Shown here piece by piece: positions 1 to 64,000 of a DNA stretch of 64,000 nt; the first letter of the stretch is position 1, and the number at the start of each line of letters is the position of its first letter. The DNA comes from a virus. The stretch lies in IMG/VR virus record IMGVR_UViG_3300044655_001643, one strand, 5' to 3'. A program made the translations under genes and the position numbers. Under the pieces are notes generated by a model, which searched no databases, had not been told where the DNA came from, and saw nothing but the letters and a program-made list of their open reading frames with translations.

Positions 1-74
1 AGTGCTTTGTGCCACTGGTCAATATAAGGATTCTTTGGAAGTAATTCTTTTAGTTGTTCTTTTGTCAATTCCAT
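1..74 (-). CDS. N-terminus of probable endolysin (GH19 chitinase/lysozyme-like), truncated by window edge
   Basis: Manual translation from ATG at 74: MELTKEQLKELLPKNPYIDQWHKAL. Resembles N-termini of phage GH19 endolysins and lies just downstream of the spanin pair. Only 24 codons visible. Confidence 0.45.
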   Translation of the reverse strand, partial: MELTKEQLKELLPKNPYIDQWHKA

Positions 75-75
75 A

Positions 76-192
76 TCATTCCTTTACGAATAATGATTTT
101 ATTTTTGTTTGAATATCTTTAGCATATTGTGGCTGTGGAAAATTCCAACCAATGAAAGCACCAACTAAAATCCAAAATAGAGTTTCTAGCAT
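76..192 (-). CDS. small membrane protein (38 aa) in lysis cassette
   Basis: Manual translation MLETLFWILVGAFIGWNFPQPQYAKDIQTKIKSLFVKE; AGGAGA RBS upstream; one hydrophobic helix. Confidence 0.65.
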   Translation of the reverse strand: MLETLFWILVGAFIGWNFPQPQYAKDIQTKIKSLFVKE

Positions 193-201
193 GTTCTCTC
201 C

Positions 202-468
202 TTATTTTACAGACTCAAATATCTTCTTTTGTTTCACATGCCAATCATTCCACTGTTCAACTTTCACAGCACACTCATGATACAAAGTATAGTTTTCAAC
301 TACAGTTTTATGTAAATCTACAATTGAAACCGAATCTGATTCAATCTTATTCAAAGGTGGACATCTTTCAGTCAATGACTTAGGCGCATTTGGAAACTTT
401 GCAACTACTGGCACAGTTGTTGAACAACCCGTCAGTAAAGCAAAGAATAATATTGCAAATAGTTTCAT
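202..468 (-). CDS. o-spanin (Rz1-like outer-membrane lipoprotein)
   Basis: Lipobox LLTGC after a hydrophobic signal, Pro-rich segment, overlaps the end of the Rz-like gene. Confidence 0.75.
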   Translation of the reverse strand: MKLFAILFFALLTGCSTTVPVVAKFPNAPKSLTERCPPLNKIESDSVSIVDLHKTVVENYTLYHECAVKVEQWNDWHVKQKKIFESVK

Positions 469-980
469 TTTAGCTCAGCCGCTTTGTTATGTTCTTCTAC
501 GATAATTTTTGGTACTGGACAATTCTTGATAGAATCTAAAAGTTCTTTTTGTTTCTTTTCAAATGCTGCTCTTTCTTCAGCAGACATATCTTTTACAATT
601 TCAACTGTCTTACCTTCAACAAGACGATTGATGTATTCAACTCTTGTTTTGCCTTTTTCACGAATGAGTTTTGTTTTTTCAACTGTTTGCGCTTCTATCT
701 CTTCGTTGGCTAATTGTGCTTGTGCTTCTGCTTGCTTCACTTTGATTTCCATGGCTTCAACTCTTTCACGCCATTCTTTTTCTACGCTGAAACCACCTTT
801 CCAGTATAGGCCGACGCAGAACAAAGCAATCGAAATATACTTGATAGGAGTTAGATAAGAACTTACAAATGGTAGTTTGCTACCAAAGAATCCCAATACA
901 ATACCAATAATGCTACCAACTAATGTAGCATTGATGATGAACTCTAGAAGTCCTGTAGGCAGAAAACTAAGAAGCCACAT
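465..980 (-). CDS. i-spanin (Rz-like)
   Basis: N-terminal TM segments followed by a coiled coil, C-terminal Cys, adjacent to a lipoprotein gene. Confidence 0.7.
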   Translation of the reverse strand: MWLLSFLPTGLLEFIINATLVGSIIGIVLGFFGSKLPFVSSYLTPIKYISIALFCVGLYWKGGFSVEKEWRERVEAMEIKVKQAEAQAQLANEEIEAQTVEKTKLIREKGKTRVEYINRLVEGKTVEIVKDMSAEERAAFEKKQKELLDSIKNCPVPKIIVEEHNKAAELK

Positions 981-1203
981 TTGTTTTTCTCTTTATGAAT
1001 GAAATGAATGTTGCTGTCTTGCGTTTCTTTACGCCAGGTTCGCCCTGTGAACCAACGCCAAGACCAGCAATCGCACCGCCACCAACGGCATTTGCTGGAG
1101 CACCACCCATGGCGCCAGCATCTTCTTCAAGTGGCTTGCAGACTTTATCAGTAGAACACCAATAGTATCCAGCACCACATTTTTGTTTGAATTCGTTAGA
1201 CAT
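967..1203 (-). CDS. hypothetical late protein (start likely MSNEFKQK at 1203)
   Basis: The ORF-track start at 1263 overlaps the upstream gene; TATAAATA lies 5 nt upstream of ATG 1203. Confidence 0.6.
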   Translation of the reverse strand: MSNEFKQKCGAGYYWCSTDKVCKPLEEDAGAMGGAPANAVGGGAIAGLGVGSQGEPGVKKRKTATFISFIKRKTNVAS

Positions 1204-1208
1204 AGGTA

Positions 1209-1216
1209 TATTTATA
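1209..1216 (-). promoter_or_regulatory. T4-type late promoter TATAAATA
   Basis: Exact gp55 consensus, upstream of the lysis genes. Confidence 0.7.
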
Positions 1217-1217
1217 A

Positions 1218-1946
1218 TTAGTAACCCGTACCACCAACGTAGTACCCAGTATAAACTGTCCATGATGTACCAGTGCTATTCCCAACCATGACATAACTCT
1301 GATTAGCAGTTACGCCACGACCATTTGGCCCCAAATCACCGCCTGTCAATTTAGCCGTCTGACTGTATAAACCAGAGATGACACTCGCATTATTATTGCC
1401 TCTTGCTTGCACACCAACTAATAATTCAATCCATGGATTACCGCTAGTCAAACTTGGATTGAAGAATGTCAACTCATACACCATGTTTGGATTGCCTGGT
1501 GTACCTGATGTTGATGCTGTGCCTTCCCAACGCAATCTTGAATAGTCTGTGCCAGAAGTTATTCGTGACACTCTTTGCCATGAGTTATCAGTAGCAGCAA
1601 AAAATATTTTATTCAAGGCTGGATTAGTTGCAGACAAAGCATTGAATACAGTGCTACCAGAACCAAACGTTACATAATAATTTGAGTTCGGGAAATAAGT
1701 TGTGTAACCTGTATTGTTATATGTCCAAGTAAATGGTAATGATACACTAGTATTAGCATCATCACCAGTCACAGATATAATAGATGTCCAACCAGAAGCA
1801 GGAAATGGACTTTGTGCAGCAACACCCAATACTGGTAATTTTGTGCCAGTTTCTAATGTATAGACAGGAGCGGGTGGTGGCGCACCAACACCTGCATTGA
1901 CACCGATACCACCTGTGATTGTGATTCCTGGACCTATGACTATCAT
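1218..1946 (-). CDS. hypothetical, probable virion structural/fibre-like protein
   Basis: 242 aa, G/T/N/S-rich beta-type composition. Confidence 0.55.
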   Translation of the reverse strand: MIVIGPGITITGGIGVNAGVGAPPPAPVYTLETGTKLPVLGVAAQSPFPASGWTSIISVTGDDANTSVSLPFTWTYNNTGYTTYFPNSNYYVTFGSGSTVFNALSATNPALNKIFFAATDNSWQRVSRITSGTDYSRLRWEGTASTSGTPGNPNMVYELTFFNPSLTSGNPWIELLVGVQARGNNNASVISGLYSQTAKLTGGDLGPNGRGVTANQSYVMVGNSTGTSWTVYTGYYVGGTGY

Positions 1947-2335
1947 TTTAGATTTCTGAGTTCGTTGGCAATATTCATATCAACCATAATATCAGATGAT
2001 AGAATATCTTTACCATTGATACCTCTGACTCTTTCTGGCATGATATTCAAGAATGTCAAATAAGTTTTGAGAATGCTATAATCATCTTTGTTCATATTGA
2101 AAAACAACAATCTTGCTGTTACTTCAGGACCAAAAAGATTATAAAGAACTACGATGTGATTGATGATAAGACGTTCACGCATCTCACCATGTTTACGATA
2201 TCTACGAAAAAGTCTTTTGAGATAATTCAACTTCTTTATATCTTCAGTAAACTCACTCATAACGCAATTAGGCTTATCATAAGCCTTTGCAGCGTATAAC
2301 AGAATATTTTCTTCGGTCAGATTCTCAAAAGACAT
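1943..2335 (-). CDS. conserved hypothetical T4-like phage protein
   Basis: 130 aa, LLYAAKAYDKPNC...EFTEDIKKLNYLKRLF pattern familiar from T4-like phages. Confidence 0.7.
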   Translation of the reverse strand: MSFENLTEENILLYAAKAYDKPNCVMSEFTEDIKKLNYLKRLFRRYRKHGEMRERLIINHIVVLYNLFGPEVTARLLFFNMNKDDYSILKTYLTFLNIMPERVRGINGKDILSSDIMVDMNIANELRNLK

Positions 2336-2344
2336 TATATAAAC

Positions 2345-2364
2345 GGGCTACCCGAAGGTAGCCC
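2345..2364 (-). terminator. C(UUCG)G hairpin, likely terminator or mRNA-stabilising stem
   Basis: GGGCTACC-TTCG-GGTAGCCC then GTTT; UUCG tetraloops are typical of T4-like intergenic hairpins. Confidence 0.7.
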
Positions 2365-2372
2365 ACTCTCAA

Positions 2373-2951
2373 TTAAGCGTCAGGTGCGATAGCGTCATCA
2401 GAAGCATCACCAGTCATTGAACCCATAGCAACCAGTGTCTCAAATGTGGTACGACCGTTACGACCGCCCATTGTGATTGTGAACACTGTGTTACCAAATG
2501 TGTTTGTTGTTGGTGTGCCTGTGTACAAACCAGCGTTTGACACATTGATTGTTGTAATTCTACCTGTAGCGGCAGTTGTTACAGAAACCTGAGCGGCAGT
2601 ATTGTTTGTACCACCACCAGACAGTACAAGTGTATATGTACATGCTGATGCTGCTGGACCTACAGCGTCAGTGTTTGCTGTAACTGAAGCAATTGGACCT
2701 GAACCTTTAGTACGTGCTACCCAACCAGCGTGTGTTGGTGTACCATCAGTAATCAGACCTTCTTCTGTTGTATCGATGCCAAATACGCCAAACTCAACGT
2801 TAGTTCTTGTGGCGCTCATGAATGTGTTACCAAATACTGAAGAAGGCTGAGAGTTAGCCAGACTTTCGCCAGTAGTTGATGTATCGTAGCCAGTTAGACC
2901 TGAAAAGTTTGGAGCATTGTTAGATGCATCTACATTTCCCCAAAGTGACAT
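2373..2951 (-). CDS. conserved hypothetical probable virion protein
   Basis: MSLWG...HAGWV...ETLVAM pattern; CATAAATA late-promoter variant at 2980-2987. Confidence 0.6.
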   Translation of the reverse strand: MSLWGNVDASNNAPNFSGLTGYDTSTTGESLANSQPSSVFGNTFMSATRTNVEFGVFGIDTTEEGLITDGTPTHAGWVARTKGSGPIASVTANTDAVGPAASACTYTLVLSGGGTNNTAAQVSVTTAATGRITTINVSNAGLYTGTPTTNTFGNTVFTITMGGRNGRTTFETLVAMGSMTGDASDDAIAPDA

Positions 2952-2990
2952 GTTTTTCTCCTATAAATCTTTGATTAGTTATTTATGTTA

Positions 2991-4490
2991 TTACGGTGCT
3001 TTCTGAATATCACTTGACAATTCGGGTTCTTTCTGGAACTTGTCCGATGCCTCATCTTTTTCGTCTTTTCTGCTCTTAGCAGTGTCTCTGACAATCTGTG
3101 CTTTACGTGACAGAGTTCTTGCTGCCATGCTTGGTTCGTCGGAAGTCTCTTCGTTGACAGATTTCCAACCACCGCCCATTTCTTTGTATTTCTTTGCAGC
3201 CCAACCGTTAGCATATGCTGATGGATATACATCAAACTTAGACTTTGCTTGTGCTTTGGCTTGTGCCCATTTTTCTGGAGAAGTTGGAACATTCTTTTCA
3301 TCAAGTTGTTCAACTTCTTCTTTGACATGACCATATTTCTTTTTATACCAGTCGGGCATACCACTCTTTTTACGGAAATGACGAACTGTTGCAGAATCAT
3401 TTGCTTGGTCACGATATTTGTTCTCTGCTTGTGTATTGTGACCTTTCATTGCTTCGGCTGCTTCATGTGCATCTTTGGCAATGTGAATTAGTGCTTCATC
3501 CGATTTCTTGTGATACTCATGACCTTCTAATGGATGGCGCTGAGATGGACGACCTTCTTGAAGTTCAACTTCTTCTTTTTGATATTTCTTCTTCAAGTAT
3601 TTGTCAACCTTGCGTTCGTACTCACCCTTTGGTTGTTTTCCTACTTTAGGCTTGATGCCTTTTTCTTTCATACTAACAGCAATCGCTGCTTGTTGCGCTG
3701 AACTTACTGCTTCATTCAATTCACCACGCAGATAGTTTGCTGCTGTTGAAATATAATCTTCAGCAAGTGTAACTTTTGATTGCACCCACTCCGGCAGATT
3801 TGTATTTTCTTCCAACATGTCCATCATATCTTGAGCATTGAACATCAATGAACGAAGTTGTGACATTGCCATATCACCCTCGTAATCATACTCACGTGGG
3901 TCTTTTGCTTCTTTTAGATTTGATTTTTTCATACCATTTTCTCTTAGTTTGACATTAGCACTGTCGCTAGTTGATCTTGGTGTTGCTGTTGACACACTTG
4001 AAACAGTATGTGGTACAGTAGGTCTAAATCTACCCTTTTCGGCGTGTTGCTCATCAATTTCAATTTCTTCCGAAACTCTTGATGCTTTCATGATACCACG
4101 AATCAATGGTGCTTTGAGTTGCTTATGTCGTGGAACAGCAATGTGTTGTTTCGACTTTGGATGTGAATAAACATCATGACCACCACCAGTACGTGCCAAC
4201 GACCAACCTGATTTTTTCAAGTGAGCATGAACGTCACGTGTTTTCATGCTTGACTCTGGCATTTCATCAAGCATTTCAACTTCTTCTTTGACGCCATATT
4301 TCTTCTTCAGAGAAGATTGGTGTGCCATGCGTTCATTGTCATCTTTGATATCATAAGATTTACCAAACTCTTTATAATAATCAGGATGTGGCAAACCACT
4401 CTTCTTACGAAGTTCTTGTTGTCTCTGAGCCAACTTCTCAGCCACACCTTCACGCATAGCTGAGAAATACTTTTTTGATTTATCGGACAT
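2991..4490 (-). CDS. modular protein with HicA-like domain and repeated acidic L/I-x-E linkers (putative packaged polyprotein)
   Basis: 499 aa; KEEVEMLDE, EEIEIDE, KEEVELQE and KEEVEQLDE linkers separate basic modules; aa ~82-138 HicA-like. Confidence 0.75.
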   Translation of the reverse strand: MSDKSKKYFSAMREGVAEKLAQRQQELRKKSGLPHPDYYKEFGKSYDIKDDNERMAHQSSLKKKYGVKEEVEMLDEMPESSMKTRDVHAHLKKSGWSLARTGGGHDVYSHPKSKQHIAVPRHKQLKAPLIRGIMKASRVSEEIEIDEQHAEKGRFRPTVPHTVSSVSTATPRSTSDSANVKLRENGMKKSNLKEAKDPREYDYEGDMAMSQLRSLMFNAQDMMDMLEENTNLPEWVQSKVTLAEDYISTAANYLRGELNEAVSSAQQAAIAVSMKEKGIKPKVGKQPKGEYERKVDKYLKKKYQKEEVELQEGRPSQRHPLEGHEYHKKSDEALIHIAKDAHEAAEAMKGHNTQAENKYRDQANDSATVRHFRKKSGMPDWYKKKYGHVKEEVEQLDEKNVPTSPEKWAQAKAQAKSKFDVYPSAYANGWAAKKYKEMGGGWKSVNEETSDEPSMAARTLSRKAQIVRDTAKSRKDEKDEASDKFQKEPELSSDIQKAP

Positions 4491-4492
4491 GA

Positions 4493-5326
4493 TTAGTCCT
4501 TTTTAGCCATCTTGGTTGCAGTTGCATACATTACTGATTTAGCACGTTCACCATAACGCTGTTTGAAGCCAGAAAGACCTTTCTTCATGCCTTTTACATA
4601 CTCTTCTTTTTTTCCTGCTTCACTCTTTGTCAATGTACGCTCATCAAGTTCAACAGATTCTGGCATTTCTTTTACGCCAGTTGTTTTACCAACAGCAACT
4701 TTTGGTTGTTTCTTTTTGCCTTCAAAACTTGCCAGTTGATCTTTGTACTCTTTTGTGAATTCATCGTTTGTAACTTCTTCTTCAACTGTAGTTTCAACAA
4801 AGCCATTTACTTTGTCGGCATCAATGACTTCAATTGTTGTGCCGTCAATGTTCATTTCTTCTTTTTCAATTGGTGCCAATACTTTGATACCATGTTCATT
4901 GTAAAGTTCAAGCATTTCTGTGAATGACAGTTGTTCATTTACACGTGTCGAACGTTTGTAGTTCTGACGAGCGCCATAACCTTTTTTTGCTTTTGGTGTA
5001 TCATCTTCATCTTTTTCATCTTCATAATCACGCTTGTGAACCAGACCCGTGGCAGTCTTTGTTACGGAACCAGTTGCGGTCTTACCAGCAGTCATACGTT
5101 TTTTAGCGTCTGCTACAGTTGGAAATGATTCATTCAGTTGTTCAACTTCTTCTTTTTTCATGCTCGGCTTTTTACCAGCACGAAGCAGTTTGAAGTCATG
5201 GGCATCAACTTTGCCATTTTTGTTGGCATCAATCTTATGCTGATTACCTTTCAACTCTTCTTGTTGCATCACTTTCATTACCGCTTCTGCAACACTCTTA
5301 TTGATTTTATTGTCGAAAATTGACAT
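4493..5326 (-). CDS. modular hypothetical protein with EF-hand-like loop and acidic linkers
   Basis: 277 aa; DANKNGKVDAHDF loop; KEEVEQLNE and ESVELDE linkers. Confidence 0.7.
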   Translation of the reverse strand: MSIFDNKINKSVAEAVMKVMQQEELKGNQHKIDANKNGKVDAHDFKLLRAGKKPSMKKEEVEQLNESFPTVADAKKRMTAGKTATGSVTKTATGLVHKRDYEDEKDEDDTPKAKKGYGARQNYKRSTRVNEQLSFTEMLELYNEHGIKVLAPIEKEEMNIDGTTIEVIDADKVNGFVETTVEEEVTNDEFTKEYKDQLASFEGKKKQPKVAVGKTTGVKEMPESVELDERTLTKSEAGKKEEYVKGMKKGLSGFKQRYGERAKSVMYATATKMAKKD

Positions 5327-5348
5327 TTGATTCTCCTATTAGTTTTTG

Positions 5349-6656
5349 TTATCTTGTGATTTCTTCCCAGTCCATAGAACCATATATGTCGGCGCCGTTG
5401 GTACTTGCCGAAGCGACTAATGTTAGTTCATATGCTGTGTTTGCCAAACTGTTTCTCTCTAGTTGAAACTTGAACAATGCTTCTTTGAGAATATCGACCG
5501 GCGATATACTTTGAGTAGTTGCACCTGTAAATCCAGATGCTAATATTCTACCGCCCGTAACTGATCCACCATCCAATTTATATTCTACAGCAGAATCAAT
5601 TCCAGCACTTACCCATGTTCCACCACCCGATGTGTTTGCATTTGCTCTCACTTGCCAGTTATAATATGCATTATTTGTTATACCTAATATTGATAGTGCG
5701 GTTAGAATAACAATCGCATCTAAACGATTTTGTTTCAGTCGTATTGAAACAACTGGATAATATGTTCCTGCTGTTGGTAAATCAACTGGCGCAGTAATTG
5801 TTGTTCCTACTGCCTGTTGCGTACCATATAATTCATAACCACCCTCAGAGATTACAGTAGAACAAATCTGACTCAGTGTTGAATTACTTGCCGTCACACC
5901 GGTATTTTTTATCTCCAGTCTTAGTGGCAATGATGCTGTTGTCATGTAAGGCACAGTAATTTGATTTTCGTGGTGAAAAACATGAGCGGGTAACATTTTT
6001 CCGTCAACAACAAAACCGCAACGAACATCACCAACGCCTAGCCACTCAACATCAATCCAAAAGATATTTGCTTTACCCACATCTAATGAATTGCGTTCAA
6101 AACCATATTGTGTTGAATAACCAGTGCCATCAAACTTATCAACATTCCAATCAGACTGGGCTACTCTTGTTTCCGTAACTGTGCTTGAAGTATTTGTTCT
6201 CACCACAAGATAATTTGTATTACCATTATTCTCTAAGTAAATGCCATTACTATCTCCAAAATAACCGACTCTTTGACGAAGATTTGCTTTTGGTTGGCTA
6301 AATGCAACCGAATTCATGATCAGCAATGATTTACCTGGTTGATATGAAAACACTTTAGTTGTCTCACGAATGACTTCAGCATTTGCTGTTGTGCCAACAG
6401 TCATGTCAACTGTACTTTGATTTTCTACGAATGCATATGAACTATTACCCGCTGTGTTTGATGATGCCCATAAACCATTATCATTGAATCTATGCGAACT
6501 CTCAAAAAGTGTAAATGGTAGAGCAGTACGTAAACGACCGAATGCATCTGTCAATGAGCCAGATGGTGTAAGACGATCAGACATCATATTCACTTCATAA
6601 CGAGTGAATACTTGTCCTGAATCTATCTTGTTTAGATCGGTCCTAAACTGTGCCAT
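5349..6656 (-). CDS. hypothetical, probable virion structural protein
   Basis: 435 aa; DAFGRLR motif; T/N/S/G-rich beta composition. Confidence 0.6.
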   Translation of the reverse strand: MAQFRTDLNKIDSGQVFTRYEVNMMSDRLTPSGSLTDAFGRLRTALPFTLFESSHRFNDNGLWASSNTAGNSSYAFVENQSTVDMTVGTTANAEVIRETTKVFSYQPGKSLLIMNSVAFSQPKANLRQRVGYFGDSNGIYLENNGNTNYLVVRTNTSSTVTETRVAQSDWNVDKFDGTGYSTQYGFERNSLDVGKANIFWIDVEWLGVGDVRCGFVVDGKMLPAHVFHHENQITVPYMTTASLPLRLEIKNTGVTASNSTLSQICSTVISEGGYELYGTQQAVGTTITAPVDLPTAGTYYPVVSIRLKQNRLDAIVILTALSILGITNNAYYNWQVRANANTSGGGTWVSAGIDSAVEYKLDGGSVTGGRILASGFTGATTQSISPVDILKEALFKFQLERNSLANTAYELTLVASASTNGADIYGSMDWEEITR

Positions 6657-7184
6657 TTAGCAGTTCCACTTTCTCAAGGCTTTATTGATACGTGAATCTG
6701 GATCACGTGCTGTCTTTGCTGATGTGAGTCTGCGTTTCATGCCGCCCATTCTGGCGCAAAATGACTTACGACGGTTTGCTGCTTTAGAACCAGGCTTCAA
6801 CTTCGATGGCTTTGTTGTAACAGCCATTGATAACTTTGAACCAGGATTAGCACGACGATATGATTCAATACCTTTCCGATTCAAACCACCAGATTCAGAT
6901 TGACCTTCTTTGCGTGTCCATGCTTCACCTTCATCAAGTTCAATTTCTTCATTTCTAATTGCTTTGATTTGAGCATCTGTAGGTGCACCCTCTTCACCAG
7001 GTTTTCTCATGCGCTCACCACGGGCTCTTTTGGCACGAATGTTTGCCCACAATCCTGGGCGCTCTTCTTCTAGTTCTTCAACTTCTTCTTTGACACATGA
7101 GCCAGGAGAATAAGGTTTTTTACCTGGCACCGACTTATAGCCAGGCCAGCATCTCTCATCTAAGTGTTGTTTGAACGATTTCAT
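6657..7184 (-). CDS. modular basic protein (DUF6321-like C-terminus) with capsid-targeting-like N-terminus
   Basis: MKSFKQHLDE start; KEEVEELEE and EEIELDE linkers; RRKSFCARM...SRINKALRKWNC end. Confidence 0.7.
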   Translation of the reverse strand: MKSFKQHLDERCWPGYKSVPGKKPYSPGSCVKEEVEELEEERPGLWANIRAKRARGERMRKPGEEGAPTDAQIKAIRNEEIELDEGEAWTRKEGQSESGGLNRKGIESYRRANPGSKLSMAVTTKPSKLKPGSKAANRRKSFCARMGGMKRRLTSAKTARDPDSRINKALRKWNC

Positions 7185-10150
7185 ATGTAGTTTCTCTTTT
7201 TGAATGTTGTAAGTGAGATACCTTTTTTCTTCAACTCATCTTCTTTTTGATCGCCGATGCTTGCTGTTGTTTCATCGCCAGTCAATTCACTAATATTCTT
7301 TGGCACAACTTGTGTTGCTTTGCCCTTTTTGCTCAACTTCTCACCCATATCTCTTGCTGGTGATTCACCTGCACCAGCCATAGAAATGCCAGGCTCTATT
7401 CCTCTGTCGATTGACTCTTCGACTTTCTTCTGGAAGTTTTCTTTGATGGTGCTGAGACTGATGGTTCTTCTTCCTTCGGCAACGGGTTTGTCGGCGCTGG
7501 GTTTGTCTTTTCTTCCAAAACCGGTTCGAACTTTTCCAAGTTCTTTGGCTGACGGGGTGGACATATTCTGTCCATAAATTGCTTCAATAGCATTATCACT
7601 CGGTGAATAAAGCCCATGTCTTTCCTCTCTAAGTTTTACAGCGTACTTGTTGCCGACTTTTACAACAGTACCATTTTTCTGATGTGCTTCTTTTGCTGCT
7701 GTGCCACGAATGTAAAACAATCTTGGCTTGCCATTTTTGTCTGATAGAAGTTTTTGTTTTGTCTCTGTTTCTTCAAACTGTTTACCAATCAACTTTGTGC
7801 CAGAAACATGTTGAATCATTTTCCATGCTTCTTTGTGATTTTTGTTTGCTAAATGTTCTTTGAACTTTTTCTTTTGTTCATCGGTTGCTTTCTGATGAAA
7901 CTTCATGACTTCCATCATGCCGATGTTGCCTTCATATGCTGCTTCACTGATTTTGCCTTTGCCAAAACTTGATACATTGATTGGCTCACCCTTACGCTCT
8001 GGATTTGGATCGTGACGGCGTTTAGCAGCAACGGCAGATGCTCTTTCTTTCTTACTCAATGATGCACGTTTTTCGTTTGACATACATTTTGGTTTTGCTT
8101 CACCGGGTTCTCTAGCACAAGGACCAATTGCTTCACCTTTGCTATTGATGCGTTTCCAACCACCTTTTGGATGTTTTGGATCGAACCATTGACGTAAATC
8201 TTCTTTGATGAGTGGTGTGCCAAGTCTCAGTAGATTGTATGCACCTGGATCTGACATTGTATTGATATCTTGTTGCTCTTCTTCTGCCATCTCAACTTCA
8301 TCAGTTTTGAGTAACCGAATTGTTTTTGTTACTTCTTCTACAGTGTCACCAGTAATTGTAACTGTTACTGCTTCGTTGATAAACTTATCGAAACTATCAT
8401 TGACATTTTCTTTTTTCAGTTTACCGGAACTGCCAGCAACAGGCATGTTCTCAATTCTCTTTTGATGTGTTTCAACTGTCTTAGCAATCTTATCAACTGG
8501 CACTAAACTACCATGTACCGAACGATGTGTGACATGACCATCTTTACCGTAACGGCCGAAACCGTAATATTCTAATCCATTTTTCTGCATATCTTCGTGT
8601 GATCCTGCATCACCATGCGGCTGAACATCACGACGAATTGGTGCTGTATCTTTCTTACCTAATTCTGTTGCAATCCAACCTTTTGCTTCATCGTTCTTTG
8701 GTGGTGCAGCAACAAACTTTTGCATTGTCTTGAATATGCCATCAAGTTCTTTATTCTTTGCTTCAGCAACTTCTGGTGCCGCTGTACGTAAATCATCTGA
8801 GTTATCATACTCAATGTATTTGTCACGGAACAGTTTTGCGAATTGTGGTCGAGCATCTTGAACTGATTGCCATTTTTCTTTACGAATATCTTCTGGCACA
8901 GTACGACCGCCACGTTGACCACGTTCGATGTTTCTCTGCTTCGAAACTTCGTCTGCTGTATTGACCATGACCATGTGTGTATCATAGCCTATCTTTTCGA
9001 GCATCTCTTTTATCTTCAGGTATTTTTCGGGATCATCACCTGTGCCATTGATGATCAGACCATTGCGACCATGAAGTGCTAATCTTTGGCGCAACTCAGT
9101 TACATTCTTGGCACGTTTACGAACAGCATTACGTTGTGCTTCTTCGTTGCCTGGCATTGTTTTATCCAGACCTTCTTTGTCCATCAGATACTCAAGTGCT
9201 TTGTCTGAATTGATTTCAGTCAGACCATGACCATCTAATGTTTTTGATAGAACAAAATCTTTACCAGAACCGGGACCACCGCCTAAGAATACTGCTTTGA
9301 AAATACCTTTATCATGCACACCTTCAGTCAGTGTTTCTTCTTTGACTGTGTGATAATATGCTTCAGCATCTTTTTTGGATTTGAATGTTCTTTTTTGAGA
9401 TGAAACTGTGCCGTGAACTTCATACTCAACATGGTCAGAAGTTCTTCCAGATGGATTTGTTTTGCGAACAATCTTTGGCTCAGTCTTTACTGGTTTGATC
9501 ACATACTTACTAAATCTGCTCAAATCATTTTCATTGAGATCAACATCCTCTTTGATACTCATACCTTTGCGAACATCATTGAACATTTGTTTGACATGAG
9601 AATGTGACATTGTTGATGGTGCACCTTTTTTGAAATCTTCTAAGTTACCATTCTTGGCATGTTCACGCATCTTTGATGCTGAGATACCAGTTACACCTTC
9701 GGCATCTGGATCACGTTCGCCAGCAGAATGCACAGTAATTTTTTTGAAATTGAAACGGGCACCTTCATGTGTGCCATTATATTTGTGAAGCAAACGGTGA
9801 TATTCTTCCACACGGTCAGAACCACCGACCATGTGTAGATGCGTTACGCCTTGCTTGTGAAGTTTTTCAGCATGGTCAAAAAAAGTAGGCGCTTCTTTTG
9901 ATGACGCTGTGAAGTTGGTGCCAGGAAAAGCACGACTGGCATGTTTTACTTTTTGTTCTGCTGAGAGGGGATTCTTCTTTGCATCCTGTGAGTGTGACAG
10001 GACTATGTGATGTGAGCCACCAACTTTGGTAGCAATATCTTTGACTTTATCAACCAACTTCTGATGACCAGAAGTGATTGGATTCATACGCCCAAAGGCT
10101 AAAACGGCATGTTTTTCTTTCTGTTCACGCAGAAAATCTCTAAATTTCAT
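7181..10150 (-). CDS. multidomain protein: cytidylyltransferase-like (HxGH superfamily) domain, P-loop kinase (zeta-toxin/AAA_33-like) and small basic modules
   Basis: FGRMNPITSGHQKL, GGSDR and SASKMRE motifs; GGGPGSGKD Walker A and IINGTG; MKFRDFLRE start. Confidence 0.8.
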   Translation of the reverse strand: MKFRDFLREQKEKHAVLAFGRMNPITSGHQKLVDKVKDIATKVGGSHHIVLSHSQDAKKNPLSAEQKVKHASRAFPGTNFTASSKEAPTFFDHAEKLHKQGVTHLHMVGGSDRVEEYHRLLHKYNGTHEGARFNFKKITVHSAGERDPDAEGVTGISASKMREHAKNGNLEDFKKGAPSTMSHSHVKQMFNDVRKGMSIKEDVDLNENDLSRFSKYVIKPVKTEPKIVRKTNPSGRTSDHVEYEVHGTVSSQKRTFKSKKDAEAYYHTVKEETLTEGVHDKGIFKAVFLGGGPGSGKDFVLSKTLDGHGLTEINSDKALEYLMDKEGLDKTMPGNEEAQRNAVRKRAKNVTELRQRLALHGRNGLIINGTGDDPEKYLKIKEMLEKIGYDTHMVMVNTADEVSKQRNIERGQRGGRTVPEDIRKEKWQSVQDARPQFAKLFRDKYIEYDNSDDLRTAAPEVAEAKNKELDGIFKTMQKFVAAPPKNDEAKGWIATELGKKDTAPIRRDVQPHGDAGSHEDMQKNGLEYYGFGRYGKDGHVTHRSVHGSLVPVDKIAKTVETHQKRIENMPVAGSSGKLKKENVNDSFDKFINEAVTVTITGDTVEEVTKTIRLLKTDEVEMAEEEQQDINTMSDPGAYNLLRLGTPLIKEDLRQWFDPKHPKGGWKRINSKGEAIGPCAREPGEAKPKCMSNEKRASLSKKERASAVAAKRRHDPNPERKGEPINVSSFGKGKISEAAYEGNIGMMEVMKFHQKATDEQKKKFKEHLANKNHKEAWKMIQHVSGTKLIGKQFEETETKQKLLSDKNGKPRLFYIRGTAAKEAHQKNGTVVKVGNKYAVKLREERHGLYSPSDNAIEAIYGQNMSTPSAKELGKVRTGFGRKDKPSADKPVAEGRRTISLSTIKENFQKKVEESIDRGIEPGISMAGAGESPARDMGEKLSKKGKATQVVPKNISELTGDETTASIGDQKEDELKKKGISLTTFKKRNYI

Positions 10151-10182
10151 ATTCCCCCGCCTCTACAGCAGTTGTTTTATGT

Positions 10183-10196
10183 TATTTAGTATTTAG
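10183..10196 (-). promoter_or_regulatory. tandem late-promoter variants (CTAAATA x2)
   Basis: Same variant precedes gp18 and gp19; lies upstream of the 989-aa gene. Confidence 0.55.
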
Positions 10197-10903
10197 TAGA
10201 TTTCTAGCGCACCTGTGCCAGCCACAGTGCCACGGCAATGAATAGTATCTAATTCTATGAGTTTATCAGAATCTATGTTGAAAAAGTGAGCATGTTCAGT
10301 GTCAACACCAGTATCCATGATGACATCAATGTTTCTTCTGCAAGCAATAGCATAGTCATCTATAAGACTTGGACAGAAAGAGAATAATCGAGTAATCAAC
10401 AAGTCGGTAAATGTTTCTTGACGTTCGCCTTGTAGCCATGTTGGCATACGTTTCTTGAACACGTACTTACCAAAATGATTGTGTTCATTCACATCAAAGC
10501 CTTCATCTATGTCAGTTCTTCCTGATAGTTTGTAGATTCTACTGACAGATTGTAACAGTCGCATCATTCCTTGTTCGTATTTTAGAACAGACAATACTTT
10601 CAGCATCAACACATTTTCTGCTTCACTTTTACGACCAGTTGAAGCAAACTGAGAGATATCTTTATCGCCAGAAAAATCAGCAACTAGATCAACCAATGCT
10701 TGCATCTGCTCATACTTCTCGACCTCAACCTTTTCTGGCGAACCATCAGCAAGTAAAATGATTGCTTCTGGACACCTTTCACGTAATGATAGCAAACCAT
10801 CTAATGTTTGTTGAAGTCTAAGATCACGATTGATGACACCCATTTGAGGATTCAAAGCAGATGTTACAATAAACAACTGTTTGTTTGGTATTATTGATGC
10901 CAT
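10193..10903 (-). CDS. hypothetical protein, possibly glycosyltransferase-like
   Basis: 236 aa; FIVTSAL...YKLSGR pattern seen in glycan gene clusters; last gene of the cyclase cluster. Confidence 0.5.
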   Translation of the reverse strand: MASIIPNKQLFIVTSALNPQMGVINRDLRLQQTLDGLLSLRERCPEAIILLADGSPEKVEVEKYEQMQALVDLVADFSGDKDISQFASTGRKSEAENVLMLKVLSVLKYEQGMMRLLQSVSRIYKLSGRTDIDEGFDVNEHNHFGKYVFKKRMPTWLQGERQETFTDLLITRLFSFCPSLIDDYAIACRRNIDVIMDTGVDTEHAHFFNIDSDKLIELDTIHCRGTVAGTGALEIY

Positions 10904-11559
10904 TCTGACTCCGGAAATACTTTCACTGTTTTATAAATTGACTTTGATTTGATTACATGCATAATCAAGTCTGTAACTTCTTTTACTTCCATTAGTTTTT
11001 GTTTATTTGGATTTGTATTCTGCATCGGTGTTTCCATGCCACCAGGATGGATGCTTGTCACTTTGATTTTTCTGCTTCTTAGTTCTTTGCCAATGATACC
11101 AGCAAATGCAGTAAGAGCATGTTTTGATGCTGCATAGACTGCTTCATTTTCTATCTCATATAAGCCAGCAACAGAATTGATGAATATAATATTTGATTCA
11201 TCGTTCATAAAATCTAATGCTTCATTGGTCACATACATTGTGCCTTTGACATTTGTATCAATTATTTTATCAATTTTCTTTGATGTAAATTTGCCAAACT
11301 CACCACACTCAAATACACCAGCGTTGTTTACAAGCACATCAATATAAGAGCCAATATGTTTGAATGCTATCTTGACTTCTTCGGCATCTGTGATATCACA
11401 TTCAATCCATTCAAATGTATCTGGATATGAATATAAACTCATAGATGGTTGTGAACGTGACAGCCCATAAACAAAATAGCCTTCATCAATGAGTTTATCA
11501 CAAATTTCATAACCCAGTCCATAACTACAACCAGTCACCACAGCAATTTTACGCATCAA
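10891..11559 (-). CDS. short-chain dehydrogenase/reductase (SDR)
   Basis: TGCSYGLG, NNAG and YAASK motifs. Confidence 0.9.
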   Translation of the reverse strand: MMRKIAVVTGCSYGLGYEICDKLIDEGYFVYGLSRSQPSMSLYSYPDTFEWIECDITDAEEVKIAFKHIGSYIDVLVNNAGVFECGEFGKFTSKKIDKIIDTNVKGTMYVTNEALDFMNDESNIIFINSVAGLYEIENEAVYAASKHALTAFAGIIGKELRSRKIKVTSIHPGGMETPMQNTNPNKQKLMEVKEVTDLIMHVIKSKSIYKTVKVFPESEWHQ

Positions 11560-12692
11560 ATCTCCTCAAAAACATCAATCGCCAGTTTCATTTCATCTTC
11601 AGTGACATCATTTACAATCTTGTAGTTACCAATACTGATTGGCAATGGTACGTACTGATTGCCATTACGATGTTTTGTGGCATCACGCAGGCTTTCTAAC
11701 AACATCTTCATGTTTGTGAAGTCGGGATGAAATGTTTTGAGTTTCAATCTTTTTGCAACATTGAAAATTCTTCCGAGTTCATCGGTGCCAATGTAGCCAC
11801 GAATAAATGAAATGCATGAACTATACAGGCAATCAAGTGCCACTGCTTCACCATGCAGTAGATTTGGTATATTTGCCATCTCAATTACAGGGCTAAATGT
11901 GTGACCAAAATCTACGCAACGATCAAGTCGTTTTTCCCATAAATTTGGACCAAGCTCTGCAATCATATCTGTGATAGCAAGATTGATGACACGAACTGGC
12001 ACTGCACCATACTGAAACTTTTCGTCAATCAACATCTCAGCATTTTCTTCTAGCAACTGAAATAGTTCTGGTGATTTGATCACAGCAAGTTTGAATATCT
12101 CTGCTATACCATTGACAATCTCACGTTCACTTTGTGTCTTGATGAACTTCTTGTCGATATAAGTTGCAACTGGTGGATAATATGCACCGATTCGATTACG
12201 GCGACCAAGATGATTGACTGCTACTTTTGAACCGACGGAGGCATCAACAATCGCCAGAAGTGTTGTGGGGATTTTGATATATGGAATTCCACGACGATAA
12301 ACGCTGCAAGCAAACCCAACAATGTCAAGCAAGACACCACCACCAATGGATAATACTTCTTCACGGCGTAACACTCCATTCTGTTCAAAGAACTCTAAGA
12401 TGCGATCAAGGTTTTTCCAAGTTTTATTTTCTTCTTTACAATCAACACAAAGAAGGTTCATTGTCAGTTTATTGACATGAAAGTATTCTTCTAACTTATC
12501 TTTATAAAGATCATAAACTTCAGCATCAATTACAATGATTCTACGATTGCTCGTAGACAGATTGACAATATCTTTGTTTTCTGGATTGAATATATCTGCT
12601 GAGTACGTAAGTTTGAATTCAACTGGCAGTTCTGTTTTTACTGACCAAGTTCGTTTGAACTTGTCATAATCCATCATGAAATCTTCACTCAT
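11556..12692 (-). CDS. sedoheptulose 7-phosphate cyclase, 2-epi-5-epi-valiolone synthase (EEVS)-like
   Basis: DHQS fold (GGGVLLDIVG, IPTTLLAIVDASVG, HGEAV) plus EEVS-type ELGPNLWE..LDRCVDFGHTFSP. Confidence 0.85.
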   Translation of the reverse strand: MSEDFMMDYDKFKRTWSVKTELPVEFKLTYSADIFNPENKDIVNLSTSNRRIIVIDAEVYDLYKDKLEEYFHVNKLTMNLLCVDCKEENKTWKNLDRILEFFEQNGVLRREEVLSIGGGVLLDIVGFACSVYRRGIPYIKIPTTLLAIVDASVGSKVAVNHLGRRNRIGAYYPPVATYIDKKFIKTQSEREIVNGIAEIFKLAVIKSPELFQLLEENAEMLIDEKFQYGAVPVRVINLAITDMIAELGPNLWEKRLDRCVDFGHTFSPVIEMANIPNLLHGEAVALDCLYSSCISFIRGYIGTDELGRIFNVAKRLKLKTFHPDFTNMKMLLESLRDATKHRNGNQYVPLPISIGNYKIVNDVTEDEMKLAIDVFEEI

Positions 12693-13642
12693 ATCATTAC
12701 CTTACGCAACAATCTACAAGCATGAACATAAAAATACTTTGCTTTATCTACATCACCAGCAAGCAACTTGAAAGGAAGCATACGAATAAACTGTGTTGCT
12801 TCAAGTATATCTATGAGTTGCATTTTATCTTCAGGAAGATTACTGATGAAGTGCTTGTTGAATATCTCAAAGTTTTCCGGCACAGGATTTGGATTAGAAA
12901 CATCATAACCCACAACACGAACACCTTTATCGTTGATGTAGCCATAATGACTTCGTGAACACTGAAGAACTTGTGAGTAGTCAAGATACTTTGTGTTCCA
13001 CATGCTTTCATCATAAACATCAATGAAGATTACACGATTTTCTTCAAATGAATACAGAATGTTTTCAAGTGTAGGATTGCCATGAATGTTATGTCCTTCA
13101 GTATCTTCTATTTCTCTGAAGTAATTCTCAAGATCATAAAGATAGCCAGCAATGCCTGTAATGATTTCATTATCAAATTCATGTGTGCCATTGTAGAAGA
13201 AATCTTCAAAAGATTGAATTCTTACAGAGTCCATTATCTTCTGTTCAACTTCTTCACGATAGTATAACTTAGGACAACCTTTTGCTATTTCAGAAGAATG
13301 TGAATGAATTGTGTCTAGACCTTTCCAGACAGCAGAACTAATATTGAAAATTTGATCCTCTGTCAAATTGTCTTGACTGAGAATTGTTTTGATGTCACGA
13401 AAGTTTTGAAAGTATTCAATATCAAACCAAGCAGTATCACTGTTAGCACCGACATCAAGCACTTTAGGAAACAAACCAGGATAAAGTGAATTATATCTTT
13501 GCAGTTTCATTAGTTGTGAATACCAACGCATGAAACCATACTCACGATTCTGCTTTCTTGATACTTCTTTTCTGACGATGTTTTGATGTGGCACAATGTA
13601 AGTCTTACTCAATGAGCCACCTTTCAGTGGAATAGTATTCAT
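12689..13642 (-). CDS. APH/choline-kinase-like phosphotransferase
   Basis: LKGGSLS Gly-rich start; HGNPTLENIL and IFID motifs. Confidence 0.65.
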   Translation of the reverse strand: MNTIPLKGGSLSKTYIVPHQNIVRKEVSRKQNREYGFMRWYSQLMKLQRYNSLYPGLFPKVLDVGANSDTAWFDIEYFQNFRDIKTILSQDNLTEDQIFNISSAVWKGLDTIHSHSSEIAKGCPKLYYREEVEQKIMDSVRIQSFEDFFYNGTHEFDNEIITGIAGYLYDLENYFREIEDTEGHNIHGNPTLENILYSFEENRVIFIDVYDESMWNTKYLDYSQVLQCSRSHYGYINDKGVRVVGYDVSNPNPVPENFEIFNKHFISNLPEDKMQLIDILEATQFIRMLPFKLLAGDVDKAKYFYVHACRLLRKVMI

Positions 13643-14370
13643 CTTGCACCTAATGTTTGTCTTGCTATCTCAATTCCATATTCTTGTGGACTACCCAAAA
13701 CGATTGTGTCTTGATAATTGCCAAGGCCATTCATGCAACTTCGCATATCATTCTTCAACATACTCTGAATAACATCTGAAATATACAACTCATCTCTCTC
13801 TTGAACAACACTGTGACATTCATTCAAATATAAAGATGCTGATGAGAAGCCATATAGACCAGATGATGCATACGGAGATATTTGTTTCTTCTCTACAATC
13901 TCAGTAACTATTCCTTCATAAGCACGAACATAAGAATATTTTGGTGAGTTACCCACAAATACATCAACATAGACATCGTACCAATCGTTCATCTGTTTCA
14001 CAATTTCTTCAAATTTACGACCAGTAAGAATCGTATCTGCATTGTGAACAAACGTAGGCAACATCATGTGTTCAATTTGTGTCATGCCTATTGCTGCTGT
14101 ATGTGCTTGACCTTTTGTGTCGCCAATATAAAGAATGTTTTCACCATTCAAACCTAAAGGTTGAATTGCTTCAATTAGTTGATTGCTGAAATATTTGTCT
14201 CTGTTATTTGCTACAAGAACAGTTTGTCGTGTTGGTCCTAGATTTTTTAGAATTTCATGAATGATAGTTGTGCCGTTCCAAGGCAGCAGATACTTTGGAA
14301 TATCAAAGCCAACATCATGAAAGCGGGTGTTATAACCCGCCATGCAAATAATAAGATTTACTTCAGCCAT
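13639..14370 (-). CDS. sugar-phosphate nucleotidyltransferase (NTP_transferase family)
   Basis: MAGYNTRF...PKYLLP, TKGQAHT, HNAD and IVEKK motifs. Confidence 0.8.
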   Translation of the reverse strand: MAEVNLIICMAGYNTRFHDVGFDIPKYLLPWNGTTIIHEILKNLGPTRQTVLVANNRDKYFSNQLIEAIQPLGLNGENILYIGDTKGQAHTAAIGMTQIEHMMLPTFVHNADTILTGRKFEEIVKQMNDWYDVYVDVFVGNSPKYSYVRAYEGIVTEIVEKKQISPYASSGLYGFSSASLYLNECHSVVQERDELYISDVIQSMLKNDMRSCMNGLGNYQDTIVLGSPQEYGIEIARQTLGAR

Positions 14371-15071
14371 TCTTCCATATCATTTCGTAAAAGGGAATGC
14401 CATGTGCTGTTGTATTCACCAGGTGAAAATGGATGATTTACATCACAGTAAACAAGATTTTCACCAACAAGTCCATGTCTCTTCCAGTTAGCACTCATAA
14501 AATCTTCCATCATGTATTGTACACCAGAATCATAGAACTCGTCAATATGATTATAGGCATCTGCATACTTGTCCATATTTTCTGATGATGAGAACGCAAA
14601 TTGGTCATTACCAAAATCACGATTGGGTGTCATACGACAATTCGGAATGTGTAACTTGCTGTTATCAAGTTCTCCAAATGGTATACGAACATTGATTGCA
14701 AAGTCAAAACGTGACCGAATAACCCAATCAAACTTCATGTTATGATATTCTTCGTACTCACGCTTTGTTCGCATACACTCTTTGATTGCATACAATTGTG
14801 CAAATGTTGACATACGACCATCTTTTACTTTCCAGTTTGGTGATGGTGGCGGTGTGTTTGTATACTTTGACAAATCAACTGTAGGATTTGGTGATGTAAT
14901 GAAACTGTGTGCATTATACTTTGCAGAAATTTCTTGCATCTGTTCACCAGGCATTTCCCATGAGTGTAGAAACACAGTTACATCATTGTCTCTGATAATG
15001 TTTTCGTAGTGATATGCATGACCTTTTTCCCACATACGTGGTTGGCCCGAAATACACAGTGCTATTTTCAT
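14358..15071 (-). CDS. putative glycosyltransferase-like protein
   Basis: KIALCISGQPR...FDWVIRSRFD...NDQFA pattern common in viral glycan clusters. Confidence 0.55.
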   Translation of the reverse strand: MKIALCISGQPRMWEKGHAYHYENIIRDNDVTVFLHSWEMPGEQMQEISAKYNAHSFITSPNPTVDLSKYTNTPPPSPNWKVKDGRMSTFAQLYAIKECMRTKREYEEYHNMKFDWVIRSRFDFAINVRIPFGELDNSKLHIPNCRMTPNRDFGNDQFAFSSSENMDKYADAYNHIDEFYDSGVQYMMEDFMSANWKRHGLVGENLVYCDVNHPFSPGEYNSTWHSLLRNDMEEWLK

Positions 15072-15748
15072 AGTTCTCTTCCTACGTTTGCTTTGTTGTC
15101 TGTTACACCGAAAGGTTTCAAATGTTCTTTCTCCATAACAACCATTGAGTTGTAGAATGCAACTGAATAAAGATTGTTATATGTGTTCAGCACATTCCCA
15201 TCGATTGGTGTACCTTGAAAGTGTTGTTGATTGAGAATATCAGTTACACGTTTTGAATGCTCTGTAAATGTACCCGCACCACGGAATACGCCACCCCACG
15301 GCTGAGGCCAGTAACTAGTGTGAGTATCTTCACAAACAAATACGCCACCTTCTTTGATGTGTGGAAATACTTTGTTCAATGTTGTAATTTGATGATTCAT
15401 TACATGTGAGCCATCATCAATGACAATATCAAACTTGTTTTGTGTTTTCAGAAATTCATCCCAGAATGCAGGATCACTTTGGTCACCCATCACAATTTTG
15501 ACATCACCAGTGTATTCATACTTCAAACAATCTTCATTGATATCAAGACCAACAACTGATGTGCCAGGTCCAAAGTATTTCAACCACAGTTCGATTGAAC
15601 CACCACCAAGAATACCAATTTCTAAGATGCGTGGTGCTTTACCAACAAACTTTTTTAGATGTCTTTCATATACATCAAAGTAGCCTGACCACTTGGTAGA
15701 TGGTTTATCTAATTCCCAAAATAATTCTTTGATTCTATTTGTCGTCAT
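15068..15748 (-). CDS. class I SAM-dependent methyltransferase (MycE/TylE sugar O-methyltransferase-like)
   Basis: RILEIGILGGGS, GDQSD, FDIVIDDGSH and EDTHTSYW motifs; start probably MTTN at 15748. Confidence 0.8.
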   Translation of the reverse strand: MTTNRIKELFWELDKPSTKWSGYFDVYERHLKKFVGKAPRILEIGILGGGSIELWLKYFGPGTSVVGLDINEDCLKYEYTGDVKIVMGDQSDPAFWDEFLKTQNKFDIVIDDGSHVMNHQITTLNKVFPHIKEGGVFVCEDTHTSYWPQPWGGVFRGAGTFTEHSKRVTDILNQQHFQGTPIDGNVLNTYNNLYSVAFYNSMVVMEKEHLKPFGVTDNKANVGREL

Positions 15749-16577
15749 ATTTTGCCTCAATCACTTTTCGCCATTCTGGTACACGATCATACTGATGAAC
15801 TATAGTATACTCTATTCCTTCTGAAGTTACAACTTTATCACCCTCTAATTTCGGTGATGGTTCAAGTAAATGCGGTCTAAATGATTCAATCTTACTTGGA
15901 TCGGCAGTTGTGCCTAGCTGACATGCCCAACCAGATTCTGAATTCGTATACTGACTTGTTTTCAGATATGGATGTCTTGAAATAAGGAAGTTGAAAACTG
16001 CTTGATCAACGATTGGTATTGGACGATTGATTGAGTTGACAAACAAATTCAACAACAAATCTTTCATTGCGTATGCACGACCAGCAAGAACACCTACATT
16101 GAAAATCGTGTTATTCTTGAAGTCATCATAAATTCCTTGACCAAAACATTGTGTGAGATTTTCTTTACCCCATGGTTCATCTTTATATTTCATACTCTCA
16201 GAAGCAAACACCAAATCTTCTGAGTCTGATAAATTCTCTTCTAGCCACTTAGATGGATTCTTTTGAAAGATTACATCTTTTACATCAGTGGTAATTGCAA
16301 ATCTGTATTCGTTGGATTTGAGTAATTTGTAAATGTGGACAAAACGTTCAACATGTACCATCAAATGAGATTGATATGTGAGGTTACCTTCACCATCTTG
16401 ATTGAATGCTATGATTGAGAAGCCTGCGTCACTTACTTTCTGTACAGTGTTTTTGTCGCAGTTCATGAGAATCAGAACTTTATCACCCTCAAAGCCTGAT
16501 TGATTGATTGAATTTACCCAGTATTTCAAAGTTGACCAAGTGTAATTGGTCGCACAGCCTACGATCACGTCCTTCAT
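15735..16577 (-). CDS. GT-A-fold glycosyltransferase-like protein
   Basis: TTDVKDVIFQ (DxxD), NVGVLAG, DQAVFN and IVHQYDR motifs. Confidence 0.6.
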   Translation of the reverse strand: MKDVIVGCATNYTWSTLKYWVNSINQSGFEGDKVLILMNCDKNTVQKVSDAGFSIIAFNQDGEGNLTYQSHLMVHVERFVHIYKLLKSNEYRFAITTDVKDVIFQKNPSKWLEENLSDSEDLVFASESMKYKDEPWGKENLTQCFGQGIYDDFKNNTIFNVGVLAGRAYAMKDLLLNLFVNSINRPIPIVDQAVFNFLISRHPYLKTSQYTNSESGWACQLGTTADPSKIESFRPHLLEPSPKLEGDKVVTSEGIEYTIVHQYDRVPEWRKVIEAKYDDK

Positions 16578-16592
16578 AATATCTCCAATGAT

Positions 16593-16778
16593 TTATTTTC
16601 TGTCTGTCAAATTCCAGTTAGTTGTAAATTTTCTATATTGTTGCTTGCTCTGACCTGGTGTGTCATCAACATATTTAGCAGTCGATTCTGGTCGACCCCA
16701 TTCACCTGCACCAGCTTGTGAGACAAACTCTTGTGGTTGAGTCTTATCTACCTTTAGAAAATCTTTGAATGTTTTCAT
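16593..16778 (-). CDS. small protein with capsid-targeting-like N-terminus
   Basis: Start MKTFKDFLK; GAGEWG...DTPGQ. Confidence 0.6.
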
Positions 16779-17098
16779 ATCGTGAATGATGAACCACAAC
16801 CACAAGTTGCAGTTACGTTAGGATTTTTGATTGTAAATGATGCGCCCATCAAATCTTCTTTATAATCGACTTCCGCTTCTCTCATGTATTGCATACTCAT
16901 GCTGTCTACTACAACACCAATGCCATCTTTTTCAAATGTAAAATCATCGTCTGCTGGTGGCAATTCTTCAAGTGTAAAGCCATATTGAAAGCCAGAACAA
17001 CCACCACCCTGAACGAACACACGCAGTTTCAGTGATGAATCTTCTTCATCAATAATCGATTTGATTTTCTTTGCTGCTGAATCAGATATGGTAATCAT
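16775..17098 (-). CDS. erpA: A-type Fe-S cluster carrier (ErpA/IscA, HesB family)
   Basis: [17 protein letters not shown] and [14 protein letters not shown] motifs. Confidence 0.9.
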
Positions 17099-17371
17099 TT
17101 AGCCTCTTGTCAATGTCAGAATTTTTTGCATCTGTTTCTCAATAGCAGGACCACGATTTGGCCAATGAATGTATGGTTGATTTGCGGTCTTGTAAAGATT
17201 CGTCAAAAATGGCATGATGATCTTTTCAACTTGCTGTAGTCTTGCTTTGTATTCTTCAACAGTTTCATCTTTCTCTGCAATGACTGCTTGATACTCAACT
17301 TCATCTACGGTAGAAAATCCAAAATCACTATCACCGTATTCTGCCATAATTTTATTGATATCGTATTCCAT
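17099..17371 (-). CDS. conserved hypothetical phage protein
   Basis: DFGFS...YIHWPNR pattern; start probably MEYD at 17371. Confidence 0.65.
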   Translation of the reverse strand: MEYDINKIMAEYGDSDFGFSTVDEVEYQAVIAEKDETVEEYKARLQQVEKIIMPFLTNLYKTANQPYIHWPNRGPAIEKQMQKILTLTRG

Positions 17372-18594
17372 TATTTGTCCCATGCCTTTTGTGCGTTGAA
17401 ATTTTGTCTGCTGAACTCAAGTCTGTCTACCAACTTCAGTGCTTTGCCTAAGTGGTCAACTGCTACGAATCCCTCTGGTGCAGTAATACGGAAGCCATCG
17501 TCTGTACGAACAAATGTACCAATGCTCTTGATCGTTTCTAACTTACGAATGATCATCAGTTTGGCATCAACAATCAAATTCATCAAATCGAATATCAGCT
17601 TCAATTGAATGGCATTTGAACGGTAGAAACGCATGACTTCATTTTTTTCTTTGATACGTTTTTGTTTTGTTTCTTCTTTCTTGGCTGCAAGAATCTCTTT
17701 GTTCAGTTTTGCTTCAACCCAATTCAACAACTCTTGTGTGTGAATTCTTGTATCAGCAATCTTTTTGCCTTCACGAACTTTTGTATTATTGAATGTTTTG
17801 ATTTGTGTTAGAAAAACTTCTGATGCAGCAATACGATTCAATGTCAGTGCTGGTATTGTATTGAACAAACGACCAGCATTAGAAAGAATTGATGTGATAG
17901 CGGCAGTTTCTTCTTGTGTGAATGTTGCTGAACCAGATGCGTCAGTAAATGAAGCATCACGGAACCAAACATCTTTTGTTGTTTTCAAATGACCAATATC
18001 AATGTTGAATGACGCTTTCATTGTCTCTAATGATTTACCGGAATAGGATGTATGAAACACTACACCAATCTGTGCAGCAAGCATTGTCTGTGCCAGTTTT
18101 GATTTTGTTGGCACAGCATACACAATTGTGTTTGGCTGAAATGTGATATACTCTTCACCATCAATCGTTTCTTTTGAGATGTCATCTTTTGAGAACATCA
18201 TATCACCTTGCAACACACCTTTGATGCCTAACTTAGGCAAGTATGCAAGTGCAAGTTTAAGTTTTTGATTGAGTCCTTCGCCGGGATGATTCTCATCAAT
18301 ATCTTTATCAGTATAATTCAACTTTGCATTTTTTGCAAATACTGATTTTGTACCAACAAAAAATTCACCGTTCTCTGGATTTGTACCAGCAAAGATAGCA
18401 GGTGCGCCATCCCACTTTGTTGTTACATTGATTTTGCTGCCAGTATGACCAGCAAGCATATTACGCAAAGAACGTAGAAACTCTATTGCTTCACGTGCGC
18501 CAGACACCCCACCGTTCAATACATTATCTTCCAAATGCTCCAAATGCACGTTCTTACCTTCTTTACTTTCTTTTATAAATTCTGTGAATTTCAT
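17371..18594 (-). CDS. DUF6267-like protein with ATP-dependent ligase-like motifs
   Basis: HLEHLED, TKWDGAP, LQGD, PEGFV and LKLVDR motifs; MKFTEFIKE start. Confidence 0.7.
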   Translation of the reverse strand: MKFTEFIKESKEGKNVHLEHLEDNVLNGGVSGAREAIEFLRSLRNMLAGHTGSKINVTTKWDGAPAIFAGTNPENGEFFVGTKSVFAKNAKLNYTDKDIDENHPGEGLNQKLKLALAYLPKLGIKGVLQGDMMFSKDDISKETIDGEEYITFQPNTIVYAVPTKSKLAQTMLAAQIGVVFHTSYSGKSLETMKASFNIDIGHLKTTKDVWFRDASFTDASGSATFTQEETAAITSILSNAGRLFNTIPALTLNRIAASEVFLTQIKTFNNTKVREGKKIADTRIHTQELLNWVEAKLNKEILAAKKEETKQKRIKEKNEVMRFYRSNAIQLKLIFDLMNLIVDAKLMIIRKLETIKSIGTFVRTDDGFRITAPEGFVAVDHLGKALKLVDRLEFSRQNFNAQKAWDK

Positions 18595-19319
18595 GCTGAA
18601 ATACTTAGAAATGGGTTAGATTTTTTTGTTCCTGGTGCAACTGAAAATTTGCTGTTCGGCATTTTTTTGATTTTGATTTCGGCTTGAACTTCATAAAATT
18701 CAGAACGTGTAGCAACACGAACTTTGAAATCACCACTACCCGACAGAACAGGAACACCTTTTATCTTTAGAGGATTCTTTTTTGATATCATATAAAAATC
18801 ATCACCTGCTTGCATGTAATATGCTGGTTCTGCTTTACCTATTGTGTAGTGTTCAGTGACAACATCACCTAAGTTATAGTTTTCTTCATTTGCAATATAA
18901 CGATTGATTCCAGGTTGATCAAAGAATGCTTTCATGACATGTAACGGAACAGCACCCTCTTCTTTTAGACCACTTTTTGTAGTGGGTATCTTGATCATTT
19001 TTTCAGGAATGCCAGAAAACTTAGCAATATCTTTGATAAACTTTTTTGCTTGTGCCGAACGATTCAATATGTCAACAGTATATTTTGCGGCAGGAGTCTT
19101 GTATGTTGTATGCCATTTTCCCTTTTCATAGAAAACACGTGGATTAGATAAGTTGTCTGTATGAGACATCTTCACTTCAATCCAGATTTTCATCTTATTG
19201 TATTCCATCAGTACATCAGAATACTCTGTGCTTACCTTTGGTCTTTTTGCTGTGATTCCAGGAATTTTGTTGATATTCTTGGCTACATCATTTTCAAACT
19301 TATCTGAAGCCGCACTCAT
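18591..19319 (-). CDS. putative PD-(D/E)xK nuclease-fold protein
   Basis: FE...SDV...WIEVK arrangement. Confidence 0.5.
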   Translation of the reverse strand: MSAASDKFENDVAKNINKIPGITAKRPKVSTEYSDVLMEYNKMKIWIEVKMSHTDNLSNPRVFYEKGKWHTTYKTPAAKYTVDILNRSAQAKKFIKDIAKFSGIPEKMIKIPTTKSGLKEEGAVPLHVMKAFFDQPGINRYIANEENYNLGDVVTEHYTIGKAEPAYYMQAGDDFYMISKKNPLKIKGVPVLSGSGDFKVRVATRSEFYEVQAEIKIKKMPNSKFSVAPGTKKSNPFLSISA

Positions 19320-19346
19320 TGAATACTCCTTTTGACGTTATTAGAG

Positions 19347-19354
19347 TATTTATA
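19347..19354 (-). promoter_or_regulatory. T4-type late promoter TATAAATA
   Basis: Exact consensus overlapping the gp41 stop, 28 nt upstream of ATG 19319. Confidence 0.75.
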
Positions 19355-20750
19355 CTTTGAAGCCTCCGAACTTGTTGCCAGAAGTTCTCTCACGATCACC
19401 GAATGTATTGAGTGGTTTATCATCTACTTGACCAGAATCTACCAAGTCATCTTGAGCTGCCTGTTCAACATCATACAGTTTCATCTTGGCTCTGTCAATA
19501 CCGATGACAAATCGTTTGTAGTATGTCGGATCATTGTATCGATTCTTGAGTTGCTTTATCATCAACTGATTCAATTGTTGCAACTCTTCGGTACTTATCA
19601 AAGCGAACATAAAGTCGGCTGTGGCTGGCAGACCGAACGATTCTGACGTATCTTCCAAGCCTGGATCCGAGCTGGTGAAGCCGCTTCTGGTCGTCTGAGT
19701 AGCTGAGACTATCGGAACATCAAACTCGACGGCCAGACCCCTCAATTCTTCGGCAATCGCCTTGATATAAGAATAACTATTTACATTAGCACCAGGCTTG
19801 ATTCTGGCGCTTGCACATATATTCAAATAGTCAATAAAAATGATGTCAGGTTTGAAACTTTTCTTTAGTTGCAATTCATTCAACAAAGCACGGAAATGCA
19901 AGGCCGACGCCGCAGCAGTCGGATACTCTTTGATGATAAGTTTACCATGTGTGTTCACTTTCAGGGCAGAAAACTTACGATCATAGTCTTGCTTGCTGAT
20001 TGAGTTCAGATCAGCAATATCAATGTTCAACAGATTGGCATCAACACGTTCAGCGATTCGTTCTTCTGCCATCTCCATGGTGATGTACAAAACATTCAGA
20101 CCTTGTGCCAAACAAGCACCCGCAACGTGACACATGAACAAAGATTTACCAACGCCGGTGCCAGCAAGTGCAATGTTCAATGTTTTCTTTGGCAGACCAC
20201 CTTTTGTAATCCTGTTGAACAAATCAAGGTCGAAAGGAATCTTTGTCTCATGTCGATGATAGAAGTCATATCGAGAGTTCGCATCATCCATGTAATCATG
20301 ACCGACAGATGAATCAAATGAAACACCCAGAGCATCACTCAATAATTTTGGAATTGAACCCTTTTCTTCTTTGCTGTTTTTGTCATCAAGAATCTTGACT
20401 GATTGCATGATGGCATTATACAAAGCACGATCTTGACAGAATTTTTCTGTTTGATTGATGAGCCAATCAACGTCAGTTGGCTCTTCTTTCTCAGCATTGA
20501 TTTCACGAATCATTTGAACAGAGTCTTGAACCTGTTCTTCAGTGAGTTTCTTTGATTCTGTAAAATTGATTACAAGTGATTCGTAAGTAGGAAGATGTTT
20601 GTACTGATGAATGTGTTCGTTGATTTCATTGAACACAATTTTTTCTACATTGTCTGTGAAATATTCTGTCTTGATAAAAGGAAGTATCTTACGAGCATAT
20701 TCTTCATTGAATATCAAGTTCTTCAAAATTGTTGTTTCTAGTCTTTTCAT
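19350..20750 (-). CDS. gp41: replicative DNA helicase (T4 gp41-like)
   Basis: LAGTGVGKS, IDYLNIC, SATQTTR and SESFGLPATAD motifs. Confidence 0.95.
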   Translation of the reverse strand: MKRLETTILKNLIFNEEYARKILPFIKTEYFTDNVEKIVFNEINEHIHQYKHLPTYESLVINFTESKKLTEEQVQDSVQMIREINAEKEEPTDVDWLINQTEKFCQDRALYNAIMQSVKILDDKNSKEEKGSIPKLLSDALGVSFDSSVGHDYMDDANSRYDFYHRHETKIPFDLDLFNRITKGGLPKKTLNIALAGTGVGKSLFMCHVAGACLAQGLNVLYITMEMAEERIAERVDANLLNIDIADLNSISKQDYDRKFSALKVNTHGKLIIKEYPTAAASALHFRALLNELQLKKSFKPDIIFIDYLNICASARIKPGANVNSYSYIKAIAEELRGLAVEFDVPIVSATQTTRSGFTSSDPGLEDTSESFGLPATADFMFALISTEELQQLNQLMIKQLKNRYNDPTYYKRFVIGIDRAKMKLYDVEQAAQDDLVDSGQVDDKPLNTFGDRERTSGNKFGGFKV

Positions 20751-21069
20751 TCTCTTGCTCAGTTAGTATTTCAGTTAGAATGTCACCTATCATTGTATGA
20801 AAATCCTCATCATTTTGCAAGTCTTGAGAGGTGAACTTTGAAGAATTGAGGATGGTGTATGAAAAAGACAATCGTGCAAACTCACCTTCTTCAATTACTT
20901 TTGCGGTGCCATAACGATAAATGACACCAGCATATTTTCCTCTAAGTATGCTGATGCCAACTATCTTATCTTCTTCGTCGGAGAGATACTGAAAATCTAC
21001 ATTATGCAGATACTTCAGTTTCTTCTTCGGCGTTATCTTGTCCCATAATGCTGCTATAAGTGATTTCAT
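20704..21069 (-). CDS. hypothetical protein at the T4 gp40 position
   Basis: 121 aa between uvsX and gp41, overlapping both. Confidence 0.55.
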   Translation of the reverse strand: MKSLIAALWDKITPKKKLKYLHNVDFQYLSDEEDKIVGISILRGKYAGVIYRYGTAKVIEEGEFARLSFSYTILNSSKFTSQDLQNDEDFHTMIGDILTEILTEQENEKTRNNNFEELDIQ

Positions 21070-22060
21070 ATTTCTTTCTCACAAACTCTTTGAATCTTTC
21101 ATCAGCAAGAATATCTTTCCAGAACTCTTCTGTTTGAGTATCAGCAAAGCGTTTCTTATCTAAAACTTCACCAGTTTCTTGATCGACTTTAGCATACCAA
21201 CCATTGCTTGGCTTTGCTACGAAATTGCCTTCGAGTGCAATATCCAATAGACCAGACCACTTGTTAATGCCACCGTCAAAGGATACAGTAACAGGTATTT
21301 TAGATTTTTCTCTGACATATCTTGATTTTTCTACATTGATGATAAAGTTATAGCCGACAACCTCTGTGCCATCTTTGTCTTGTTGACGACCAAGAATCCA
21401 GATTGTGTCTGCTGAGTAATAAGAACCTGTACCGCCACCAACAATGTCTTTAGGAAACATGCCAATCTCTTTGTATGTGTGATTGACAACAACCATTGGA
21501 ATATCTTTGATTGTCAAATGTGGTGTGACCATACGAAACAACGACTTCATCTGTTTTGCACGGCTCATATCAGCAACAGACTTGCCTTCGATTGAATCTT
21601 CGACTTCTTTCTTTGATGCTAAATTACCAATTGAATCAAGGACAATAATTACTTTATCATCTTTATCAATATTTTGCAACTGATTCATGATATCATGTTT
21701 CAATTGTTCAACATCAGTAATTGGTGTGTGAAGAACACGTTCAGTATCAATACCAAATGCATCAAAGTATGATTGCGGTGTGCCGAACTCTGAATCATAA
21801 AACAAAACAACGGCATCTTCATATTTTTTCATATATGATTTTGCCATCAATAAAGCAAAGGCGGTTTTGAAATGTTTCGATGGTCCCGCAAACATCGTCA
21901 GTCCTGGTGTTAATCCACCATCTAGATTACCTGATAGTGCCACATTAACGATAGGCACATCAGTTTGAATCATATCTTTATCTGTAAAGAATTTTGATTT
22001 AGAAAGTATCGATGTTTCTTTGATTGTCGATGCTTTCTTTAGTTTATCCATTACGCTCAT
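21002..22060 (-). CDS. uvsX: RecA-like recombinase UvsX
   Basis: AGPSKHFKT, YDSEFG, DSIGNLASKKE and VVNHTY motifs. Confidence 0.95.
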   Translation of the reverse strand: MSVMDKLKKASTIKETSILSKSKFFTDKDMIQTDVPIVNVALSGNLDGGLTPGLTMFAGPSKHFKTAFALLMAKSYMKKYEDAVVLFYDSEFGTPQSYFDAFGIDTERVLHTPITDVEQLKHDIMNQLQNIDKDDKVIIVLDSIGNLASKKEVEDSIEGKSVADMSRAKQMKSLFRMVTPHLTIKDIPMVVVNHTYKEIGMFPKDIVGGGTGSYYSADTIWILGRQQDKDGTEVVGYNFIINVEKSRYVREKSKIPVTVSFDGGINKWSGLLDIALEGNFVAKPSNGWYAKVDQETGEVLDKKRFADTQTEEFWKDILADERFKEFVRKKYEITYSSIMGQDNAEEETEVSA

Positions 22061-22952
22061 TTATTTCTCCAATATCTGCGATTTTATCTTTCGGTATTGT
22101 GACTTTATCATCAAAGAATGACTCTAATGTGTTTGATGGTTTGATGTCAACTTTCTTTTTCTTCAAGAACTTCTTTACAGGAGCAACTTCTTCCTGTTCA
22201 CCTTTGAGTCTACGATACGTTTGATTTGATGCTATCAATAATAACACAGCAAGTGGGTCAAATACAATGATGATGATGAAGATTACCAGTCTAACTGCCT
22301 TGTCAATCAAATCACGGTCTTGTGTGCCGTATATTACCTCGGCAACGTACTTGATAGGTCCCAAGTCTGATTCAGCCTTCTTAACTTCCAAGGATAAAGG
22401 TAACTTTTCTTCTGTAAGTTTCTGTATCTCTTTTTGAAGCCTTGCATTCTCTGAAGCAATTCTCTCACGATCTTTCTGTTGGGCTTTGCGTATCTGTGAT
22501 GCCCTCTCTGCACCCCTTTCGTCTTTCGATCTGCCCATAATTTGATCGACAGACTCATCATACTGACTAAGGTTCTTGTCATTCCTCTCAATGGTCGCTT
22601 GGAGTGCTTCAATCTTTTTGTCATAGATTTCTACCTTTGCCACTTGTGGTTCGATAGTTGATGAATGCTCAATGTGTGCTTTTGACAGATAGCCAAAGAT
22701 GCCCATTGAAGTGATTCCCATGAGCAATATAACCGCAATCAAAAAATAGAATTTGAGAGCCGAGAATGTTTCTTTCCAATGATTATGTACCCATGATACA
22801 GTTACCAGTTTTGCCACCTCAAGCACAGAACCCATGATGACAATTGGCCAATATGAGCCAGGAAATATCTGTGCAAGACCAATCACTGAATAGTATGCGG
22901 CAATACCAGACAGTGCAATGGCAGTCAAAAATGGTAGTATAGCGTGTATCAT
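22044..22952 (-). CDS. membrane protein with coiled coil
   Basis: Three N-terminal TM helices, central coiled coil, C-terminal TM (IIIVFDPLAVLLL). Confidence 0.75.
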   Translation of the reverse strand: MIHAILPFLTAIALSGIAAYYSVIGLAQIFPGSYWPIVIMGSVLEVAKLVTVSWVHNHWKETFSALKFYFLIAVILLMGITSMGIFGYLSKAHIEHSSTIEPQVAKVEIYDKKIEALQATIERNDKNLSQYDESVDQIMGRSKDERGAERASQIRKAQQKDRERIASENARLQKEIQKLTEEKLPLSLEVKKAESDLGPIKYVAEVIYGTQDRDLIDKAVRLVIFIIIIVFDPLAVLLLIASNQTYRRLKGEQEEVAPVKKFLKKKKVDIKPSNTLESFFDDKVTIPKDKIADIGEINERNG

Positions 22953-25480
22953 CCGAAGAAAGATTCAAGTGTTGCTTGTTTCTCTGCTTTCCAACCAATA
23001 GAATTCAAAATCAAACCAATCGGTTCAAGAAAGGTCTTTGAGAACTGTGTATCATAATCAATAAATTCTTGTATCTCAAACTCTTTAGGCATTCTTGTTG
23101 GAAAAGAAATGACAGTATCTTTGATTGGATTTGGTGTTTTCAAATAAGTGAACTTGAGTTTCTCACCCTCTTTGATATATGGATACTTATTTGTCAGATT
23201 CTTTTCTTTGAGGTAATGATTGTAGAGTAAGGCACCCTTGACGTGAATTGGTGTTCCCTTTTTATATATTGTTTTGGAATCAGAATACTCTGCTAGACCA
23301 TTGCATCCACGTGGAAATGATACATCTTCTACAGGTAATTCTTTGAACTGTTCACGGAAGTTTGCAACAAACTCTTGTACAGTTGCTTCATCGGTATTCA
23401 CAACCAAATCAACTAATTCATACATTTTGTTTCGGACAACGGTAGGTGTTGATGATTTGACCATCTCAAGACCCATGACTTTGAGTTTTGGTTTGGCATA
23501 CTGAACACCTTCATTGTTATACACATTCAGAATATATCTTTTCTTTGCAGTCCAGATACCTTTACTTGAAAGTGCTTCACGTTTCATTTGCATCTTTTGG
23601 TCGTATGCATGAACATAATCAGCAAGCGTCTGGTAACTCTCATCAATAAACGGTTGGATTTTATCTTCACAAACTTTGTCCATGAAGGCGATAACTTTAT
23701 CAGGTTCTTGTGCCGATTTATGCACCTTGTCCACCAATGGACCAAGATTGAAATAAATCGAATCTGTATCTGAAGCAATAACATAATCTTTATTTGTTTT
23801 GAGTACACCATTCATGTACTCGTTGAGTTTATTTTCAATCCAACGAATAGACAATTGACCTGCTTGCGTGACTGCAAGTGCCTGACGTAAATCATAGAAA
23901 CGGAAATACTGTGAACCCATTGCACCATAAGCAGAGTTCAATGAGACTTTCTTTGCTAGTTGTAGATTGTTATATCGTGCAATGAGTTTTCCAATTTCAT
24001 TTCTCTTTGATTCGTCTTTTTCGTTTTCATATTCTTGCTGAGACTTCAACATCAACTTCTTGAACTTCTTTCGATCTTCATACATCTCAACCATCATCTT
24101 AGGCAAAAAGCCTTGTTCATCTGTTCTGAAGAACTGGCCGTTTGGTGTAATTGTGACATTCTTCAAAACTGAAGTATCAAGTTTTTGTTCTAGTAAATTT
24201 TCTACGGATGCTTCTGTTGCCAACTTACGCATCTCATCAGTGTAGTTTGAACTTTCTACCAGAGTTTCTGGCGAAATGTTGTATTGCATAATCAAATGCG
24301 GATACAGACTGTTCAAGTCAAATGATGCAACCCAATTGTGTAAACCAATCTGTGGATCTTTGACATAAGCACCTTCAAATGCCTCTGTCTTTTTGGCAAC
24401 ACGGCGTGGTGGTACAACTATCTTACGTTCAAGTAGATAATTGTAAATCAGAGCATCCCACATTCTTGTCTGGGCAAAGATATCATCATAATTACACTTC
24501 GTATCATAAGCCAGAGTCAATGCAAGTTCAATCAGCTTCAACTTATCTTCAAGTGCAAGAACAAGCCGAACGTCTTTGATATTATACTCAATAAACTTTT
24601 GATGATCTAATCTGTACAATTGATGAAGGCTATCATACTCATCGAATGATAGTTTGCTTTCACCAAGTTCAATGTTCGCAATCGTATCTAATCGAAAGTT
24701 TTCTACATTCTTGCCACCTGGCGCATACCATTGATACAGTTCAAGATAGTCAAGTGCAGAGACACCCACAATCTCATAAACGATTTGCTCTTTGCCTTTG
24801 AATGTGGTTTTTCTTTCAGAATAGACTTTCCACGGTGACAGTTTCTTTACGTCATCTTCGCCAAGTACACGTGTGAAGCGATTGATAATGTAAGGAACAT
24901 CAAAGAACTTGATATTCCAACCAGTAAGAACGTCAGGAGTATCGCTTGACCAATCAGCAAGGAAACGCTCACAAAGGTCGATTTCATCTTTGCATAAAAC
25001 ATAATCTACATTTTCATCAGAGTTTTTGTATTCACCACAGCCATAAACTTTGGTGCGCCCATTCAATCTATGAATACCAATTGCTGTGATTGGCTCTGTT
25101 GCTCTATATGGATCAGGAAAACCATTTTCAGAACCAACCTCAATGTCTATGAACGCAACATGGAGATGAGAAATATCCCAATCAATGCTGCCTCTAAAAG
25201 TATCAGCAATGAAGGCGTATTCATACCTTGTATTACCATAGATTTTAAAGTTTGCAACTTCTTCATAACGTTTGACAAAATCACGTGCCTCCCTAATTGT
25301 TTCAAACTTCATAGGTTCCAATGGCTCATTGAACAATGAACGCCATTCGGACTTTTTGTTAGACTGTAAAAACAAAGACGGAGAGTATTTGATCTTGCTT
25401 TCTACTCTCCGTCCGTTGTTTACACCACGAAAAAGAATGTGATTGCCGTGGACGCAAACATTTGTATAATACTTTGACAT
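22949..25480 (-). CDS. gp43: family B DNA polymerase (T4 gp43-like)
   Basis: DIEV exonuclease motif; SFDLNSLYPH, KVSLNSAYG and SDTDS motifs. Confidence 0.97.
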   Translation of the reverse strand: MSKYYTNVCVHGNHILFRGVNNGRRVESKIKYSPSLFLQSNKKSEWRSLFNEPLEPMKFETIREARDFVKRYEEVANFKIYGNTRYEYAFIADTFRGSIDWDISHLHVAFIDIEVGSENGFPDPYRATEPITAIGIHRLNGRTKVYGCGEYKNSDENVDYVLCKDEIDLCERFLADWSSDTPDVLTGWNIKFFDVPYIINRFTRVLGEDDVKKLSPWKVYSERKTTFKGKEQIVYEIVGVSALDYLELYQWYAPGGKNVENFRLDTIANIELGESKLSFDEYDSLHQLYRLDHQKFIEYNIKDVRLVLALEDKLKLIELALTLAYDTKCNYDDIFAQTRMWDALIYNYLLERKIVVPPRRVAKKTEAFEGAYVKDPQIGLHNWVASFDLNSLYPHLIMQYNISPETLVESSNYTDEMRKLATEASVENLLEQKLDTSVLKNVTITPNGQFFRTDEQGFLPKMMVEMYEDRKKFKKLMLKSQQEYENEKDESKRNEIGKLIARYNNLQLAKKVSLNSAYGAMGSQYFRFYDLRQALAVTQAGQLSIRWIENKLNEYMNGVLKTNKDYVIASDTDSIYFNLGPLVDKVHKSAQEPDKVIAFMDKVCEDKIQPFIDESYQTLADYVHAYDQKMQMKREALSSKGIWTAKKRYILNVYNNEGVQYAKPKLKVMGLEMVKSSTPTVVRNKMYELVDLVVNTDEATVQEFVANFREQFKELPVEDVSFPRGCNGLAEYSDSKTIYKKGTPIHVKGALLYNHYLKEKNLTNKYPYIKEGEKLKFTYLKTPNPIKDTVISFPTRMPKEFEIQEFIDYDTQFSKTFLEPIGLILNSIGWKAEKQATLESFFG

Positions 25481-25785
25481 TAAATTTTTAGTCCTGCTGG
25501 TGCTAGTTCAATACGACTAAACATACGACGATAGTTTTCAAGTAAGTCTGACACAGGAGTGTTGACTGTAAGAACATCATCATTGCTGATAACAATACCT
25601 TTATCAAACTCTTCAGTGAAAGCAAGATATGGTGCAAAGCCAACACCACCAGGATCATTTGCAGAACGTGGAGGCACAGCAATTACTTGCATTGGATTTT
25701 TAACTTTGATTCCATCATTGCGTTCATCCACTAATTCAGCAATAATGGTTTGATGTGTCTTGAAAGTTATACATTTGATTGTCAT
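25480..25785 (-). CDS. conserved hypothetical T4-like protein
   Basis: 101 aa directly upstream of gp43. Confidence 0.65.
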   Translation of the reverse strand: MTIKCITFKTHQTIIAELVDERNDGIKVKNPMQVIAVPPRSANDPGGVGFAPYLAFTEEFDKGIVISNDDVLTVNTPVSDLLENYRRMFSRIELAPAGLKI

Positions 25786-26012
25786 ACAGTTACCTTAGTT
25801 GTTGGTTCAAAAACGTCTAGTGTTACCCACTTTTTGGGAAACAACATTTCACGACCGCTGAAATCAGCAATGTCATAGGTTGGGTCATCAACAAGACCAA
25901 TAAGTTCAACTTTATTGTCAAACTCTCTCATTACAAGATCATACTTGTACGCTTTAGGCAGTTTAGAATTTGATTCTGCCATTTGTTTTGCCACTTTAGC
26001 GATTGTACTCAT
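25782..26012 (-). CDS. hypothetical protein
   Basis: 76-aa ORF with AGGAG RBS, in operon context. Confidence 0.6.
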   Translation of the reverse strand: MSTIAKVAKQMAESNSKLPKAYKYDLVMREFDNKVELIGLVDDPTYDIADFSGREMLFPKKWVTLDVFEPTTKVTV

Positions 26013-26021
26013 TTTTTACTC

Positions 26022-26510
26022 CTATACTTGTTGAACACCGATATTACACTTTTTCAAAAATTCAATACCATCTATAGTTCGGTAGTTATGTCGATAGTAA
26101 ACCTCCTTGATTGCTGCTTGATGTATTATTTTAGCACATTCTAGACACGGTGCATGGGTCACAAACAAACTTGCCGACTCACTGCTGTTTGTTGACCGAG
26201 AAACTTTGGCGATTGCATTTGTTTCGGCATGCAATACCTCTTTTTTGGAATGTAATCGACTCCATCCATGGGCAGATTCGGTATAGCCATTATGCATCAT
26301 GAATTTATCACTTTGTCGGCATTCTTCTTTGAGAATATATTCAACATCTTCACAGTTATTATCCCAACCAGATGGCATACCGTTATAACCGATGCCGATA
26401 ATTGTGTTGTCTTTGACGATTACGCAGCCAACTTGTAATCTTTTTGCGGTAGAAAGTTCAGCATAGACTTCTGCTGCCTTCATGTGGGCTTGTATAAATT
26501 TTTCTTTCAT
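26022..26510 (-). CDS. cd: dCMP deaminase
   Basis: GYNG, HAETNA and APCLECAK zinc motifs; start probably MKEKF. Confidence 0.9.
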   Translation of the reverse strand: MKEKFIQAHMKAAEVYAELSTAKRLQVGCVIVKDNTIIGIGYNGMPSGWDNNCEDVEYILKEECRQSDKFMMHNGYTESAHGWSRLHSKKEVLHAETNAIAKVSRSTNSSESASLFVTHAPCLECAKIIHQAAIKEVYYRHNYRTIDGIEFLKKCNIGVQQV

Positions 26511-26561
26511 AGATGTAAGCACTCACTTCACTTGTAAGGCACGACGAAAAAATGTATCCGA

Positions 26562-27377
26562 TTACTCTAATATCACAAGTGTTTTTCTAGCCACCGATGC
26601 TTGATTAGCATATAAGAAGAATGGCAAGAATCTTTCACCTAAGAATCCTGGATAACGCCACGGTAATGGCTCTGTTGTTGTCGCTTGTGTTGGATAAACT
26701 TGATTTGTGTTCTGCCACACATACTCAAGCAGTTCAAATAACTCTGATGCATATTTTCTGAATAGTTGTTTACGCATCACATAACATGTTTCAAAACTTG
26801 CTTCATTCTGGTCCCACCAGTTCAGTGAGTCTCTGTAATCTGGCATCAACTTTTCAATGCCTTCTAGAAACAGATTCAGATACTCTGCTGGTTGTGATTG
26901 AAGATATTGATTACGAACAGAGTATGGCATCGATGTCAGTTTGTTCGTAATCGCATCATGTTCTTTGAGAAGTTCAAGTGCCGCTGCTTTCTGCTCATTT
27001 GACACCATGTACTCAGCATTCTCTTGTGTCGCTGGTAGACTTGCTTTCACCACATTCTCTTCTATGTCACCTTTGAAGTCAAGATAGCGACGGTATGTGG
27101 TGCAGCCGATGTAATCTGCACGACCATGCTTCCACAAATAATACTCGGATGCTTGTTGACCCAATGCACGAAGAAACTCATCTTCACTACACATTGTGTA
27201 ATATTGACGGTATTCATAAACACTCTTGTGCATTGATGTATTGATCCAGTTACCTGGACCAGGAGCTTGCCAGCCATATGGACCATGTGAGCCAGCGTAT
27301 GCTGCCTTCATCCAAGAGCAATTATGATCGAATGGAAAGTCTTTGTGAAAATGACTTACCATTAACAGATCAGTCAT
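26562..27377 (-). CDS. DUF4422-family (GT111-like) glycosyltransferase
   Basis: DYIGCTTYRRY and RYPGFLGERF motifs; start MTDLL at 27377. Confidence 0.65.
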   Translation of the reverse strand: MTDLLMVSHFHKDFPFDHNCSWMKAAYAGSHGPYGWQAPGPGNWINTSMHKSVYEYRQYYTMCSEDEFLRALGQQASEYYLWKHGRADYIGCTTYRRYLDFKGDIEENVVKASLPATQENAEYMVSNEQKAAALELLKEHDAITNKLTSMPYSVRNQYLQSQPAEYLNLFLEGIEKLMPDYRDSLNWWDQNEASFETCYVMRKQLFRKYASELFELLEYVWQNTNQVYPTQATTTEPLPWRYPGFLGERFLPFFLYANQASVARKTLVILE

Positions 27378-27534
27378 TGCTTTGTTCCTCTTTTTTCTTC
27401 TTTTTGAATTCGATGCGTGGAGCAATGATTGCGTTGATCATTTCACGTTTGTAATCGTGTTTTTTCTCACCACTCAATGAAGTCAATAAGACTTTGAGGG
27501 ACTTGTCCATTTTGAAGTTTGAGTTAGATTTCAT
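27370..27534 (-). CDS. small basic hypothetical protein (54 aa, not in ORF track)
   Basis: Manual translation MKSNSNFKMDKSLKVLL...EFKKKKKEEQSND; fills the gap and overlaps the next start. Confidence 0.6.
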   Translation of the reverse strand: MKSNSNFKMDKSLKVLLTSLSGEKKHDYKREMINAIIAPRIEFKKKKKEEQSND

Positions 27535-27551
27535 TATAAAGTATCCTTCAA

Positions 27552-27569
27552 GTGGGGCTTGCGCCCCAC
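27552..27569 (-). terminator. GCAA-tetraloop hairpin after hsp20
   Basis: GTGGGGC-GCAA-GCCCCAC; weak U-tract. Confidence 0.5.
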
Positions 27570-27572
27570 CCT

Positions 27573-28052
27573 TTACGCTGCCGCCTTTTCTTCTTGTAGA
27601 AGTTGAGGCTCAAACGTTTTTAGTTCATTACCAATTTCAATCTTGCGTGGCTTCTTATGCTCTGGAATGATGTTCTCTAGACCAATGCGTAGAATACCAT
27701 CTTTGAATTCAGCGCCCTTCACTTCAATCGTATCAGCAATAGTGATTGCCTTAGTGAAAGAACGTGTGCCAATTCCACGATGTAAATACTGAACGTCAGA
27801 TGTACCGACTTTCTTATCACCTTTGATAGTCAAAGTATTTTCTTGTACTTCAATATCAATTTCATCTTTACTAAAACCAGCAACAGCAAGTTCTACCACA
27901 TACTTGTTCTCATCTGCTTTGATGATGTTATGTGGTGGAAAATTGTTTGTTGGTCTAGAATCGTTTAGAATTGCTTCAACATCACGAATAAAGTTTTCAA
28001 AGCCCAATGTTTGATTGAGAACCATTGGACCAAAGCGACCAGTAATAGTCAT
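27573..28052 (-). CDS. hsp20: small heat-shock protein (Hsp20/IbpA-like)
   Basis: FPPHNI, ELAVAGF, YLHRGIGTRSF and DGIL motifs. Confidence 0.92.
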   Translation of the reverse strand: MTITGRFGPMVLNQTLGFENFIRDVEAILNDSRPTNNFPPHNIIKADENKYVVELAVAGFSKDEIDIEVQENTLTIKGDKKVGTSDVQYLHRGIGTRSFTKAITIADTIEVKGAEFKDGILRIGLENIIPEHKKPRKIEIGNELKTFEPQLLQEEKAAA

Positions 28053-28107
28053 TTTTTTCTCCTTTTATAAGCAAGTTACGATTACGTGACCCCGAAGGCA
28101 TCACGAC

Positions 28108-28290
28108 TTACTTGGCAACCTCAAACGCTGTGCGATTGACAAGATAAGTTCTTTGTGGATTACTTTGATTGTACACTTTGATGAATTCATTCAAACCATC
28201 TTTTGTCACATCATTGTAATCCCGAGTATACACTTCTTCTTTGGTATACTTGTTGATTAGTCTCACTGGATTTTTTTTCACTTTGTTCAT
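28108..28290 (-). CDS. hypothetical protein
   Basis: 60-aa ORF in operon context. Confidence 0.55.
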   Translation of the reverse strand: MNKVKKNPVRLINKYTKEEVYTRDYNDVTKDGLNEFIKVYNQSNPQRTYLVNRTAFEVAK

Positions 28291-28302
28291 AACCAGTCAC
28301 CA

Positions 28303-28707
28303 TTATTCTAATTTACCTTTTTTACCTATGTTATATTTAGCAATCAATTCCCAATCGTCTTTTTCTTTGAAAGAGATGATTTTTATCTGATGAATTGGTG
28401 CCATATTGTTCTCTACAATATCATAGTTTATAATCTTTATCAAGCCCCATTCCTCTAAAAGATTGGCAATAGCGTTGCGTCTTTGTATATCATTCTCGGT
28501 AATAGTCGATAGCTTACCGTCTAGTGCGAATAGTTCTTTGAAATGTACGATGTAATACTTGCCTTGTTTGTGTAGAATGTGGCAAGATTGATAAAGTACC
28601 TTTTCTTTCCTGCTTGAAACACCAATTCTTGTAAGTGTCTCACGTACTTTTAGAAAGTCATCCTGTTCTGTCAGTGTGACTTCAACAAATTTAGATAAAT
28701 CAACCAT
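28303..28707 (-). CDS. regA: translational repressor RegA
   Basis: DDFLKVRETLTRIG and LYQSCHILHKQG.YYIVHFKELF. Confidence 0.95.
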   Translation of the reverse strand: MVDLSKFVEVTLTEQDDFLKVRETLTRIGVSSRKEKVLYQSCHILHKQGKYYIVHFKELFALDGKLSTITENDIQRRNAIANLLEEWGLIKIINYDIVENNMAPIHQIKIISFKEKDDWELIAKYNIGKKGKLE

Positions 28708-28708
28708 G

Positions 28709-29095
28709 TCATTTTCCTAATCCGCCCTTTTGGGATTCTTCTTTTAGTTTTTGGATTTGTTCTTTGCTGAGTAGGCGCAAGACTTCTCTTGCTTTGGAAT
28801 TGGACAGGCCATAAGCCAGTTTGATACATTCCAAATCATCGTTTTTTTCTGCCTTAGCCCACTTCGCAAAAGGTCTTTTCATAGACCTTACAGTATTTAG
28901 CAAAAAGTCGTTTTGCATCTTTTTGTCTAAATGATGACGGCGATTCATCTCATTGGCATACATAACACAGTCATTGTGCTGAGACAAGGCACGATTGACC
29001 AGAAATGGCTGATATTCCCGTTCAGTCAAATCGTCAACAATCAGTTGCTTCTTAGTCTGAAGAATGGCTGTGGCATAGTCAAATGGATTGCTCAT
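28709..29095 (-). CDS. gp62: clamp loader small subunit (gp62)
   Basis: YQPFLVNRALS...ANEMN; synteny gp44-gp62-regA. Confidence 0.9.
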   Translation of the reverse strand: MSNPFDYATAILQTKKQLIVDDLTEREYQPFLVNRALSQHNDCVMYANEMNRRHHLDKKMQNDFLLNTVRSMKRPFAKWAKAEKNDDLECIKLAYGLSNSKAREVLRLLSKEQIQKLKEESQKGGLGK

Positions 29096-30021
29096 TTGAA
29101 CTCCACATTGGCCATAAGTTCAGTCAGACAAGCAACAAGATTGATTTCTTGATCGGCAACAAATGCTTGTTTGTATTGATAGTCAGCAATGATAATCACT
29201 GCTTGTGGAATACTCTGAGGCTTTGCAATGTCATACAAAGCATCATAGAGTTTACGAAAGAATGTCGTGTTATCAATGTCAGTTGTCGCTGCCCATTTGC
29301 GGACGGACGTAAAGTCTTTTTCTTTCAGATGTTTGACAATCTGTGAAATAGAAATGTCACCAATCTGAGAGAGGATGCCTACATCAATCTTGCCGAGTTG
29401 AGAGTAGCGTTGTAGTTCATTGATAGCACGACGAAAATCTGGAAAGTGTTTTTTGATGAGTTCAGCAATTACTTTCTCATCATATTCAACTTTCTCTGTG
29501 TCTAGTATGTGTGTAATGCGTTTGAAAAACGCAGAAGCCATCTTTGCTTTTTCACCATTGACCAAACGAAAATCAATCACAGCACAACGACTGTGAAGTG
29601 GTTCAATGATTCTGCTTTTGAAGTTACATGTAAAAATGAATGAACAGTTTACAGCAAACTCTTCAATGGCATTTCTTAGAATTGCTTGTGCATTTGGTGT
29701 TAGATAATCTGCTTCATCAAGAATAACGACCTTACGGCCGCCAGTAAATGACATTGATGATGCATAGTTCTTTATCTTTACACGAATTGTATCAACACCA
29801 TTCTCGTCAGAACCATTGAGAATCATGTAGTCGCAACCGATCTCGTTGCACATCGCTTTGGCGATTGTTGTCTTGCCCACGCCCGCTCCACCAGTCAGAA
29901 GGAGGTTTGGCATCTCCTTCTGATTCACATACTCTTGAAAAGTTGTTTTCAATCGTTCTGGCAGTATGCATTCTTCTACCGTTTGAGGACGATAGCGTTC
30001 TACCCACAACAGGTGATCCAT
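29092..30021 (-). CDS. gp44: clamp loader large subunit (gp44)
   Basis: LWVERYRP, GGAGVGKTT, ILDEAD and HSRC motifs. Confidence 0.95.
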   Translation of the reverse strand: MDHLLWVERYRPQTVEECILPERLKTTFQEYVNQKEMPNLLLTGGAGVGKTTIAKAMCNEIGCDYMILNGSDENGVDTIRVKIKNYASSMSFTGGRKVVILDEADYLTPNAQAILRNAIEEFAVNCSFIFTCNFKSRIIEPLHSRCAVIDFRLVNGEKAKMASAFFKRITHILDTEKVEYDEKVIAELIKKHFPDFRRAINELQRYSQLGKIDVGILSQIGDISISQIVKHLKEKDFTSVRKWAATTDIDNTTFFRKLYDALYDIAKPQSIPQAVIIIADYQYKQAFVADQEINLVACLTELMANVEFK

Positions 30022-30058
30022 TTAATTTCCTCACAAAAATCATAATATAAAAAATGTA

Positions 30059-30736
30059 TCAAACAGATTCGTATTTCGAACCAGCTTCAGTTGCAATCCA
30101 ATACTGAAGATTCAGTGTTTTATGCTTGAAGTTAGAAATGCCCTTTGACGAAATCTTAACATCATAAGAACCAGAAATCATCTTTAGATTTTCGACTTTG
30201 AAAATCATTTTGAACTTCTTTTTGCTGGTTGTAATTTCAAGTGAGTCTGTGTGTGCTGCATCATTTGTTGGGTCAAATGTAGTGATAGAAAGTTTCTCAC
30301 CATCAGATTCGACAGAGATGCATGGTGAAGAAAGCACTGCTGATGCTTTCATAATCCAATCAAAATCTTCTTGTGTGAGTGTCAAAGAAATTTCTGGCTC
30401 AGGCATTGCAATAGGCTTATCTGGTGCAGCAACAATCATATGTGGCGCACAGAAACGATACTTGATTTTGCTACGACCCTGTAGACCAGAGATGACCACA
30501 TTGTTGTCTTGGAAGTCAAGACTTGGATCATCTTTGTGTAGAGATAGAACAGAAAGAAAATTGTTCAGATCATAAACACCAAAATCAGTTGGAAATTCAT
30601 CACTGACAGTGGCTTCAGCCATCACATTCTTTTGAGCAGACACGGTACGCAGTGTTTTGCCTTTCTTGAACATGATACCTTGATTGATTGAAGCAAAGTT
30701 CTTCAAAACGGAGAGTGTATCTGTAGAAAGTTTCAT
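30059..30736 (-). CDS. gp45: sliding clamp (gp45)
   Basis: MKLSTDTLSVLKNFASIN, FGVYDLNNFL and YWIATE. Confidence 0.93.
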   Translation of the reverse strand: MKLSTDTLSVLKNFASINQGIMFKKGKTLRTVSAQKNVMAEATVSDEFPTDFGVYDLNNFLSVLSLHKDDPSLDFQDNNVVISGLQGRSKIKYRFCAPHMIVAAPDKPIAMPEPEISLTLTQEDFDWIMKASAVLSSPCISVESDGEKLSITTFDPTNDAAHTDSLEITTSKKKFKMIFKVENLKMISGSYDVKISSKGISNFKHKTLNLQYWIATEAGSKYESV

Positions 30737-30739
30737 AAT

Positions 30740-31009
30740 TTATTTCCTCGTCAAATCGTGGTTATGTAAAGCCATTATAGCGTAGTGAACGACTTTTAGC
30801 AAGTCATCCCTGTTATAGCCATTCTTTTTACCATAACGCTGTGCATACTTCATAATATTTCCAATAAAGAATCCTTCACCGTGCCCACAGTCTATGATGA
30901 ATTCTGATGTTTGGAATTTATTGAGTGAGTAGTGTTGACCGTATGTCTTGTCGATGTACTGCTTTAGTTCGGCAAGAATACGATCTTCACTATACTTGTA
31001 CTCTATCAA
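30740..31009 (-). CDS. DUF3310-like protein
   Basis: HY...GFFIGNIMKYAQRYGKK...DLLKVVHYA. Confidence 0.7.
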   Translation of the reverse strand: MIEYKYSEDRILAELKQYIDKTYGQHYSLNKFQTSEFIIDCGHGEGFFIGNIMKYAQRYGKKNGYNRDDLLKVVHYAIMALHNHDLTRK

Positions 31010-31821
31010 AGTCTACCAGTATACTGTGCAACAGCGGGCATGTTGCCAGTAAATGCATATGTACCAATGTGTTGAGTTCTCATCCATGGACACAACCAAA
31101 CTTGTCCACCAATCTTACGCCACATTTGACAGAACATATAATCTTCTGATAGATAACGATCAGAACCACCACCAACGCATGAATCAACAGTATCAATCAC
31201 CGTATCGAAATACGCATGAATGTAACGTGAACCATCGAAGTGTGCTTGTCCAACATGATCAGGTTTGTAACGAATGAATGGATATGCTTCTTTGAGTTTA
31301 TCAAAAACACCACGCTTGATCATCATATGACCTGTGCCAATCTCCATAACTTCTAGAGGATCAGATACTTGAAATTGTTGCGTACCCTTGACTACATTGA
31401 ATACATATTCACCAACAAGATTTTCAAGTTCTTTTGGATTCAAGTCTGGATGTTTACGTGCAGTTTCAGCAATATTACCCCAATTGATAGACTTCTTAGG
31501 ATAAGGACCACCGATAACATCTTTGTCGAGTGCAAGGAGAGCAACAACATCATTCGGATCGAAATGAATATCTGAATCGATAAACATCATGTGTGTAAAA
31601 TCTGTACGTAGAAATTCATCTACCAAATAATTTCTTGCACGTGTGATGAGGGATTCGTTGAAGAGAAATGAAAACTTTGTTTCAATACCATAACGAATCA
31701 TAACAGTTTGAAGATCAAGGCAAGATTTCATATACAAGCCATGATTCATACCGCCATACATTGGCGTTGCTACGAAAAGTTTGTTTTTTCTTAGTTCTTC
31801 AATATTGACTTCTATTTTCAT
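31006..31821 (-). CDS. GT-A-fold glycosyltransferase-like protein
   Basis: VATPMYGG, NESLITRARN, FIDSD (DxD) and YLSEDYMFC motifs. Confidence 0.65.
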   Translation of the reverse strand: MKIEVNIEELRKNKLFVATPMYGGMNHGLYMKSCLDLQTVMIRYGIETKFSFLFNESLITRARNYLVDEFLRTDFTHMMFIDSDIHFDPNDVVALLALDKDVIGGPYPKKSINWGNIAETARKHPDLNPKELENLVGEYVFNVVKGTQQFQVSDPLEVMEIGTGHMMIKRGVFDKLKEAYPFIRYKPDHVGQAHFDGSRYIHAYFDTVIDTVDSCVGGGSDRYLSEDYMFCQMWRKIGGQVWLCPWMRTQHIGTYAFTGNMPAVAQYTGRL

Positions 31822-31832
31822 AATTTATCCAT

Positions 31833-31875
31833 AAAAAAAGAGTAGGAACACATACAAATATATATGCTCCTACTC
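31833..31875 (-). terminator. intrinsic terminator
   Basis: GAGTAGGA...TCCTACTC stem followed by T7. Confidence 0.65.
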
Positions 31876-31893
31876 CGCTCGTTTTAGCCTTTT

Positions 31894-32157
31894 TTAGGCA
31901 AATGCTTCTGCGCCAAGAATAGCGTGTGCTGCGGCGATCATTTTCTTGGTTGGCTTACCAAGTTTGTAGTAAGTGATACGGCGACCATCTTCAAGAGTTT
32001 TCTTGTTAGTATAAATGCAGTGACCTTCGGCACGAAGTTCTTCAATGCGGGCACCAACGTTTACAATACCAAAACGGGCACGTGCTTGTGCGGCTGTCAA
32101 AGTGTTGTAAGGACCATCCTTAGAAAGGAACTTTAGAATTTTCTCTTTAGCAGACAT
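31894..32157 (-). CDS. winged-HTH DNA-binding protein
   Basis: LTAAQARARFGIVNVGARIEELRAEGHCI. Confidence 0.7.
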   Translation of the reverse strand: MSAKEKILKFLSKDGPYNTLTAAQARARFGIVNVGARIEELRAEGHCIYTNKKTLEDGRRITYYKLGKPTKKMIAAAHAILGAEAFA

Positions 32158-32228
32158 TCAATTTACTCCATAAAAATTAGTCGCACGAAAAATAAAAAAG
32201 TAGAGGCGACTGTTCTCTACATCTTGTT

Positions 32229-32257
32229 AGTATATAAAAAAAGAGAGAGTGTGTCAA
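32229..32257 (-). promoter_or_regulatory. sigma70-type early promoter
   Basis: TTGACA-N17-TATACT; overlaps terminator hairpin 32245-32264. Confidence 0.8.
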
Positions 32258-32281
32258 CACTCTCCCTGGTAAAAGATACGA

Positions 32282-33478
32282 TTAGAAAGGAATTTCTTCT
32301 TTATCTACCGTGCTTGCAGCAGATTCGGAATCTTTAGCAATGGTAGTCTCATCAGCACCACCATCAACTTTGGTATACAAGTCAAGGAATGTTGCAGCAG
32401 TATCAGCATCAAAACGATTCAAGCAGTATTTAATTGCTTTTGTTTTGTCACCGAAGATACCATACGTTTTGACAATGTGAACCAGACGGCGTGTTGAGAT
32501 AACTTCATCACAGCCACCATCAGCAAACGTATTACGAATTACAGTAGCCCAAGTGACAAGTTTTTTGGCAAAGTCATCATCATTCTTACCAACAGAGGAC
32601 AATTCTTTTTGGATGATTTTGTTTTCAACTTTCGTTGGTGGCCATTCTTGTTCCATTGTGTTAGGAAAACGTTCAAGAAACGCCTCATTCAACACGTTGG
32701 TAAACATATAGCGACCATCTTCGGAACCCTTACCCTTAGTGTTAGCAGTAGCAAACACAGTAAAGCCAGGCGCTGGTGAAACCAGCTCATTCTTTTTCTT
32801 TAGCAAGAATGGCTTACCCTCAAGTACCCGCTGTAAGCACGACAAGTTTTGTGCGCCGTAATCAATCTCATCAATACAGAGTACAGCACCCTGACGGGCT
32901 GCAACAGTCACAGGACCGTCACGCCATTCCATCTGACCGTTGATCAAAACATAGTTACCAAGCAAATCAGATTCATCGGTATCTGGTGTCATTGATACGC
33001 AAACAAACTTACGTTTGGCTTTAGCACAGGCTTGTTCAATCGACATTGTTTTACCGTTACCAGAATGACCCGTAACGAAAACAGGGAAGAACATATTTGA
33101 TTGTACAATTGACAACACATCTTCAAAGTTGCCAAAAGGTACATAGTTAGCATATTGAGAAGGAATCAGATTCTCAGTCTCAAGATCAGTTGTCACATTG
33201 GCAATACGATTGCCAGATTGATTGGTAGGCTGAGCCAGTGGAATCACTTGTGCAGCCATGTTGATAGCAGCAGCCGCTGCCGGTGCCGCTCTGGATGCAG
33301 CAGGAACACGATACACACCACGCTTGACTTTGTTTGATTCATCATTGACGAACCATTGTGGGATAGGAATACTTAGCTTTTCAGCAATTGTTACAACATC
33401 AACTTTTGTAACTTCAGATTTGCCAGTTGCAATAAGAGCATCAATAAACAACTGACGTTTAGCGGCACGACTTGCCAT
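32282..33478 (-). CDS. cobS: CobS-like MoxR AAA+ ATPase
   Basis: GHSGNGKT, IDEID, ATANTKGKG, NEAFLERF and ISTRRL motifs. Confidence 0.88.
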   Translation of the reverse strand: MASRAAKRQLFIDALIATGKSEVTKVDVVTIAEKLSIPIPQWFVNDESNKVKRGVYRVPAASRAAPAAAAAINMAAQVIPLAQPTNQSGNRIANVTTDLETENLIPSQYANYVPFGNFEDVLSIVQSNMFFPVFVTGHSGNGKTMSIEQACAKAKRKFVCVSMTPDTDESDLLGNYVLINGQMEWRDGPVTVAARQGAVLCIDEIDYGAQNLSCLQRVLEGKPFLLKKKNELVSPAPGFTVFATANTKGKGSEDGRYMFTNVLNEAFLERFPNTMEQEWPPTKVENKIIQKELSSVGKNDDDFAKKLVTWATVIRNTFADGGCDEVISTRRLVHIVKTYGIFGDKTKAIKYCLNRFDADTAATFLDLYTKVDGGADETTIAKDSESAASTVDKEEIPF

Positions 33479-33509
33479 AATATAAACTCCTCATCACAGT
33501 AGAAACTAC

Positions 33510-33538
33510 ATTATAAAGAGAATCCACCACTTTGTCAA
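33510..33538 (-). promoter_or_regulatory. sigma70-type early promoter
   Basis: Perfect TTGACA-N17-TATAAT. Confidence 0.85.
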
Positions 33539-33552
33539 GCGGTGGATTGTTA

Positions 33553-35823
33553 TCAAACTGCTATCATACCGATGAACTTGCTAACCAGAACACGATTGAC
33601 TTGGCGGGATTTGTTGTACTTACCAAATGCTTTAGTCAATGCTGCCGTTGTTTTGGCTTCTGTTTCAAACTCATCATCTTCAACAGTCAGTGAATCACCA
33701 GGCAGAATGAAGAATGATTCATAGCCAGGATTTTTTGATTCAAGAAACTTTTCCTTGCGTAGAATCTTAACATACTTATTCAATACTTCACCAACAGCCC
33801 AATACTGACTTTGATTTAGTTTCAGTTTCAATGCTTCTGCCATTTCTGGATTATACAAACGGCGGCGTAGTGCCGATTTTGTATTTGTTGAGGGTGCAAG
33901 ATAGAAACCAATAATCTTTACACCAGTTGTTTTCACCAACCATTCAGAAACAGCAACACGAAGGGCATCATCATTCTCAGATGAAAGAGAAACTTGTATT
34001 TTACTTTTCTCATCAACAAGAATAACATTCATGTATCGATTAGAAAAAATGCCCATCTTATCTTCCGATGTTACATAACGAGAACATTGATCGGCATCAC
34101 CATCATGAACTACGCAAAGATTCACAATGTCAAGATTGTTTTGTTTGCGAAACTCATCAATCAGTTTTTTAGTAGCAACCAAAGATTCTGACAATGGTGT
34201 ATTAGACAGACCCTCAGACTGTGGCATGTAAAAGCCAAACTTGCTTTTGCCATAGTAACCATACCGACTTCTGCCAGACCAAGCATCAATCAAGCAAAGA
34301 ATATTCTTGATTGCTTTTGTGAACTCGGCATTACCCATCTTAGAGTTTATCATCTCACGTAGGTAAACATTACCAAACGATACTTCACCAACATTTTTGC
34401 TGAATGATTCATCATATGATGTTCGTGGAAAATCTTTTTCACGTACACCATCAGCATTACCAAAACCATATGCTGTAAATGGAATGTTTACTTTACGGCA
34501 GAACATGGCAAGAATCAATATCTGTTCATATGAACCAGCAAGATTATCTGACATTGAACCAGACTTATCAAGCAACAGAACCAGACCGTGTGATTTGCCT
34601 TTCGGTACCCGCATCATTTTCTTGAAGATATTATCGTCAATTTGATACTTGAAAATTTTACTGATATCAATGTCACCAGTCTCTGCGGTTTTAGCCTTAG
34701 AAAATTTAGATGCTGCTTTACGCATCTCAAATTCTTTTGCCAAGAGTGAAATGTATCGTTCATTCTTTTTACGGAATGCAGCATACAATTCATTAGTTGC
34801 AGTTTGATAATTGACACCCTGTGAACTAAATTCTTCAGTTAGAATTTCCTGCACACGTTTTGCTGGAGTGACAATGTTTTTCAGATTCGGTGTAGGCAAT
34901 TTCACATACACATAATCACGTGCCGATTTGTCAATCAATGATGCTTCATTGCGGCGAAAGTTATCATCGGTTTCACAGAACGGCTCAAAGTCATCACCAC
35001 GTACGGAACCAGATTCTTTTTGGCGATTCAATTCTTTAGCATTGTATTCTTCATCACCTTCTTCACCATCTTCTTCTTTGCCAGCAGACTTGAGTTCGCC
35101 TTCATTATCAGATTCTTTATCGGATGATTTTTGTTTTAGTTTCTTTGAATCTGATTCTTGACCATCTTCAGATTCAGCATCATCATCACCCTCACTGAGT
35201 TCATAATCTTCATCACCGTCACCATCGCCAAACTGATAGTCTTGCGGCAAATTCAATTCTGCTAATTGTTCTTTGGAGTAATCCCAAATTTCATTAGTCA
35301 GTTTGAGAACATCTTCCCAAGTTTCAAGTTCTTTTACCCGCTCAACAAACTCAGTTTCTTTTTCGTTGAAAGCAATTGGTAAAGTGTAACCAGACTTTGA
35401 AAAGATATTGAGTCGGTCAATGAATGACATATTATTGATGCTGCGGTCTTTGATGCCAAAGAAATCACGTTCCATCAATTCATTGAAGCCGACAACAAAC
35501 GAACGGCGCAGACCAGGGTAGCGGCGTTTTTGACGTTTCTCGATACGTGCATCTTCAACTACATTGAGAAAGCCTTTGAAGTTTGCGCCACGGTCGTGAA
35601 CAGCACCGTGCCAACCATCGGCAGGTGTGTCAAGGGCGTGACCGACTTCATGACCAACAAGTAAGTCATAAAGTTCGGGTGAAGTTTTGTCCCAGATAGG
35701 AACCGTTAGAACACGGCGTTTAGGATCGAACCATGCCGTTGGTGTTTTGGCGTGTTGAACAGTAAGGTTCTCGGTTGCCATCAATTTGGCAAGCCCAGAT
35801 TTTTGAGACTGAATGTTGTTCAT
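33553..35823 (-). CDS. CobT-like protein: HExxH metallopeptidase-like domain, acidic linker, vWA domain
   Basis: GHEVGHAL, NVVEDARIE and LLLDKSGSM (MIDAS); partner of the MoxR ATPase. Confidence 0.85.
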   Translation of the reverse strand: MNNIQSQKSGLAKLMATENLTVQHAKTPTAWFDPKRRVLTVPIWDKTSPELYDLLVGHEVGHALDTPADGWHGAVHDRGANFKGFLNVVEDARIEKRQKRRYPGLRRSFVVGFNELMERDFFGIKDRSINNMSFIDRLNIFSKSGYTLPIAFNEKETEFVERVKELETWEDVLKLTNEIWDYSKEQLAELNLPQDYQFGDGDGDEDYELSEGDDDAESEDGQESDSKKLKQKSSDKESDNEGELKSAGKEEDGEEGDEEYNAKELNRQKESGSVRGDDFEPFCETDDNFRRNEASLIDKSARDYVYVKLPTPNLKNIVTPAKRVQEILTEEFSSQGVNYQTATNELYAAFRKKNERYISLLAKEFEMRKAASKFSKAKTAETGDIDISKIFKYQIDDNIFKKMMRVPKGKSHGLVLLLDKSGSMSDNLAGSYEQILILAMFCRKVNIPFTAYGFGNADGVREKDFPRTSYDESFSKNVGEVSFGNVYLREMINSKMGNAEFTKAIKNILCLIDAWSGRSRYGYYGKSKFGFYMPQSEGLSNTPLSESLVATKKLIDEFRKQNNLDIVNLCVVHDGDADQCSRYVTSEDKMGIFSNRYMNVILVDEKSKIQVSLSSENDDALRVAVSEWLVKTTGVKIIGFYLAPSTNTKSALRRRLYNPEMAEALKLKLNQSQYWAVGEVLNKYVKILRKEKFLESKNPGYESFFILPGDSLTVEDDEFETEAKTTAALTKAFGKYNKSRQVNRVLVSKFIGMIAV

Positions 35824-35851
35824 TTGATAACCTCTGTACTATCGAAATATA

Positions 35852-35880
35852 ATAGTATCAGGGTTATGTATGTTTGTCAA
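35852..35880 (-). promoter_or_regulatory. sigma70-type early promoter
   Basis: TTGACA-N17-TACTAT upstream of the cobT-like gene. Confidence 0.7.
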
Positions 35881-36773
35881 GTCTTGAAATTTGTTACCAA
35901 TTTCATACCATATTCATCGTTACTTTTTGGCAACATGATGTCTTTTTTGTAACGAAGTTCATTCTTCTTGAATGGTGAATAGTCCACATAGTGGTGCCAG
36001 CGTTTATATCGCCAGACCATTCGTGCTACATCAGGGTGCATTCTTACCAGCATCTCAGATTTGTTTCTTGTACCTTCAGCATTCACACCATCAATCCAGA
36101 TATTCTTTTCTAGACCTTCTTTGTGGTAAAACTCTTCAGTGTTACCACCCTTGACAGTTTGTGTTGCTGCTTTACCTTGCAAGAATGCATTGAACTGAAT
36201 CGTGCAATCACCATCTTTCAAAACACGCAGACAAATATCAGTATCTTCATTGTAACGACCACGCCAACGATGTTTACAATTATTATCTATCAATAATGTG
36301 GAATAGATTCGTGTGTTCTTTACATAAGGTGGATAACTTTGATTTGGTGCAATAAAGAATCGATACTGAAAGCCAGAGATTGGAACATTCTCAAATCGAT
36401 CAACGAAATCTTCTGCGGCTTTGAAGATAACACCAGACTCTACACGAATACGATAGTTCTGATGAAGTCTATAGAAGTCAGAGATGTTATCGTCAAGTAC
36501 CCAATGCTTGTCGGCACCGATTGAGATAGAATGATCCCATGCAAAGTTTCTAGCACGACCAGGACCATCACCGTGATTACTGAATGGTGCAACAATCAGT
36601 GTTACATAGTCACGAATGTTGAACTTGTCTAGTGCTTTATCATATGCTTCTTCATCTTGTGGCTCAACCACAATGTAGTGTGGCACTCTCATTCTCGACA
36701 ATGATTTTGATGTAATCATTGTGTCTGAACGACCCTTAGAAACGATATAAACTGGATTCGTTGGATTTGTCAT
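35877..36773 (-). CDS. TAGT/GREB1-like glycosyltransferase (putative DNA base modification)
   Basis: PVYIVSKGR, ARNFAWD, HWVLDDNI and WRGRYNEDTD motifs. Confidence 0.7.
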   Translation of the reverse strand: MTNPTNPVYIVSKGRSDTMITSKSLSRMRVPHYIVVEPQDEEAYDKALDKFNIRDYVTLIVAPFSNHGDGPGRARNFAWDHSISIGADKHWVLDDNISDFYRLHQNYRIRVESGVIFKAAEDFVDRFENVPISGFQYRFFIAPNQSYPPYVKNTRIYSTLLIDNNCKHRWRGRYNEDTDICLRVLKDGDCTIQFNAFLQGKAATQTVKGGNTEEFYHKEGLEKNIWIDGVNAEGTRNKSEMLVRMHPDVARMVWRYKRWHHYVDYSPFKKNELRYKKDIMLPKSNDEYGMKLVTNFKT

Positions 36774-37536
36774 TTCTTTTCCATATCAAAGGTTTGTTAT
36801 TCCATATTCCACATTTGATGTTTTCATACTGTCTTTTTTTCAGATGTTGATTGAACATCTTACCAATCTTATCTTGATTCACAATCATACCAGCAACATC
36901 ATAATTTGTAAAGTGACCCATTCCCCAAGTGTTGAATGAGTTGGCAATAATCATGTGCTTCGGATTCAAGTTGCTAATGATATCATCGACATGTTCAATT
37001 GGATTATAAATGTGTTCAAAGTATTCTGAAGCAAATAGCATATCAACTGGCTCTCCAATCTCAGTGATAGAACCCACTAAATTGAAGTTCATTCTTTTTG
37101 CCATTATTTCACAATAATCCCACTGCTTTGTGCCTCTTAGATTTATAGCATAAACTTTTGCTTCAGGAAATATTTGCTTCAGTAAACACGTACTATAACT
37201 TATACCACAACCAATGTCAACAATAACTTTGGATTCTTTGAGTTCTTGGAAGTGAGGTGATTTGATAATTCGTTTGATGTAATCTCTGCTGTATGAAACA
37301 AAACAATTGAACACATCAATGAAGTAATAGTCATGATTGTACACATCATAAATGTTTCTGGTGTCTTTGTTCTCTAGATCATCATACCACTTATTTGATA
37401 ATTCCAAAAAAACTTTATCAGTCTTTCTGATTGCTTTACATTCTTCAGCATCTACTGGAAATAGTTTGCCGTAGTCTCGTAAGAAATATTCAAACAAGAC
37501 TTGTGGTTTTTCTTTGAGAAAATCTATCTGACTCAC
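36736..37536 (-). CDS. class I SAM-dependent methyltransferase
   Basis: IVDIGCGIS and ASEYFEHI motifs. Confidence 0.75.
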   Translation of the reverse strand: MSQIDFLKEKPQVLFEYFLRDYGKLFPVDAEECKAIRKTDKVFLELSNKWYDDLENKDTRNIYDVYNHDYYFIDVFNCFVSYSRDYIKRIIKSPHFQELKESKVIVDIGCGISYSTCLLKQIFPEAKVYAINLRGTKQWDYCEIMAKRMNFNLVGSITEIGEPVDMLFASEYFEHIYNPIEHVDDIISNLNPKHMIIANSFNTWGMGHFTNYDVAGMIVNQDKIGKMFNQHLKKRQYENIKCGIWNNKPLIWKRNDKSNESSLYRF

Positions 37537-37883
37537 TCTTCAATCCATCTCTTCAAAGAATTCTCATCCCTTTCTAGTTTTGGATACCAGATAGACTTTG
37601 TTTTCTCTGTAAGATTCTGATCAACTAATTTGGCAAATGCTTCATAATCTTCTTTGTTTCGAAAATGAAGATATAAGGTCTTGTATGTTTTCTTTTCATT
37701 TTGCTCAAACGCCGGCATACCTACCCAATGTTTTTGCCACTCAGCATTTTGAGTATCTACGCCATCATCTTCATCATCAGATTCACCAAAAAAACGATTG
37801 AGAGTTGGTGGTTGATATTCGTCAGTCAACAACTCCATACAGTTTTCATATGTGGTAGATTCTTTAGCATCAGAAGTTTTCAT
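37533..37883 (-). CDS. hypothetical protein of the type found next to TAGT-like genes
   Basis: WVGMPAFEQ...HFRNKEDYEAF...TKSIWYP. Confidence 0.65.
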   Translation of the reverse strand: MKTSDAKESTTYENCMELLTDEYQPPTLNRFFGESDDEDDGVDTQNAEWQKHWVGMPAFEQNEKKTYKTLYLHFRNKEDYEAFAKLVDQNLTEKTKSIWYPKLERDENSLKRWIEE

Positions 37884-38448
37884 TTTTCTTTCCTCTAATT
37901 ATTTTCTTTACCAATTTTGTTGCTTTCTGTCTTGCCATTTTCAAAGCAAGAGGCTTCACATGATCAGTATATCTGATTCCGTTCAAATGATCAAGCTCAT
38001 GTAGGAAACAACGTGCAGATAATCCGTGTAACTTTACCTGATTTACGTTACCATTTTCATCAGTAAATTCTACTTCAATCCATGATGGTCGATCAACATT
38101 CAAAAACAATGCTGGATAAGATAAGCATCCTTCTTTGTCTTTTACCACTGGGCCTTGATCAATTACTTTTGGATTGATACAGACTAGTTGAAACTCTTCT
38201 GTACCAATTACAAACATCCTCTCAGCAACGCCACATTGATTCGCAGAAAGACCAAGACCAGCGTACAACTTCATTGTCATCTTCAATCGTTTTGCTAATG
38301 TGACCATTGCGGGTGCTGGATATCCACCAGTATATTCTGGTATTCTTTGACCGAGCATAGAGAATTCTTCTCCGTAAACACGAAGAGGTTCAATTCTTTC
38401 TGATGTCTGTAAACCAGCAGTAGTATCAATTGTTAGAATTTCACTCAT
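37870..38448 (-). CDS. def: peptide deformylase
   Basis: GLGLSANQ, EGCLS and HELDHLNG motifs. Confidence 0.93.
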   Translation of the reverse strand: MSEILTIDTTAGLQTSERIEPLRVYGEEFSMLGQRIPEYTGGYPAPAMVTLAKRLKMTMKLYAGLGLSANQCGVAERMFVIGTEEFQLVCINPKVIDQGPVVKDKEGCLSYPALFLNVDRPSWIEVEFTDENGNVNQVKLHGLSARCFLHELDHLNGIRYTDHVKPLALKMARQKATKLVKKIIRGKKNENF

Positions 38449-40151
38449 TTTATCATCCTCGAAAAGTTCTTTACTTTCTCAAATCGAATTGTGTTTGCAA
38501 ATTTATCTTGTAGAATATCACCTTTGTGACTGATCACAAACAGATTTACTTCTTCAAGTGAATGCAGAATCTTCATCAACTCTTCTGTTCCATTATTATC
38601 TAGGCTTGAATCAAACACTTCATCAAGTATCAACAAATTGGTATTGATAGAGTTCTTCAGTTTTGCAACTGCTCTCCATGTGAGCATCAGTGCCATATCA
38701 ATTCTCTGCTTCTCACCCTCAGAGAAATTATGGTAACTAAAATCATCACGATGTCTGGACTTGATAGACTCTTTGAATGATTCATCAAGATTGAAGTTGA
38801 CAAAGAAATCCAGACTTGTCAAATACTTGTTTACCAATTTGTTGATCACAGGCAAATACTGTTTGACAATATTTGTTTTGATGCCAGTGTCTTTGAGTAG
38901 TGATGAAGCAGCATCATAATATGCCTTATCATCAATTAGTTGCTTGAGTTCTTTCTGTGCGTCTTTGATTTGTGTCTGAAGTGTCACAAGTTCGGTTTGA
39001 TCAACAATGTCATTATTTGTTTGTAGATTTTTGATTTCTTTTTCAAGACGAACAATGTTTTCGTTGTAGCCTTTTATCAATGTTTTTGTTGTGGCTAATT
39101 CAATACGAACGTTTGATTGTTCTTTTACATCATTACGAATAACATTCAGTAGAGATTCATGTGCAGATAATTTTACTTGTAATTCTTTAAGTGCCTCATT
39201 GAGTTCATGCTCTTTCGATGAGAGTTCAGTGCATAGTGTTTCTTTAAACTCCACGGTAATGGCTTGCCTACAAGTTGGACAATCAGCATTGTGTTCATAG
39301 AACTGTGTATCGTTTCGAACTTTGGATATCTTGCCTTCAATCTGAGACTCAACTTTCTTGTACGAAGCAATCTTGTTCTCAATCTCAGGCGCTTTTGCAA
39401 CAGTGTCATCCAAACTGGACAGTCGTTCGACCAGTATGTTAACCTCATCAGATAAGGTGCTAATGGTTTCTCTATTACTCTGTATCTCACCATCATACTC
39501 TTTTACCTTCTCTTCATTATTCTGATTGAGTTTGTCTAGATGTTCTTTCTTTAGATCATATCTTTGCTTGAGCAGTTCAATCTCATTCTTCTTTTGAACC
39601 ATTGAATCTTTGTTCAATGACAGTTTGCTTTTTACCAGACTGTTCATTACTGAGAAGATTTGAATGTCTAACAAATCTTCAATGATGGCACGGCGATCAG
39701 CAGCAGACAACTGCATGAACGGTGTAAAGGATGCTGAACCAAGAATGACGATCTGCGTAAAAGACTTATAGTTTAGTTTGAGAATAAACTTCTCTAAGTA
39801 GTCTTGATAGTCTCTAGCAGCCGCATCTTGATTCAGCAAAACCGAATCTTGATATATCTGAAAGATGTTGGGCTTGATGCCACGAACAATCTTGTACTCA
39901 CGGTTACCAATAGAGAATTCTACTTCAACAACACAATCTCTACCGTTTATACTATTTAGAAGATTGGGTTTGTTGATGTTACGAAATGGTTTACCAAACA
40001 AAGAGAAACATAAAGCATCAAGCATCGTTGATTTGCCTGCACCATTTGTGCCTACAATCAAAGTATTTGAAGTGCTGTTTAGTTGTATCTCAGAGAAATG
40101 GTTACCAGTTGAAAGAAGATTCTTCCATCTTAGTTTTTTGAAGTAAATCAT
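38445..40151 (-). CDS. gp46: recombination endonuclease ATPase subunit (gp46, Rad50-like)
   Basis: GTNGAGKST, CPTC zinc hook, FSEGEK and ILDEVFD motifs. Confidence 0.95.
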   Translation of the reverse strand: MIYFKKLRWKNLLSTGNHFSEIQLNSTSNTLIVGTNGAGKSTMLDALCFSLFGKPFRNINKPNLLNSINGRDCVVEVEFSIGNREYKIVRGIKPNIFQIYQDSVLLNQDAAARDYQDYLEKFILKLNYKSFTQIVILGSASFTPFMQLSAADRRAIIEDLLDIQIFSVMNSLVKSKLSLNKDSMVQKKNEIELLKQRYDLKKEHLDKLNQNNEEKVKEYDGEIQSNRETISTLSDEVNILVERLSSLDDTVAKAPEIENKIASYKKVESQIEGKISKVRNDTQFYEHNADCPTCRQAITVEFKETLCTELSSKEHELNEALKELQVKLSAHESLLNVIRNDVKEQSNVRIELATTKTLIKGYNENIVRLEKEIKNLQTNNDIVDQTELVTLQTQIKDAQKELKQLIDDKAYYDAASSLLKDTGIKTNIVKQYLPVINKLVNKYLTSLDFFVNFNLDESFKESIKSRHRDDFSYHNFSEGEKQRIDMALMLTWRAVAKLKNSINTNLLILDEVFDSSLDNNGTEELMKILHSLEEVNLFVISHKGDILQDKFANTIRFEKVKNFSRMIK

Positions 40152-41215
40152 TCAGGTTCAGTATTCAGTGCCTCAACATATAATTCACGCATCAATCCTT
40201 TCAACTTCTCACTTTCAACATTCAAGGAAAGATTGTCAATATACTTTGAAAGAATTGTCATTGTATCTTCTGCTTGATCAATCACATCATCATTTTCTGT
40301 GTCAAGTTCAGTCAAATCTTCGATCACAGAAATATCTGCCACTCCTGCTTTATACAAATTATCTATCACAACATCAAACAAAAAAGGATTCAGTTTGTTC
40401 TTCACTACAACTTTCACATAACAACCTTCGTACATTGAATAGTCGAATGTTCTATACTGTTCAGCAAAGTGTTCAAACTCATCATCATAATTGAGTTTAT
40501 AAAACATATGATAGGTGTTTTCAATAAACACCATCTCACGGGTATGTGTATCAAAAATATGAAAACCCCTGGGATCTTTGTAATCTGCCCATGTCATTTC
40601 ATTTGGTGAACCGACATAGAAGATATGTCCATCATCACTCTTATGATGAAAATGGCCAGACAATACTACATCATACTTGGACAATTCTTTTTTGTCAATA
40701 CCCTCGTGGGAAATATTGCCACGATCCATTTCGAAACCGGCAATCTCAAAATGGCCAACACATATCTGAGATTTGGTAGATTTTATTTGAGCAAAGATTT
40801 CATCTTGGTTATCGTCACATATCCAAGGTATAATGTCAATATCGATCCCATCAAAACTAACTGTACTGAAAGAATTATGTACAGTAATGTTATCATACTC
40901 TTTTAGAAGTAACTCTGAGGAGTTAACCTGAAGGGTGTTTTTGAATGATACATCATGGTTACCCAATAGTGTATGAAGCGTGAGATTGTTTTCTCTAAGT
41001 TTATCAAAGAAATACTTGCGACACAAATAGAGTGAATTGAAGTTGATAAACTTACGGCGGTCGAATAAATCGCCAAGTTGTATAATGGTTGATATACCAT
41101 TTTCTTTTAGGTAAGGGAAAAAGATGTTCTCGTAGAACTTCTCTATGTATTTATGAAATTCCAAAGAATCACCACGCATACCAAAATGCGTATCACCAAG
41201 TATACAGATTTTCAT
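40148..41215 (-). CDS. gp47: recombination endonuclease nuclease subunit (gp47, Mre11-like)
   Basis: GDTHFG, GDLFD, GNHD and SGHFH motifs. Confidence 0.95.
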   Translation of the reverse strand: MKICILGDTHFGMRGDSLEFHKYIEKFYENIFFPYLKENGISTIIQLGDLFDRRKFINFNSLYLCRKYFFDKLRENNLTLHTLLGNHDVSFKNTLQVNSSELLLKEYDNITVHNSFSTVSFDGIDIDIIPWICDDNQDEIFAQIKSTKSQICVGHFEIAGFEMDRGNISHEGIDKKELSKYDVVLSGHFHHKSDDGHIFYVGSPNEMTWADYKDPRGFHIFDTHTREMVFIENTYHMFYKLNYDDEFEHFAEQYRTFDYSMYEGCYVKVVVKNKLNPFLFDVVIDNLYKAGVADISVIEDLTELDTENDDVIDQAEDTMTILSKYIDNLSLNVESEKLKGLMRELYVEALNTEPE

Positions 41216-41664
41216 TTTTCGATGTGTTTTTGAGCGACTCTAGTTCTGAGTTCAGTCGAACTAAATTTGTGACTTCTGGAATTGTAATAAGTTTTTATTC
41301 CTCTGTTGTCACAGATGTCTAAACCAGTCAAATGTTTGTCTTTATATTCTTCACCACAGATACGAATAGTGATAGGAAGAAACATCAACAAATCTTCCAA
41401 ATCTTTTTCTGTTTCATAGACTACAATCTCATCGACAAATTTGACAGCGGAGAGTTGTACATATCTCTCAACTACAGATTGAACTGGTTTGTTTTTGGTG
41501 TCTGGTCTATCAATTGTTGGATCAGTTTGTAAACCAACGATCAAGTAGTCGCAAATTTGTTTACATTCGGCAAGCATCAAAATGTGACCAGCATGGAGTA
41601 AGTCGAAAGTTGAGCAGGTAAAACCAACAGGTTTTCCAATCATGTTATCAGGTAGTGTCAGCAT
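41212..41664 (-). CDS. TagD-like cytidylyltransferase
   Basis: STFDLLHAGH, IVGLQTD and SSTELR motifs. Confidence 0.85.
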   Translation of the reverse strand: MLTLPDNMIGKPVGFTCSTFDLLHAGHILMLAECKQICDYLIVGLQTDPTIDRPDTKNKPVQSVVERYVQLSAVKFVDEIVVYETEKDLEDLLMFLPITIRICGEEYKDKHLTGLDICDNRGIKTYYNSRSHKFSSTELRTRVAQKHIEK

Positions 41665-41668
41665 AGTG

Positions 41669-42205
41669 TTATTCTACATCATCCTCTAAGAATTGTTCAA
41701 GACCTTCTGACTTCTTTGCCTTCTTTTTCTTCTTATTTTCCTCGAAGTTGTGGATAAACTCGGAGATATTATCGTACAGTTCGAACTGTCTCATGTTACC
41801 ATCAATATCTTCATACATTTCACCTTCATCTAGTAATCCAAATTGTTGTGTTGCTTTGTACTTCACATACAGTTGCTTCTTTTCCCGCATAATTCTACGT
41901 AGAAATGCATAGTAAATTATCTGTGTAAAGTAAGCAAATGGATTCTTAGATTTGTCTGGATCAAAGTTACGGAAGTATTGAATACAGTTTTCTACACCAT
42001 CAGATATCATCTCATCACGGTAAGTATATGAAATGAAGTTAGGCTTGCGTGATAGATGTTCCGCAATCTTCAAAAAACATTCACCAATGTAATCTGGTAT
42101 CTTTGGCTCTGATGTGTTATTTTCTTTTGCTGCTTTACAATCATCACGATACTTGATAAGTGCTGTCAAAAAGTCGGCGTTGTTTACGTAGTGTTTAGTT
42201 GCCAT
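41669..42205 (-). CDS. gp55: late-transcription sigma factor (gp55)
   Basis: HYVNN, YIGECFLKIA and NPFAYFTQIIYYAFLRRI. Confidence 0.95.
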   Translation of the reverse strand: MATKHYVNNADFLTALIKYRDDCKAAKENNTSEPKIPDYIGECFLKIAEHLSRKPNFISYTYRDEMISDGVENCIQYFRNFDPDKSKNPFAYFTQIIYYAFLRRIMREKKQLYVKYKATQQFGLLDEGEMYEDIDGNMRQFELYDNISEFIHNFEENKKKKKAKKSEGLEQFLEDDVE

Positions 42206-43146
42206 TATACATTACCGTAAATATTATTTTTGAGATATGTATAACCCTTGATAAGTTCTTCAACACCATCATCTAATGTGTGATATGGCACCCAACCAGT
42301 TGCTTCTAACTTTTCGTTTGACACAATGTAGTTACGCTGATCTGGATCTTTCTTGATGTCGCCTTCTACAATCGTAAAGTTTGGCAGTTGTCTCTTGATG
42401 ATTTCACACAATTCTAACTTGGAGACATTTGCAGATGAAAGACCAACATTGTAAATTTGTCCTTTCATTTCATCAAACTGATAAATTGCATGTAGAAATG
42501 CTTCACATACATCACGAACATGAATGTAGTTGCGTTTGAAGTGTCCTTCAAAGATAACAACATAGCCATCATTGACAGCACGATAAGTCAAATCATTTAC
42601 TAGCAAATCAGTACGCATACGTGGTGACATGCCAAACACTGTAGCAAGACGATAACTAATTGAGTTCTCACGTTCCATCAATACTTTTTCAACAGCAACT
42701 TTATCCACAGCATACTTTGAAATAGGGCGCAGTGGTGAATCTTCAGTGCAGAAATTGTTTTCATCACCTGTGCCATAAGCTGAATTGGTAGTAGGCATGA
42801 TGATACGCTGTTCTTTTGATGTAGCATTGAGCATCCAGAATACAGCATCTTTATTTGTTGTATCTGCACCAACAACATCTTTATTACAGAGTGGCGCACC
42901 AACCAAAGCAGCAAGAGGAATGATAATGTCTGCTTGTTTGAGGAGAGGTGTAACATGCGCTGGATTACGAATATCTCCATTTACAATTGTTAGATTTTTA
43001 TTATCGCAAAGATGATTCAGACCTGACTGACGAAACATAAAGTTATCTAATACCGTAACTTGAAAGTTCATCTGAAGTAGATACTCTACTAGAATACAAC
43101 CAATGTAACCAGCACCACCAGTTACTAATACTTTTTGCCGATCCAT
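42205..43146 (-). CDS. NAD-dependent nucleotide-sugar epimerase/dehydratase
   Basis: TGGAGYIG, YAVDK and RNYIHVRD motifs. Confidence 0.9.
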   Translation of the reverse strand: MDRQKVLVTGGAGYIGCILVEYLLQMNFQVTVLDNFMFRQSGLNHLCDNKNLTIVNGDIRNPAHVTPLLKQADIIIPLAALVGAPLCNKDVVGADTTNKDAVFWMLNATSKEQRIIMPTTNSAYGTGDENNFCTEDSPLRPISKYAVDKVAVEKVLMERENSISYRLATVFGMSPRMRTDLLVNDLTYRAVNDGYVVIFEGHFKRNYIHVRDVCEAFLHAIYQFDEMKGQIYNVGLSSANVSKLELCEIIKRQLPNFTIVEGDIKKDPDQRNYIVSNEKLEATGWVPYHTLDDGVEELIKGYTYLKNNIYGNV

Positions 43147-43147
43147 A

Positions 43148-44329
43148 TTATACCCTATTCAAAATGTTTACGATTTCGTCAATTTGTGATTCTTTAAGTG
43201 TTGGATAATTTCCAATATAGAAACTATAAAAGTGCATATGATCCGTGTTTGGAAAGTTACGATAGTGATCTTTTGGTACAATATTTTCCAAATATGGTTG
43301 ACGTAATTGATTACCACCACCAGCAGAGCCTCTTCTGAACTCAACCTCTTCATCACGCATTTTATTCATCAAACGATTTACAAAATATTCTGTGCAATAT
43401 TCAGGCTGTAAAACAATGTTGAACGCATAGTTGCTACAACCAACAAGTTTGAAATCTACTTTGTATTTCTTTTGATCTAGTTTAGATAAAAAGTGAAATA
43501 GATTTTTATTTCTTAGATCAACATTTTTATCCAGATACTTCAACTGATTCTGACCAAGAATGCCACCAATTTCATTGTTACGCATATTGTATGCTGGATA
43601 TGCAAAGATGAAATCTGGATTCAGTGTTGGATATTTCTTTTTATAATCATCAGACATCTTTTCTGAACCACACTCACGAATCATACCATGTGAACGAAGC
43701 ATACGAACTGTGTGATAAACTTCTTCATCGTTTGTACAAACCATACCACCTTCAATTGTAGACATATGATGAGCAAAGTAGAATGAGAAGTTTGACATCC
43801 AACCATAACTACCTAACAATCTACCATTATGCATAGCGCCATGTGATTCGCAAACATCTTCAATCAAAGGAATGTTACGATGACGAAGAACTTCCAACAC
43901 TCTGTCAGATAAACAATCAAAGCCTTGTGCATAGGTAATAAACACAGCACGTGTTTTATCTGTGATAGCATTCAGTATGCCACCTTCATTCATACCAAGA
44001 GTGTCTAAGTCGATGTCAACAAACACTGGCGTAAATCCACATTGAATGATTGATGCGATATCAGATACCCATGTAAATGGTGGTACAATCACTTCACCAC
44101 CTTCTGGATGTTTGATCTTCAACATTGTCATTGACAATAGATTTGCCGAAGCACCAGAGTTGACAAAGACTGAATACTTTACGCCCAACCATTTAGACCA
44201 TGCTTCTTCAAAAGCACGACACTCTGGTCCATTTGTAAGTTTTGGATTATCTTTTTTGAGATGTTCTATTACCAAATCTAAATCTTCTCTAGTAATATTG
44301 TCAGACATTAGCGGATACTTCATCATCAC
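43148..44329 (-). CDS. DegT/DnrJ-family PLP enzyme, ColD/E1-type (His) 3-dehydratase-like
   Basis: NSGASAN, IEDVCESHG and SFYFAHHMSTIEGG motifs. Confidence 0.85.
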   Translation of the reverse strand: MMMKYPLMSDNITREDLDLVIEHLKKDNPKLTNGPECRAFEEAWSKWLGVKYSVFVNSGASANLLSMTMLKIKHPEGGEVIVPPFTWVSDIASIIQCGFTPVFVDIDLDTLGMNEGGILNAITDKTRAVFITYAQGFDCLSDRVLEVLRHRNIPLIEDVCESHGAMHNGRLLGSYGWMSNFSFYFAHHMSTIEGGMVCTNDEEVYHTVRMLRSHGMIRECGSEKMSDDYKKKYPTLNPDFIFAYPAYNMRNNEIGGILGQNQLKYLDKNVDLRNKNLFHFLSKLDQKKYKVDFKLVGCSNYAFNIVLQPEYCTEYFVNRLMNKMRDEEVEFRRGSAGGGNQLRQPYLENIVPKDHYRNFPNTDHMHFYSFYIGNYPTLKESQIDEIVNILNRV

Positions 44330-45309
44330 TCCATAATTATTTTACTACCAGTGTAATCAAATTTGAACGGCACCCATATATTGATTTCGGGTATTGCTTG
44401 TCTTATTATATCATGTTTTTCTGGAGATGCAAGAAACATAAAGAAACCACCACCACCTGCACCCATAAGTTTACCGCCATAAGCACCAGCACTCACTGCT
44501 TTATCATATATGTTATCTATATACCTTGTTGTAACATCATCCGTCAATTTTCTTTTGTAATTCCATTGCATATCAAGTAAAGCTCCAATATCTTTCATTG
44601 GTGCTTCCTGCATAAACAATGCCAAAGCATCATCGGAAATTTTAGATATTGTCTTTAGATATTCCTTTGACTTGCCCGTTTTGATATTATCGACTTGTTG
44701 TTTAGCATGAACATCTGCTAATCGATCTATACCAGAAAAGCCTAACATAATATGACTTTCTAAAACATCCAAATAACTTGTAGACACTTTTAGTGGTGAG
44801 ACTTTGATATTGCCACCAGAAAGTTCAATCACATTTACTCCACCATGTGCAGCAGAGATTTGATCTTGAACGCCAACAGATTCGCCTATGTAATTCTGTT
44901 CAATGTTTATCGCATCGATTGCCAATTCATAAGGCGAATATGTTCGTCGCTGATATCGTGCAATAGCATGTATCAGTCCAACAGTAAATGCAGAAGATGA
45001 TCCAATGCCCGAACGAGCAGGTAAATCACCATCATGACTAATAGAAATTCCGTTAGATATATCATAATACTTCAGACACTCCCTTACAGATGGATGGTCT
45101 ATTTCTGAGATATCATTGACGCTTTCTATCTTTGAATAGATAATCCGGTTAGCGTGTTCAAAATACGGCGGCAACTTCTTCAAACTTATATAGCAATAAT
45201 GTGCCATGGCAGCAGTGATTACTTTAGTTGAATGGCTGTTGAACCAATCAGGGTAATCTGTGCCACCTCCAAACAATGACAGACGATATGGTGTCTTAGA
45301 AATTATCAT
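44326..45309 (-). CDS. GHMP sugar kinase (HddA heptose-7-P kinase-like)
   Basis: TPYRLSLFGGGTD, PARSGIGSS, GVQDQ and GGKLMGAGGGG motifs. Confidence 0.88.
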   Translation of the reverse strand: MIISKTPYRLSLFGGGTDYPDWFNSHSTKVITAAMAHYCYISLKKLPPYFEHANRIIYSKIESVNDISEIDHPSVRECLKYYDISNGISISHDGDLPARSGIGSSSAFTVGLIHAIARYQRRTYSPYELAIDAINIEQNYIGESVGVQDQISAAHGGVNVIELSGGNIKVSPLKVSTSYLDVLESHIMLGFSGIDRLADVHAKQQVDNIKTGKSKEYLKTISKISDDALALFMQEAPMKDIGALLDMQWNYKRKLTDDVTTRYIDNIYDKAVSAGAYGGKLMGAGGGGFFMFLASPEKHDIIRQAIPEINIWVPFKFDYTGSKIIME

Positions 45310-46213
45310 TCAGAGTTTTCAGAATATTGTCTTTGTTCAAACCTAATTTATTCAATAGGTATTCTCTTCCACCATTTTCAAAGACATACATTTCAGGAAT
45401 AGTAATTTGTTTTACTTTCTTGAGTATGTCACTATCTGACATTGCTTCCATGACTGCCGCACCAAGAGAGCCTGATGGTGTTTGCTCATCGATAACAATA
45501 ACACCCGCACTCACATCGATTGCATTCAGCAAAGTTTTAGGAAATGGCTTTGACTGAATTAGATCAACACCGAAAATTCTATTTGGCTGTTCATCATATG
45601 CTTGCTTGACAATGTGAGCCATTTTACCAGAACCAATTACAACAACTTTGTCTTGATTTACTATATCACCCATTGCACGATACTGCAAATCAGTTTTGAA
45701 GTTGGTCACATCAAGTTCTGGTTGTTCATGTCTATCAAGTCTTACATAACAAAACTCTGGCTTATCTAAAAGTTTTTTTGCCAATCGTCTTGATGTTTCC
45801 GAATCGGCTGTAGTGTAAATGTTCACGTTCATAATTGAACGCAGACACGCAAAATCTTCTGTGATGTAATGAGTGGGACCAGCATCAGCATAACCAATGC
45901 CAATACCGACAGACATAATACAGATTGGTAAATCCATCATACTAGGACCGCATTTGATTTGCTCAATCGCACGAAGAGAGATAAATGGTGCCATTGCATA
46001 ACAGAATACTTTCTTTCCTTCAAGTGCAAGACCCGTGGCAATGTCAATCATTGCTTGTTCAGAGATGCCGCAGTGAATAAAGTTTTCTGGATACTTCTCA
46101 CGAAGTTCATCAAGTGCAGCAGCACCAAAATCAGCAGACAAAAAGTAAATGTCTTTGTCTGTTTTCAGTCTTTCGTTTATCTCTTCAATAAAAGCATCAC
46201 GCTGTAGCATCAT
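45296..46213 (-). CDS. transketolase-like, C-terminal (pyrimidine-binding) subunit
   Basis: LSADFG, GISEQAM and GPTH motifs. Confidence 0.88.
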   Translation of the reverse strand: MMLQRDAFIEEINERLKTDKDIYFLSADFGAAALDELREKYPENFIHCGISEQAMIDIATGLALEGKKVFCYAMAPFISLRAIEQIKCGPSMMDLPICIMSVGIGIGYADAGPTHYITEDFACLRSIMNVNIYTTADSETSRRLAKKLLDKPEFCYVRLDRHEQPELDVTNFKTDLQYRAMGDIVNQDKVVVIGSGKMAHIVKQAYDEQPNRIFGVDLIQSKPFPKTLLNAIDVSAGVIVIDEQTPSGSLGAAVMEAMSDSDILKKVKQITIPEMYVFENGGREYLLNKLGLNKDNILKTLNDNF

Positions 46214-46973
46214 TTATCTCCTTGCGGCATTGTTCAATCTGTTCTGGTGTAATTGGTTGCATGTAGTGCCATTCTGGTTTGTTCTCCATCAAACTGAAAC
46301 CTTTACCCTTGACTGTGTTTGCAATAATAATTTTTGGTTTTGTTGATGAAGCATCCAGTGCTGCTTCGATAGCGTTTGTATCATGTCCATCAATAGAAAA
46401 AATATCAAATTCAAAACCAGATAACTTTTGATGAATTGAATTGAGTTTCAAACAATCATCTGTCTGACCAAGAATAATCAGATTATTGACATCAATAAAG
46501 ATTGTCATGTTTGGTATCTGACGATGTGCAACAAACAACAATGCTTCCCATGTTGAGCCTTCGTATAGTTCGCCCTCCGAGATAATCACATAAACATGTT
46601 TGTTTGGATCAGCAAGTGCCATACCAGCACCGACTCCAACACCATGGCCAAGAGAACCAGATGTCATATCAATACCTGGAATTGATACATTACCAAACAC
46701 ACGCAGACATGTATCTTTGTTCTTACCCCAATTCTCCCAATCTTCTTTTGGTAGAATATGCAAGTCTTTTAGAATAGGATACAATGCAACTGTTGCATGA
46801 CCTTTACTAATCAAAACTTTATCTTCTAGACCTACATAACCAGCATGATAAAGTGTAGTGACAATCTCTAACATTGAGAATGTAGAACCAGGATGACCTT
46901 GTTTTACTTCTACAAATTTCTCAAATAATTCTTTGCGATATAAGTTTGCTTTACGTTGCAAATCCATAATCAA
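46197..46973 (-). CDS. transketolase-like, N-terminal (TPP-binding) subunit
   Basis: GHPG, SKGHA, GSLGHG, SEGELYEGSTWEA and TVKGKG motifs. Confidence 0.88.
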   Translation of the reverse strand: MIMDLQRKANLYRKELFEKFVEVKQGHPGSTFSMLEIVTTLYHAGYVGLEDKVLISKGHATVALYPILKDLHILPKEDWENWGKNKDTCLRVFGNVSIPGIDMTSGSLGHGVGVGAGMALADPNKHVYVIISEGELYEGSTWEALLFVAHRQIPNMTIFIDVNNLIILGQTDDCLKLNSIHQKLSGFEFDIFSIDGHDTNAIEAALDASSTKPKIIIANTVKGKGFSLMENKPEWHYMQPITPEQIEQCRKEINDATA

Positions 46974-48490
46974 TCTCCAAGTATTTTTCGTTTCAGTTTT
47001 ATTTTCGACATCTCTTCAAGATTTTGGCGTGAATCTGCACCAAACTTTGTTTCTACAAGATTCAGGAATGGCTCATGTGAAAAGTATTTGTGCCATGCTT
47101 CATCACGGAACTTCAACACTTCTGCACCAGTCAATGTTTTTGTACGCAGAGGTTTGCAGTCATATGATAAGAACGCAAACTCTTCAAATCTTTCTGGCAA
47201 ATCCCATCCGTTATTCTTGGCGTACATGTACAATGGACTACCAGGCAATGCCATTGCAGCATAGAAGTTTGCATGTTCGGTGTTCAATTCAAGTGACAAA
47301 TCAAGTGTCTCTTGCATTGTCTCCATCGTATCTTCGGGGAAACCAAACATGTAATTACCAAGAATGTTGATGTCTGCTGCCTTGACATCAGCAACAACAC
47401 GACGAATATCTACATCTTCAAACTTGCCCTTCTCAATTTCAAGGCGTACATTTTGGTTTGCTGCTTCGATGCCAAGACACAACCAATTCACACCTGCTTC
47501 TTTGAATAGTTCAAGTTGATCTTTGCGGACAGAATCAACACGTGCATATGCCCAGAAGTTGAAATCCATACCACGTTGTTTGATGCCTTCTAGAATTGGT
47601 ATATAATATTTTTTATTCAGAAAGAACATCTCATCTGTTAGACGAACAGTACGAACACCATTCTCATACAGATATTCAAACTCTTTGAGCATTAGTTCTG
47701 GTGACCAGAAACGCATACCACGTGAATCGGATGATACTGTGCCTTGTTCATATGATGTACGATTCACAATGTTGATCATACAGAAATTACATCCAAATGA
47801 ACAACCTAGTGATGTAGAGATAGCAGCAAACGGTGTGCGATTCTCATCATCTTTGAAATAGTTGTGCCAGTAGTGGGCACGATATTTGTCTAACAGTTTT
47901 TTATCTTTTGGCAACAAGTCCCATGCGTAGCCTGGCATTACATTGTCCATATCTTTCGTTTGAACAATTTGACCAGGCGCACCAGTTGCAGCAAAGCCGT
48001 GTTTTTTGTATACCAAACCACGAACTTTTTCTAAATCATCAACATAGTTTGTTTGTAGCAAATCTAACAAACCATACACACCTTCATTGATGAAAACAAA
48101 ATCAACATAAGGTAAACCAATTACATCATATGGCAATGCAGATGCATGTGAGCCAACGAATACAGTCTTGATGTTTGGATGTGATTGTTTGAGTTGTGTT
48201 GCTAACTTTGATGCACCAATCATCATCGTGGTGCCTGAATTTGGATTTTGTCCATAAAGAACAAAGACTGCTATATCAGTTTTTGTCTTAGCAATTCTTT
48301 CTGCTGCTTCTTCAACGTCTGTTGGCTCAGCATCGAAATCTAAAATGCAAGGATCGTGGCCTGCAACACGAACGGCGTTAGCAAGAAGCAATGCCCATGT
48401 TGGAGGTTCAATAGCAGAATACTTATTCGCCAGTGCCTGATATGCTTGAGCAGCACTGCTCGGTATTACAAATGTCACCACTTTTGACAT
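46970..48490 (-). CDS. B12-binding radical SAM protein
   Basis: N-terminal cobalamin-binding-like domain (VGSHAS), CSFGCNFC, LGIEA and MFGFP. Confidence 0.88.
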   Translation of the reverse strand: MSKVVTFVIPSSAAQAYQALANKYSAIEPPTWALLLANAVRVAGHDPCILDFDAEPTDVEEAAERIAKTKTDIAVFVLYGQNPNSGTTMMIGASKLATQLKQSHPNIKTVFVGSHASALPYDVIGLPYVDFVFINEGVYGLLDLLQTNYVDDLEKVRGLVYKKHGFAATGAPGQIVQTKDMDNVMPGYAWDLLPKDKKLLDKYRAHYWHNYFKDDENRTPFAAISTSLGCSFGCNFCMINIVNRTSYEQGTVSSDSRGMRFWSPELMLKEFEYLYENGVRTVRLTDEMFFLNKKYYIPILEGIKQRGMDFNFWAYARVDSVRKDQLELFKEAGVNWLCLGIEAANQNVRLEIEKGKFEDVDIRRVVADVKAADINILGNYMFGFPEDTMETMQETLDLSLELNTEHANFYAAMALPGSPLYMYAKNNGWDLPERFEEFAFLSYDCKPLRTKTLTGAEVLKFRDEAWHKYFSHEPFLNLVETKFGADSRQNLEEMSKIKLKRKILGD

Positions 48491-48504
48491 AACAAAAAAT
48501 TCCT

Positions 48505-48924
48505 TTAGTGTAGTTTACTTGTCTTTACGCTCTTGAGAAGTTGGTCAAATTGTTCTTCTGACAAAGCACCATCATCTTCTTCATAATCTAGTTCTTCATC
48601 ATCAAGAAGTCTTTGAAGATTCGCATCCGATTCTTTCAAATCTTCACTGAGTCTTGCAACTAGTCTACCATAATATTGAATCATCTCTTCTTTCGGTTCA
48701 ACGACGGTAATGATATCTGTTGCATAAACGTTTGCGCTATTTACCTTGATAAGTTCAATTGGTAACCAGGGCATCATCATCATCATTGTTTGACCTGTTG
48801 GCATACGACGGAATACTAATCGCATTGGTTCATCCAGCTGGATCATATCTGAGTTTTCTTCTTCATACATAGATGCCACAATATCTTCACCAGTCTGCAT
48901 TCTTATTAGTTTTATGTTATGCAT
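48505..48924 (-). CDS. conserved hypothetical T4-like protein
   Basis: IKLIRMQTGEDIVA; follows uvsW. Confidence 0.7.
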   Translation of the reverse strand: MHNIKLIRMQTGEDIVASMYEEENSDMIQLDEPMRLVFRRMPTGQTMMMMMPWLPIELIKVNSANVYATDIITVVEPKEEMIQYYGRLVARLSEDLKESDANLQRLLDDEELDYEEDDGALSEEQFDQLLKSVKTSKLH

Positions 48925-50398
48925 TTTTGACCTCTATAGTGTAAAACTTGTATTTGAATTTTTCCTCATCATATATTCTAACACGGTCAGTAAAATGTTT
49001 CAATGTAAAATTCACATGTTTACCTAAACGAAAATCATCGGCAATGTCATATAACACTGCTTCAGTTTTATTATCTCCCAATCTAAGCCCACGACCGATA
49101 GACTGCAAGTTACGTACTCTGGACTTACTTGGTGATGCAAATATGACATTGTGGAGATTTCTGATGTTGACACCAGTGCTAAAAGTACCGTAAGATGCAA
49201 CAATAATCGCATTGTTTTCCTTTTCTGTTATGGCACGAACTTGCTCACGAACTTGAACATCTGTACCGCCATAAACAAAGAAAACGTGTCTACCGGTAGC
49301 TTTTTCTTTGATGAGTTTGTGAAGTTGTTTACCATGTTTCTCAACTAGATTGAACAACACCAATGAGTTGCCTTCTAGTGATACAACAAGATTTCTTATG
49401 AACTCATTCCGATACTTACTACTCACTATGTATTCTATCTCATTTTGATAGTCCCACGAACGTGACTGTTTGCAAACTTCTTCTGGATATTTCAATATCA
49501 AACACTTGATTCTAAAGTCTGCCAATTGTTTGTTTTTGATAAGTTCGGATGTTGTTGTGGATTGGTATATTGGCCCAAACAAACCTTCTAGCACCAGCTT
49601 ATGTGTTTGTGTACCGTCAATGGTACCTGTACAGCCGATACGATAAGATGCATTCTTCAGACCAGTCATAATGGTAGTCAATGACTTTGCTTTGAACTGG
49701 TGTGCTTCGTCGCCAAGAACAAAGTCAAACTGTTCAAAGTATTCTGGTGGATTCTTGTAGATTGATTGCCAAGTGGTAATTGTAAGAAACTTTTCTGTAT
49801 GTTTGTCTTTGCCTGAATACTGACGATGACAATACTTCTCTGAATCATAACCGTAGGAAGCAAAGTCGGAATACATTTGTTCTACAAGTGATGTTGTTGG
49901 AACAATCAATAAACCTTTCTTGTAATTTTTACTTTGCAGATATCTCAATATCATATACTGAATCAAAGACTTGCCAGATCCAGTCGGTGATAATAACAAC
50001 ATTCGCTTGTTTCTAACGGCAGAAATGAATGATTTGACTTGATATTCTCTTGCACCTTCTTGTATAATGTTTTTGGGAAGTTGAAGATGATCAATAAACT
50101 CTTTAGCTTCTGCTACTGAAAAGCTCTCTGTAACACTGATTGGTGTATCAATTGCTAGTTTGTAATTTCTCTCTTCACAAAACTTCTGAATGTAAGGCAC
50201 AAGACCGTGATAGATAGTAAATGAACGCAGATCAGCCAAGCGTATCTTACCATCCCAAAGACGATTCTTGTACGCCGGCATAAATTGATAGCCTGGAACA
50301 TGAAATGTAAAATAGTCTGCTAACTCCTGAGCAACACTTTTTTCACATGCAAATCGCAGAAAGACCTCATTCTGCTTATATAAAGTTAGATCATACAC
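48917..50398 (-). CDS. uvsW: DNA helicase UvsW
   Basis: SPTGSGKS, GDEAH and LQSIGRGLR; probable GTG start at 50398. Confidence 0.93.
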   Translation of the reverse strand: MYDLTLYKQNEVFLRFACEKSVAQELADYFTFHVPGYQFMPAYKNRLWDGKIRLADLRSFTIYHGLVPYIQKFCEERNYKLAIDTPISVTESFSVAEAKEFIDHLQLPKNIIQEGAREYQVKSFISAVRNKRMLLLSPTGSGKSLIQYMILRYLQSKNYKKGLLIVPTTSLVEQMYSDFASYGYDSEKYCHRQYSGKDKHTEKFLTITTWQSIYKNPPEYFEQFDFVLGDEAHQFKAKSLTTIMTGLKNASYRIGCTGTIDGTQTHKLVLEGLFGPIYQSTTTSELIKNKQLADFRIKCLILKYPEEVCKQSRSWDYQNEIEYIVSSKYRNEFIRNLVVSLEGNSLVLFNLVEKHGKQLHKLIKEKATGRHVFFVYGGTDVQVREQVRAITEKENNAIIVASYGTFSTGVNIRNLHNVIFASPSKSRVRNLQSIGRGLRLGDNKTEAVLYDIADDFRLGKHVNFTLKHFTDRVRIYDEEKFKYKFYTIEVKNA

Positions 50399-50825
50399 CT
50401 TGAATAAATTTTTCCCAGTCAATGAACGAACGGAGTTCCCATGTTCGATTGTTTAGTTCTTTGAGTATTGCTTGACAGACTTCCACAATTTCTTCATGTA
50501 ATAATTTCTTGGCAAGATACTTATTGATATCTTCGTCTGCTTCTAGATATGTATTGATCTCAGATTTGAGTGTGTATGGAAATGGCTGCCAACCATATTT
50601 GCTCAAATCATCTTCATCAAGTTTACCAGTGTAGTATTCCCATTTGAGTTTACGCCACTTATTGTAATTGAACTCGGCTTCTTTTGCCAACAGCCGATGT
50701 GAAGAAAGAATGTTTAGATACTTGCTGTGAAGTTTCGGAATGTCAATCAGTGCTTTACCTGGTTCAGTCCTGTCGATGACAGAATCAGCAGTCCACATTT
50801 GTAATACATCATCAAGTTTGCTCAT
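50391..50825 (-). CDS. uvsY: recombination mediator UvsY
   Basis: IPKLHSKYL, EYYTGK and YLEAD; synteny. Confidence 0.9.
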   Translation of the reverse strand: MSKLDDVLQMWTADSVIDRTEPGKALIDIPKLHSKYLNILSSHRLLAKEAEFNYNKWRKLKWEYYTGKLDEDDLSKYGWQPFPYTLKSEINTYLEADEDINKYLAKKLLHEEIVEVCQAILKELNNRTWELRSFIDWEKFIQGV

Positions 50826-50855
50826 AGTATACCTCCTATTAGGAGTTTATCACAT

Positions 50856-51395
50856 TCAAAATAATTTTTCTACGTTATAATAGGTAAATCTGAAAGTAGC
50901 GTCTGCGGTGATAATAGTGTCTGGAGTATCTGTAGCACTCATAACAAAACCAGACAATGCAATTGGAAATAAATCTTTGAAGTTGAAACGGTAATATGGT
51001 TTATTTGATGCTGATAAAATAGTTACCGCACCATCAGTGTATTGTGGAGTTTTCGTTGGCTGTGCGGAGTTGAATTTGTTTAGTGTGCCCAAACTTTGGT
51101 ATTCTTCATACTCTGTTGGAAATGTCATTGCACGAAGCCAATCATGTATTTCTAACCAACTCAACATCTCGGCATCAACAATAAAAGTGACATTCAATAT
51201 GTCATAAATTGTTTTTTCACCAGGTGCGTAGAGTTCCACAAATGGGTTTGTCACTGGAATTTCTGATGTTGAAAGACCAGGTAATGAAACTGTTTGACAA
51301 AAGTATTGCAAATTCGGTGTACGAGCCATGTTCAGAGTGAACTTGTTCGGCTGTAACGAATTTGGATTAGATGGATTACGTGTGAGAACTGTCAT
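50856..51395 (-). CDS. gp3: tail completion/tube terminator (gp3-like)
   Basis: YFCQTVSLPG and FKDLFPIALS; position after gp23. Confidence 0.8.
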   Translation of the reverse strand: MTVLTRNPSNPNSLQPNKFTLNMARTPNLQYFCQTVSLPGLSTSEIPVTNPFVELYAPGEKTIYDILNVTFIVDAEMLSWLEIHDWLRAMTFPTEYEEYQSLGTLNKFNSAQPTKTPQYTDGAVTILSASNKPYYRFNFKDLFPIALSGFVMSATDTPDTIITADATFRFTYYNVEKLF

Positions 51396-51400
51396 ACGTT

Positions 51401-51408
51401 TATTTATA
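51401..51408 (-). promoter_or_regulatory. T4-type late promoter TATAAATA
   Basis: Exact consensus upstream of gp3. Confidence 0.75.
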
Positions 51409-51412
51409 AGAT

Positions 51413-51440
51413 AAAAAAAGAGACACCCGAAGGTGTCTCT
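51413..51440 (-). terminator. intrinsic terminator after gp23
   Basis: AGAGACACC-TTCG-GGTGTCTCT followed by a T run. Confidence 0.88.
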
Positions 51441-51471
51441 TCAAACCCACTCTTAACGGTGGTTTTATAAC

Positions 51472-52815
51472 TCACATGAGGTTGGCAATTCTAAATCCTC
51501 TGTAGTAGTTGTTTGTTTGTGAATCCAAACGACCCAGACCCTGATCAGTACCTTCAGCAAATGGATTAGCAACTAGACCGTAACGAGTCTTGAAGCCAAT
51601 CTTTGGCTGGAATGTACCAGTATCAACTGCACGAACCATTTGCAGAGGAACGTATGGGCAGTAGAACATACCAGCATCGTATGCGTTAGTACCCTTGTAA
51701 CCTACAACCGCAAACTCTGATGTTGAGCCTGTTGGGAAGTATGGATCGATGTAGACTTTGATACGACCGAAGATTGTACCAGCAAATGTATTACCAGTAT
51801 CGTCAACTGTCAGTGATACTTGACCAGCAAGTGCTGAGTTATAGTCAAGAATACCAGACATCGCCAAAGCGGATGCTACGTCTGAGGAACAGATAACGAT
51901 GTTACCTTTACCACGACGGGTTGTCTTAGCGATTTGATTAGCTTCACGCTCAATCTGGAATGCAAGACCTTTGATCTTTTCAACCATCCAACGACCGTTT
52001 GAGTCTGTGTCAAGGTTGAATGCACCACGTGTTGTTGTACCCGCTTGGCAGCCTGGCTTAGCAACTTTGTAGATTGTGCGGATAACTTCACGGTTGATTT
52101 CAGCAAGAATTTCTGCGGACAGAATGTTAGCCAATTCTGTTTCAGCGTCAAGACCATGAACTGCTTTCAAGTCTTGTGCCAGTTCCATTGAGTATTCTGC
52201 TTTCAATGCACGTGTACGAGCAGTTACAGTAACTTTCTCAATTGAGAATGCCATTTCTTGGAATGTGTTACCTGCTGCACCGTCACCCAATGCTTCAGCC
52301 GAACCTGTTGTCATAGCGCCAGTAGGAGCAGCGTTACCTGTAAACAGATAGTCTGTTGTGTTACCAGCGATTGTCATTGAGGATGCAACGATAGCACCGT
52401 TAGCACCAGCAAATGCTGTGTTAGCTTCGTTGTAGAATGCTTCTGTACCATTCTGTGCGCCATACTTAGTACGCATTGCGAAAATCAGACCTGTAGGACC
52501 TGTCATTGGCTGAACGCCGCAAACGTCATACGCAATCAGATTAGGCAATGAACGACGAACCAGGCTGATCAGAATTGGATCGAAACCAGCAACTGGACCA
52601 GCAGCAGCAGCAGAACCACCAAAACCGCCTGTACCAGCAAAGTTAGTTGGTGAACCTGTCTCTTGCAGAATACCAGATTCTTTGATCATTTCCTGGGCTT
52701 GGTTTTCCAGGATAACTGCCGTAACTGCTTTACGATATGGATCAGCAATTGCTGGCAGGTCTGGGTGGTTTAGAACACCATCCCATTTGCTTTGTAGTTG
52801 TTCAGACAAATACAT
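51472..52815 (-). CDS. gp23: major capsid protein (gp23)
   Basis: GVQPMTGPTGLIFAMR, ELAQDLKAVHGLDAE and FQPKIGFKTRYG. Confidence 0.98.
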   Translation of the reverse strand: MYLSEQLQSKWDGVLNHPDLPAIADPYRKAVTAVILENQAQEMIKESGILQETGSPTNFAGTGGFGGSAAAAGPVAGFDPILISLVRRSLPNLIAYDVCGVQPMTGPTGLIFAMRTKYGAQNGTEAFYNEANTAFAGANGAIVASSMTIAGNTTDYLFTGNAAPTGAMTTGSAEALGDGAAGNTFQEMAFSIEKVTVTARTRALKAEYSMELAQDLKAVHGLDAETELANILSAEILAEINREVIRTIYKVAKPGCQAGTTTRGAFNLDTDSNGRWMVEKIKGLAFQIEREANQIAKTTRRGKGNIVICSSDVASALAMSGILDYNSALAGQVSLTVDDTGNTFAGTIFGRIKVYIDPYFPTGSTSEFAVVGYKGTNAYDAGMFYCPYVPLQMVRAVDTGTFQPKIGFKTRYGLVANPFAEGTDQGLGRLDSQTNNYYRGFRIANLM

Positions 52816-52838
52816 CTTTGTATCTCCTTTGTTTATTA

Positions 52839-53933
52839 TTAAATTTTTGTTTTCGAAATTGCTTGCATGACTGATGCAACGTATGGATCTGAAACGACCT
52901 TCTTCTCGTTGCTATCTTCGTCATCAACTGTTTCGTGAAGTTGTGCTACATCGGCTTTTTTCATGCCTGATGGGAAGTAGTTCTCACGGATTGTTTCAAG
53001 TTTATCTTTGAATTCTTCCTCTGTGGAAAATTCAACACTCTCTGCAAGTGACTTGATTTTTTCTACTTGAGTTGCTGTGAGTCCTTCACATACTTCATTT
53101 ACAAGTTGTACTTTAACCGCTTCAGTAAGTTGTTTCTTATACTGAACGTTGGTTTCAATTTCTTCGTTTAGTTTGTTTTCCAGATCTTCGACTTTGGAAG
53201 CAAGTTCTTCTACCAAGTCAACTTTATCTTCTGGAACATTGATGTAGTTTTCAGCAAACAGATTGCGTAGACCAGCAATGAAATCTTCAGTAATTTCTGA
53301 ACGCAGACCGCTTTCAATAGCAATCTCGTTTTCATCCATCCACTGCTCAACAACATAGTTGAGGTAGTCATCTACTTTTTCTGTCAATTCTGCTTTGATT
53401 GTGTCAACTGCTTCGGCAAGTTGGCCAGCATATTCTGTTTCCAGTTGCTCTTGAATTTGTGTCACACGGTCAAATACACGTGCTTCAAAAATTGTTGCTG
53501 CTCTTGATTTGAAGTCATCAGAGATTGATGAATCATCTGCAAACAGAGAAGCAACATCTTCTTTGATCTGTGCTTTGATTTCTTCAACTGCTGAATTATC
53601 GTCGAGAATTTCTTCTTCAACATCAGTATCTTCAGGCATCATTGCTGTACCTGTACCTGCTTTCATGTTCTTGTCGCCAAGTTGAACATCGCTTGATGCT
53701 GCTGAAGGTTTTGCTGTAGGTGCTGTTGCACTCTTAGCAGTACCTTTGCTTGCCAACTTGTTAGAATCATCAGTCGGTTTGTTGTTTTGTGGGGTTGGTC
53801 CACCTAAATCTTCAGGTGTTCCAGAGTTGCCTGGAGTGTCGTAGTGTGACTTAGGCATTGGCATACCAGGAGCGGAAGACTTGCTTGATGCAAGAATTTC
53901 TGCTGCGGCTTCCATTAGTTTATTTGTTGCCAT
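52839..53933 (-). CDS. gp22: prohead core scaffold (gp22)
   Basis: AATIFEA and VDDYLNYVVEQWMDENEIA; synteny. Confidence 0.92.
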   Translation of the reverse strand: MATNKLMEAAAEILASSKSSAPGMPMPKSHYDTPGNSGTPEDLGGPTPQNNKPTDDSNKLASKGTAKSATAPTAKPSAASSDVQLGDKNMKAGTGTAMMPEDTDVEEEILDDNSAVEEIKAQIKEDVASLFADDSSISDDFKSRAATIFEARVFDRVTQIQEQLETEYAGQLAEAVDTIKAELTEKVDDYLNYVVEQWMDENEIAIESGLRSEITEDFIAGLRNLFAENYINVPEDKVDLVEELASKVEDLENKLNEEIETNVQYKKQLTEAVKVQLVNEVCEGLTATQVEKIKSLAESVEFSTEEEFKDKLETIRENYFPSGMKKADVAQLHETVDDEDSNEKKVVSDPYVASVMQAISKTKI

Positions 53934-53955
53934 TGGATATCTCCTTATGATTTCT

Positions 53956-53963
53956 TATTTATA
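53956..53963 (-). promoter_or_regulatory. T4-type late promoter TATAAATA
   Basis: Exact consensus upstream of gp22. Confidence 0.8.
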
Positions 53964-53967
53964 AAAT

Positions 53968-54618
53968 TTAGAGTTTTCGTAGGAAGTTTTCGAAAAGTTG
54001 AAGTCCAACGGACTCAATATCTTTACGAGATGCTTGACGAATCTGTTTTTTAGCGTAGTCAATATGTGACTCAACAAAACGACCCTCAACATACATCCAT
54101 TCTTTGTTTTCCATGATGCCTTGAACAAATGCACCTGGTGCTGAAGGGTCAGCAACAATGTCTGCTGCTGTGGCAAGACGCAAATCATCTTGAACCAAAT
54201 TGTAACCTTCTTTTGTCATTACGACTGAGCCAAGGGCACGTGAAGAAACACCTAGATTCACACCAGAATCAATCAGATTCTTAGCAATCTGTCCATATGG
54301 TGTTTCCATAATGAGTGCTTTACCGATAAATGTATTACCGTTTTCTTTGAGGCTAACAATCTTATGTGACACACGTTCAAGATTGAGTGATGGTGTATCA
54401 GGATGTCCTAGTTCGCCAAGCGCACGGTTTGACTCAATGAGTTCTTTGTTATAACGTGCAACTTCATTACGCAATGTATCCATTTTGTACATACGATTGT
54501 TGCGATTGACTGCATCGCCAACAAGAAAGATTCCTTCGATGTACATTTGTTTTTTACCATCTTCTGTTTTTTCGGTAAGATAGCGAACTTCTTCAATATG
54601 TTCTTTGATGAGTTTCAT
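53968..54618 (-). CDS. gp21: prohead protease (gp21)
   Basis: IEGIF, NRNNRMY, ALGELGHP, GVSSRALGS and DIVADPSAP motifs. Confidence 0.95.
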   Translation of the reverse strand: MKLIKEHIEEVRYLTEKTEDGKKQMYIEGIFLVGDAVNRNNRMYKMDTLRNEVARYNKELIESNRALGELGHPDTPSLNLERVSHKIVSLKENGNTFIGKALIMETPYGQIAKNLIDSGVNLGVSSRALGSVVMTKEGYNLVQDDLRLATAADIVADPSAPGAFVQGIMENKEWMYVEGRFVESHIDYAKKQIRQASRKDIESVGLQLFENFLRKL

Positions 54619-54980
54619 TAGATAGTTACTCCTGTGTATGGATCGACATTATATGTCGCTATTTTGGATACTTCCATAATAAAAGAACCACCTGTGTTGA
54701 TCGTTGCAACAATACTTTGAGTATTATTGTTTGCTATTGAGTGGGAGAAGTCAGCAAAGTCCATTACACCACCAGTATGCAGTGCAAGAATAGGCACACC
54801 ACCCCGAGTAATTGTAATGCTACCGTTTGTTGACCACATGATTCGTTTGATGTCGGCACCAGTAACATTTTCAATAGTTGTATTTGCTCTCATATCATTG
54901 AGAGTGAATGTATATGTGCCAGCATCAACAGCACGAATAACTGACAGACCTCTTAGTGTGTTGGTAATTTCAAATGGCAT
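54618..54980 (-). CDS. hypothetical protein in head module
   Basis: 120 aa between the gp68-like gene and gp21. Confidence 0.65.
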   Translation of the reverse strand: MPFEITNTLRGLSVIRAVDAGTYTFTLNDMRANTTIENVTGADIKRIMWSTNGSITITRGGVPILALHTGGVMDFADFSHSIANNNTQSIVATINTGGSFIMEVSKIATYNVDPYTGVTI

Positions 54981-54981
54981 T

Positions 54982-55443
54982 TTATTTTAGTCCCATAGAT
55001 TTGCGACGGCGCATTGACATCTTTCTTTTTAGCAATGTGCGTCTAAGTTTTGCTCTTCTTGTTGTTTTCCATGCTCGTTTTAACAAACGTGCTTTACGTA
55101 ATCTTTCTGTTGCTGGTATACGTTTGATTGTATTGCCAGACAAACGATAACCTTTTATTGCCGATTTGCGTACATTCTTCTGTACGATAATTCTACCTTT
55201 TTTATTACGACGAATACGGCGACGAATCTTTTGCACTCTGCCCATCTTTACAACGTTTGGATTGCGTTTCTTGGCCGCTTCTTCCAATACTTCTTCGTCA
55301 ACTTCAATCTCTTCAAACATCTCATCGACGACGAATGGTTTTGCTTCTTCCATTTTGATAGAAGCAATGTCATCTAAACGATCAAAGATTAGTTTCTTTG
55401 CTTCGTCTAATTTATTTTGAAGAATTAGTTCTACAAAATTCAT
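54982..55443 (-). CDS. prohead core protein (gp68-like)
   Basis: Acidic EEIEVDEEVLEE then a very basic C-terminus ending MRRRKSMGL; synteny. Confidence 0.65.
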   Translation of the reverse strand: MNFVELILQNKLDEAKKLIFDRLDDIASIKMEEAKPFVVDEMFEEIEVDEEVLEEAAKKRNPNVVKMGRVQKIRRRIRRNKKGRIIVQKNVRKSAIKGYRLSGNTIKRIPATERLRKARLLKRAWKTTRRAKLRRTLLKRKMSMRRRKSMGLK

Positions 55444-56182
55444 TGAGTTGACCAAATGTTGTTATTGATTCTGTCAATTGTTGCCAGAATACTTGTTTAT
55501 TTTCTTCGTCTAATTGACTATAAGTGTCAATCAAAAATTGTTTGTTTTCTTCACTCAATATAATTGAGTTGCCATCATTGAGTAATAGTTGTTCAGATTC
55601 AACAAGTTCTTTTATGTATTCTTCTGCCTGAACAACAGCATCAACAGTGGGACCATATGGCAAACTAAACACTCTTTTGAGTTTGTCGCTGTAATACAAA
55701 GCAACACGTGTGCCGTCTGGATATAAACGAACTGCTTTACGCTTGATTACCAAAACAACCGGTGGATCTGGTACCACTGGATAAGCACTTCCAACGCTGT
55801 CTCCTTTGGCTTCTTTCATATCGTAGCCAACATCACCAACTTTCAGTTTTGAACGACGGTATTTTTTACCTTCAATGTTTGTTTTGAAATCTGCGGTAGC
55901 GATCATACCTTCATTCAAATCTTCACGGACTGCTTGTCTTGCTTTGGTATAAATTTGCTTATTACTGGTAATCAAATCAGCCATACGATTGAAAAGACTA
56001 CGCATGATTTCACGATCAGCATTATTGAACACTGGTCGCTCTTCACTCATCTTATCCATTATTTTATGGATACGTTGCAACTGTGCTTTATTGGCCAAAC
56101 CAGCACGAACAAGAGCGTCTAACTTTGAGTAATCAGACTTCTCTTCTTCAACAATGTGTTTGAACTCTAGTAAAGACTTCAT
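55412..56182 (-). CDS. hypothetical prohead-region protein
   Basis: MKSLLEFKHIVEE start; DPPVVLVIKRK domain. Confidence 0.65.
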   Translation of the reverse strand: MKSLLEFKHIVEEEKSDYSKLDALVRAGLANKAQLQRIHKIMDKMSEERPVFNNADREIMRSLFNRMADLITSNKQIYTKARQAVREDLNEGMIATADFKTNIEGKKYRRSKLKVGDVGYDMKEAKGDSVGSAYPVVPDPPVVLVIKRKAVRLYPDGTRVALYYSDKLKRVFSLPYGPTVDAVVQAEEYIKELVESEQLLLNDGNSIILSEENKQFLIDTYSQLDEENKQVFWQQLTESITTFGQLNEFCRTNSSK

Positions 56183-56376
56183 TCTTCTACGGCTTCTTCG
56201 TTATCTGTAACTTCTTCAGACTCTTGGTTTTTCCCGCCAAAAAGAGTAGAAGCGATTTCTTGCTTGCGGCCTTGGAGCGCATCGAACGCTTTCGCTGATA
56301 ATGCATTTTCTATGCTTTCTTTTGCTGCTACGTTTTCGCCAGCAGCAATGTTGTTGATAATGTCTTGAATATCCAT
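56179..56376 (-). CDS. small acidic prohead core protein (gp67-like)
   Basis: 65 aa, acidic tail, directly after the portal. Confidence 0.6.
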   Translation of the reverse strand: MDIQDIINNIAAGENVAAKESIENALSAKAFDALQGRKQEIASTLFGGKNQESEEVTDNEEAVEE

Positions 56377-56387
56377 AATAACCTTTC

Positions 56388-58055
56388 TTATCTGCGTCTA
56401 TTATTTATACTGATAACCGACTTGTTTACTTCATCATCTAGACCAGGTGTTAGCGACTCAGTTTCTTCGGTATTTTCAATTGTGTTATCTTCTTGTGGTA
56501 CATCAGGTGCTGGTGCACCACCGCCGCTCATTACAGGACCTTGCATGTCATCAGGCAGTGTATCTTTTTCTTCAGCAATCTGTTCATCCATCTGATCAAT
56601 TTCTTCTTCAGTCATCATGAGAATCTTCTCTTTGACATACTTGTTTGAGAAATAACGACCGACGAATGGATCAACCAATTGTACCATTTGCAGACGGTTC
56701 TGTAACAGTTCTGCCTCACGAAGTTCTGTGAAGTTATTATCTTTACGGAAGTCATAGTAAATATTCTCTTTGAATTCATCCCACTCTTCACGTGTACAAA
56801 CACCCTTGAGTACCAATTGTGTACGCAGAAGATCATCAAACAACTGAGAAAATTTATTACGCAGACGAACGACAAATTTGGCAAACTTGAGTTCGTCACG
56901 TGTAACTTCTTGTGAACGACCTATGCCAGCAAGACCACCTTCTTGTGATTCTAAACGTGAGTATGGTACATTCAATGACTGCAATAATTTCTTCTGAAAG
57001 TATTTTACATCTTCCAGTTCACCAAGATTCTGACCGGCTGGCAATGTTGTAATCTCTGTGCCTTTACCACCTTCACGGCGTGGTAACCAGAAATCTTCAA
57101 GCATTGACATATGCTTACGCTCGTCACGCAATTCACCAGTGTTGGCATCATAAACAAGTTTGTTACGATACTTGATCATAATGTCACGCAGATATTGTTC
57201 TGCTTTACCACGTGGCAAGTTACCAACGTCGATGTAGAAAACACGGCGTTCTGGCGCACGTGAAATACGATAGATAACAATCGCATCTTCAATCATTCTC
57301 AACTGATTGAGTGGCTTGATTGCTTTGTGTAGATATGAAATAACAAATGTATTCTTAGCATCCATCAAACCAGAATTGATATTGACAATTGAATCTGGTG
57401 CAATACGGAGACCTTGGCCTACATTTGCTGTGAATGTTTGTGTTGTTGTACCACGATCATTGAACACATAGTATTCAGCAGTCGATACAATGACCATTGC
57501 ACCCGTTCTTGGATCACGGTCTTTTTTGATTTCACGTACTTTACGAATCTTACGTGGATCAATGTAACGAAGTTCTTTGATACCTTCTTTTGGATTTTCA
57601 TCATTGACAACGATGTGATAAAACATACGACCGTCAATGTACCAACGCTTGAATAGATCGTCGGCAAGATTTGAAAAGTTCAACAGTCTAACGATTGTAT
57701 TGAACTCTTCAATGATTTTCTTTTTGATTGATTCTGGTTGCTTGAGATTGTTTAGAACGATATCAACAACTCTACCAGATTCGTCATGTGTAATAGCTTC
57801 ATTGACGATTTCATCAATCGCCATCTGACATTCTGGATGATTTGACATCTCACGATATCGTGTGATAAGTTCAATCTCATTACGGACTGAACCTTCTAGA
57901 TCAACATAAGTACCGTAATACGCATTTTGCGTAACGGTAACTGCACCATCATCTAATTGTGCAGCAGACGGCAGAGTAAAGGATGCCTGTTCAGGTTTTT
58001 CTTTCTGAACGACATCCCTTGCTCCGATTGTGAAGCCAAACAGTTTGATTGCCAC
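56388..58055 (-). CDS. gp20: portal vertex protein (gp20)
   Basis: YRISRAPERRVFYIDVGNLP and EDFWLPRREGGKGTEITTLP. Confidence 0.98.
   Translation of the reverse strand: MAIKLFGFTIGARDVVQKEKPEQASFTLPSAAQLDDGAVTVTQNAYYGTYVDLEGSVRNEIELITRYREMSNHPECQMAIDEIVNEAITHDESGRVVDIVLNNLKQPESIKKKIIEEFNTIVRLLNFSNLADDLFKRWYIDGRMFYHIVVNDENPKEGIKELRYIDPRKIRKVREIKKDRDPRTGAMVIVSTAEYYVFNDRGTTTQTFTANVGQGLRIAPDSIVNINSGLMDAKNTFVISYLHKAIKPLNQLRMIEDAIVIYRISRAPERRVFYIDVGNLPRGKAEQYLRDIMIKYRNKLVYDANTGELRDERKHMSMLEDFWLPRREGGKGTEITTLPAGQNLGELEDVKYFQKKLLQSLNVPYSRLESQEGGLAGIGRSQEVTRDELKFAKFVVRLRNKFSQLFDDLLRTQLVLKGVCTREEWDEFKENIYYDFRKDNNFTELREAELLQNRLQMVQLVDPFVGRYFSNKYVKEKILMMTEEEIDQMDEQIAEEKDTLPDDMQGPVMSGGGAPAPDVPQEDNTIENTEETESLTPGLDDEVNKSVISINNRRR
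56402..56409 (-). promoter_or_regulatory. T4-type late promoter TATAAATA
   Basis: Within the gp20 3' end, upstream of the gp67-like gene. Confidence 0.7.
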
Positions 58056-58081
58056 GCTGAGTTATCCTCTCATTTCAAAAG

Positions 58082-58108
58082 TAAAAGTAAGGGTAAAACA
58101 CCCTTACT
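58082..58108 (-). terminator. hairpin terminator after gp19
   Basis: AGTAAGGGT-GTTTT-ACCCTTACT followed by TTT. Confidence 0.65.
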
Positions 58109-58109
58109 C

Positions 58110-58655
58110 TTAGACCACACCGTCTGCAACTGCTTCCCACCACTGATAGGTAAGCGTTACAGAAAACTCTTCAATGGTATCATTTGAACCCCAATCAACA
58201 TCGATTGGAGTAATGTCAGTTGGGAACATACCAACAAACTTATATTTTTTGATTGCATTACCAGCTTTTGCAAACTGAGTAACTTCACCATCAACTGAGT
58301 AACCCAACGGCGTACTTGCAAGAGGGTTACGAACGTTTAGATTGTGGCTATTGATGCCATTCATCCAACGTTCAAATGCATTACGGATAATAAAATCTTC
58401 ATCGTTGATGATTGTTACTGTCCAATCAGCAAATGTACGGTTGCCAACAAACTTTAGTTCACGACCAAAGTATTGAACAGGCACAACGCCCAGAGTTGCT
58501 CCTGGAAGTTGTGCTGTCTTACACATGAACGTTGTTTTTGTTTGTGCGTTTCCTGGTGCTGAGAACGCAGGAAACGGCAAACTTACCTCAAATAGATTTG
58601 GGCGGGCACCGTCACCTTGTAATTGTGAACGGAACTGATTTACGTTAAATGCCAT
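58110..58655 (-). CDS. gp19: tail tube protein (gp19)
   Basis: GARPNLFEV, GNRTFADWTVT and IEEFSVT. Confidence 0.95.
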   Translation of the reverse strand: MAFNVNQFRSQLQGDGARPNLFEVSLPFPAFSAPGNAQTKTTFMCKTAQLPGATLGVVPVQYFGRELKFVGNRTFADWTVTIINDEDFIIRNAFERWMNGINSHNLNVRNPLASTPLGYSVDGEVTQFAKAGNAIKKYKFVGMFPTDITPIDVDWGSNDTIEEFSVTLTYQWWEAVADGVV

Positions 58656-58680
58656 TTATTATTCTCCTGTTTCTCTTTAT

Positions 58681-60372
58681 TTAGGCTGCACCAACAACTT
58701 CATTGAAACTTACGCCTGTACGAACGGCAACAAAGTTCAACTGAATGAAGTTGATAGAACGAGCAGGTTTGATGTAAATGTCACCAACAAATTCATTACG
58801 GTCGATAATTTCCGCTGTGTTATTTGTATCATCGCAGACAACACGGAAGTCTGTGATACCACGACGACCTTGAACATCACGCAGGAATGGTTCAACTAAT
58901 GCAACAAACTGGGCACGTGTGAACTGATCGTTATATTCAAATAGTGAGAAACGTGCTGCACGTGAAATTGCTTTTTCAAGAACGATGAACAGACGGCGTA
59001 CATTGATACGATCAAATGCACTTGGCTTGCTCAACAGTGTCTTGTCGCCAAACAGAACGGTACCTTCACCTGGGAACGAAACAACTGGGTTTACGCCAAC
59101 TTGATACAAGTCATCACGATTTGTTTTTGTTGGATTCCATGAAAGTTTGATTACGTTCTTGATTACACCACGATTCATACCACCAGGTGAGAACCATGGA
59201 TCACGTTCGTTATCGGTACGTACACATAGACCAGCAATGTCACCGTTTAGTGGTACCCAACGATAAACATCCGAGTATTTGTCGTACTGATATTTGTAAC
59301 CAGAATCGAGAACTGCATATGAAGATGATGTCAATCCATTACGGAATGCTTTGACATCAGTTACTTCATTTCCTGCATTGTCAACAACGTCTGCTTTTTC
59401 TGGTGAAATAAATGCAACGCAATCTTTACGTGTTTCTGCAATATTGCTGATAACGTATGTAGCGATTGTGCTGTTACCTTGACCGGTAACAAGCAGTGAT
59501 ATATCAACAGATTCAGCATTTCTAAAGTTATCCCAACCACTTACAACGTTTGCAGTGCTAACTGTACCAACAACACCGCCAGAAAGTGAGTTTGAAGAGT
59601 TACTTGAAAGTAGTTTGAATGCGCTAACGTTAGCAGTCGAGCCCCATGCTGTACCTGTTCCTAGGTTCGTTGGATGTGACAACCACCAGATGTATTGTGA
59701 ACGATTCTGAATAACATCTTTATAGTAGTTTGAATTACCGCTGTCATCTTTAGCATCAGATGCTTTCGATACAAACGAATATTTTTCCAGAACTGTGCCT
59801 GCGGCGCCTGTCCACAATCCATCTTCGTCAACAACAACAATATGAACTTCATCGTTTGCACCGCCACGACTTGCAACATATGATGATGTGTTAGGAACTG
59901 CGCTGAATTGTGAAGCATATGCCCAAACATTGTATGTGTTTGCATCTGCCATTGAAACGAGAATGCTGTTACCTAAAGAACCAGCGTAACGTGCGCCCCA
60001 TCCACCAGTGTTACCGTATGAACCTGCTGCATAGCCTGTGTGATTATCTACATAATCATCGTCGTTTTTGATAAGTACGCCTGTGCCATTTGCTGTAGCA
60101 TTCAAGGCACCAAGGCCTTGGGCACGAACAATCTTTAGATTATTGCCATATGCTAGAAAGTTCGCTGCCGAGAACCAATATTCATAATTATCGCTATCTG
60201 GTTTGCCGAATGAATTTACCAAACGAACTTCATCCGAAATAGTTGTTACTGCACCGATTGGTCCCCAATTAAAAGGTCCTACAAAAGCGCCAGTAGAAGT
60301 GGCAACTGAAGGAATAACTGTAGTCAGATCAATCTCTGATACATTCACTCCAGGTGATAATTGAAATGCCAT
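58681..60372 (-). CDS. gp18: tail sheath protein (gp18)
   Basis: SPGVNVSEIDLT, FDRINVRRLF and IKPARSINFI; CTAAATA upstream at 60417-60423. Confidence 0.97.
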   Translation of the reverse strand: MAFQLSPGVNVSEIDLTTVIPSVATSTGAFVGPFNWGPIGAVTTISDEVRLVNSFGKPDSDNYEYWFSAANFLAYGNNLKIVRAQGLGALNATANGTGVLIKNDDDYVDNHTGYAAGSYGNTGGWGARYAGSLGNSILVSMADANTYNVWAYASQFSAVPNTSSYVASRGGANDEVHIVVVDEDGLWTGAAGTVLEKYSFVSKASDAKDDSGNSNYYKDVIQNRSQYIWWLSHPTNLGTGTAWGSTANVSAFKLLSSNSSNSLSGGVVGTVSTANVVSGWDNFRNAESVDISLLVTGQGNSTIATYVISNIAETRKDCVAFISPEKADVVDNAGNEVTDVKAFRNGLTSSSYAVLDSGYKYQYDKYSDVYRWVPLNGDIAGLCVRTDNERDPWFSPGGMNRGVIKNVIKLSWNPTKTNRDDLYQVGVNPVVSFPGEGTVLFGDKTLLSKPSAFDRINVRRLFIVLEKAISRAARFSLFEYNDQFTRAQFVALVEPFLRDVQGRRGITDFRVVCDDTNNTAEIIDRNEFVGDIYIKPARSINFIQLNFVAVRTGVSFNEVVGAA

Positions 60373-60427
60373 TGGATTTCTCCTTTTATTGTTGGGTCAA
60401 TATTCTTTTTATAGTCTATTTAGTTTT

Positions 60428-62059
60428 TTACAACCTTGATGATAAATAACCCGTTGGTGCTTCCCAGACATCTCCATCTTCGGCCATGGCTTCTTGTGTA
60501 ACACCATCGTCGATAAAGCCAAAAGGCACCATACTTTCATCTACGAGCATATTCTGCTCTTCCAACATAATCTTACGAATATCAATTCTAGTCTCATCTT
60601 TGAAGAATGCTTGGGCTGTCAACCACGCATAAAGTACCAAACCCATTACAATATCGTCGTTATTACCCTCTTCGGCAGCAAATGTGTCTTTTGTTCTGAC
60701 AAAAGTGTTTAGTTCAGCAATGGTGTCAAAGTCATTGATAATTAGTTTGTCATTCTCAATTAGAGTCTTGAGGTTAGCACAACCAATTTTCTTGACTGAT
60801 TTAGTTGTTTTTACACCAAAAGCCACTGAGCGTTTGAAGCCAGAAGAAATGCTCTGACCTTTGATGTGATGATGCTCCAGTTTGTAAATATGCTCATACT
60901 CTAAGTCGTAATGAAGAATATCAACAACTTGCTGGCCAATATTATTTGTTTCAATCAGTACGTAGGCTTCATTATATCTACGGGCTAATGAGTAAACAAT
61001 TGTTGGGAAGAATAGCAGCGGCAACTTATTATTACGATATCTTGCCACTTGTTTATAGGGCGCTTCGGTGGCATCAAGAATATTGATTGTTGAATAGTCT
61101 AGATTGACACCTTCAGCGCAGTCTACCGTAGCAATGTATATTCTACCTGGTCGAGCATCTTCATAAATGAATAGGTTACCATCATCTTCAATACGTGCTG
61201 GATCACGGAATGCCATTGAACGTAGTTTTGCACCAGAGATGAGCGTAGCCGCAGAACCAATAAACTCAGTCTCAAATTCTTGTCGAAACTGTTCTTCAGA
61301 AGTGTTTCGTATTGTTTCTTCTTTCCACTTCTCATCACGGCCTGGTACCATTGACCAGTGAACTTCAAGTGTTTTATATAACGAACGGCCCTCTAAAGCA
61401 TCCATCCACATCTTGTAGAATAGATTTAGACCGTTCGGCGTAGAAACAATAATTACTTTTGATGTTTTACCAGATGAGATAACGGGATAAGTAGAAGTAA
61501 AAAATTCTACTGCCAGATTATGTGGTACGAACGCAAATTCATCAAGAAAGATTAGATTATATGTACCACCTCGAACACCCGCCGCTGATGTGGCATAAGC
61601 ATAAATTTTTGAACCGTTCTCTAATTCAATCGAGCGTTTGTTCCAGTTGATAATACCTTGTTGTAACCAAACTGGAAGATACTCATATGCTTTTTGAATC
61701 TTCGCAAGAATGTCTTGAGCTAATTGAAGTTTGTTAGCAAGAATACCAATAACATAATCTTCATTGAACAAAGCAGACCATAACATATAACCGACAGTAG
61801 TTGTTGTCTTACCAACTTGTCGAGGCATCTTAGCAATGCAGAAACGATTCTCATGAAACGTTCTGACCATATCTTTTTGAAAGTCCCACATATCAAATGG
61901 AACAAGACCACGGTCAACGTTGACAATCTTTACATAGTTTGCTATAAAGTATACTGGATCTTCAGCACACTTTACATACTCTTTGACTTCTTCTTCTGTA
62001 AGGGATAATTCAACACCGACTTTTTTGAGCCTAGCATTACCAAGGTATCCAACTTCCAT
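60428..62059 (-). CDS. gp17: terminase large subunit (gp17)
   Basis: PRQVGKTT, FLDEFAF, VSTPNG and DDIVM motifs. Confidence 0.97.
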   Translation of the reverse strand: MEVGYLGNARLKKVGVELSLTEEEVKEYVKCAEDPVYFIANYVKIVNVDRGLVPFDMWDFQKDMVRTFHENRFCIAKMPRQVGKTTTTVGYMLWSALFNEDYVIGILANKLQLAQDILAKIQKAYEYLPVWLQQGIINWNKRSIELENGSKIYAYATSAAGVRGGTYNLIFLDEFAFVPHNLAVEFFTSTYPVISSGKTSKVIIVSTPNGLNLFYKMWMDALEGRSLYKTLEVHWSMVPGRDEKWKEETIRNTSEEQFRQEFETEFIGSAATLISGAKLRSMAFRDPARIEDDGNLFIYEDARPGRIYIATVDCAEGVNLDYSTINILDATEAPYKQVARYRNNKLPLLFFPTIVYSLARRYNEAYVLIETNNIGQQVVDILHYDLEYEHIYKLEHHHIKGQSISSGFKRSVAFGVKTTKSVKKIGCANLKTLIENDKLIINDFDTIAELNTFVRTKDTFAAEEGNNDDIVMGLVLYAWLTAQAFFKDETRIDIRKIMLEEQNMLVDESMVPFGFIDDGVTQEAMAEDGDVWEAPTGYLSSRL

Positions 62060-62062
62060 GTT

Positions 62063-62497
62063 TTATCGAGTAAAACTCTTTAGCATCCAACCATGTTTTT
62101 GATGAGCGTCAAGAATGTCTTGAAGAAAATTACCTACTGCTGGTTCATCAGCAGCATCAGCAAGAGCAATGCCTGTACGAAGTTCGAGAATGTACTTGTT
62201 GTTATCATTTACAAGTTCACTCATCATAACCAATGGTGATGGTATTGCTACCAAGTCATTTACTTTAGAAAGTTCCATCATTCGTGCTAATGTGGTAGGT
62301 GCATATGAACCTAAAGCACGAATATGTTCTGCAATAGAATCTGTCTGGTCAAACACAGATTCATAAAAGTCACCTAAGAAGCCGTGATATTGTGCAAAAT
62401 CTGGACCTTCTACATTCCAGTGAAATGTATGTGCCTTGAAATACAAACCGAAGTTTGTGCCAAGGATAATTTTCATTTGTTCGATTAGTTGTTCCAT
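62063..62497 (-). CDS. dps: Dps-family ferritin-like protein
   Basis: KAHTFHWNVEGPDF..YH, DSIAEHIRALG and HQKHGWML ferroxidase signatures. Confidence 0.9.
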   Translation of the reverse strand: MEQLIEQMKIILGTNFGLYFKAHTFHWNVEGPDFAQYHGFLGDFYESVFDQTDSIAEHIRALGSYAPTTLARMMELSKVNDLVAIPSPLVMMSELVNDNNKYILELRTGIALADAADEPAVGNFLQDILDAHQKHGWMLKSFTR

Positions 62498-62501
62498 AGT
62501 C

Positions 62502-62903
62502 TTATTTGTTAGATTTGATCATTTTTAGAAGTTCAGTGGTGGAGCCAACAAAGACTGCTTTATCTATGTTGACTCCCTTTGCGACTTCAGATTGGGGTGC
62601 AAGCTCTCTTTTTGTTTTCTGAAGTTGAAGCAAATCTTTGTTCATCTCGGTTAGATTTTTCATCATATTAGCCAAGACTTCGTATGCTCTCGGTGATTCT
62701 GATTGATTGGCAACATAAGCCAGATCATTCAATGCTTTGTTGCCCGTATCAATGAGTGTTTTGATATTTTCACGGGCATAATTTGAATCTGTTTCAACAA
62801 TGTCTGATGTTTCTACAACAACGGGCATAGTCTGAACTGGCGGTATTTCTTCTACCGGTTCAATGTCAAAGATTTCAGACAAATTTTTGTTTAGCTTTTT
62901 CAT
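62502..62903 (-). CDS. gp16: terminase small subunit (gp16)
   Basis: SPRAYEV and AVFVGSTTELLK; synteny. Confidence 0.9.
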   Translation of the reverse strand: MKKLNKNLSEIFDIEPVEEIPPVQTMPVVVETSDIVETDSNYARENIKTLIDTGNKALNDLAYVANQSESPRAYEVLANMMKNLTEMNKDLLQLQKTKRELAPQSEVAKGVNIDKAVFVGSTTELLKMIKSNK

Positions 62904-63901
62904 GATAACGTATCAGGCCATTCTACGATTGTTTCAATATAACCGTAACTAGTATTCGGTAATGCTGTAGTCGGTGTAGGCTCAGTAATTACAGCAGCAG
63001 CATTGATTGAATTGATATCCAATGTTGCGACATTATACTTTGCACCAGAATAATCACCTGTCAATGTGTAACCAGATTCAATGTATTTATTACCACCAGT
63101 AATGACAAGTGTGCCAAGTGATGTGTTACTAAAGAACTCTACTGTACCAACAAATCCATTTGCGGTATCACGCAGAGTTTCGCCTGTTGTGAATACATTA
63201 TTGCCATTGGCAAAGTCAACATAGACCTTTTGAATTTCTTTTGACGTAAGGTCAATGTTGATGTTTGTATTTGCAGTATTGATGATTTTACCAGACTTGA
63301 CTGGTGGCCAGATGAAGCTCTTGGCAGTAAATGTCAAATCCCAAACGATCAATCTTGTTGTGCCATCTGACATGCCACCTTCATACTCAACGGTAGATGC
63401 AACAGAATTGAGTATAATAGGCACGTTGTATTTCTGATTCATTGCTGGAATAAAATCCACAACAACATTGAAATCTGGTGTGAAGAATGGTAAAATCTGT
63501 TCGAGTATCTGTGTACCATCTTCTGTATTACGAACATAGATTGATAAACTAAATTCAAAGTTATACGGCACAGGTAAAAACTGTGTGCTTACGCCAGTGT
63601 TTGTGGCAGCAGCAAAATTTTGTAACGTTGAGACTTGTTTACGACTTAGATCATATTCCAGACTGTCAAGATTGAATGACATTCGTGGAACAACTGTGTT
63701 GATTGATTTGATAAGATTAGGATCAGAAGTTATCTGAGTTAGATAACGTTCTTTTGGTCCATAAGATAATGGTACTTTTTGTTTTTCTTTTGGAACACCC
63801 GCTTGTGTGTAACGAACAATCTCCAAATCATTGAACATTGTGCCAAATACAACCACCATCTTGCGGATGGTGCGGTGATAAAATTGTGCATTACCTAACA
63901 T
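62900..63901 (-). CDS. gp15: tail sheath stabiliser/completion protein (gp15)
   Basis: FYHRTIRK.VVVFGTMFND, VPLSYGPK, PRMSF and EQILPFFTP. Confidence 0.93.
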   Translation of the reverse strand: MLGNAQFYHRTIRKMVVVFGTMFNDLEIVRYTQAGVPKEKQKVPLSYGPKERYLTQITSDPNLIKSINTVVPRMSFNLDSLEYDLSRKQVSTLQNFAAATNTGVSTQFLPVPYNFEFSLSIYVRNTEDGTQILEQILPFFTPDFNVVVDFIPAMNQKYNVPIILNSVASTVEYEGGMSDGTTRLIVWDLTFTAKSFIWPPVKSGKIINTANTNINIDLTSKEIQKVYVDFANGNNVFTTGETLRDTANGFVGTVEFFSNTSLGTLVITGGNKYIESGYTLTGDYSGAKYNVATLDINSINAAAVITEPTPTTALPNTSYGYIETIVEWPDTLS

Positions 63902-64000
63902 TATGGTTCACCAAATGGATTGATTTCAGTGAAGTCAATAATGCCATCACTTGCTGCTTCGATACGAGCATTGTCAAAGATATCTTCAAATGCATTATTT
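63901..64000 (-). CDS. gp14: C-terminus of neck protein (gp14), truncated
   Basis: Manual translation ...DNARIEAASDGIIDFTEINPFGEP*; DF.E.NPFG terminus and synteny. Confidence 0.75.
   Translation of the reverse strand, partial: NNAFEDIFDNARIEAASDGIIDFTEINPFGEP

What the first reader, a model, noticed from the sequence alone, without database searches (positions are those of the whole stretch)
2991..10150. Putative capsid-packaged polyproteins: modules joined by repeated prohead-protease-type linkers
Seen: four genes (2991-4490, 4493-5326, 6657-7184, 7181-10150) consist of unrelated small basic modules or enzyme domains separated by one recurring acidic linker. Examples are KEEVEMLDE, EEIEIDE, KEEVELQE, KEEVEQLDE, KEEVEQLNE, ESVELDE, KEEVEELEE, EEIELDE, KEDVDLNE and KEETLTE. 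Where domains are recognisable, the linkers sit at their edges: they flank the HicA-like domain, precede the P-loop kinase and precede the DUF6321-like module. Established: T4 gp21 cuts after Glu in (L/I)-x-E. This phage's own head proteins carry similar sites (gp23 GILQE, gp68-like EEVLEE). Inference: these are polyproteins loaded into the prohead, cut by gp21 (53968-54618) into many small effectors, and possibly injected with the DNA. That would be a modular, shufflable cargo system.
Basis: partly seen in the sequence, partly recalled or inferred. Interest (0 to 1): 0.92.

Follow-up and report, generated by a model that had tools for sequence, protein, structure and literature searches.

The report
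Phage head-cargo polyproteins with cleavable linkers
An uncultured T4-like phage strings small basic modules and a few enzymes into four long proteins joined by one acidic linker that looks like a cut site of its head protease, so the modules are probably packed into the capsid and cut apart there, though no cutting or packaging has been measured.

Summary
Observation confirmed. The four minus-strand genes exist. The linker K-E-E-V-E-(x)-L-D-E occurs 9 times in their 1940 residues, against 2 in 18,479 residues of the other window proteins (shuffles: 0.025). It lies at the edges of the HicA, kinase and DUF6321 domains.

Interpretation partly supported.
- In about 80 related viral contigs the same genes gain, lose and swap modules at these linkers or at plain (L/I)-x-E sites.
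- Only the residues before the final Glu are conserved, as at known head-protease sites.
- The phage's gp23 and gp68-like protein carry similar sites.
- Modules that follow a linker here open separate genes in relatives. There they sit behind a T4-type capsid-targeting leader that ends at the same Glu.
- p989 and p175 themselves start with such a leader.
- Relatives of these proteins were detected in purified S-CREM2 virions (PMC10665884).

Cleavage, packaging and injection remain unmeasured, and p499 and p277 have no recognisable leader. The linker DNA is also homogenised, so it probably serves as a recombination joint too.

I found no paper describing this architecture. This scan has noted the same kind of thing in at least eight other T4-like genomes. 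Verdict: a new variant of T4 internal-protein cargo. Confidence 0.6, interest 0.65.

The parts
7181..10150 (-). p989: leader + nucleotidyltransferase (8-212) + small module (208-269) + P-loop kinase (285-441) + several small C-terminal modules
   Evidence: ORF; Pfam/PHROG; model; fold matches to NMN/NaMN adenylyltransferases and polynucleotide/adenylate kinases; alignment A2
10124..10150 (-). T4-CTS-like leader of p989 (MKFRDFLRE); M1, F3, F6, L7 and E9 invariant in 20 homologues
9530..9556 (-). p989 linker 1 (IKEDVDLNE)
   Evidence: low pLDDT 201-225; indel boundary
9323..9343 (-). p989 linker 2 (KEETLTE), directly before the kinase; E276 and G277 invariant
8201..8212 (-). Minimal junction LIKE|D before module 651-736
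   Evidence: HSP ends and deletions start here; the same module follows a CTS-like leader in L080
7943..7954 (-). Minimal junction KISE|A; a module of about 57 aa is inserted right after it in 6 of 20 homologues
6657..7184 (-). p175: leader (MKSFKQHLDE) + two mini-modules + DUF6321 module (95-173)
7065..7094 (-). p175 linker 1 (VKEEVEELEE)
6930..6956 (-). p175 linker 2 (RNEEIELDE), directly before DUF6321
5349..6656 (-). p435: conserved virion structural protein (phrog_1645) lying between the polyprotein genes; used as the synteny anchor
4493..5326 (-). p277: three modules; weak EF-hand-like loop at 31-68; C-terminal phrog_12788 module
5129..5158 (-). p277 linker 1 (KKEEVEQLNE)
4640..4666 (-). 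p277 linker 2 (MPESVELDE)
2991..4490 (-). p499: seven modules, including a HicA-like domain (85-136)
4263..4292 (-). p499 linker 1 (VKEEVEMLDE); pLDDT below 50 between two confident modules
4050..4076 (-). p499 linker 2 (VSEEIEIDE), at the end of the HicA domain
3909..3920 (-). Minimal junction NLKE|A before the acidic helical module 195-260
3711..3722 (-). Minimal junction ELNE|A after module 195-260
3555..3581 (-). p499 linker 3 (QKEEVELQE)
3297..3326 (-). p499 linker 4 (VKEEVEQLDE)
53968..54618 (-). gp21-type prohead protease, the proposed processing enzyme
   Evidence: phrog_207, E 2.7e-74
54982..55443 (-). gp68 homologue: an acidic N-terminal part ends in a linker-like EEIEVDEEVLEE|A, followed by a very basic tail
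51472..52815 (-). gp23 major head protein; the predicted maturation site ILQE|T lies at the same distance from the conserved core motif as the T4 site

Best explanation
The four genes are cargo polyproteins of a T4-like phage. Each is a chain of independently evolving units. Most units are small and basic; the recognisable ones are a nucleotidyltransferase, a P-loop kinase, a HicA-like RNase domain and DUF6321. The junctions are either a conserved linker (a Lys-rich run followed by E-E-V-E-(x)-L/I-D-E) or a bare (L/I)-x-E. Proposed mechanism: the genes are expressed with the late or structural genes. The proteins enter the assembling prohead core; p989 and p175 do so through an N-terminal T4-type capsid-targeting leader, while the route for p499 and p277 is unknown. 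The gp21 protease cuts after the junction Glu. The released modules stay with the packaged DNA and enter the cell with it. The linker-coding DNA also acts as a short homology patch where modules are exchanged between genes and between phages. Shown here: the architecture, the exchange at junctions, the equivalence of leader and linker, and the presence of gp21. Inferred: packaging, cleavage, ejection and what the modules do.
For: (1) Linker enrichment: 9 hits against 2, shuffle mean 0.025. (2) A logo from 131 distinct linkers in relatives shows P14-P9 rich in Lys, P8-P1 as E-E-V-E-x-[LI]-D-E, and nothing conserved after the Glu. Only the residues before the cut site are conserved there, as at sites of T4 gp21, which cuts after L/I-x-E, and of the phiKZ protease (PMC9026906). 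(3) In the alignments of p499 and p989 the large shared indels start and end in linkers or right after (I/L/M)-x-E. BLAST segment ends cluster at linkers and at plain [LI]xE sites: 23 of 88 observed against 6.7 expected. (4) Modules move between the four gene positions. The HicA module sits in the p175 position in 2 loci, p989[641-737] in the p499 position in 3 loci, and p175[41-85] in the p277 position in 8 loci. (5) Six modules that follow a linker or an (L/I)-x-E junction in the window open separate genes in relatives. Four of them (GRPSQ.., DLRKWF.., the kinase and DUF6321) then sit behind a 10-residue T4-CTS-like leader ending at the same Glu; the other two sit behind a short leader that also ends in (I/L)-x-E. 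31 of 1565 distinct ORFs in related loci start with this leader, against 6 of 7545 internal Met positions. T4 itself encodes the internal-protein leader. (6) The leader of p989 is invariant at M1, F3, F6, L7 and E9 in 20 homologues. (7) The phage's own predicted gp21 substrates carry matching sites. The gp23 site is 33 residues before the conserved core motif, as in T4. The gp68 homologue has a (V/L)-x-E|A junction conserved in 4 relatives. (8) 8 of 10 other linker-bearing contigs encode a gp21 homologue. In podoviruses with no annotated protease in the regions fetched, DUF6321 is a free-standing 84-94 aa gene next to the capsid gene. (9) AlphaFold models: the linkers lie in low-confidence gaps between confident domains. 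(10) S-CREM2 virion mass spectrometry detected the cytidylyltransferase and gp160. Its authors note frequent detection of cytidyltransferases and kinases in cyanophage virions (PMC10665884). gp154 and gp160 share modules with p989 (BLAST), and by eye gp160 also carries p175- and p499-like modules. (11) The genes flank a conserved virion structural protein.
Against: No cleavage product, virion peptide or ejection has been measured for these proteins or for this phage. p499 and p277 have no CTS-like start, so their route into the head is unexplained. The linker is far more conserved (8-9 residues plus a Lys run) than gp21's known minimal motif requires, so it must do something beyond being cut, or something else altogether. 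A cut after the Glu would leave the acidic linker on every upstream module. Linker codons are more uniform than amino-acid conservation requires. This fits a DNA-level role and could by itself explain why indels fall there. Some indels in p989 do not fall at Glu sites. The S-CREM2 authors warn that abundant non-structural proteins may co-purify with virions. Both models are of low overall confidence (mean pLDDT 50 and 56). Co-occurrence with gp21 may simply reflect shared ancestry.
Confidence: 0.6

Rival explanations
1. The proteins are packaged in the virion but are not cut. They act as whole multidomain 'polyvalent' proteins. The conserved linker is an inter-domain connector, for example a repeated site that binds the scaffold core or DNA, or a flexible acidic spacer between basic domains.
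For: Polyvalent proteins with many disparate domains in one chain are a described class of phage proteins (PMC5512222). The linker is much longer and more conserved than a minimal gp21 site. p499 and p277 lack a leader, so repeated linkers could be the element that binds the core.
Against: Conservation stops exactly at the Glu. In relatives the same junction is occupied by a removable-type N-terminal leader. Plain (L/I)-x-E sites with no acidic spacer also mark junctions. No MuF, zincin or other hallmark anchor domain of polyvalent proteins was found.
Confidence: 0.2
2. The linker is mainly a DNA-level recombination joint, a short conserved patch that lets T4-type recombination shuffle cassettes. 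The peptide it encodes has no role in processing.
For: In the window Val is GTT in 7 of 7 linkers against 44% elsewhere, and Leu is CTT in 5 of 8 against 19%. In relatives GTT is 78% against 45% and CTT 54% against 27%. One exact 27-nt pattern recurs in 44 viral contigs. Indels begin and end inside linkers.
Against: The peptide motif survives synonymous changes (GAG, GTA/GTG, TTA/TTG/ATT). It is always in frame on the coding strand. P1 Glu (100%, fixed by the search pattern) and P3 Leu/Ile/Val/Met are held. Junctions without the DNA patch (plain L/I-x-E, or CTS leaders) behave the same way. This role is more likely additional than alternative.
Confidence: 0.1
3. The proteins are cytoplasmic, not capsid cargo. 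They are host-takeover or metabolic proteins made during infection. They are either uncut or cut outside the head by gp21 or another protease. The virion signals in relatives are carry-over.
For: HicA-, kinase- and nucleotidyltransferase-type domains act in the cytoplasm. The S-CREM2 authors state that contamination of CsCl-purified virions is possible. In this phage the genes lie next to replication and sugar-pathway genes rather than in the head module.
Against: There are T4-type targeting leaders on p989, p175 and many related module genes. The genes flank a conserved virion structural protein, and in cyanomyoviruses the cluster lies between the two terminase genes. Most modules are strongly basic, as T4 internal proteins are. 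Per PMC5694885, T4 gp21 cleaves its substrates once the prohead core and shell have assembled.
Confidence: 0.07

Closest known systems
Phage T4 internal proteins IPI, IPII, IPIII and Alt (capsid-targeting sequence plus gp21 processing)
   Same: T4-type head module with gp20, gp68-like, gp21, gp22 and gp23. An N-terminal 9-10 residue leader of the same type on p989 and p175, ending in L-x-E. Basic cargo. A variable, exchangeable repertoire, as at the T-even internal-protein locus (PMC3012670, PMC9026906).
   Different: T4 cargo is one protein per gene with one leader (Alt also has a C-terminal cut). Here many unrelated modules are chained in one gene and separated by a conserved internal linker. 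Two of the four chains have no leader. The linker is much more elaborate than L/I-x-E. Nothing has been measured.
Processed head and ejection proteins of phiKZ, 201phi2-1 and SPN3US
   Same: Many head proteins cut by a gp21-related protease after Glu, sometimes at several sites per protein. The products stay with the DNA and are ejected (PMC5694885, PMC9026906).
   Different: The motif there is S/A/G-x-E. The multiple cuts mostly trim long propeptides rather than release a row of unrelated modules. No shared linker or cassette exchange is described.
Polyvalent proteins (Iyer, Burroughs, Anand, de Souza, Aravind 2017, PMC5512222)
   Same: Disparate domains in one phage polypeptide, encoded near virion genes and predicted to enter the host with the DNA.
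   Different: That paper does not mention cyanophages, HicA or Zeta-type kinases. Its abstract predicts processing by zincin-like metallopeptidases (quoted from memory, not retrieved here). No MuF or zincin domain is present here. The repeated prohead-protease-type linker is not part of that description.
Cyanomyovirus 'gp114'-type and cytidylyltransferase proteins (Syn9, S-RIM8, S-SRM01, S-CREM2, HTVC008M, Melnitz)
   Same: Homologous modules in the same gene neighbourhood: DUF6321, the DLRxWF module, the VWPSAYA module and the nucleotidyltransferase. Melnitz has two exact linkers. S-CREM2 members were found in virions.
   Different: In the marine isolates the linkers are degenerate or absent, and these proteins are annotated as hypothetical. 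In the papers I searched the chain-of-modules reading has not been made.

Membership tests
T4-type CTS-targeted, gp21-processed head cargo | N-terminal leader of about 10 residues of the T4 internal-protein type, ending in (L/I)-x-E | tested here: inconclusive
   Met for p989 (leader invariant in 20 homologues) and p175. Not met for p499 and p277. The T4 leader was verified in the T4 genome.
T4-type CTS-targeted, gp21-processed head cargo | The phage encodes a gp21-type prohead protease and a gp22-type scaffold core | tested here: met
   phrog_207 (E 2.7e-74) and phrog_237 (E 9.4e-90), with a gp68 homologue between portal and protease.
T4-type CTS-targeted, gp21-processed head cargo | Cleavage by the prohead protease after the Glu | not testable with these tools
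   Only motif and comparative evidence is available.
T4-type CTS-targeted, gp21-processed head cargo | Presence of the mature protein inside the virion and ejection with the DNA | not testable with these tools
   Indirect only: homologues were detected in S-CREM2 virion mass spectrometry (PMC10665884). No peptide-level data are in its supplement.
Polyvalent proteins (PMC5512222) | Two or more domains of disparate activity in one polypeptide encoded among virion genes | tested here: met
   Nucleotidyltransferase + kinase + small modules; HicA + small modules; the genes lie next to a virion structural protein.
Polyvalent proteins (PMC5512222) | Hallmark anchor or processing domains (MuF, zincin-like peptidase and similar) | tested here: not met
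   No such Pfam or NCBIfam match in any of the four proteins.
HicA toxin (PF07927) | Match above Pfam's gathering score | tested here: met
   38.3 bits against a cut-off of 27, residues 85-136 of p499. phrog_353 'toxin', E 4.7e-12. The model is confident there, about 80 pLDDT.
HicA toxin (PF07927) | Adjacent HicB antitoxin | tested here: not met
   No HicB-type match in the eight neighbouring proteins scanned. The rest of the window was not scanned for it.
DUF6321 (PF19846) | Match above Pfam's gathering score | tested here: met
   60.3 bits against a cut-off of 28.5, residues 95-173 of p175.
NadR-like bifunctional NMN adenylyltransferase / ribosylnicotinamide kinase | Sequence-family membership of both domains | tested here: not met
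   Fold-level resemblance only (6gyf, E 8.6e-07, with ATP sulfurylase, NaMN adenylyltransferases and polynucleotide kinases ranked similarly). Pfam gives CTP_transf_like below its cut-off and Zeta/AAA_33, not the NadR kinase family.

The most novel reading that the evidence does not exclude
Aquatic T4-like phages may run a general cassette system for capsid cargo. Any small module becomes cargo by sitting behind either an N-terminal T4-type leader or an internal acidic linker, two interchangeable 'address and cut here' signals read by the prohead core and by gp21. The linker's DNA doubles as the recombination joint. One gene would then deliver a rapidly reshuffled set of injected proteins, including a latent HicA-type RNase and a nucleotidyltransferase-kinase pair, that act in the first moments of infection.
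Probability: 0.35. Interest if true: 0.8.

Novelty: new variant of a known kind. Interest (0 to 1): 0.65.

Why it matters
If the linkers are cut, one conserved peptide would explain two things. It would show how abundant aquatic T4-like phages load many small proteins into the head from a few genes. It would also show how they renew that set quickly by swapping cassettes at a standard joint. That would extend the T4 internal-protein model from one protein per gene to polyproteins. It would assign a role to dozens of small 'hypothetical' modules that are widespread in cyanophage and pelagiphage genomes (DUF6321 and others). It would also give a simple sequence rule for predicting injected phage proteins in metagenomes. 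The rule can be tested directly by virion N-terminomics in cultured relatives.

Tried and rejected
- A megablast of the region against 50,697 phage records found nothing. The phage has no close cultured relative, so no annotation could be borrowed.
- Complex prediction with gp21 and p499 residues 45-100 gave no verdict (score 0.00). It counts neither for nor against cleavage.
- Literature searches for 'cytitidyltransferase' and for 'Syn9 gp114' returned nothing. Sullivan et al. 2010 does not mention these proteins.
- The S-CREM2 supplement holds no peptide-level data that could show semi-tryptic ends. PMC12801897 concerns a different cytidylyltransferase.
- NCBIfam added nothing beyond a weak nucleotidyltransferase domain.
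- Pfam on ten other linker-bearing proteins from viral contigs named only DUF6321 and DUF3008, so most modules are unnamed.
- An exact T4 late promoter (TATAAATA) is not present in front of the four genes. Only a CTAAATA variant lies 39 nt upstream of p989, as it does upstream of the tail-tube gene. This is weak evidence for late timing and I did not rely on it.
- A first pass with the repeat finder failed on strand syntax and was replaced by the codon analysis.
- A NadR-like role for the N-terminal half of p989 was considered and left as a lead only.

Full report
**Setting.** The window comes from a T4-like phage with about 38% G+C. All of its genes lie on the minus strand. It carries a standard T4 head module:
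- portal, 56388-58055
- prohead protease gp21, 53968-54618
- scaffold gp22, 52839-53933
- major head protein gp23, 51472-52815

No cultured phage is close at the DNA level. The nearest named relatives by protein are Kyanoviridae: Synechococcus cyanomyoviruses, Pelagibacter phage HTVC008M and Methylophilales phage Melnitz.

The four ORFs are as described. Family scans give:
- p499: a HicA domain at 85-136.
- p989: a nucleotidyltransferase at 8-212 and a Zeta/AAA_33-type P-loop kinase at 285-441.
- p175: DUF6321 at 95-173.
- The gene between them (5349-6656): a conserved virion structural protein, phrog_1645.

A strict linker pattern hits 9 times in the four proteins and twice in the other 18,479 residues of the window. 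Shuffles give a mean of 0.025.

**Comparative evidence.** I used the structural protein as an anchor and fetched 79 related viral loci at 35-94% identity.
- The flanking genes are syntenic and carry the same linker, but the set of modules differs from locus to locus. Modules also turn up in a different gene of the cluster.
- In the alignment of p499 with six homologues, every inserted or deleted module is bounded by linkers.
- In the alignment of p989 with 19 homologues, module 208-269 is present only in the window and one relative, and it lies between two linkers. A 57-residue module is inserted right after K-I-S-E in six sequences. Module 651-736 is deleted right after (I/M/F)-x-E in three.
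- BLAST segment ends cluster at linkers and at plain [LI]-x-E sites, 23 of 88 against 6.7 expected.
- Some indels in disordered parts of p989 do not fall at Glu sites.

**The linker as a cut site.**
- A logo from 131 distinct linkers shows a Lys-rich run, then E-E-V-E-(x)-L/I-D-E, and no conservation after the Glu.
- T4 gp21 cuts after Glu in L/I-x-E, with few other determinants (PMC9026906). It cleaves gp22, gp67, gp68, gp23, gp24, Alt and the internal proteins (PMC5694885).
- The window's gp23 has I-L-Q-E|T exactly 33 residues before the conserved core motif, the same spacing as the T4 maturation site.
- The protein at 54982-55443 is a gp68 homologue. Its acidic N-terminal part ends in a linker-like E-E-I-E-V-D-E-E-V-L-E-E|A, followed by a very basic tail. 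Relatives keep a (V/L)-x-E|A junction at that point.

**The strongest argument: leader and linker are interchangeable.** Six modules that follow an internal linker or an (L/I)-x-E junction in the window are, in relatives, the first module of a separate gene. Four of them are the module starting GRPSQ, the module starting DLRKWF, the kinase and DUF6321. In relatives these four are preceded by a 10-residue leader of the T4 capsid-targeting type that ends at the very same Glu. The other two sit behind a short leader that also ends in (I/L)-x-E.
- This leader opens 31 of 1565 distinct ORFs in the related loci, against 6 of 7545 internal Met positions.
- T4 itself encodes its internal-protein leader twice.
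- p989 and p175 start with such a leader. That of p989 is invariant at five positions in 20 homologues.
- In T4 this leader targets proteins to the prohead core and is removed by gp21 (PMC9026906, PMC3012670).

**Other support.**
- The two AlphaFold models have low overall confidence (mean pLDDT 50 and 56). They place the linkers in low-confidence gaps between confident domains.
- An exact 27-nt linker pattern occurs in 44 viral contigs, in proteins with up to seven linkers. Eight of ten such contigs tested encode a gp21 homologue.
- In podoviruses with no protease annotated in the fetched regions, DUF6321 is a free-standing 84-94 residue gene next to the capsid gene.
- Virion mass spectrometry of cyanophage S-CREM2 detected its cytidylyltransferase and gp160. 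Its authors note frequent detection of such enzymes in cyanophage virions, and they warn about possible carry-over (PMC10665884). gp154 and gp160 share modules with p989 by BLAST. By eye, gp160 also carries p175- and p499-like modules.
- Most predicted products are basic.

**A second role for the linker.** Codon choice inside linkers is more uniform than elsewhere. Val is GTT in 7 of 7 linkers in the window; in relatives GTT is 78% against 45% elsewhere. The peptide motif nevertheless persists through synonymous variants. The linker DNA therefore probably also serves as a recombination joint.

**What remains open.** Nothing here shows cleavage, packaging or ejection. p499 and p277 lack a leader. 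The linker is more elaborate than a gp21 site needs. A cut would leave an acidic tail on each upstream module.

**Novelty.** T4 internal proteins, phiKZ-type processed ejection proteins and polyvalent proteins are the known frames. The polyvalent-protein paper does not cover these families. My literature searches found no description of linker-joined cargo polyproteins in T4-like phages. This scan has reported the same kind of architecture in at least eight other uncultured T4-like genomes. The finding is therefore recurrent in nature but, as far as I could search, undescribed. I class it as a new variant of a known kind.

Noticed in passing
window 17371-18594 (-) and 16596-16778 (-): A 407-aa protein starts with a CTS-like MKFTEFIKE, and a 60-aa ORF starts with MKTFKDFLK. 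Both lie outside the four genes and may belong to the same cargo set.
   Followed up: partly
window 55412-56182 (-): A 256-aa protein sits between the portal and the gp68 homologue, in the position of T4 gp67. Its start, MKSLLEFKxIVE, is conserved in three relatives and matches no PHROG family. It is probably another prohead-core or cargo protein.
   Followed up: partly
window 8650-10129 (-), residues 8-500 of p989: The nucleotidyltransferase and P-loop kinase pair gives two-domain fold matches to NadR (NMN adenylyltransferase + ribosylnicotinamide kinase) and to ATP sulfurylase/APS kinase. It also gives single-domain matches to NaMN adenylyltransferases and polynucleotide kinases. A virion-carried NAD-salvage or nucleic-acid end-processing enzyme is a lead only.
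   Followed up: partly
L133:3004-3288 (HTVC103P gp74) and L134:2959-3213 (P-SCSP1l gene 18): In Pelagibacter and Prochlorococcus podoviruses the DUF6321 module is a free-standing, very basic 84-94 aa gene just downstream of the major capsid gene. This suggests a head-internal role across phage morphotypes.
   Followed up: partly
L001:8617-8943 (S-RIM8) and L002:8560-8868 (S-SRM01): The small gene just upstream of the conserved virion structural protein starts with MKSYNEFISE or MKSFKQFISE. These match the T4 internal-protein leader at 7 and 6 of 10 positions, so the T4-type capsid address seems conserved in marine and freshwater cyanomyoviruses.
   Followed up: partly
window 4493-5326 (-), residues 31-68 of p277: A weak EF-hand/dockerin-like calcium-binding loop, below Pfam's cut-offs.
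   Followed up: no
window 10156-10196, 58684-58691 and 2987-2994: Variant late-promoter-like boxes (CTAAATA or CATAAATA) lie 29-46 nt upstream of p989, the tail-tube gene and the 192-aa structural-like gene. Exact TATAAATA boxes precede gp22 and the genes at 51395 and 19319.
   Followed up: partly
L116:7594-9726 (-): A 711-aa protein from a 218-kb complete viral contig has seven linkers, and its leader runs straight into a linker (MKRFKSYINESVELDE). This is the most extreme example seen.
   Followed up: no

Follow-up and report, generated by a model that had tools for sequence, protein, structure and literature searches.

Background

In the acarbose and validamycin pathways of actinomycete antibiotic clusters, the GDP-valienol branch begins with an EEVS-type cyclase acting on sedoheptulose-7-phosphate (S7P; AcbC/ValA), followed by a reductase (AcbN), a kinase (AcbU) and a nucleotidyltransferase (AcbR/ValB) that provide a nucleotide-activated (NDP) cyclitol for transferases (AcbS/VldE, which we take to be of GT-B type). 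Gadusol and mycosporine synthesis also combine an S7P cyclase with methyltransferase and oxidoreductase functions (EEVS plus MT-Ox; DDGS plus O-methyltransferase plus ATP-grasp ligase). To our knowledge, the carbasugar chemistry that starts from S7P cyclases has so far been described only for antibiotics and sunscreens. S7P is likewise the precursor of the ADP-heptose pathway (GmhA, HldE, GmhB), in which a kinase and then a nucleotidyltransferase supply LPS synthesis. In the Lic pathway (LicA, LicC, LicD) and the CDP-ribitol and CDP-glycerol routes, an alcohol destined for a surface glycan is activated by a kinase of the APH/choline-kinase fold together with a small nucleotidyltransferase.

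LPS-type glycosyltransferase and sugar genes with GT8-like enzymes have been reported from T4-like marine phages, the pelagimyophages and cyanomyophages; pelagimyophage genomes are rich in LPS-type glycosyltransferases, mostly GT8, and alteration of the host O-chain has been proposed (PMC7029224). These reports cover ordinary sugar pathways, and a cyclase was not found to be mentioned in them; no paper linking pelagimyophages with dehydroquinate was found. A sequence-only reading of a viral DNA stretch had proposed a phage C7-cyclitol pathway and remarked that no characterised phage pathway of this type was known, and our literature search likewise found none.

The phage and its gene cassette

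The window analysed is a 64,000-nucleotide stretch of IMG/VR virus record IMGVR_UViG_3300044655_001643. Genes for the major head protein, portal, sheath, large terminase, UvsX and a gp43-type polymerase mark it as part of the genome of a T4-like phage, marine and uncultured. The phage appears closer in character to pelagimyophages than to cyanophages, and its host would probably be a low-GC marine heterotroph. The tightly overlapping gene cluster described earlier was confirmed as eight minus-strand ORFs (genes A to H, positions 10193 to 16577) with junctions overlapping by 4 to 26 nt. The cassette ends a co-directional gene run headed by a possible T4-type late promoter (TATAAATA, 19347..19354, minus strand), a tentative assignment. 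The motif has five matches in the window versus 2.55 expected, which is not significant by itself; at least three fall in gaps directly preceding genes, and two of these are in the head-gene region.

The cyclase

Gene F (11556..12692, minus strand, 378 aa) is supported as an EEVS-type S7P cyclase, neither DHQS nor DDGS, with references that do not separate EEVS from EVS. Among PDB structures it scored highest with ValA (4p53, 285 bits), then with DDGS (5tpr, 223 bits), and with any DHQS at 143 bits or less. L247 and D261 fit the EEVS Leu/Asp fingerprint, positions that are Glu/Ala in the DDGS of a mycosporine-type cluster and Val/Asn in E. coli AroB; among the 140 nearest representatives, 134 share Leu and Asp. 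E198, H264 and H280 are retained as metal ligands. In the tree, the phage proteins formed one clade within the cyclase radiation; ROK fusions are frequent among the closest cyclases from outside phages. The cyclase motif quoted in the sequence-only reading is present in the translation (LGPNLWEKRLDRCVDFGHTFSPVIEM), and the score ranking, fingerprint and tree placement uphold its EEVS-type call.

Gene F also matches PF01761 and PF24621 (DHQS-like), and Pfam and several source annotations name it DHQ synthase, as would suit an ordinary 3-dehydroquinate synthase boosting host shikimate metabolism. We give this reading almost no credence: besides the preference for ValA over every DHQS, the score with the aroB model TIGR01357 was 217.8, under the cut-off of 305, D261 and P268 replace the E. 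coli AroB Asn and His, and no further shikimate gene lies nearby.

Reductase, nucleotidyltransferase and kinase-like protein

Gene G (10891..11559, minus strand, 222 aa) is a classical SDR (PF00106, E 3.4e-44), as had been called, and is probably the ketocyclitol reductase. An SDR also lies 3' of the cyclase in loci L046 (one ORF between) and L049 and in contigs P0249 and P0246; in L045 and L047 this position is filled by an aldo-keto reductase.

Gene D (13639..14370, minus strand, 243 aa) is a sugar-phosphate nucleotidyltransferase, the earlier call being backed by a PF00483 match of 46.8 bits (cut-off 21.2). It matched the NDP-sugar pyrophosphorylase 4evw in the PDB (E 7.9e-13) and its scores place it with GlmU-, RmlA- and AglF-type sugar-1-phosphate nucleotidyltransferases.

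Gene E (12689..13642, minus strand, 317 aa) encodes a kinase-like protein of the APH/choline-kinase fold. Its AlphaFold2 model (pLDDT 91.6) matched NahK, APH(2''), MTR kinase and LicA in Foldseek (E about 1e-6) and aligned with 6ctz over 260 residues (VIA Z 19.1, rmsd 3.3 Å). The motifs HGNPTLEN and FID are invariant, and an invariant Asn stands where APH-type kinases carry the catalytic Asp, so phosphorylation by this protein is not assured. Of the earlier kinase call, the fold therefore stands and the catalytic Asp is missing.

Transferase-like proteins and methyltransferase

Gene H (10193..10903, minus strand, 236 aa), previously labelled hypothetical, is instead predicted to be a GT-A-fold, GT8-like transferase. 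Its AlphaFold2 model (pLDDT 88.4) matched glycogenin, alpha-3-GalT and LH3 in Foldseek (E about 1e-5), and among named ESM Atlas clusters Glyco_transf_8 is nearest (TM 0.65). Nucleotidyltransferases, IspD and GlmU among them, match the model as well as GlcAT-P does (VIA Z 12.3). Its invariant residues include R122, K125 and R129, with no DxD pair among them.

Gene A (15735..16577, minus strand, 280 aa) is a probable, weakly supported GT-A-type nucleotide-sugar transferase. It matched the phrog_1579 glycosyltransferase (E 8.5e-5), among 15 orthologues Pfam GT_PLOD matched nine and Nucleotid_trans three, and D98 and D101 of a TDVKD stretch are invariant. The GT_PLOD matches thus favour the earlier GT-like call at low strength (best E 4e-4). 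The same call for gene C (14358..15071, minus strand, 237 aa) gave way to a DUF7796 assignment (all 16 orthologues match PF25072, the best at E 7.4e-8); gene C also matched phrog_13607, and its distant relatives (24-28% identity) occur in Synechococcus myophages, some annotated as capsular polysaccharide biosynthesis protein.

Gene B (15068..15760, minus strand, 230 aa) was correctly read as a SAM-dependent sugar O-methyltransferase. It is of the MycE/TylE type (MycE 3ssm, E 8.7e-25; TylE 8ia9, E 3.1e-20; phrog_21658, E 7.8e-21), with Methyltransf_24 at 25 bits, slightly below the cut-off of 26.3, and resembles enzymes that act on glycosides after glycosylation.

The features of genes E and H bear on a reading in which the NDP-cyclitol behaves as CDP-choline, CDP-glycerol or CDP-ribitol do: E and D would be counterparts of LicA and LicC, and cyclitol phosphate would enter a glycan phosphodiester with release of NMP. 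LicA choline kinase is among the best structural matches of gene E (4r77, Z 17.5), the fold of gene H ties with cytidylyltransferases, IspD and ISPD among them, and R122, K125 and R129, which would occupy the usual DxD position, could bind phosphate directly. Such chemistry would sidestep the transfer of a ring that lacks an oxygen atom, and would need no dehydratase or epimerase. We regard it as a possible but minority reading, since the cassette has no recognisable phosphotransferase of the LicD, TagF or Stealth type, gene D scores with sugar-1-phosphate enzymes, and the non-phage neighbours described below are ordinary glycosyltransferases. The alcohol activated would also differ from those of the Lic and CDP-alcohol routes, being a C7-cyclitol from the cassette's own cyclase and reductase.

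Conservation in phages and in polysaccharide loci

Synteny of genes A to H was found in 26 related marine phage contigs (cyclase identity 66-90%), which bears out co-conservation of the cassette genes; the cassette was found in no cultured phage. One of these contigs is a complete 172-kb genome with terminal repeats (G001), which encodes every cassette gene but B. Genes D and E are always retained in the related phage loci, and gene A is found in all that span its position. Gene B is accessory: it is missing from G001 and L014, and in L020-L022 the methyltransferase match is distant (31-36% identity) and elsewhere. In L002 a carbamoyltransferase is added directly 3' of gene H.

A four-gene core of nucleotidyltransferase, kinase-like protein, cyclase and reductase (genes D, E, F and G) recurs in non-phage loci, with identities of 37-41% for D, 33-43% for E and 42-52% for F, grouped with an SDR or aldo-keto reductase; the D homologues adjoin the cyclase in L045 and L049. 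In L045 (a genome assembly) the core lies beside Wza, Wzz, GT1 and Acyl_transf_3, in the P0249 and P0246 contigs beside WecG, GT1, GT2 and a Wzx flippase, and in L049 beside GT2, GT47, a faint sulfotransferase match and Methyltransf_24. Such surroundings, rich in glycosyltransferase genes and in Wza, Wzz, Wzx and WecG, favour an NDP-cyclitol as a glycan building block over a sunscreen or a role in the shikimate pathway.

A free small molecule, either a gadusol-like UV screen or an acarbose/validamycin-like glycosidase inhibitor released on lysis, is in our view unlikely. Vertebrate gadusol is made by EEVS and a methyltransferase-oxidoreductase (PMC4426668), the cassette encodes an SDR and a methyltransferase, and acarbose assembly likewise uses an NDP-cyclitol and transferases (PMC9200736). 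The related loci, however, encode Wzx, Wza and Wzz export rather than small-molecule exporters, and the gadusol alternative raised earlier is made improbable by the dispensable methyltransferase, which resembles glycoside-acting enzymes, alongside core nucleotide-activation genes; the cassette also lacks an ATP-grasp gene, and the DDGS fingerprint is absent from its cyclase. Neither an aminotransferase nor any transferase beyond the GT-A-fold or weakly GT-A-like ones was found in it.

The sequence-only reading had listed virion proteins, host surface glycans and DNA as targets. Hypermodification of phage DNA by the cyclitol or a cassette-derived sugar seems very improbable. The window does encode a TAGT-family protein (E 4.6e-44), about 50% identical to Aeromonas T4-like phage proteins annotated as glucosyl-HMC glucosyltransferase, but some 19 kb separate its gene from the cassette, and neither this DNA glycosyltransferase-like gene nor a second sugar cluster of the window is co-conserved with it. 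The complete relative has no match to TAGT or to the thymidylate-synthase family, which we take to be the Pfam home of gp42-type hydroxymethylases, and none to Tet_JBP in a search that had no positive control. Since the related loci are polysaccharide loci, a surface glycan is the favoured target among those listed, and DNA is disfavoured.

Proposed pathway

On balance we lean towards reading the cassette as a self-contained pathway from S7P through a nucleotide-activated C7-cyclitol (carbasugar) to a glycoconjugate. Judged by family membership, cyclisation of S7P by gene F would yield 2-epi-5-epi-valiolone or one of its close epimers, the SDR would reduce the ring ketone, gene E would phosphorylate a hydroxyl of the ring (by analogy with AcbU, probably the pseudo-anomeric C1-OH), and gene D would form the NDP-cyclitol. 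Acarbose provides a precedent for the last two steps, in which the 1-kinase AcbU, the phosphatase AcbJ and then AcbR lead to GDP-valienol (PMC9200736). The GT-A-type proteins A and H, perhaps with C, would pass the cyclitol on or build a short cyclitol-containing glycan, and the MycE-like gene B, where encoded, would O-methylate one hydroxyl.

The NDP-cyclitol logic of the sequence-only reading thus holds in its likeness to the NDP-valienol branch, from cyclase to transferases. Its acarbose/validamycin parallel does not hold as pathway membership, which was ruled out: the cassette has no ROK-family 7-kinase, no recognised AcbO/ValD-type epimerase or dehydratase, and GT-A-fold or weakly GT-A-like transferases in place of GT-B ones. 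It further differs in an APH-fold kinase with Asn for the catalytic Asp, a short, RmlA/GlmU-like nucleotidyltransferase, no AcbJ-type phosphatase or aminotransferase found, and occurrence in a lytic phage and polysaccharide loci. From the ADP-heptose pathway it differs in having a cyclase in the isomerase's place, a carbocyclic ring and unrelated enzyme families.

In a saturated carbasugar without a ring oxygen the glycosyl-transfer transition state is not stabilised, such nucleotides are poor donors, and the known pseudoglycosyltransferases are GT-B enzymes using unsaturated GDP-valienol. This weighs against the proposed transfer. It would suit an untransferred NDP-carbasugar that acts as a dead-end mimic of NDP-heptose or NDP-hexose and blocks host glycosyltransferases while the cyclase drains S7P, leaving host LPS stripped or truncated. 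We consider that decidedly unlikely, as the core lies inside bacterial polysaccharide loci, where self-inhibition makes little sense, and is accompanied in phage by A, H, the DUF7796 protein and the O-methyltransferase.

For the glycoconjugate pathway that we favour, the cyclitol would most likely end up in LPS or a surface polysaccharide that the infected cell makes late in infection, with virion glycosylation ranked second. An altered host surface would change receptors, and so exclude rival phages or keep progeny off debris. If this is true, the pseudo-sugar chemistry of antibiotics and sunscreens would serve glycan decoration by a phage.

Genomic context and gene content of the cassette

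The window represents part of a T4-like marine myovirus and carries all of its genes on the minus strand, including those for the major head protein (64.7% identical to its cyanophage P-TIM40 counterpart), portal, sheath, large terminase, UvsX and a gp43-type polymerase. The gene cluster read from the sequence alone at 10193-16577 was recovered as eight ORFs running from 16577 to 10193 (-), with neighbours overlapping by 4 to 26 nt. These are designated A (upstream-most, 15735-16577) to H (last, 10193-10903). Gene A encodes a weakly GT-A-like protein of 280 aa (GT_PLOD in 9 of 15 orthologues), B a sugar O-methyltransferase of 230 aa with MycE and TylE as its closest matches, C a DUF7796 protein of 237 aa (the family was matched by 16/16 orthologues), D an NTP_transferase of 243 aa, E an APH-fold kinase-like protein of 317 aa recognized from its predicted structure, F a dehydroquinate synthase (DHQS)-like cyclase of 378 aa, G a classical SDR of 222 aa assigned by Pfam, and H a protein of 236 aa with a GT-A fold in its structure model. 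The co-directional gene run that ends with the cassette is headed by TATAAATA at 19347-19354, a site that hints at late expression of the cassette; the count of such sites in the window is not significant.

Classification of the cyclase

Product F was assigned by Pfam, PDB scores, fingerprint residues and phylogeny. It belongs to the DHQS-like two-domain fold family (PF01761, E-value 3.6e-35; PF24621, E-value 3e-19). A genome-contig scan with poorly chosen patterns returned DHQS-like genes only (≤37% identity), and references were taken instead from annotated plasmid records, comprising ROK-adjacent cyclases of Streptomyces clavuligerus, Rhizobium rhizogenes, Agrobacterium vitis and Bacillus. 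E. coli AroB and a cyanobacterial ebo-like paralogue served as further references, as did a Nostoc desmethyl-4-deoxygadusol synthase (DDGS) whose gene is clustered with those for an O-methyltransferase and a protein with a D-Ala-D-Ala-ligase domain. The metal ligands E198, H264 and H280 of F align with Glu, His and His residues kept in every reference.

An EEVS-type (2-epi-5-epi-valiolone synthase) cyclase had been proposed from the sequence alone, and the comparisons bear this out. F scored 285 bits against ValA (4p53, the validamycin EEVS), 223 bits against Anabaena DDGS (5tpr) and no more than 143 bits against any DHQS. The cyclase motif quoted in that reading is present in the translation of F. 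Residues Leu267 and Asp281 of ValA, with Glu and Ala in their place in DDGS, are taken here as the EEVS fingerprint sites, and this split agrees with the alignments (ValA ...EELQPNLWE...VDFGH; DDGS ...ELEVPNLHE...IAYGH). In a check that covered these two sites and the adjoining residues, F has L247 and D261. The Leu and Asp pair is common to the phage enzymes, the ROK-context cyclases and 134/140 of the nearest representatives. In the Nostoc DDGS, which belongs to a mycosporine-type cluster, the two sites hold Glu and Ala, and in E. coli AroB they hold Val and Asn. In a maximum-likelihood tree, the analysis proposed with the original reading, the phage cyclases formed a supported clade nested within the radiation of Leu/Asp cyclases.

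Two other assignments were rejected on sequence grounds. F is not a 3-dehydroquinate synthase: its score against the curated aroB model TIGR01357 (217.8) falls below the cut-off of 305, and N250, R258, D261 and P268 stand in place of D, A, N and H of E. coli AroB. Nor is it a DDGS, as it carries L, D and an HTF motif instead of Glu, Ala and HTW, and no ATP-grasp gene is found among the eight genes of the cassette. By sequence, F is classed as a sedoheptulose-7-phosphate cyclase of the EEVS type, a class that here takes in 2-epi-valiolone synthase (EVS) as well, because the reference set and tree contained no EVS.

Analysis of the remaining cassette products

Product D matches PF00483 over residues 7-217 with 46.8 bits, above the gathering score of 21.2, and matches PDB 4evw with an E-value of 7.9e-13. 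The model of E (pLDDT 91.6) has a bilobal kinase fold, and Foldseek matched it, with E-values of about 1e-6, to aminoglycoside phosphotransferases, methylthioribose kinase, N-acetylhexosamine 1-kinase, maltokinase, fructosamine-3-kinase and LicA choline kinase. Its best VIA match was 6ctz (Z 19.1, rmsd 3.3 Å, 260 aligned residues). Invariant features of E are a KGGSL Gly-rich loop, K25 and the Mg ligands N194 and D208 (in FID). The Brenner motif HxDxxxxN, placed by sequence pattern and by its position just ahead of model strands 195-198 and 203-206, reads H187-G-N189-P-T-L-E-N194, with Asn at the catalytic-Asp position. N189 is shared by all 16 phage orthologues and by four remoter homologues. 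An Asp to Asn substitution at this site serves to disable such kinases, and 8i85, among the PDB matches of E, is a D189N mutant of one. This residue is the weakest link of the pathway proposed below.

PDB sequences searched with profiles of A, C, E and H gave no significant match. The protein that the sequence-only reading left as hypothetical after the SDR is H; it has indeed no sequence-family match, but its model adopts a GT-A fold, with Foldseek probability of 1.00 to glycogenin and alpha-3-GalT and a VIA match of Z 12.3 (rmsd 3.8 Å, 199 aligned residues), the fold score being tied with those of nucleotidyltransferases. Among named structural clusters, Glyco_transf_8 is the nearest (TM 0.65). 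H has no invariant DxD pair; R122, K125 and R129 are invariant and probably lie near the expected DxD position. Metal-independent GT-A enzymes exist. Two glycosyltransferase-like proteins had been read in the cluster, of which A remains weakly GT-A-like and C is a DUF7796 protein. Profile-profile comparison of A, C and H, with shallow profiles (Neff about 1.5), found no relationship among them, and the ESM Atlas matches of C and H were for the most part the viral clusters to which they themselves belong.

Conservation of the cassette in related phages

Relatives of cyclase F number in the thousands in marine metagenomes, the best 120 being at least 73% identical and located on contigs of up to 184 kb. 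The cassette genes are co-conserved, with the order and position of A-H kept in 26 related phage loci, flanked on one side by a DUF6267 gene together with a gene for a small Fe-S protein and on the other by a zeta-toxin/AAA_33 polyprotein gene. A complete relative genome of 172,439 bp with terminal repeats (G001) has A, C, D, E, F, G and H. Gene B is missing from this genome and from locus L014, and three other loci (L020-L022) have only a distant methyltransferase match (31-36% identity) elsewhere in the locus. In locus L002 a carbamoyltransferase gene (12564-14072; Carbam_trans_N and Carbam_trans_C) directly follows gene H, which suggests a version with a putatively O-carbamoylated product.

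Immediately 3' of the cassette in all related loci that reach that far is a gene (window 7181-10150 (-)) for a 989-aa multi-domain protein with an N-terminal cytidylyltransferase-like domain (phrog_3041, E-value 3e-64) and a Zeta_toxin/AAA_33 P-loop kinase domain; its counterpart in locus L001 is split into two genes.

Cassette DNA had no match among 50,697 phage records, and no cultured phage in the collection carries the cyclase, E or A. Against that collection, F protein matched only bacterial-type aroB (<30% identity), E only Bacillus phage G (24% identity) and A only one enrichment-culture virus (26% identity). C has only distant DUF7796 relatives among cultured phages, in Synechococcus myophages.

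Occurrence of the core module outside the phage group

The nearest cyclase relatives outside the phage group, found in a search run without a word index, are 45-54% identical to F. In a genome assembly of 26% GC (L045), the cyclase (46%) lies with D (41%), E (33%), a methyltransferase and an aldo-keto reductase, next to genes for Wza, Wzz, GT1, an O-acyltransferase, a HAD hydrolase and a cytidylyltransferase. A metagenomic locus of 31% GC (L049) has D (37%), E (37%), cyclase (46%) and G (32%), with GT2, GT47, a faint sulfotransferase match and two Methyltransf_24 genes as neighbours. Metagenome contigs of P0249 carry an NTP_transferase, a 328-aa protein, cyclase and SDR beside WecG, GT1, GT2 and a Wzx flippase, and that of P0246 carries an unannotated first ORF at the 5' end of the contig, a 336-aa protein, cyclase and SDR beside a Wzx flippase, a heparinase-like gene and GT1/GT4 glycosyltransferases. 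Judged by these loci, the unit of four genes (for nucleotidyltransferase, kinase-like protein, cyclase and reductase) acts like a sugar-precursor cassette such as surface-polysaccharide loci contain. In the phage it is accompanied by transferases of the phage's own and, optionally, by an O-methyltransferase.

The same search returned many ROK-kinase::cyclase fusions. Fusion proteins are frequent among the nearest non-phage cyclases (P0242, P0244, P0250, P0251, P0252 and P0257), and most of them are ROK kinase::cyclase proteins of about 600-770 aa. The set also includes an AMP-binding enzyme::cyclase fusion and a 2653-aa protein in which a ROK domain and a zinc alcohol dehydrogenase are combined with two cyclase domains.

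Proposed pathway

In the proposed pathway, F would cyclise sedoheptulose 7-phosphate (S7P) to a ketocyclitol and G would reduce the ketone. E would then phosphorylate a ring hydroxyl, as AcbU does at the C1-OH of valienol 7-phosphate (PMC9200736). D would nucleotidylate the cyclitol phosphate, A, H and perhaps C would carry out transfer, and B would add a methyl group.

The parallel with acarbose and validamycin biosynthesis drawn from the sequence alone stands in its logic, which follows that of the NDP-valienol branch, but not as pathway membership. Those pathways use a ROK 7-kinase, a 2-epimerase, dehydratase steps and a GT-B pseudoglycosyltransferase, and these characteristic families are absent from the eight cassette products. 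Cyclases of the Streptomyces, Rhizobium, Agrobacterium and Bacillus references come with a ROK kinase, and in fusion proteins the two are joined.

The transfer step presents a chemical difficulty, as a saturated carbasugar has no ring oxygen. Known pseudoglycosyltransferases are GT-B enzymes whose substrate is the unsaturated GDP-valienol. Because of this, and because no epimerase or dehydratase is recognized in the cassette, a Lic- or Tar-like variant is retained as an unlikely alternative, in which the cyclitol phosphate would be passed on as a phosphodiester; the pairing of a kinase with a small nucleotidyltransferase and the basic invariant residues of H both fit it.

Other sugar genes, host and target

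A gene at 35877-36773 (-) encodes a 298-aa protein of the TAGT (TET-associated glycosyltransferase) family (Pfam E-value 4.6e-44), about 50% identical to Aeromonas and Tenacibaculum T4-like phage proteins with the RefSeq name beta-glucosyl-HMC-alpha-glucosyltransferase; this suggests that the window phage may have glycosylated DNA bases. The window ORFs scanned against Pfam yielded no hydroxymethylase. A second sugar cluster at 41212-48490 (-) encodes cytidylyltransferase-like, SDR epimerase/dehydratase, DegT-type aminotransferase and GHMP kinase proteins, a transketolase split into its N and pyrimidine/C halves, and a radical SAM enzyme of the B12-binding kind. Both TAGT and transketolase, the latter taken as the marker of the second cluster, are absent from five cassette-bearing related records, the complete genome included, and a link of the cassette to either was rejected on that ground. 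The same five records gave no thymidylate-synthase-family or Tet_JBP match, the Tet_JBP search having been run without a positive control. Because of these absences DNA, one of the attachment targets first envisaged, appears unlikely as the target of the cassette.

A cyanophage host is also judged unlikely, since G001 has no psbA-type gene. A peptide deformylase gene lies inside the gp46/47 operon (37870-38448 (-)), and the window also carries cobS (32282-33478 (-)), Hsp20 (27573-28052 (-)) and dCMP deaminase (26022-26522 (-)) genes. Glycan-type genes were found at 26562-27425 (-) (DUF4422, E-value 3e-22) and 31006-31821 (-) (a weak Anp1-like match). The phage is heavily invested in glycan enzymes. 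Lack of a psbA-type gene, a peptide deformylase in the gp46/47 operon and many glycan genes are all pelagimyophage traits, and GT8-rich gene sets of pelagimyophages have been proposed to modify the host O-chain (PMC7029224). The gene set looks pelagimyophage-like, not cyanophage-like.

Novelty and significance

The cassette is real, conserved and abundant, and its enzymes come from known families. Their setting, in lytic marine phages and in surface-glycan loci, was described in no paper found. A full-text literature search returned no paper tying valiolone synthases to phages or cyanophages, in line with the original remark that no characterized phage pathway of this type was known, and a 2026 cyclitol review mentions neither phages nor polysaccharides.

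We tentatively propose, with the balance still tilted somewhat against it, that carbasugars are structural units of marine microbial surface glycans and that abundant T4-like phages acquired the pathway and use it to place on infected cells or virions a residue with a ring-oxygen-free linkage, which glycosidases and depolymerases would not be expected to cut. E would then form a mechanistically new subclass among cyclitol kinases. Being small and soluble, the four-gene core lends itself to direct in vitro tests of the proposal, and it could yield NDP-carbasugars as tools for glycobiology. If the proposal is true, the compound class of validamycin, acarbose and gadusol, held to belong to secondary metabolism, would be a glycan monomer of marine bacteria and of very abundant uncultured phages. 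The drawing off of S7P would form a new tie between phage infection and host pentose-phosphate metabolism, and a carbocyclic residue should withstand glycosidases and phage depolymerases, which would be a new move in phage-host receptor conflicts.
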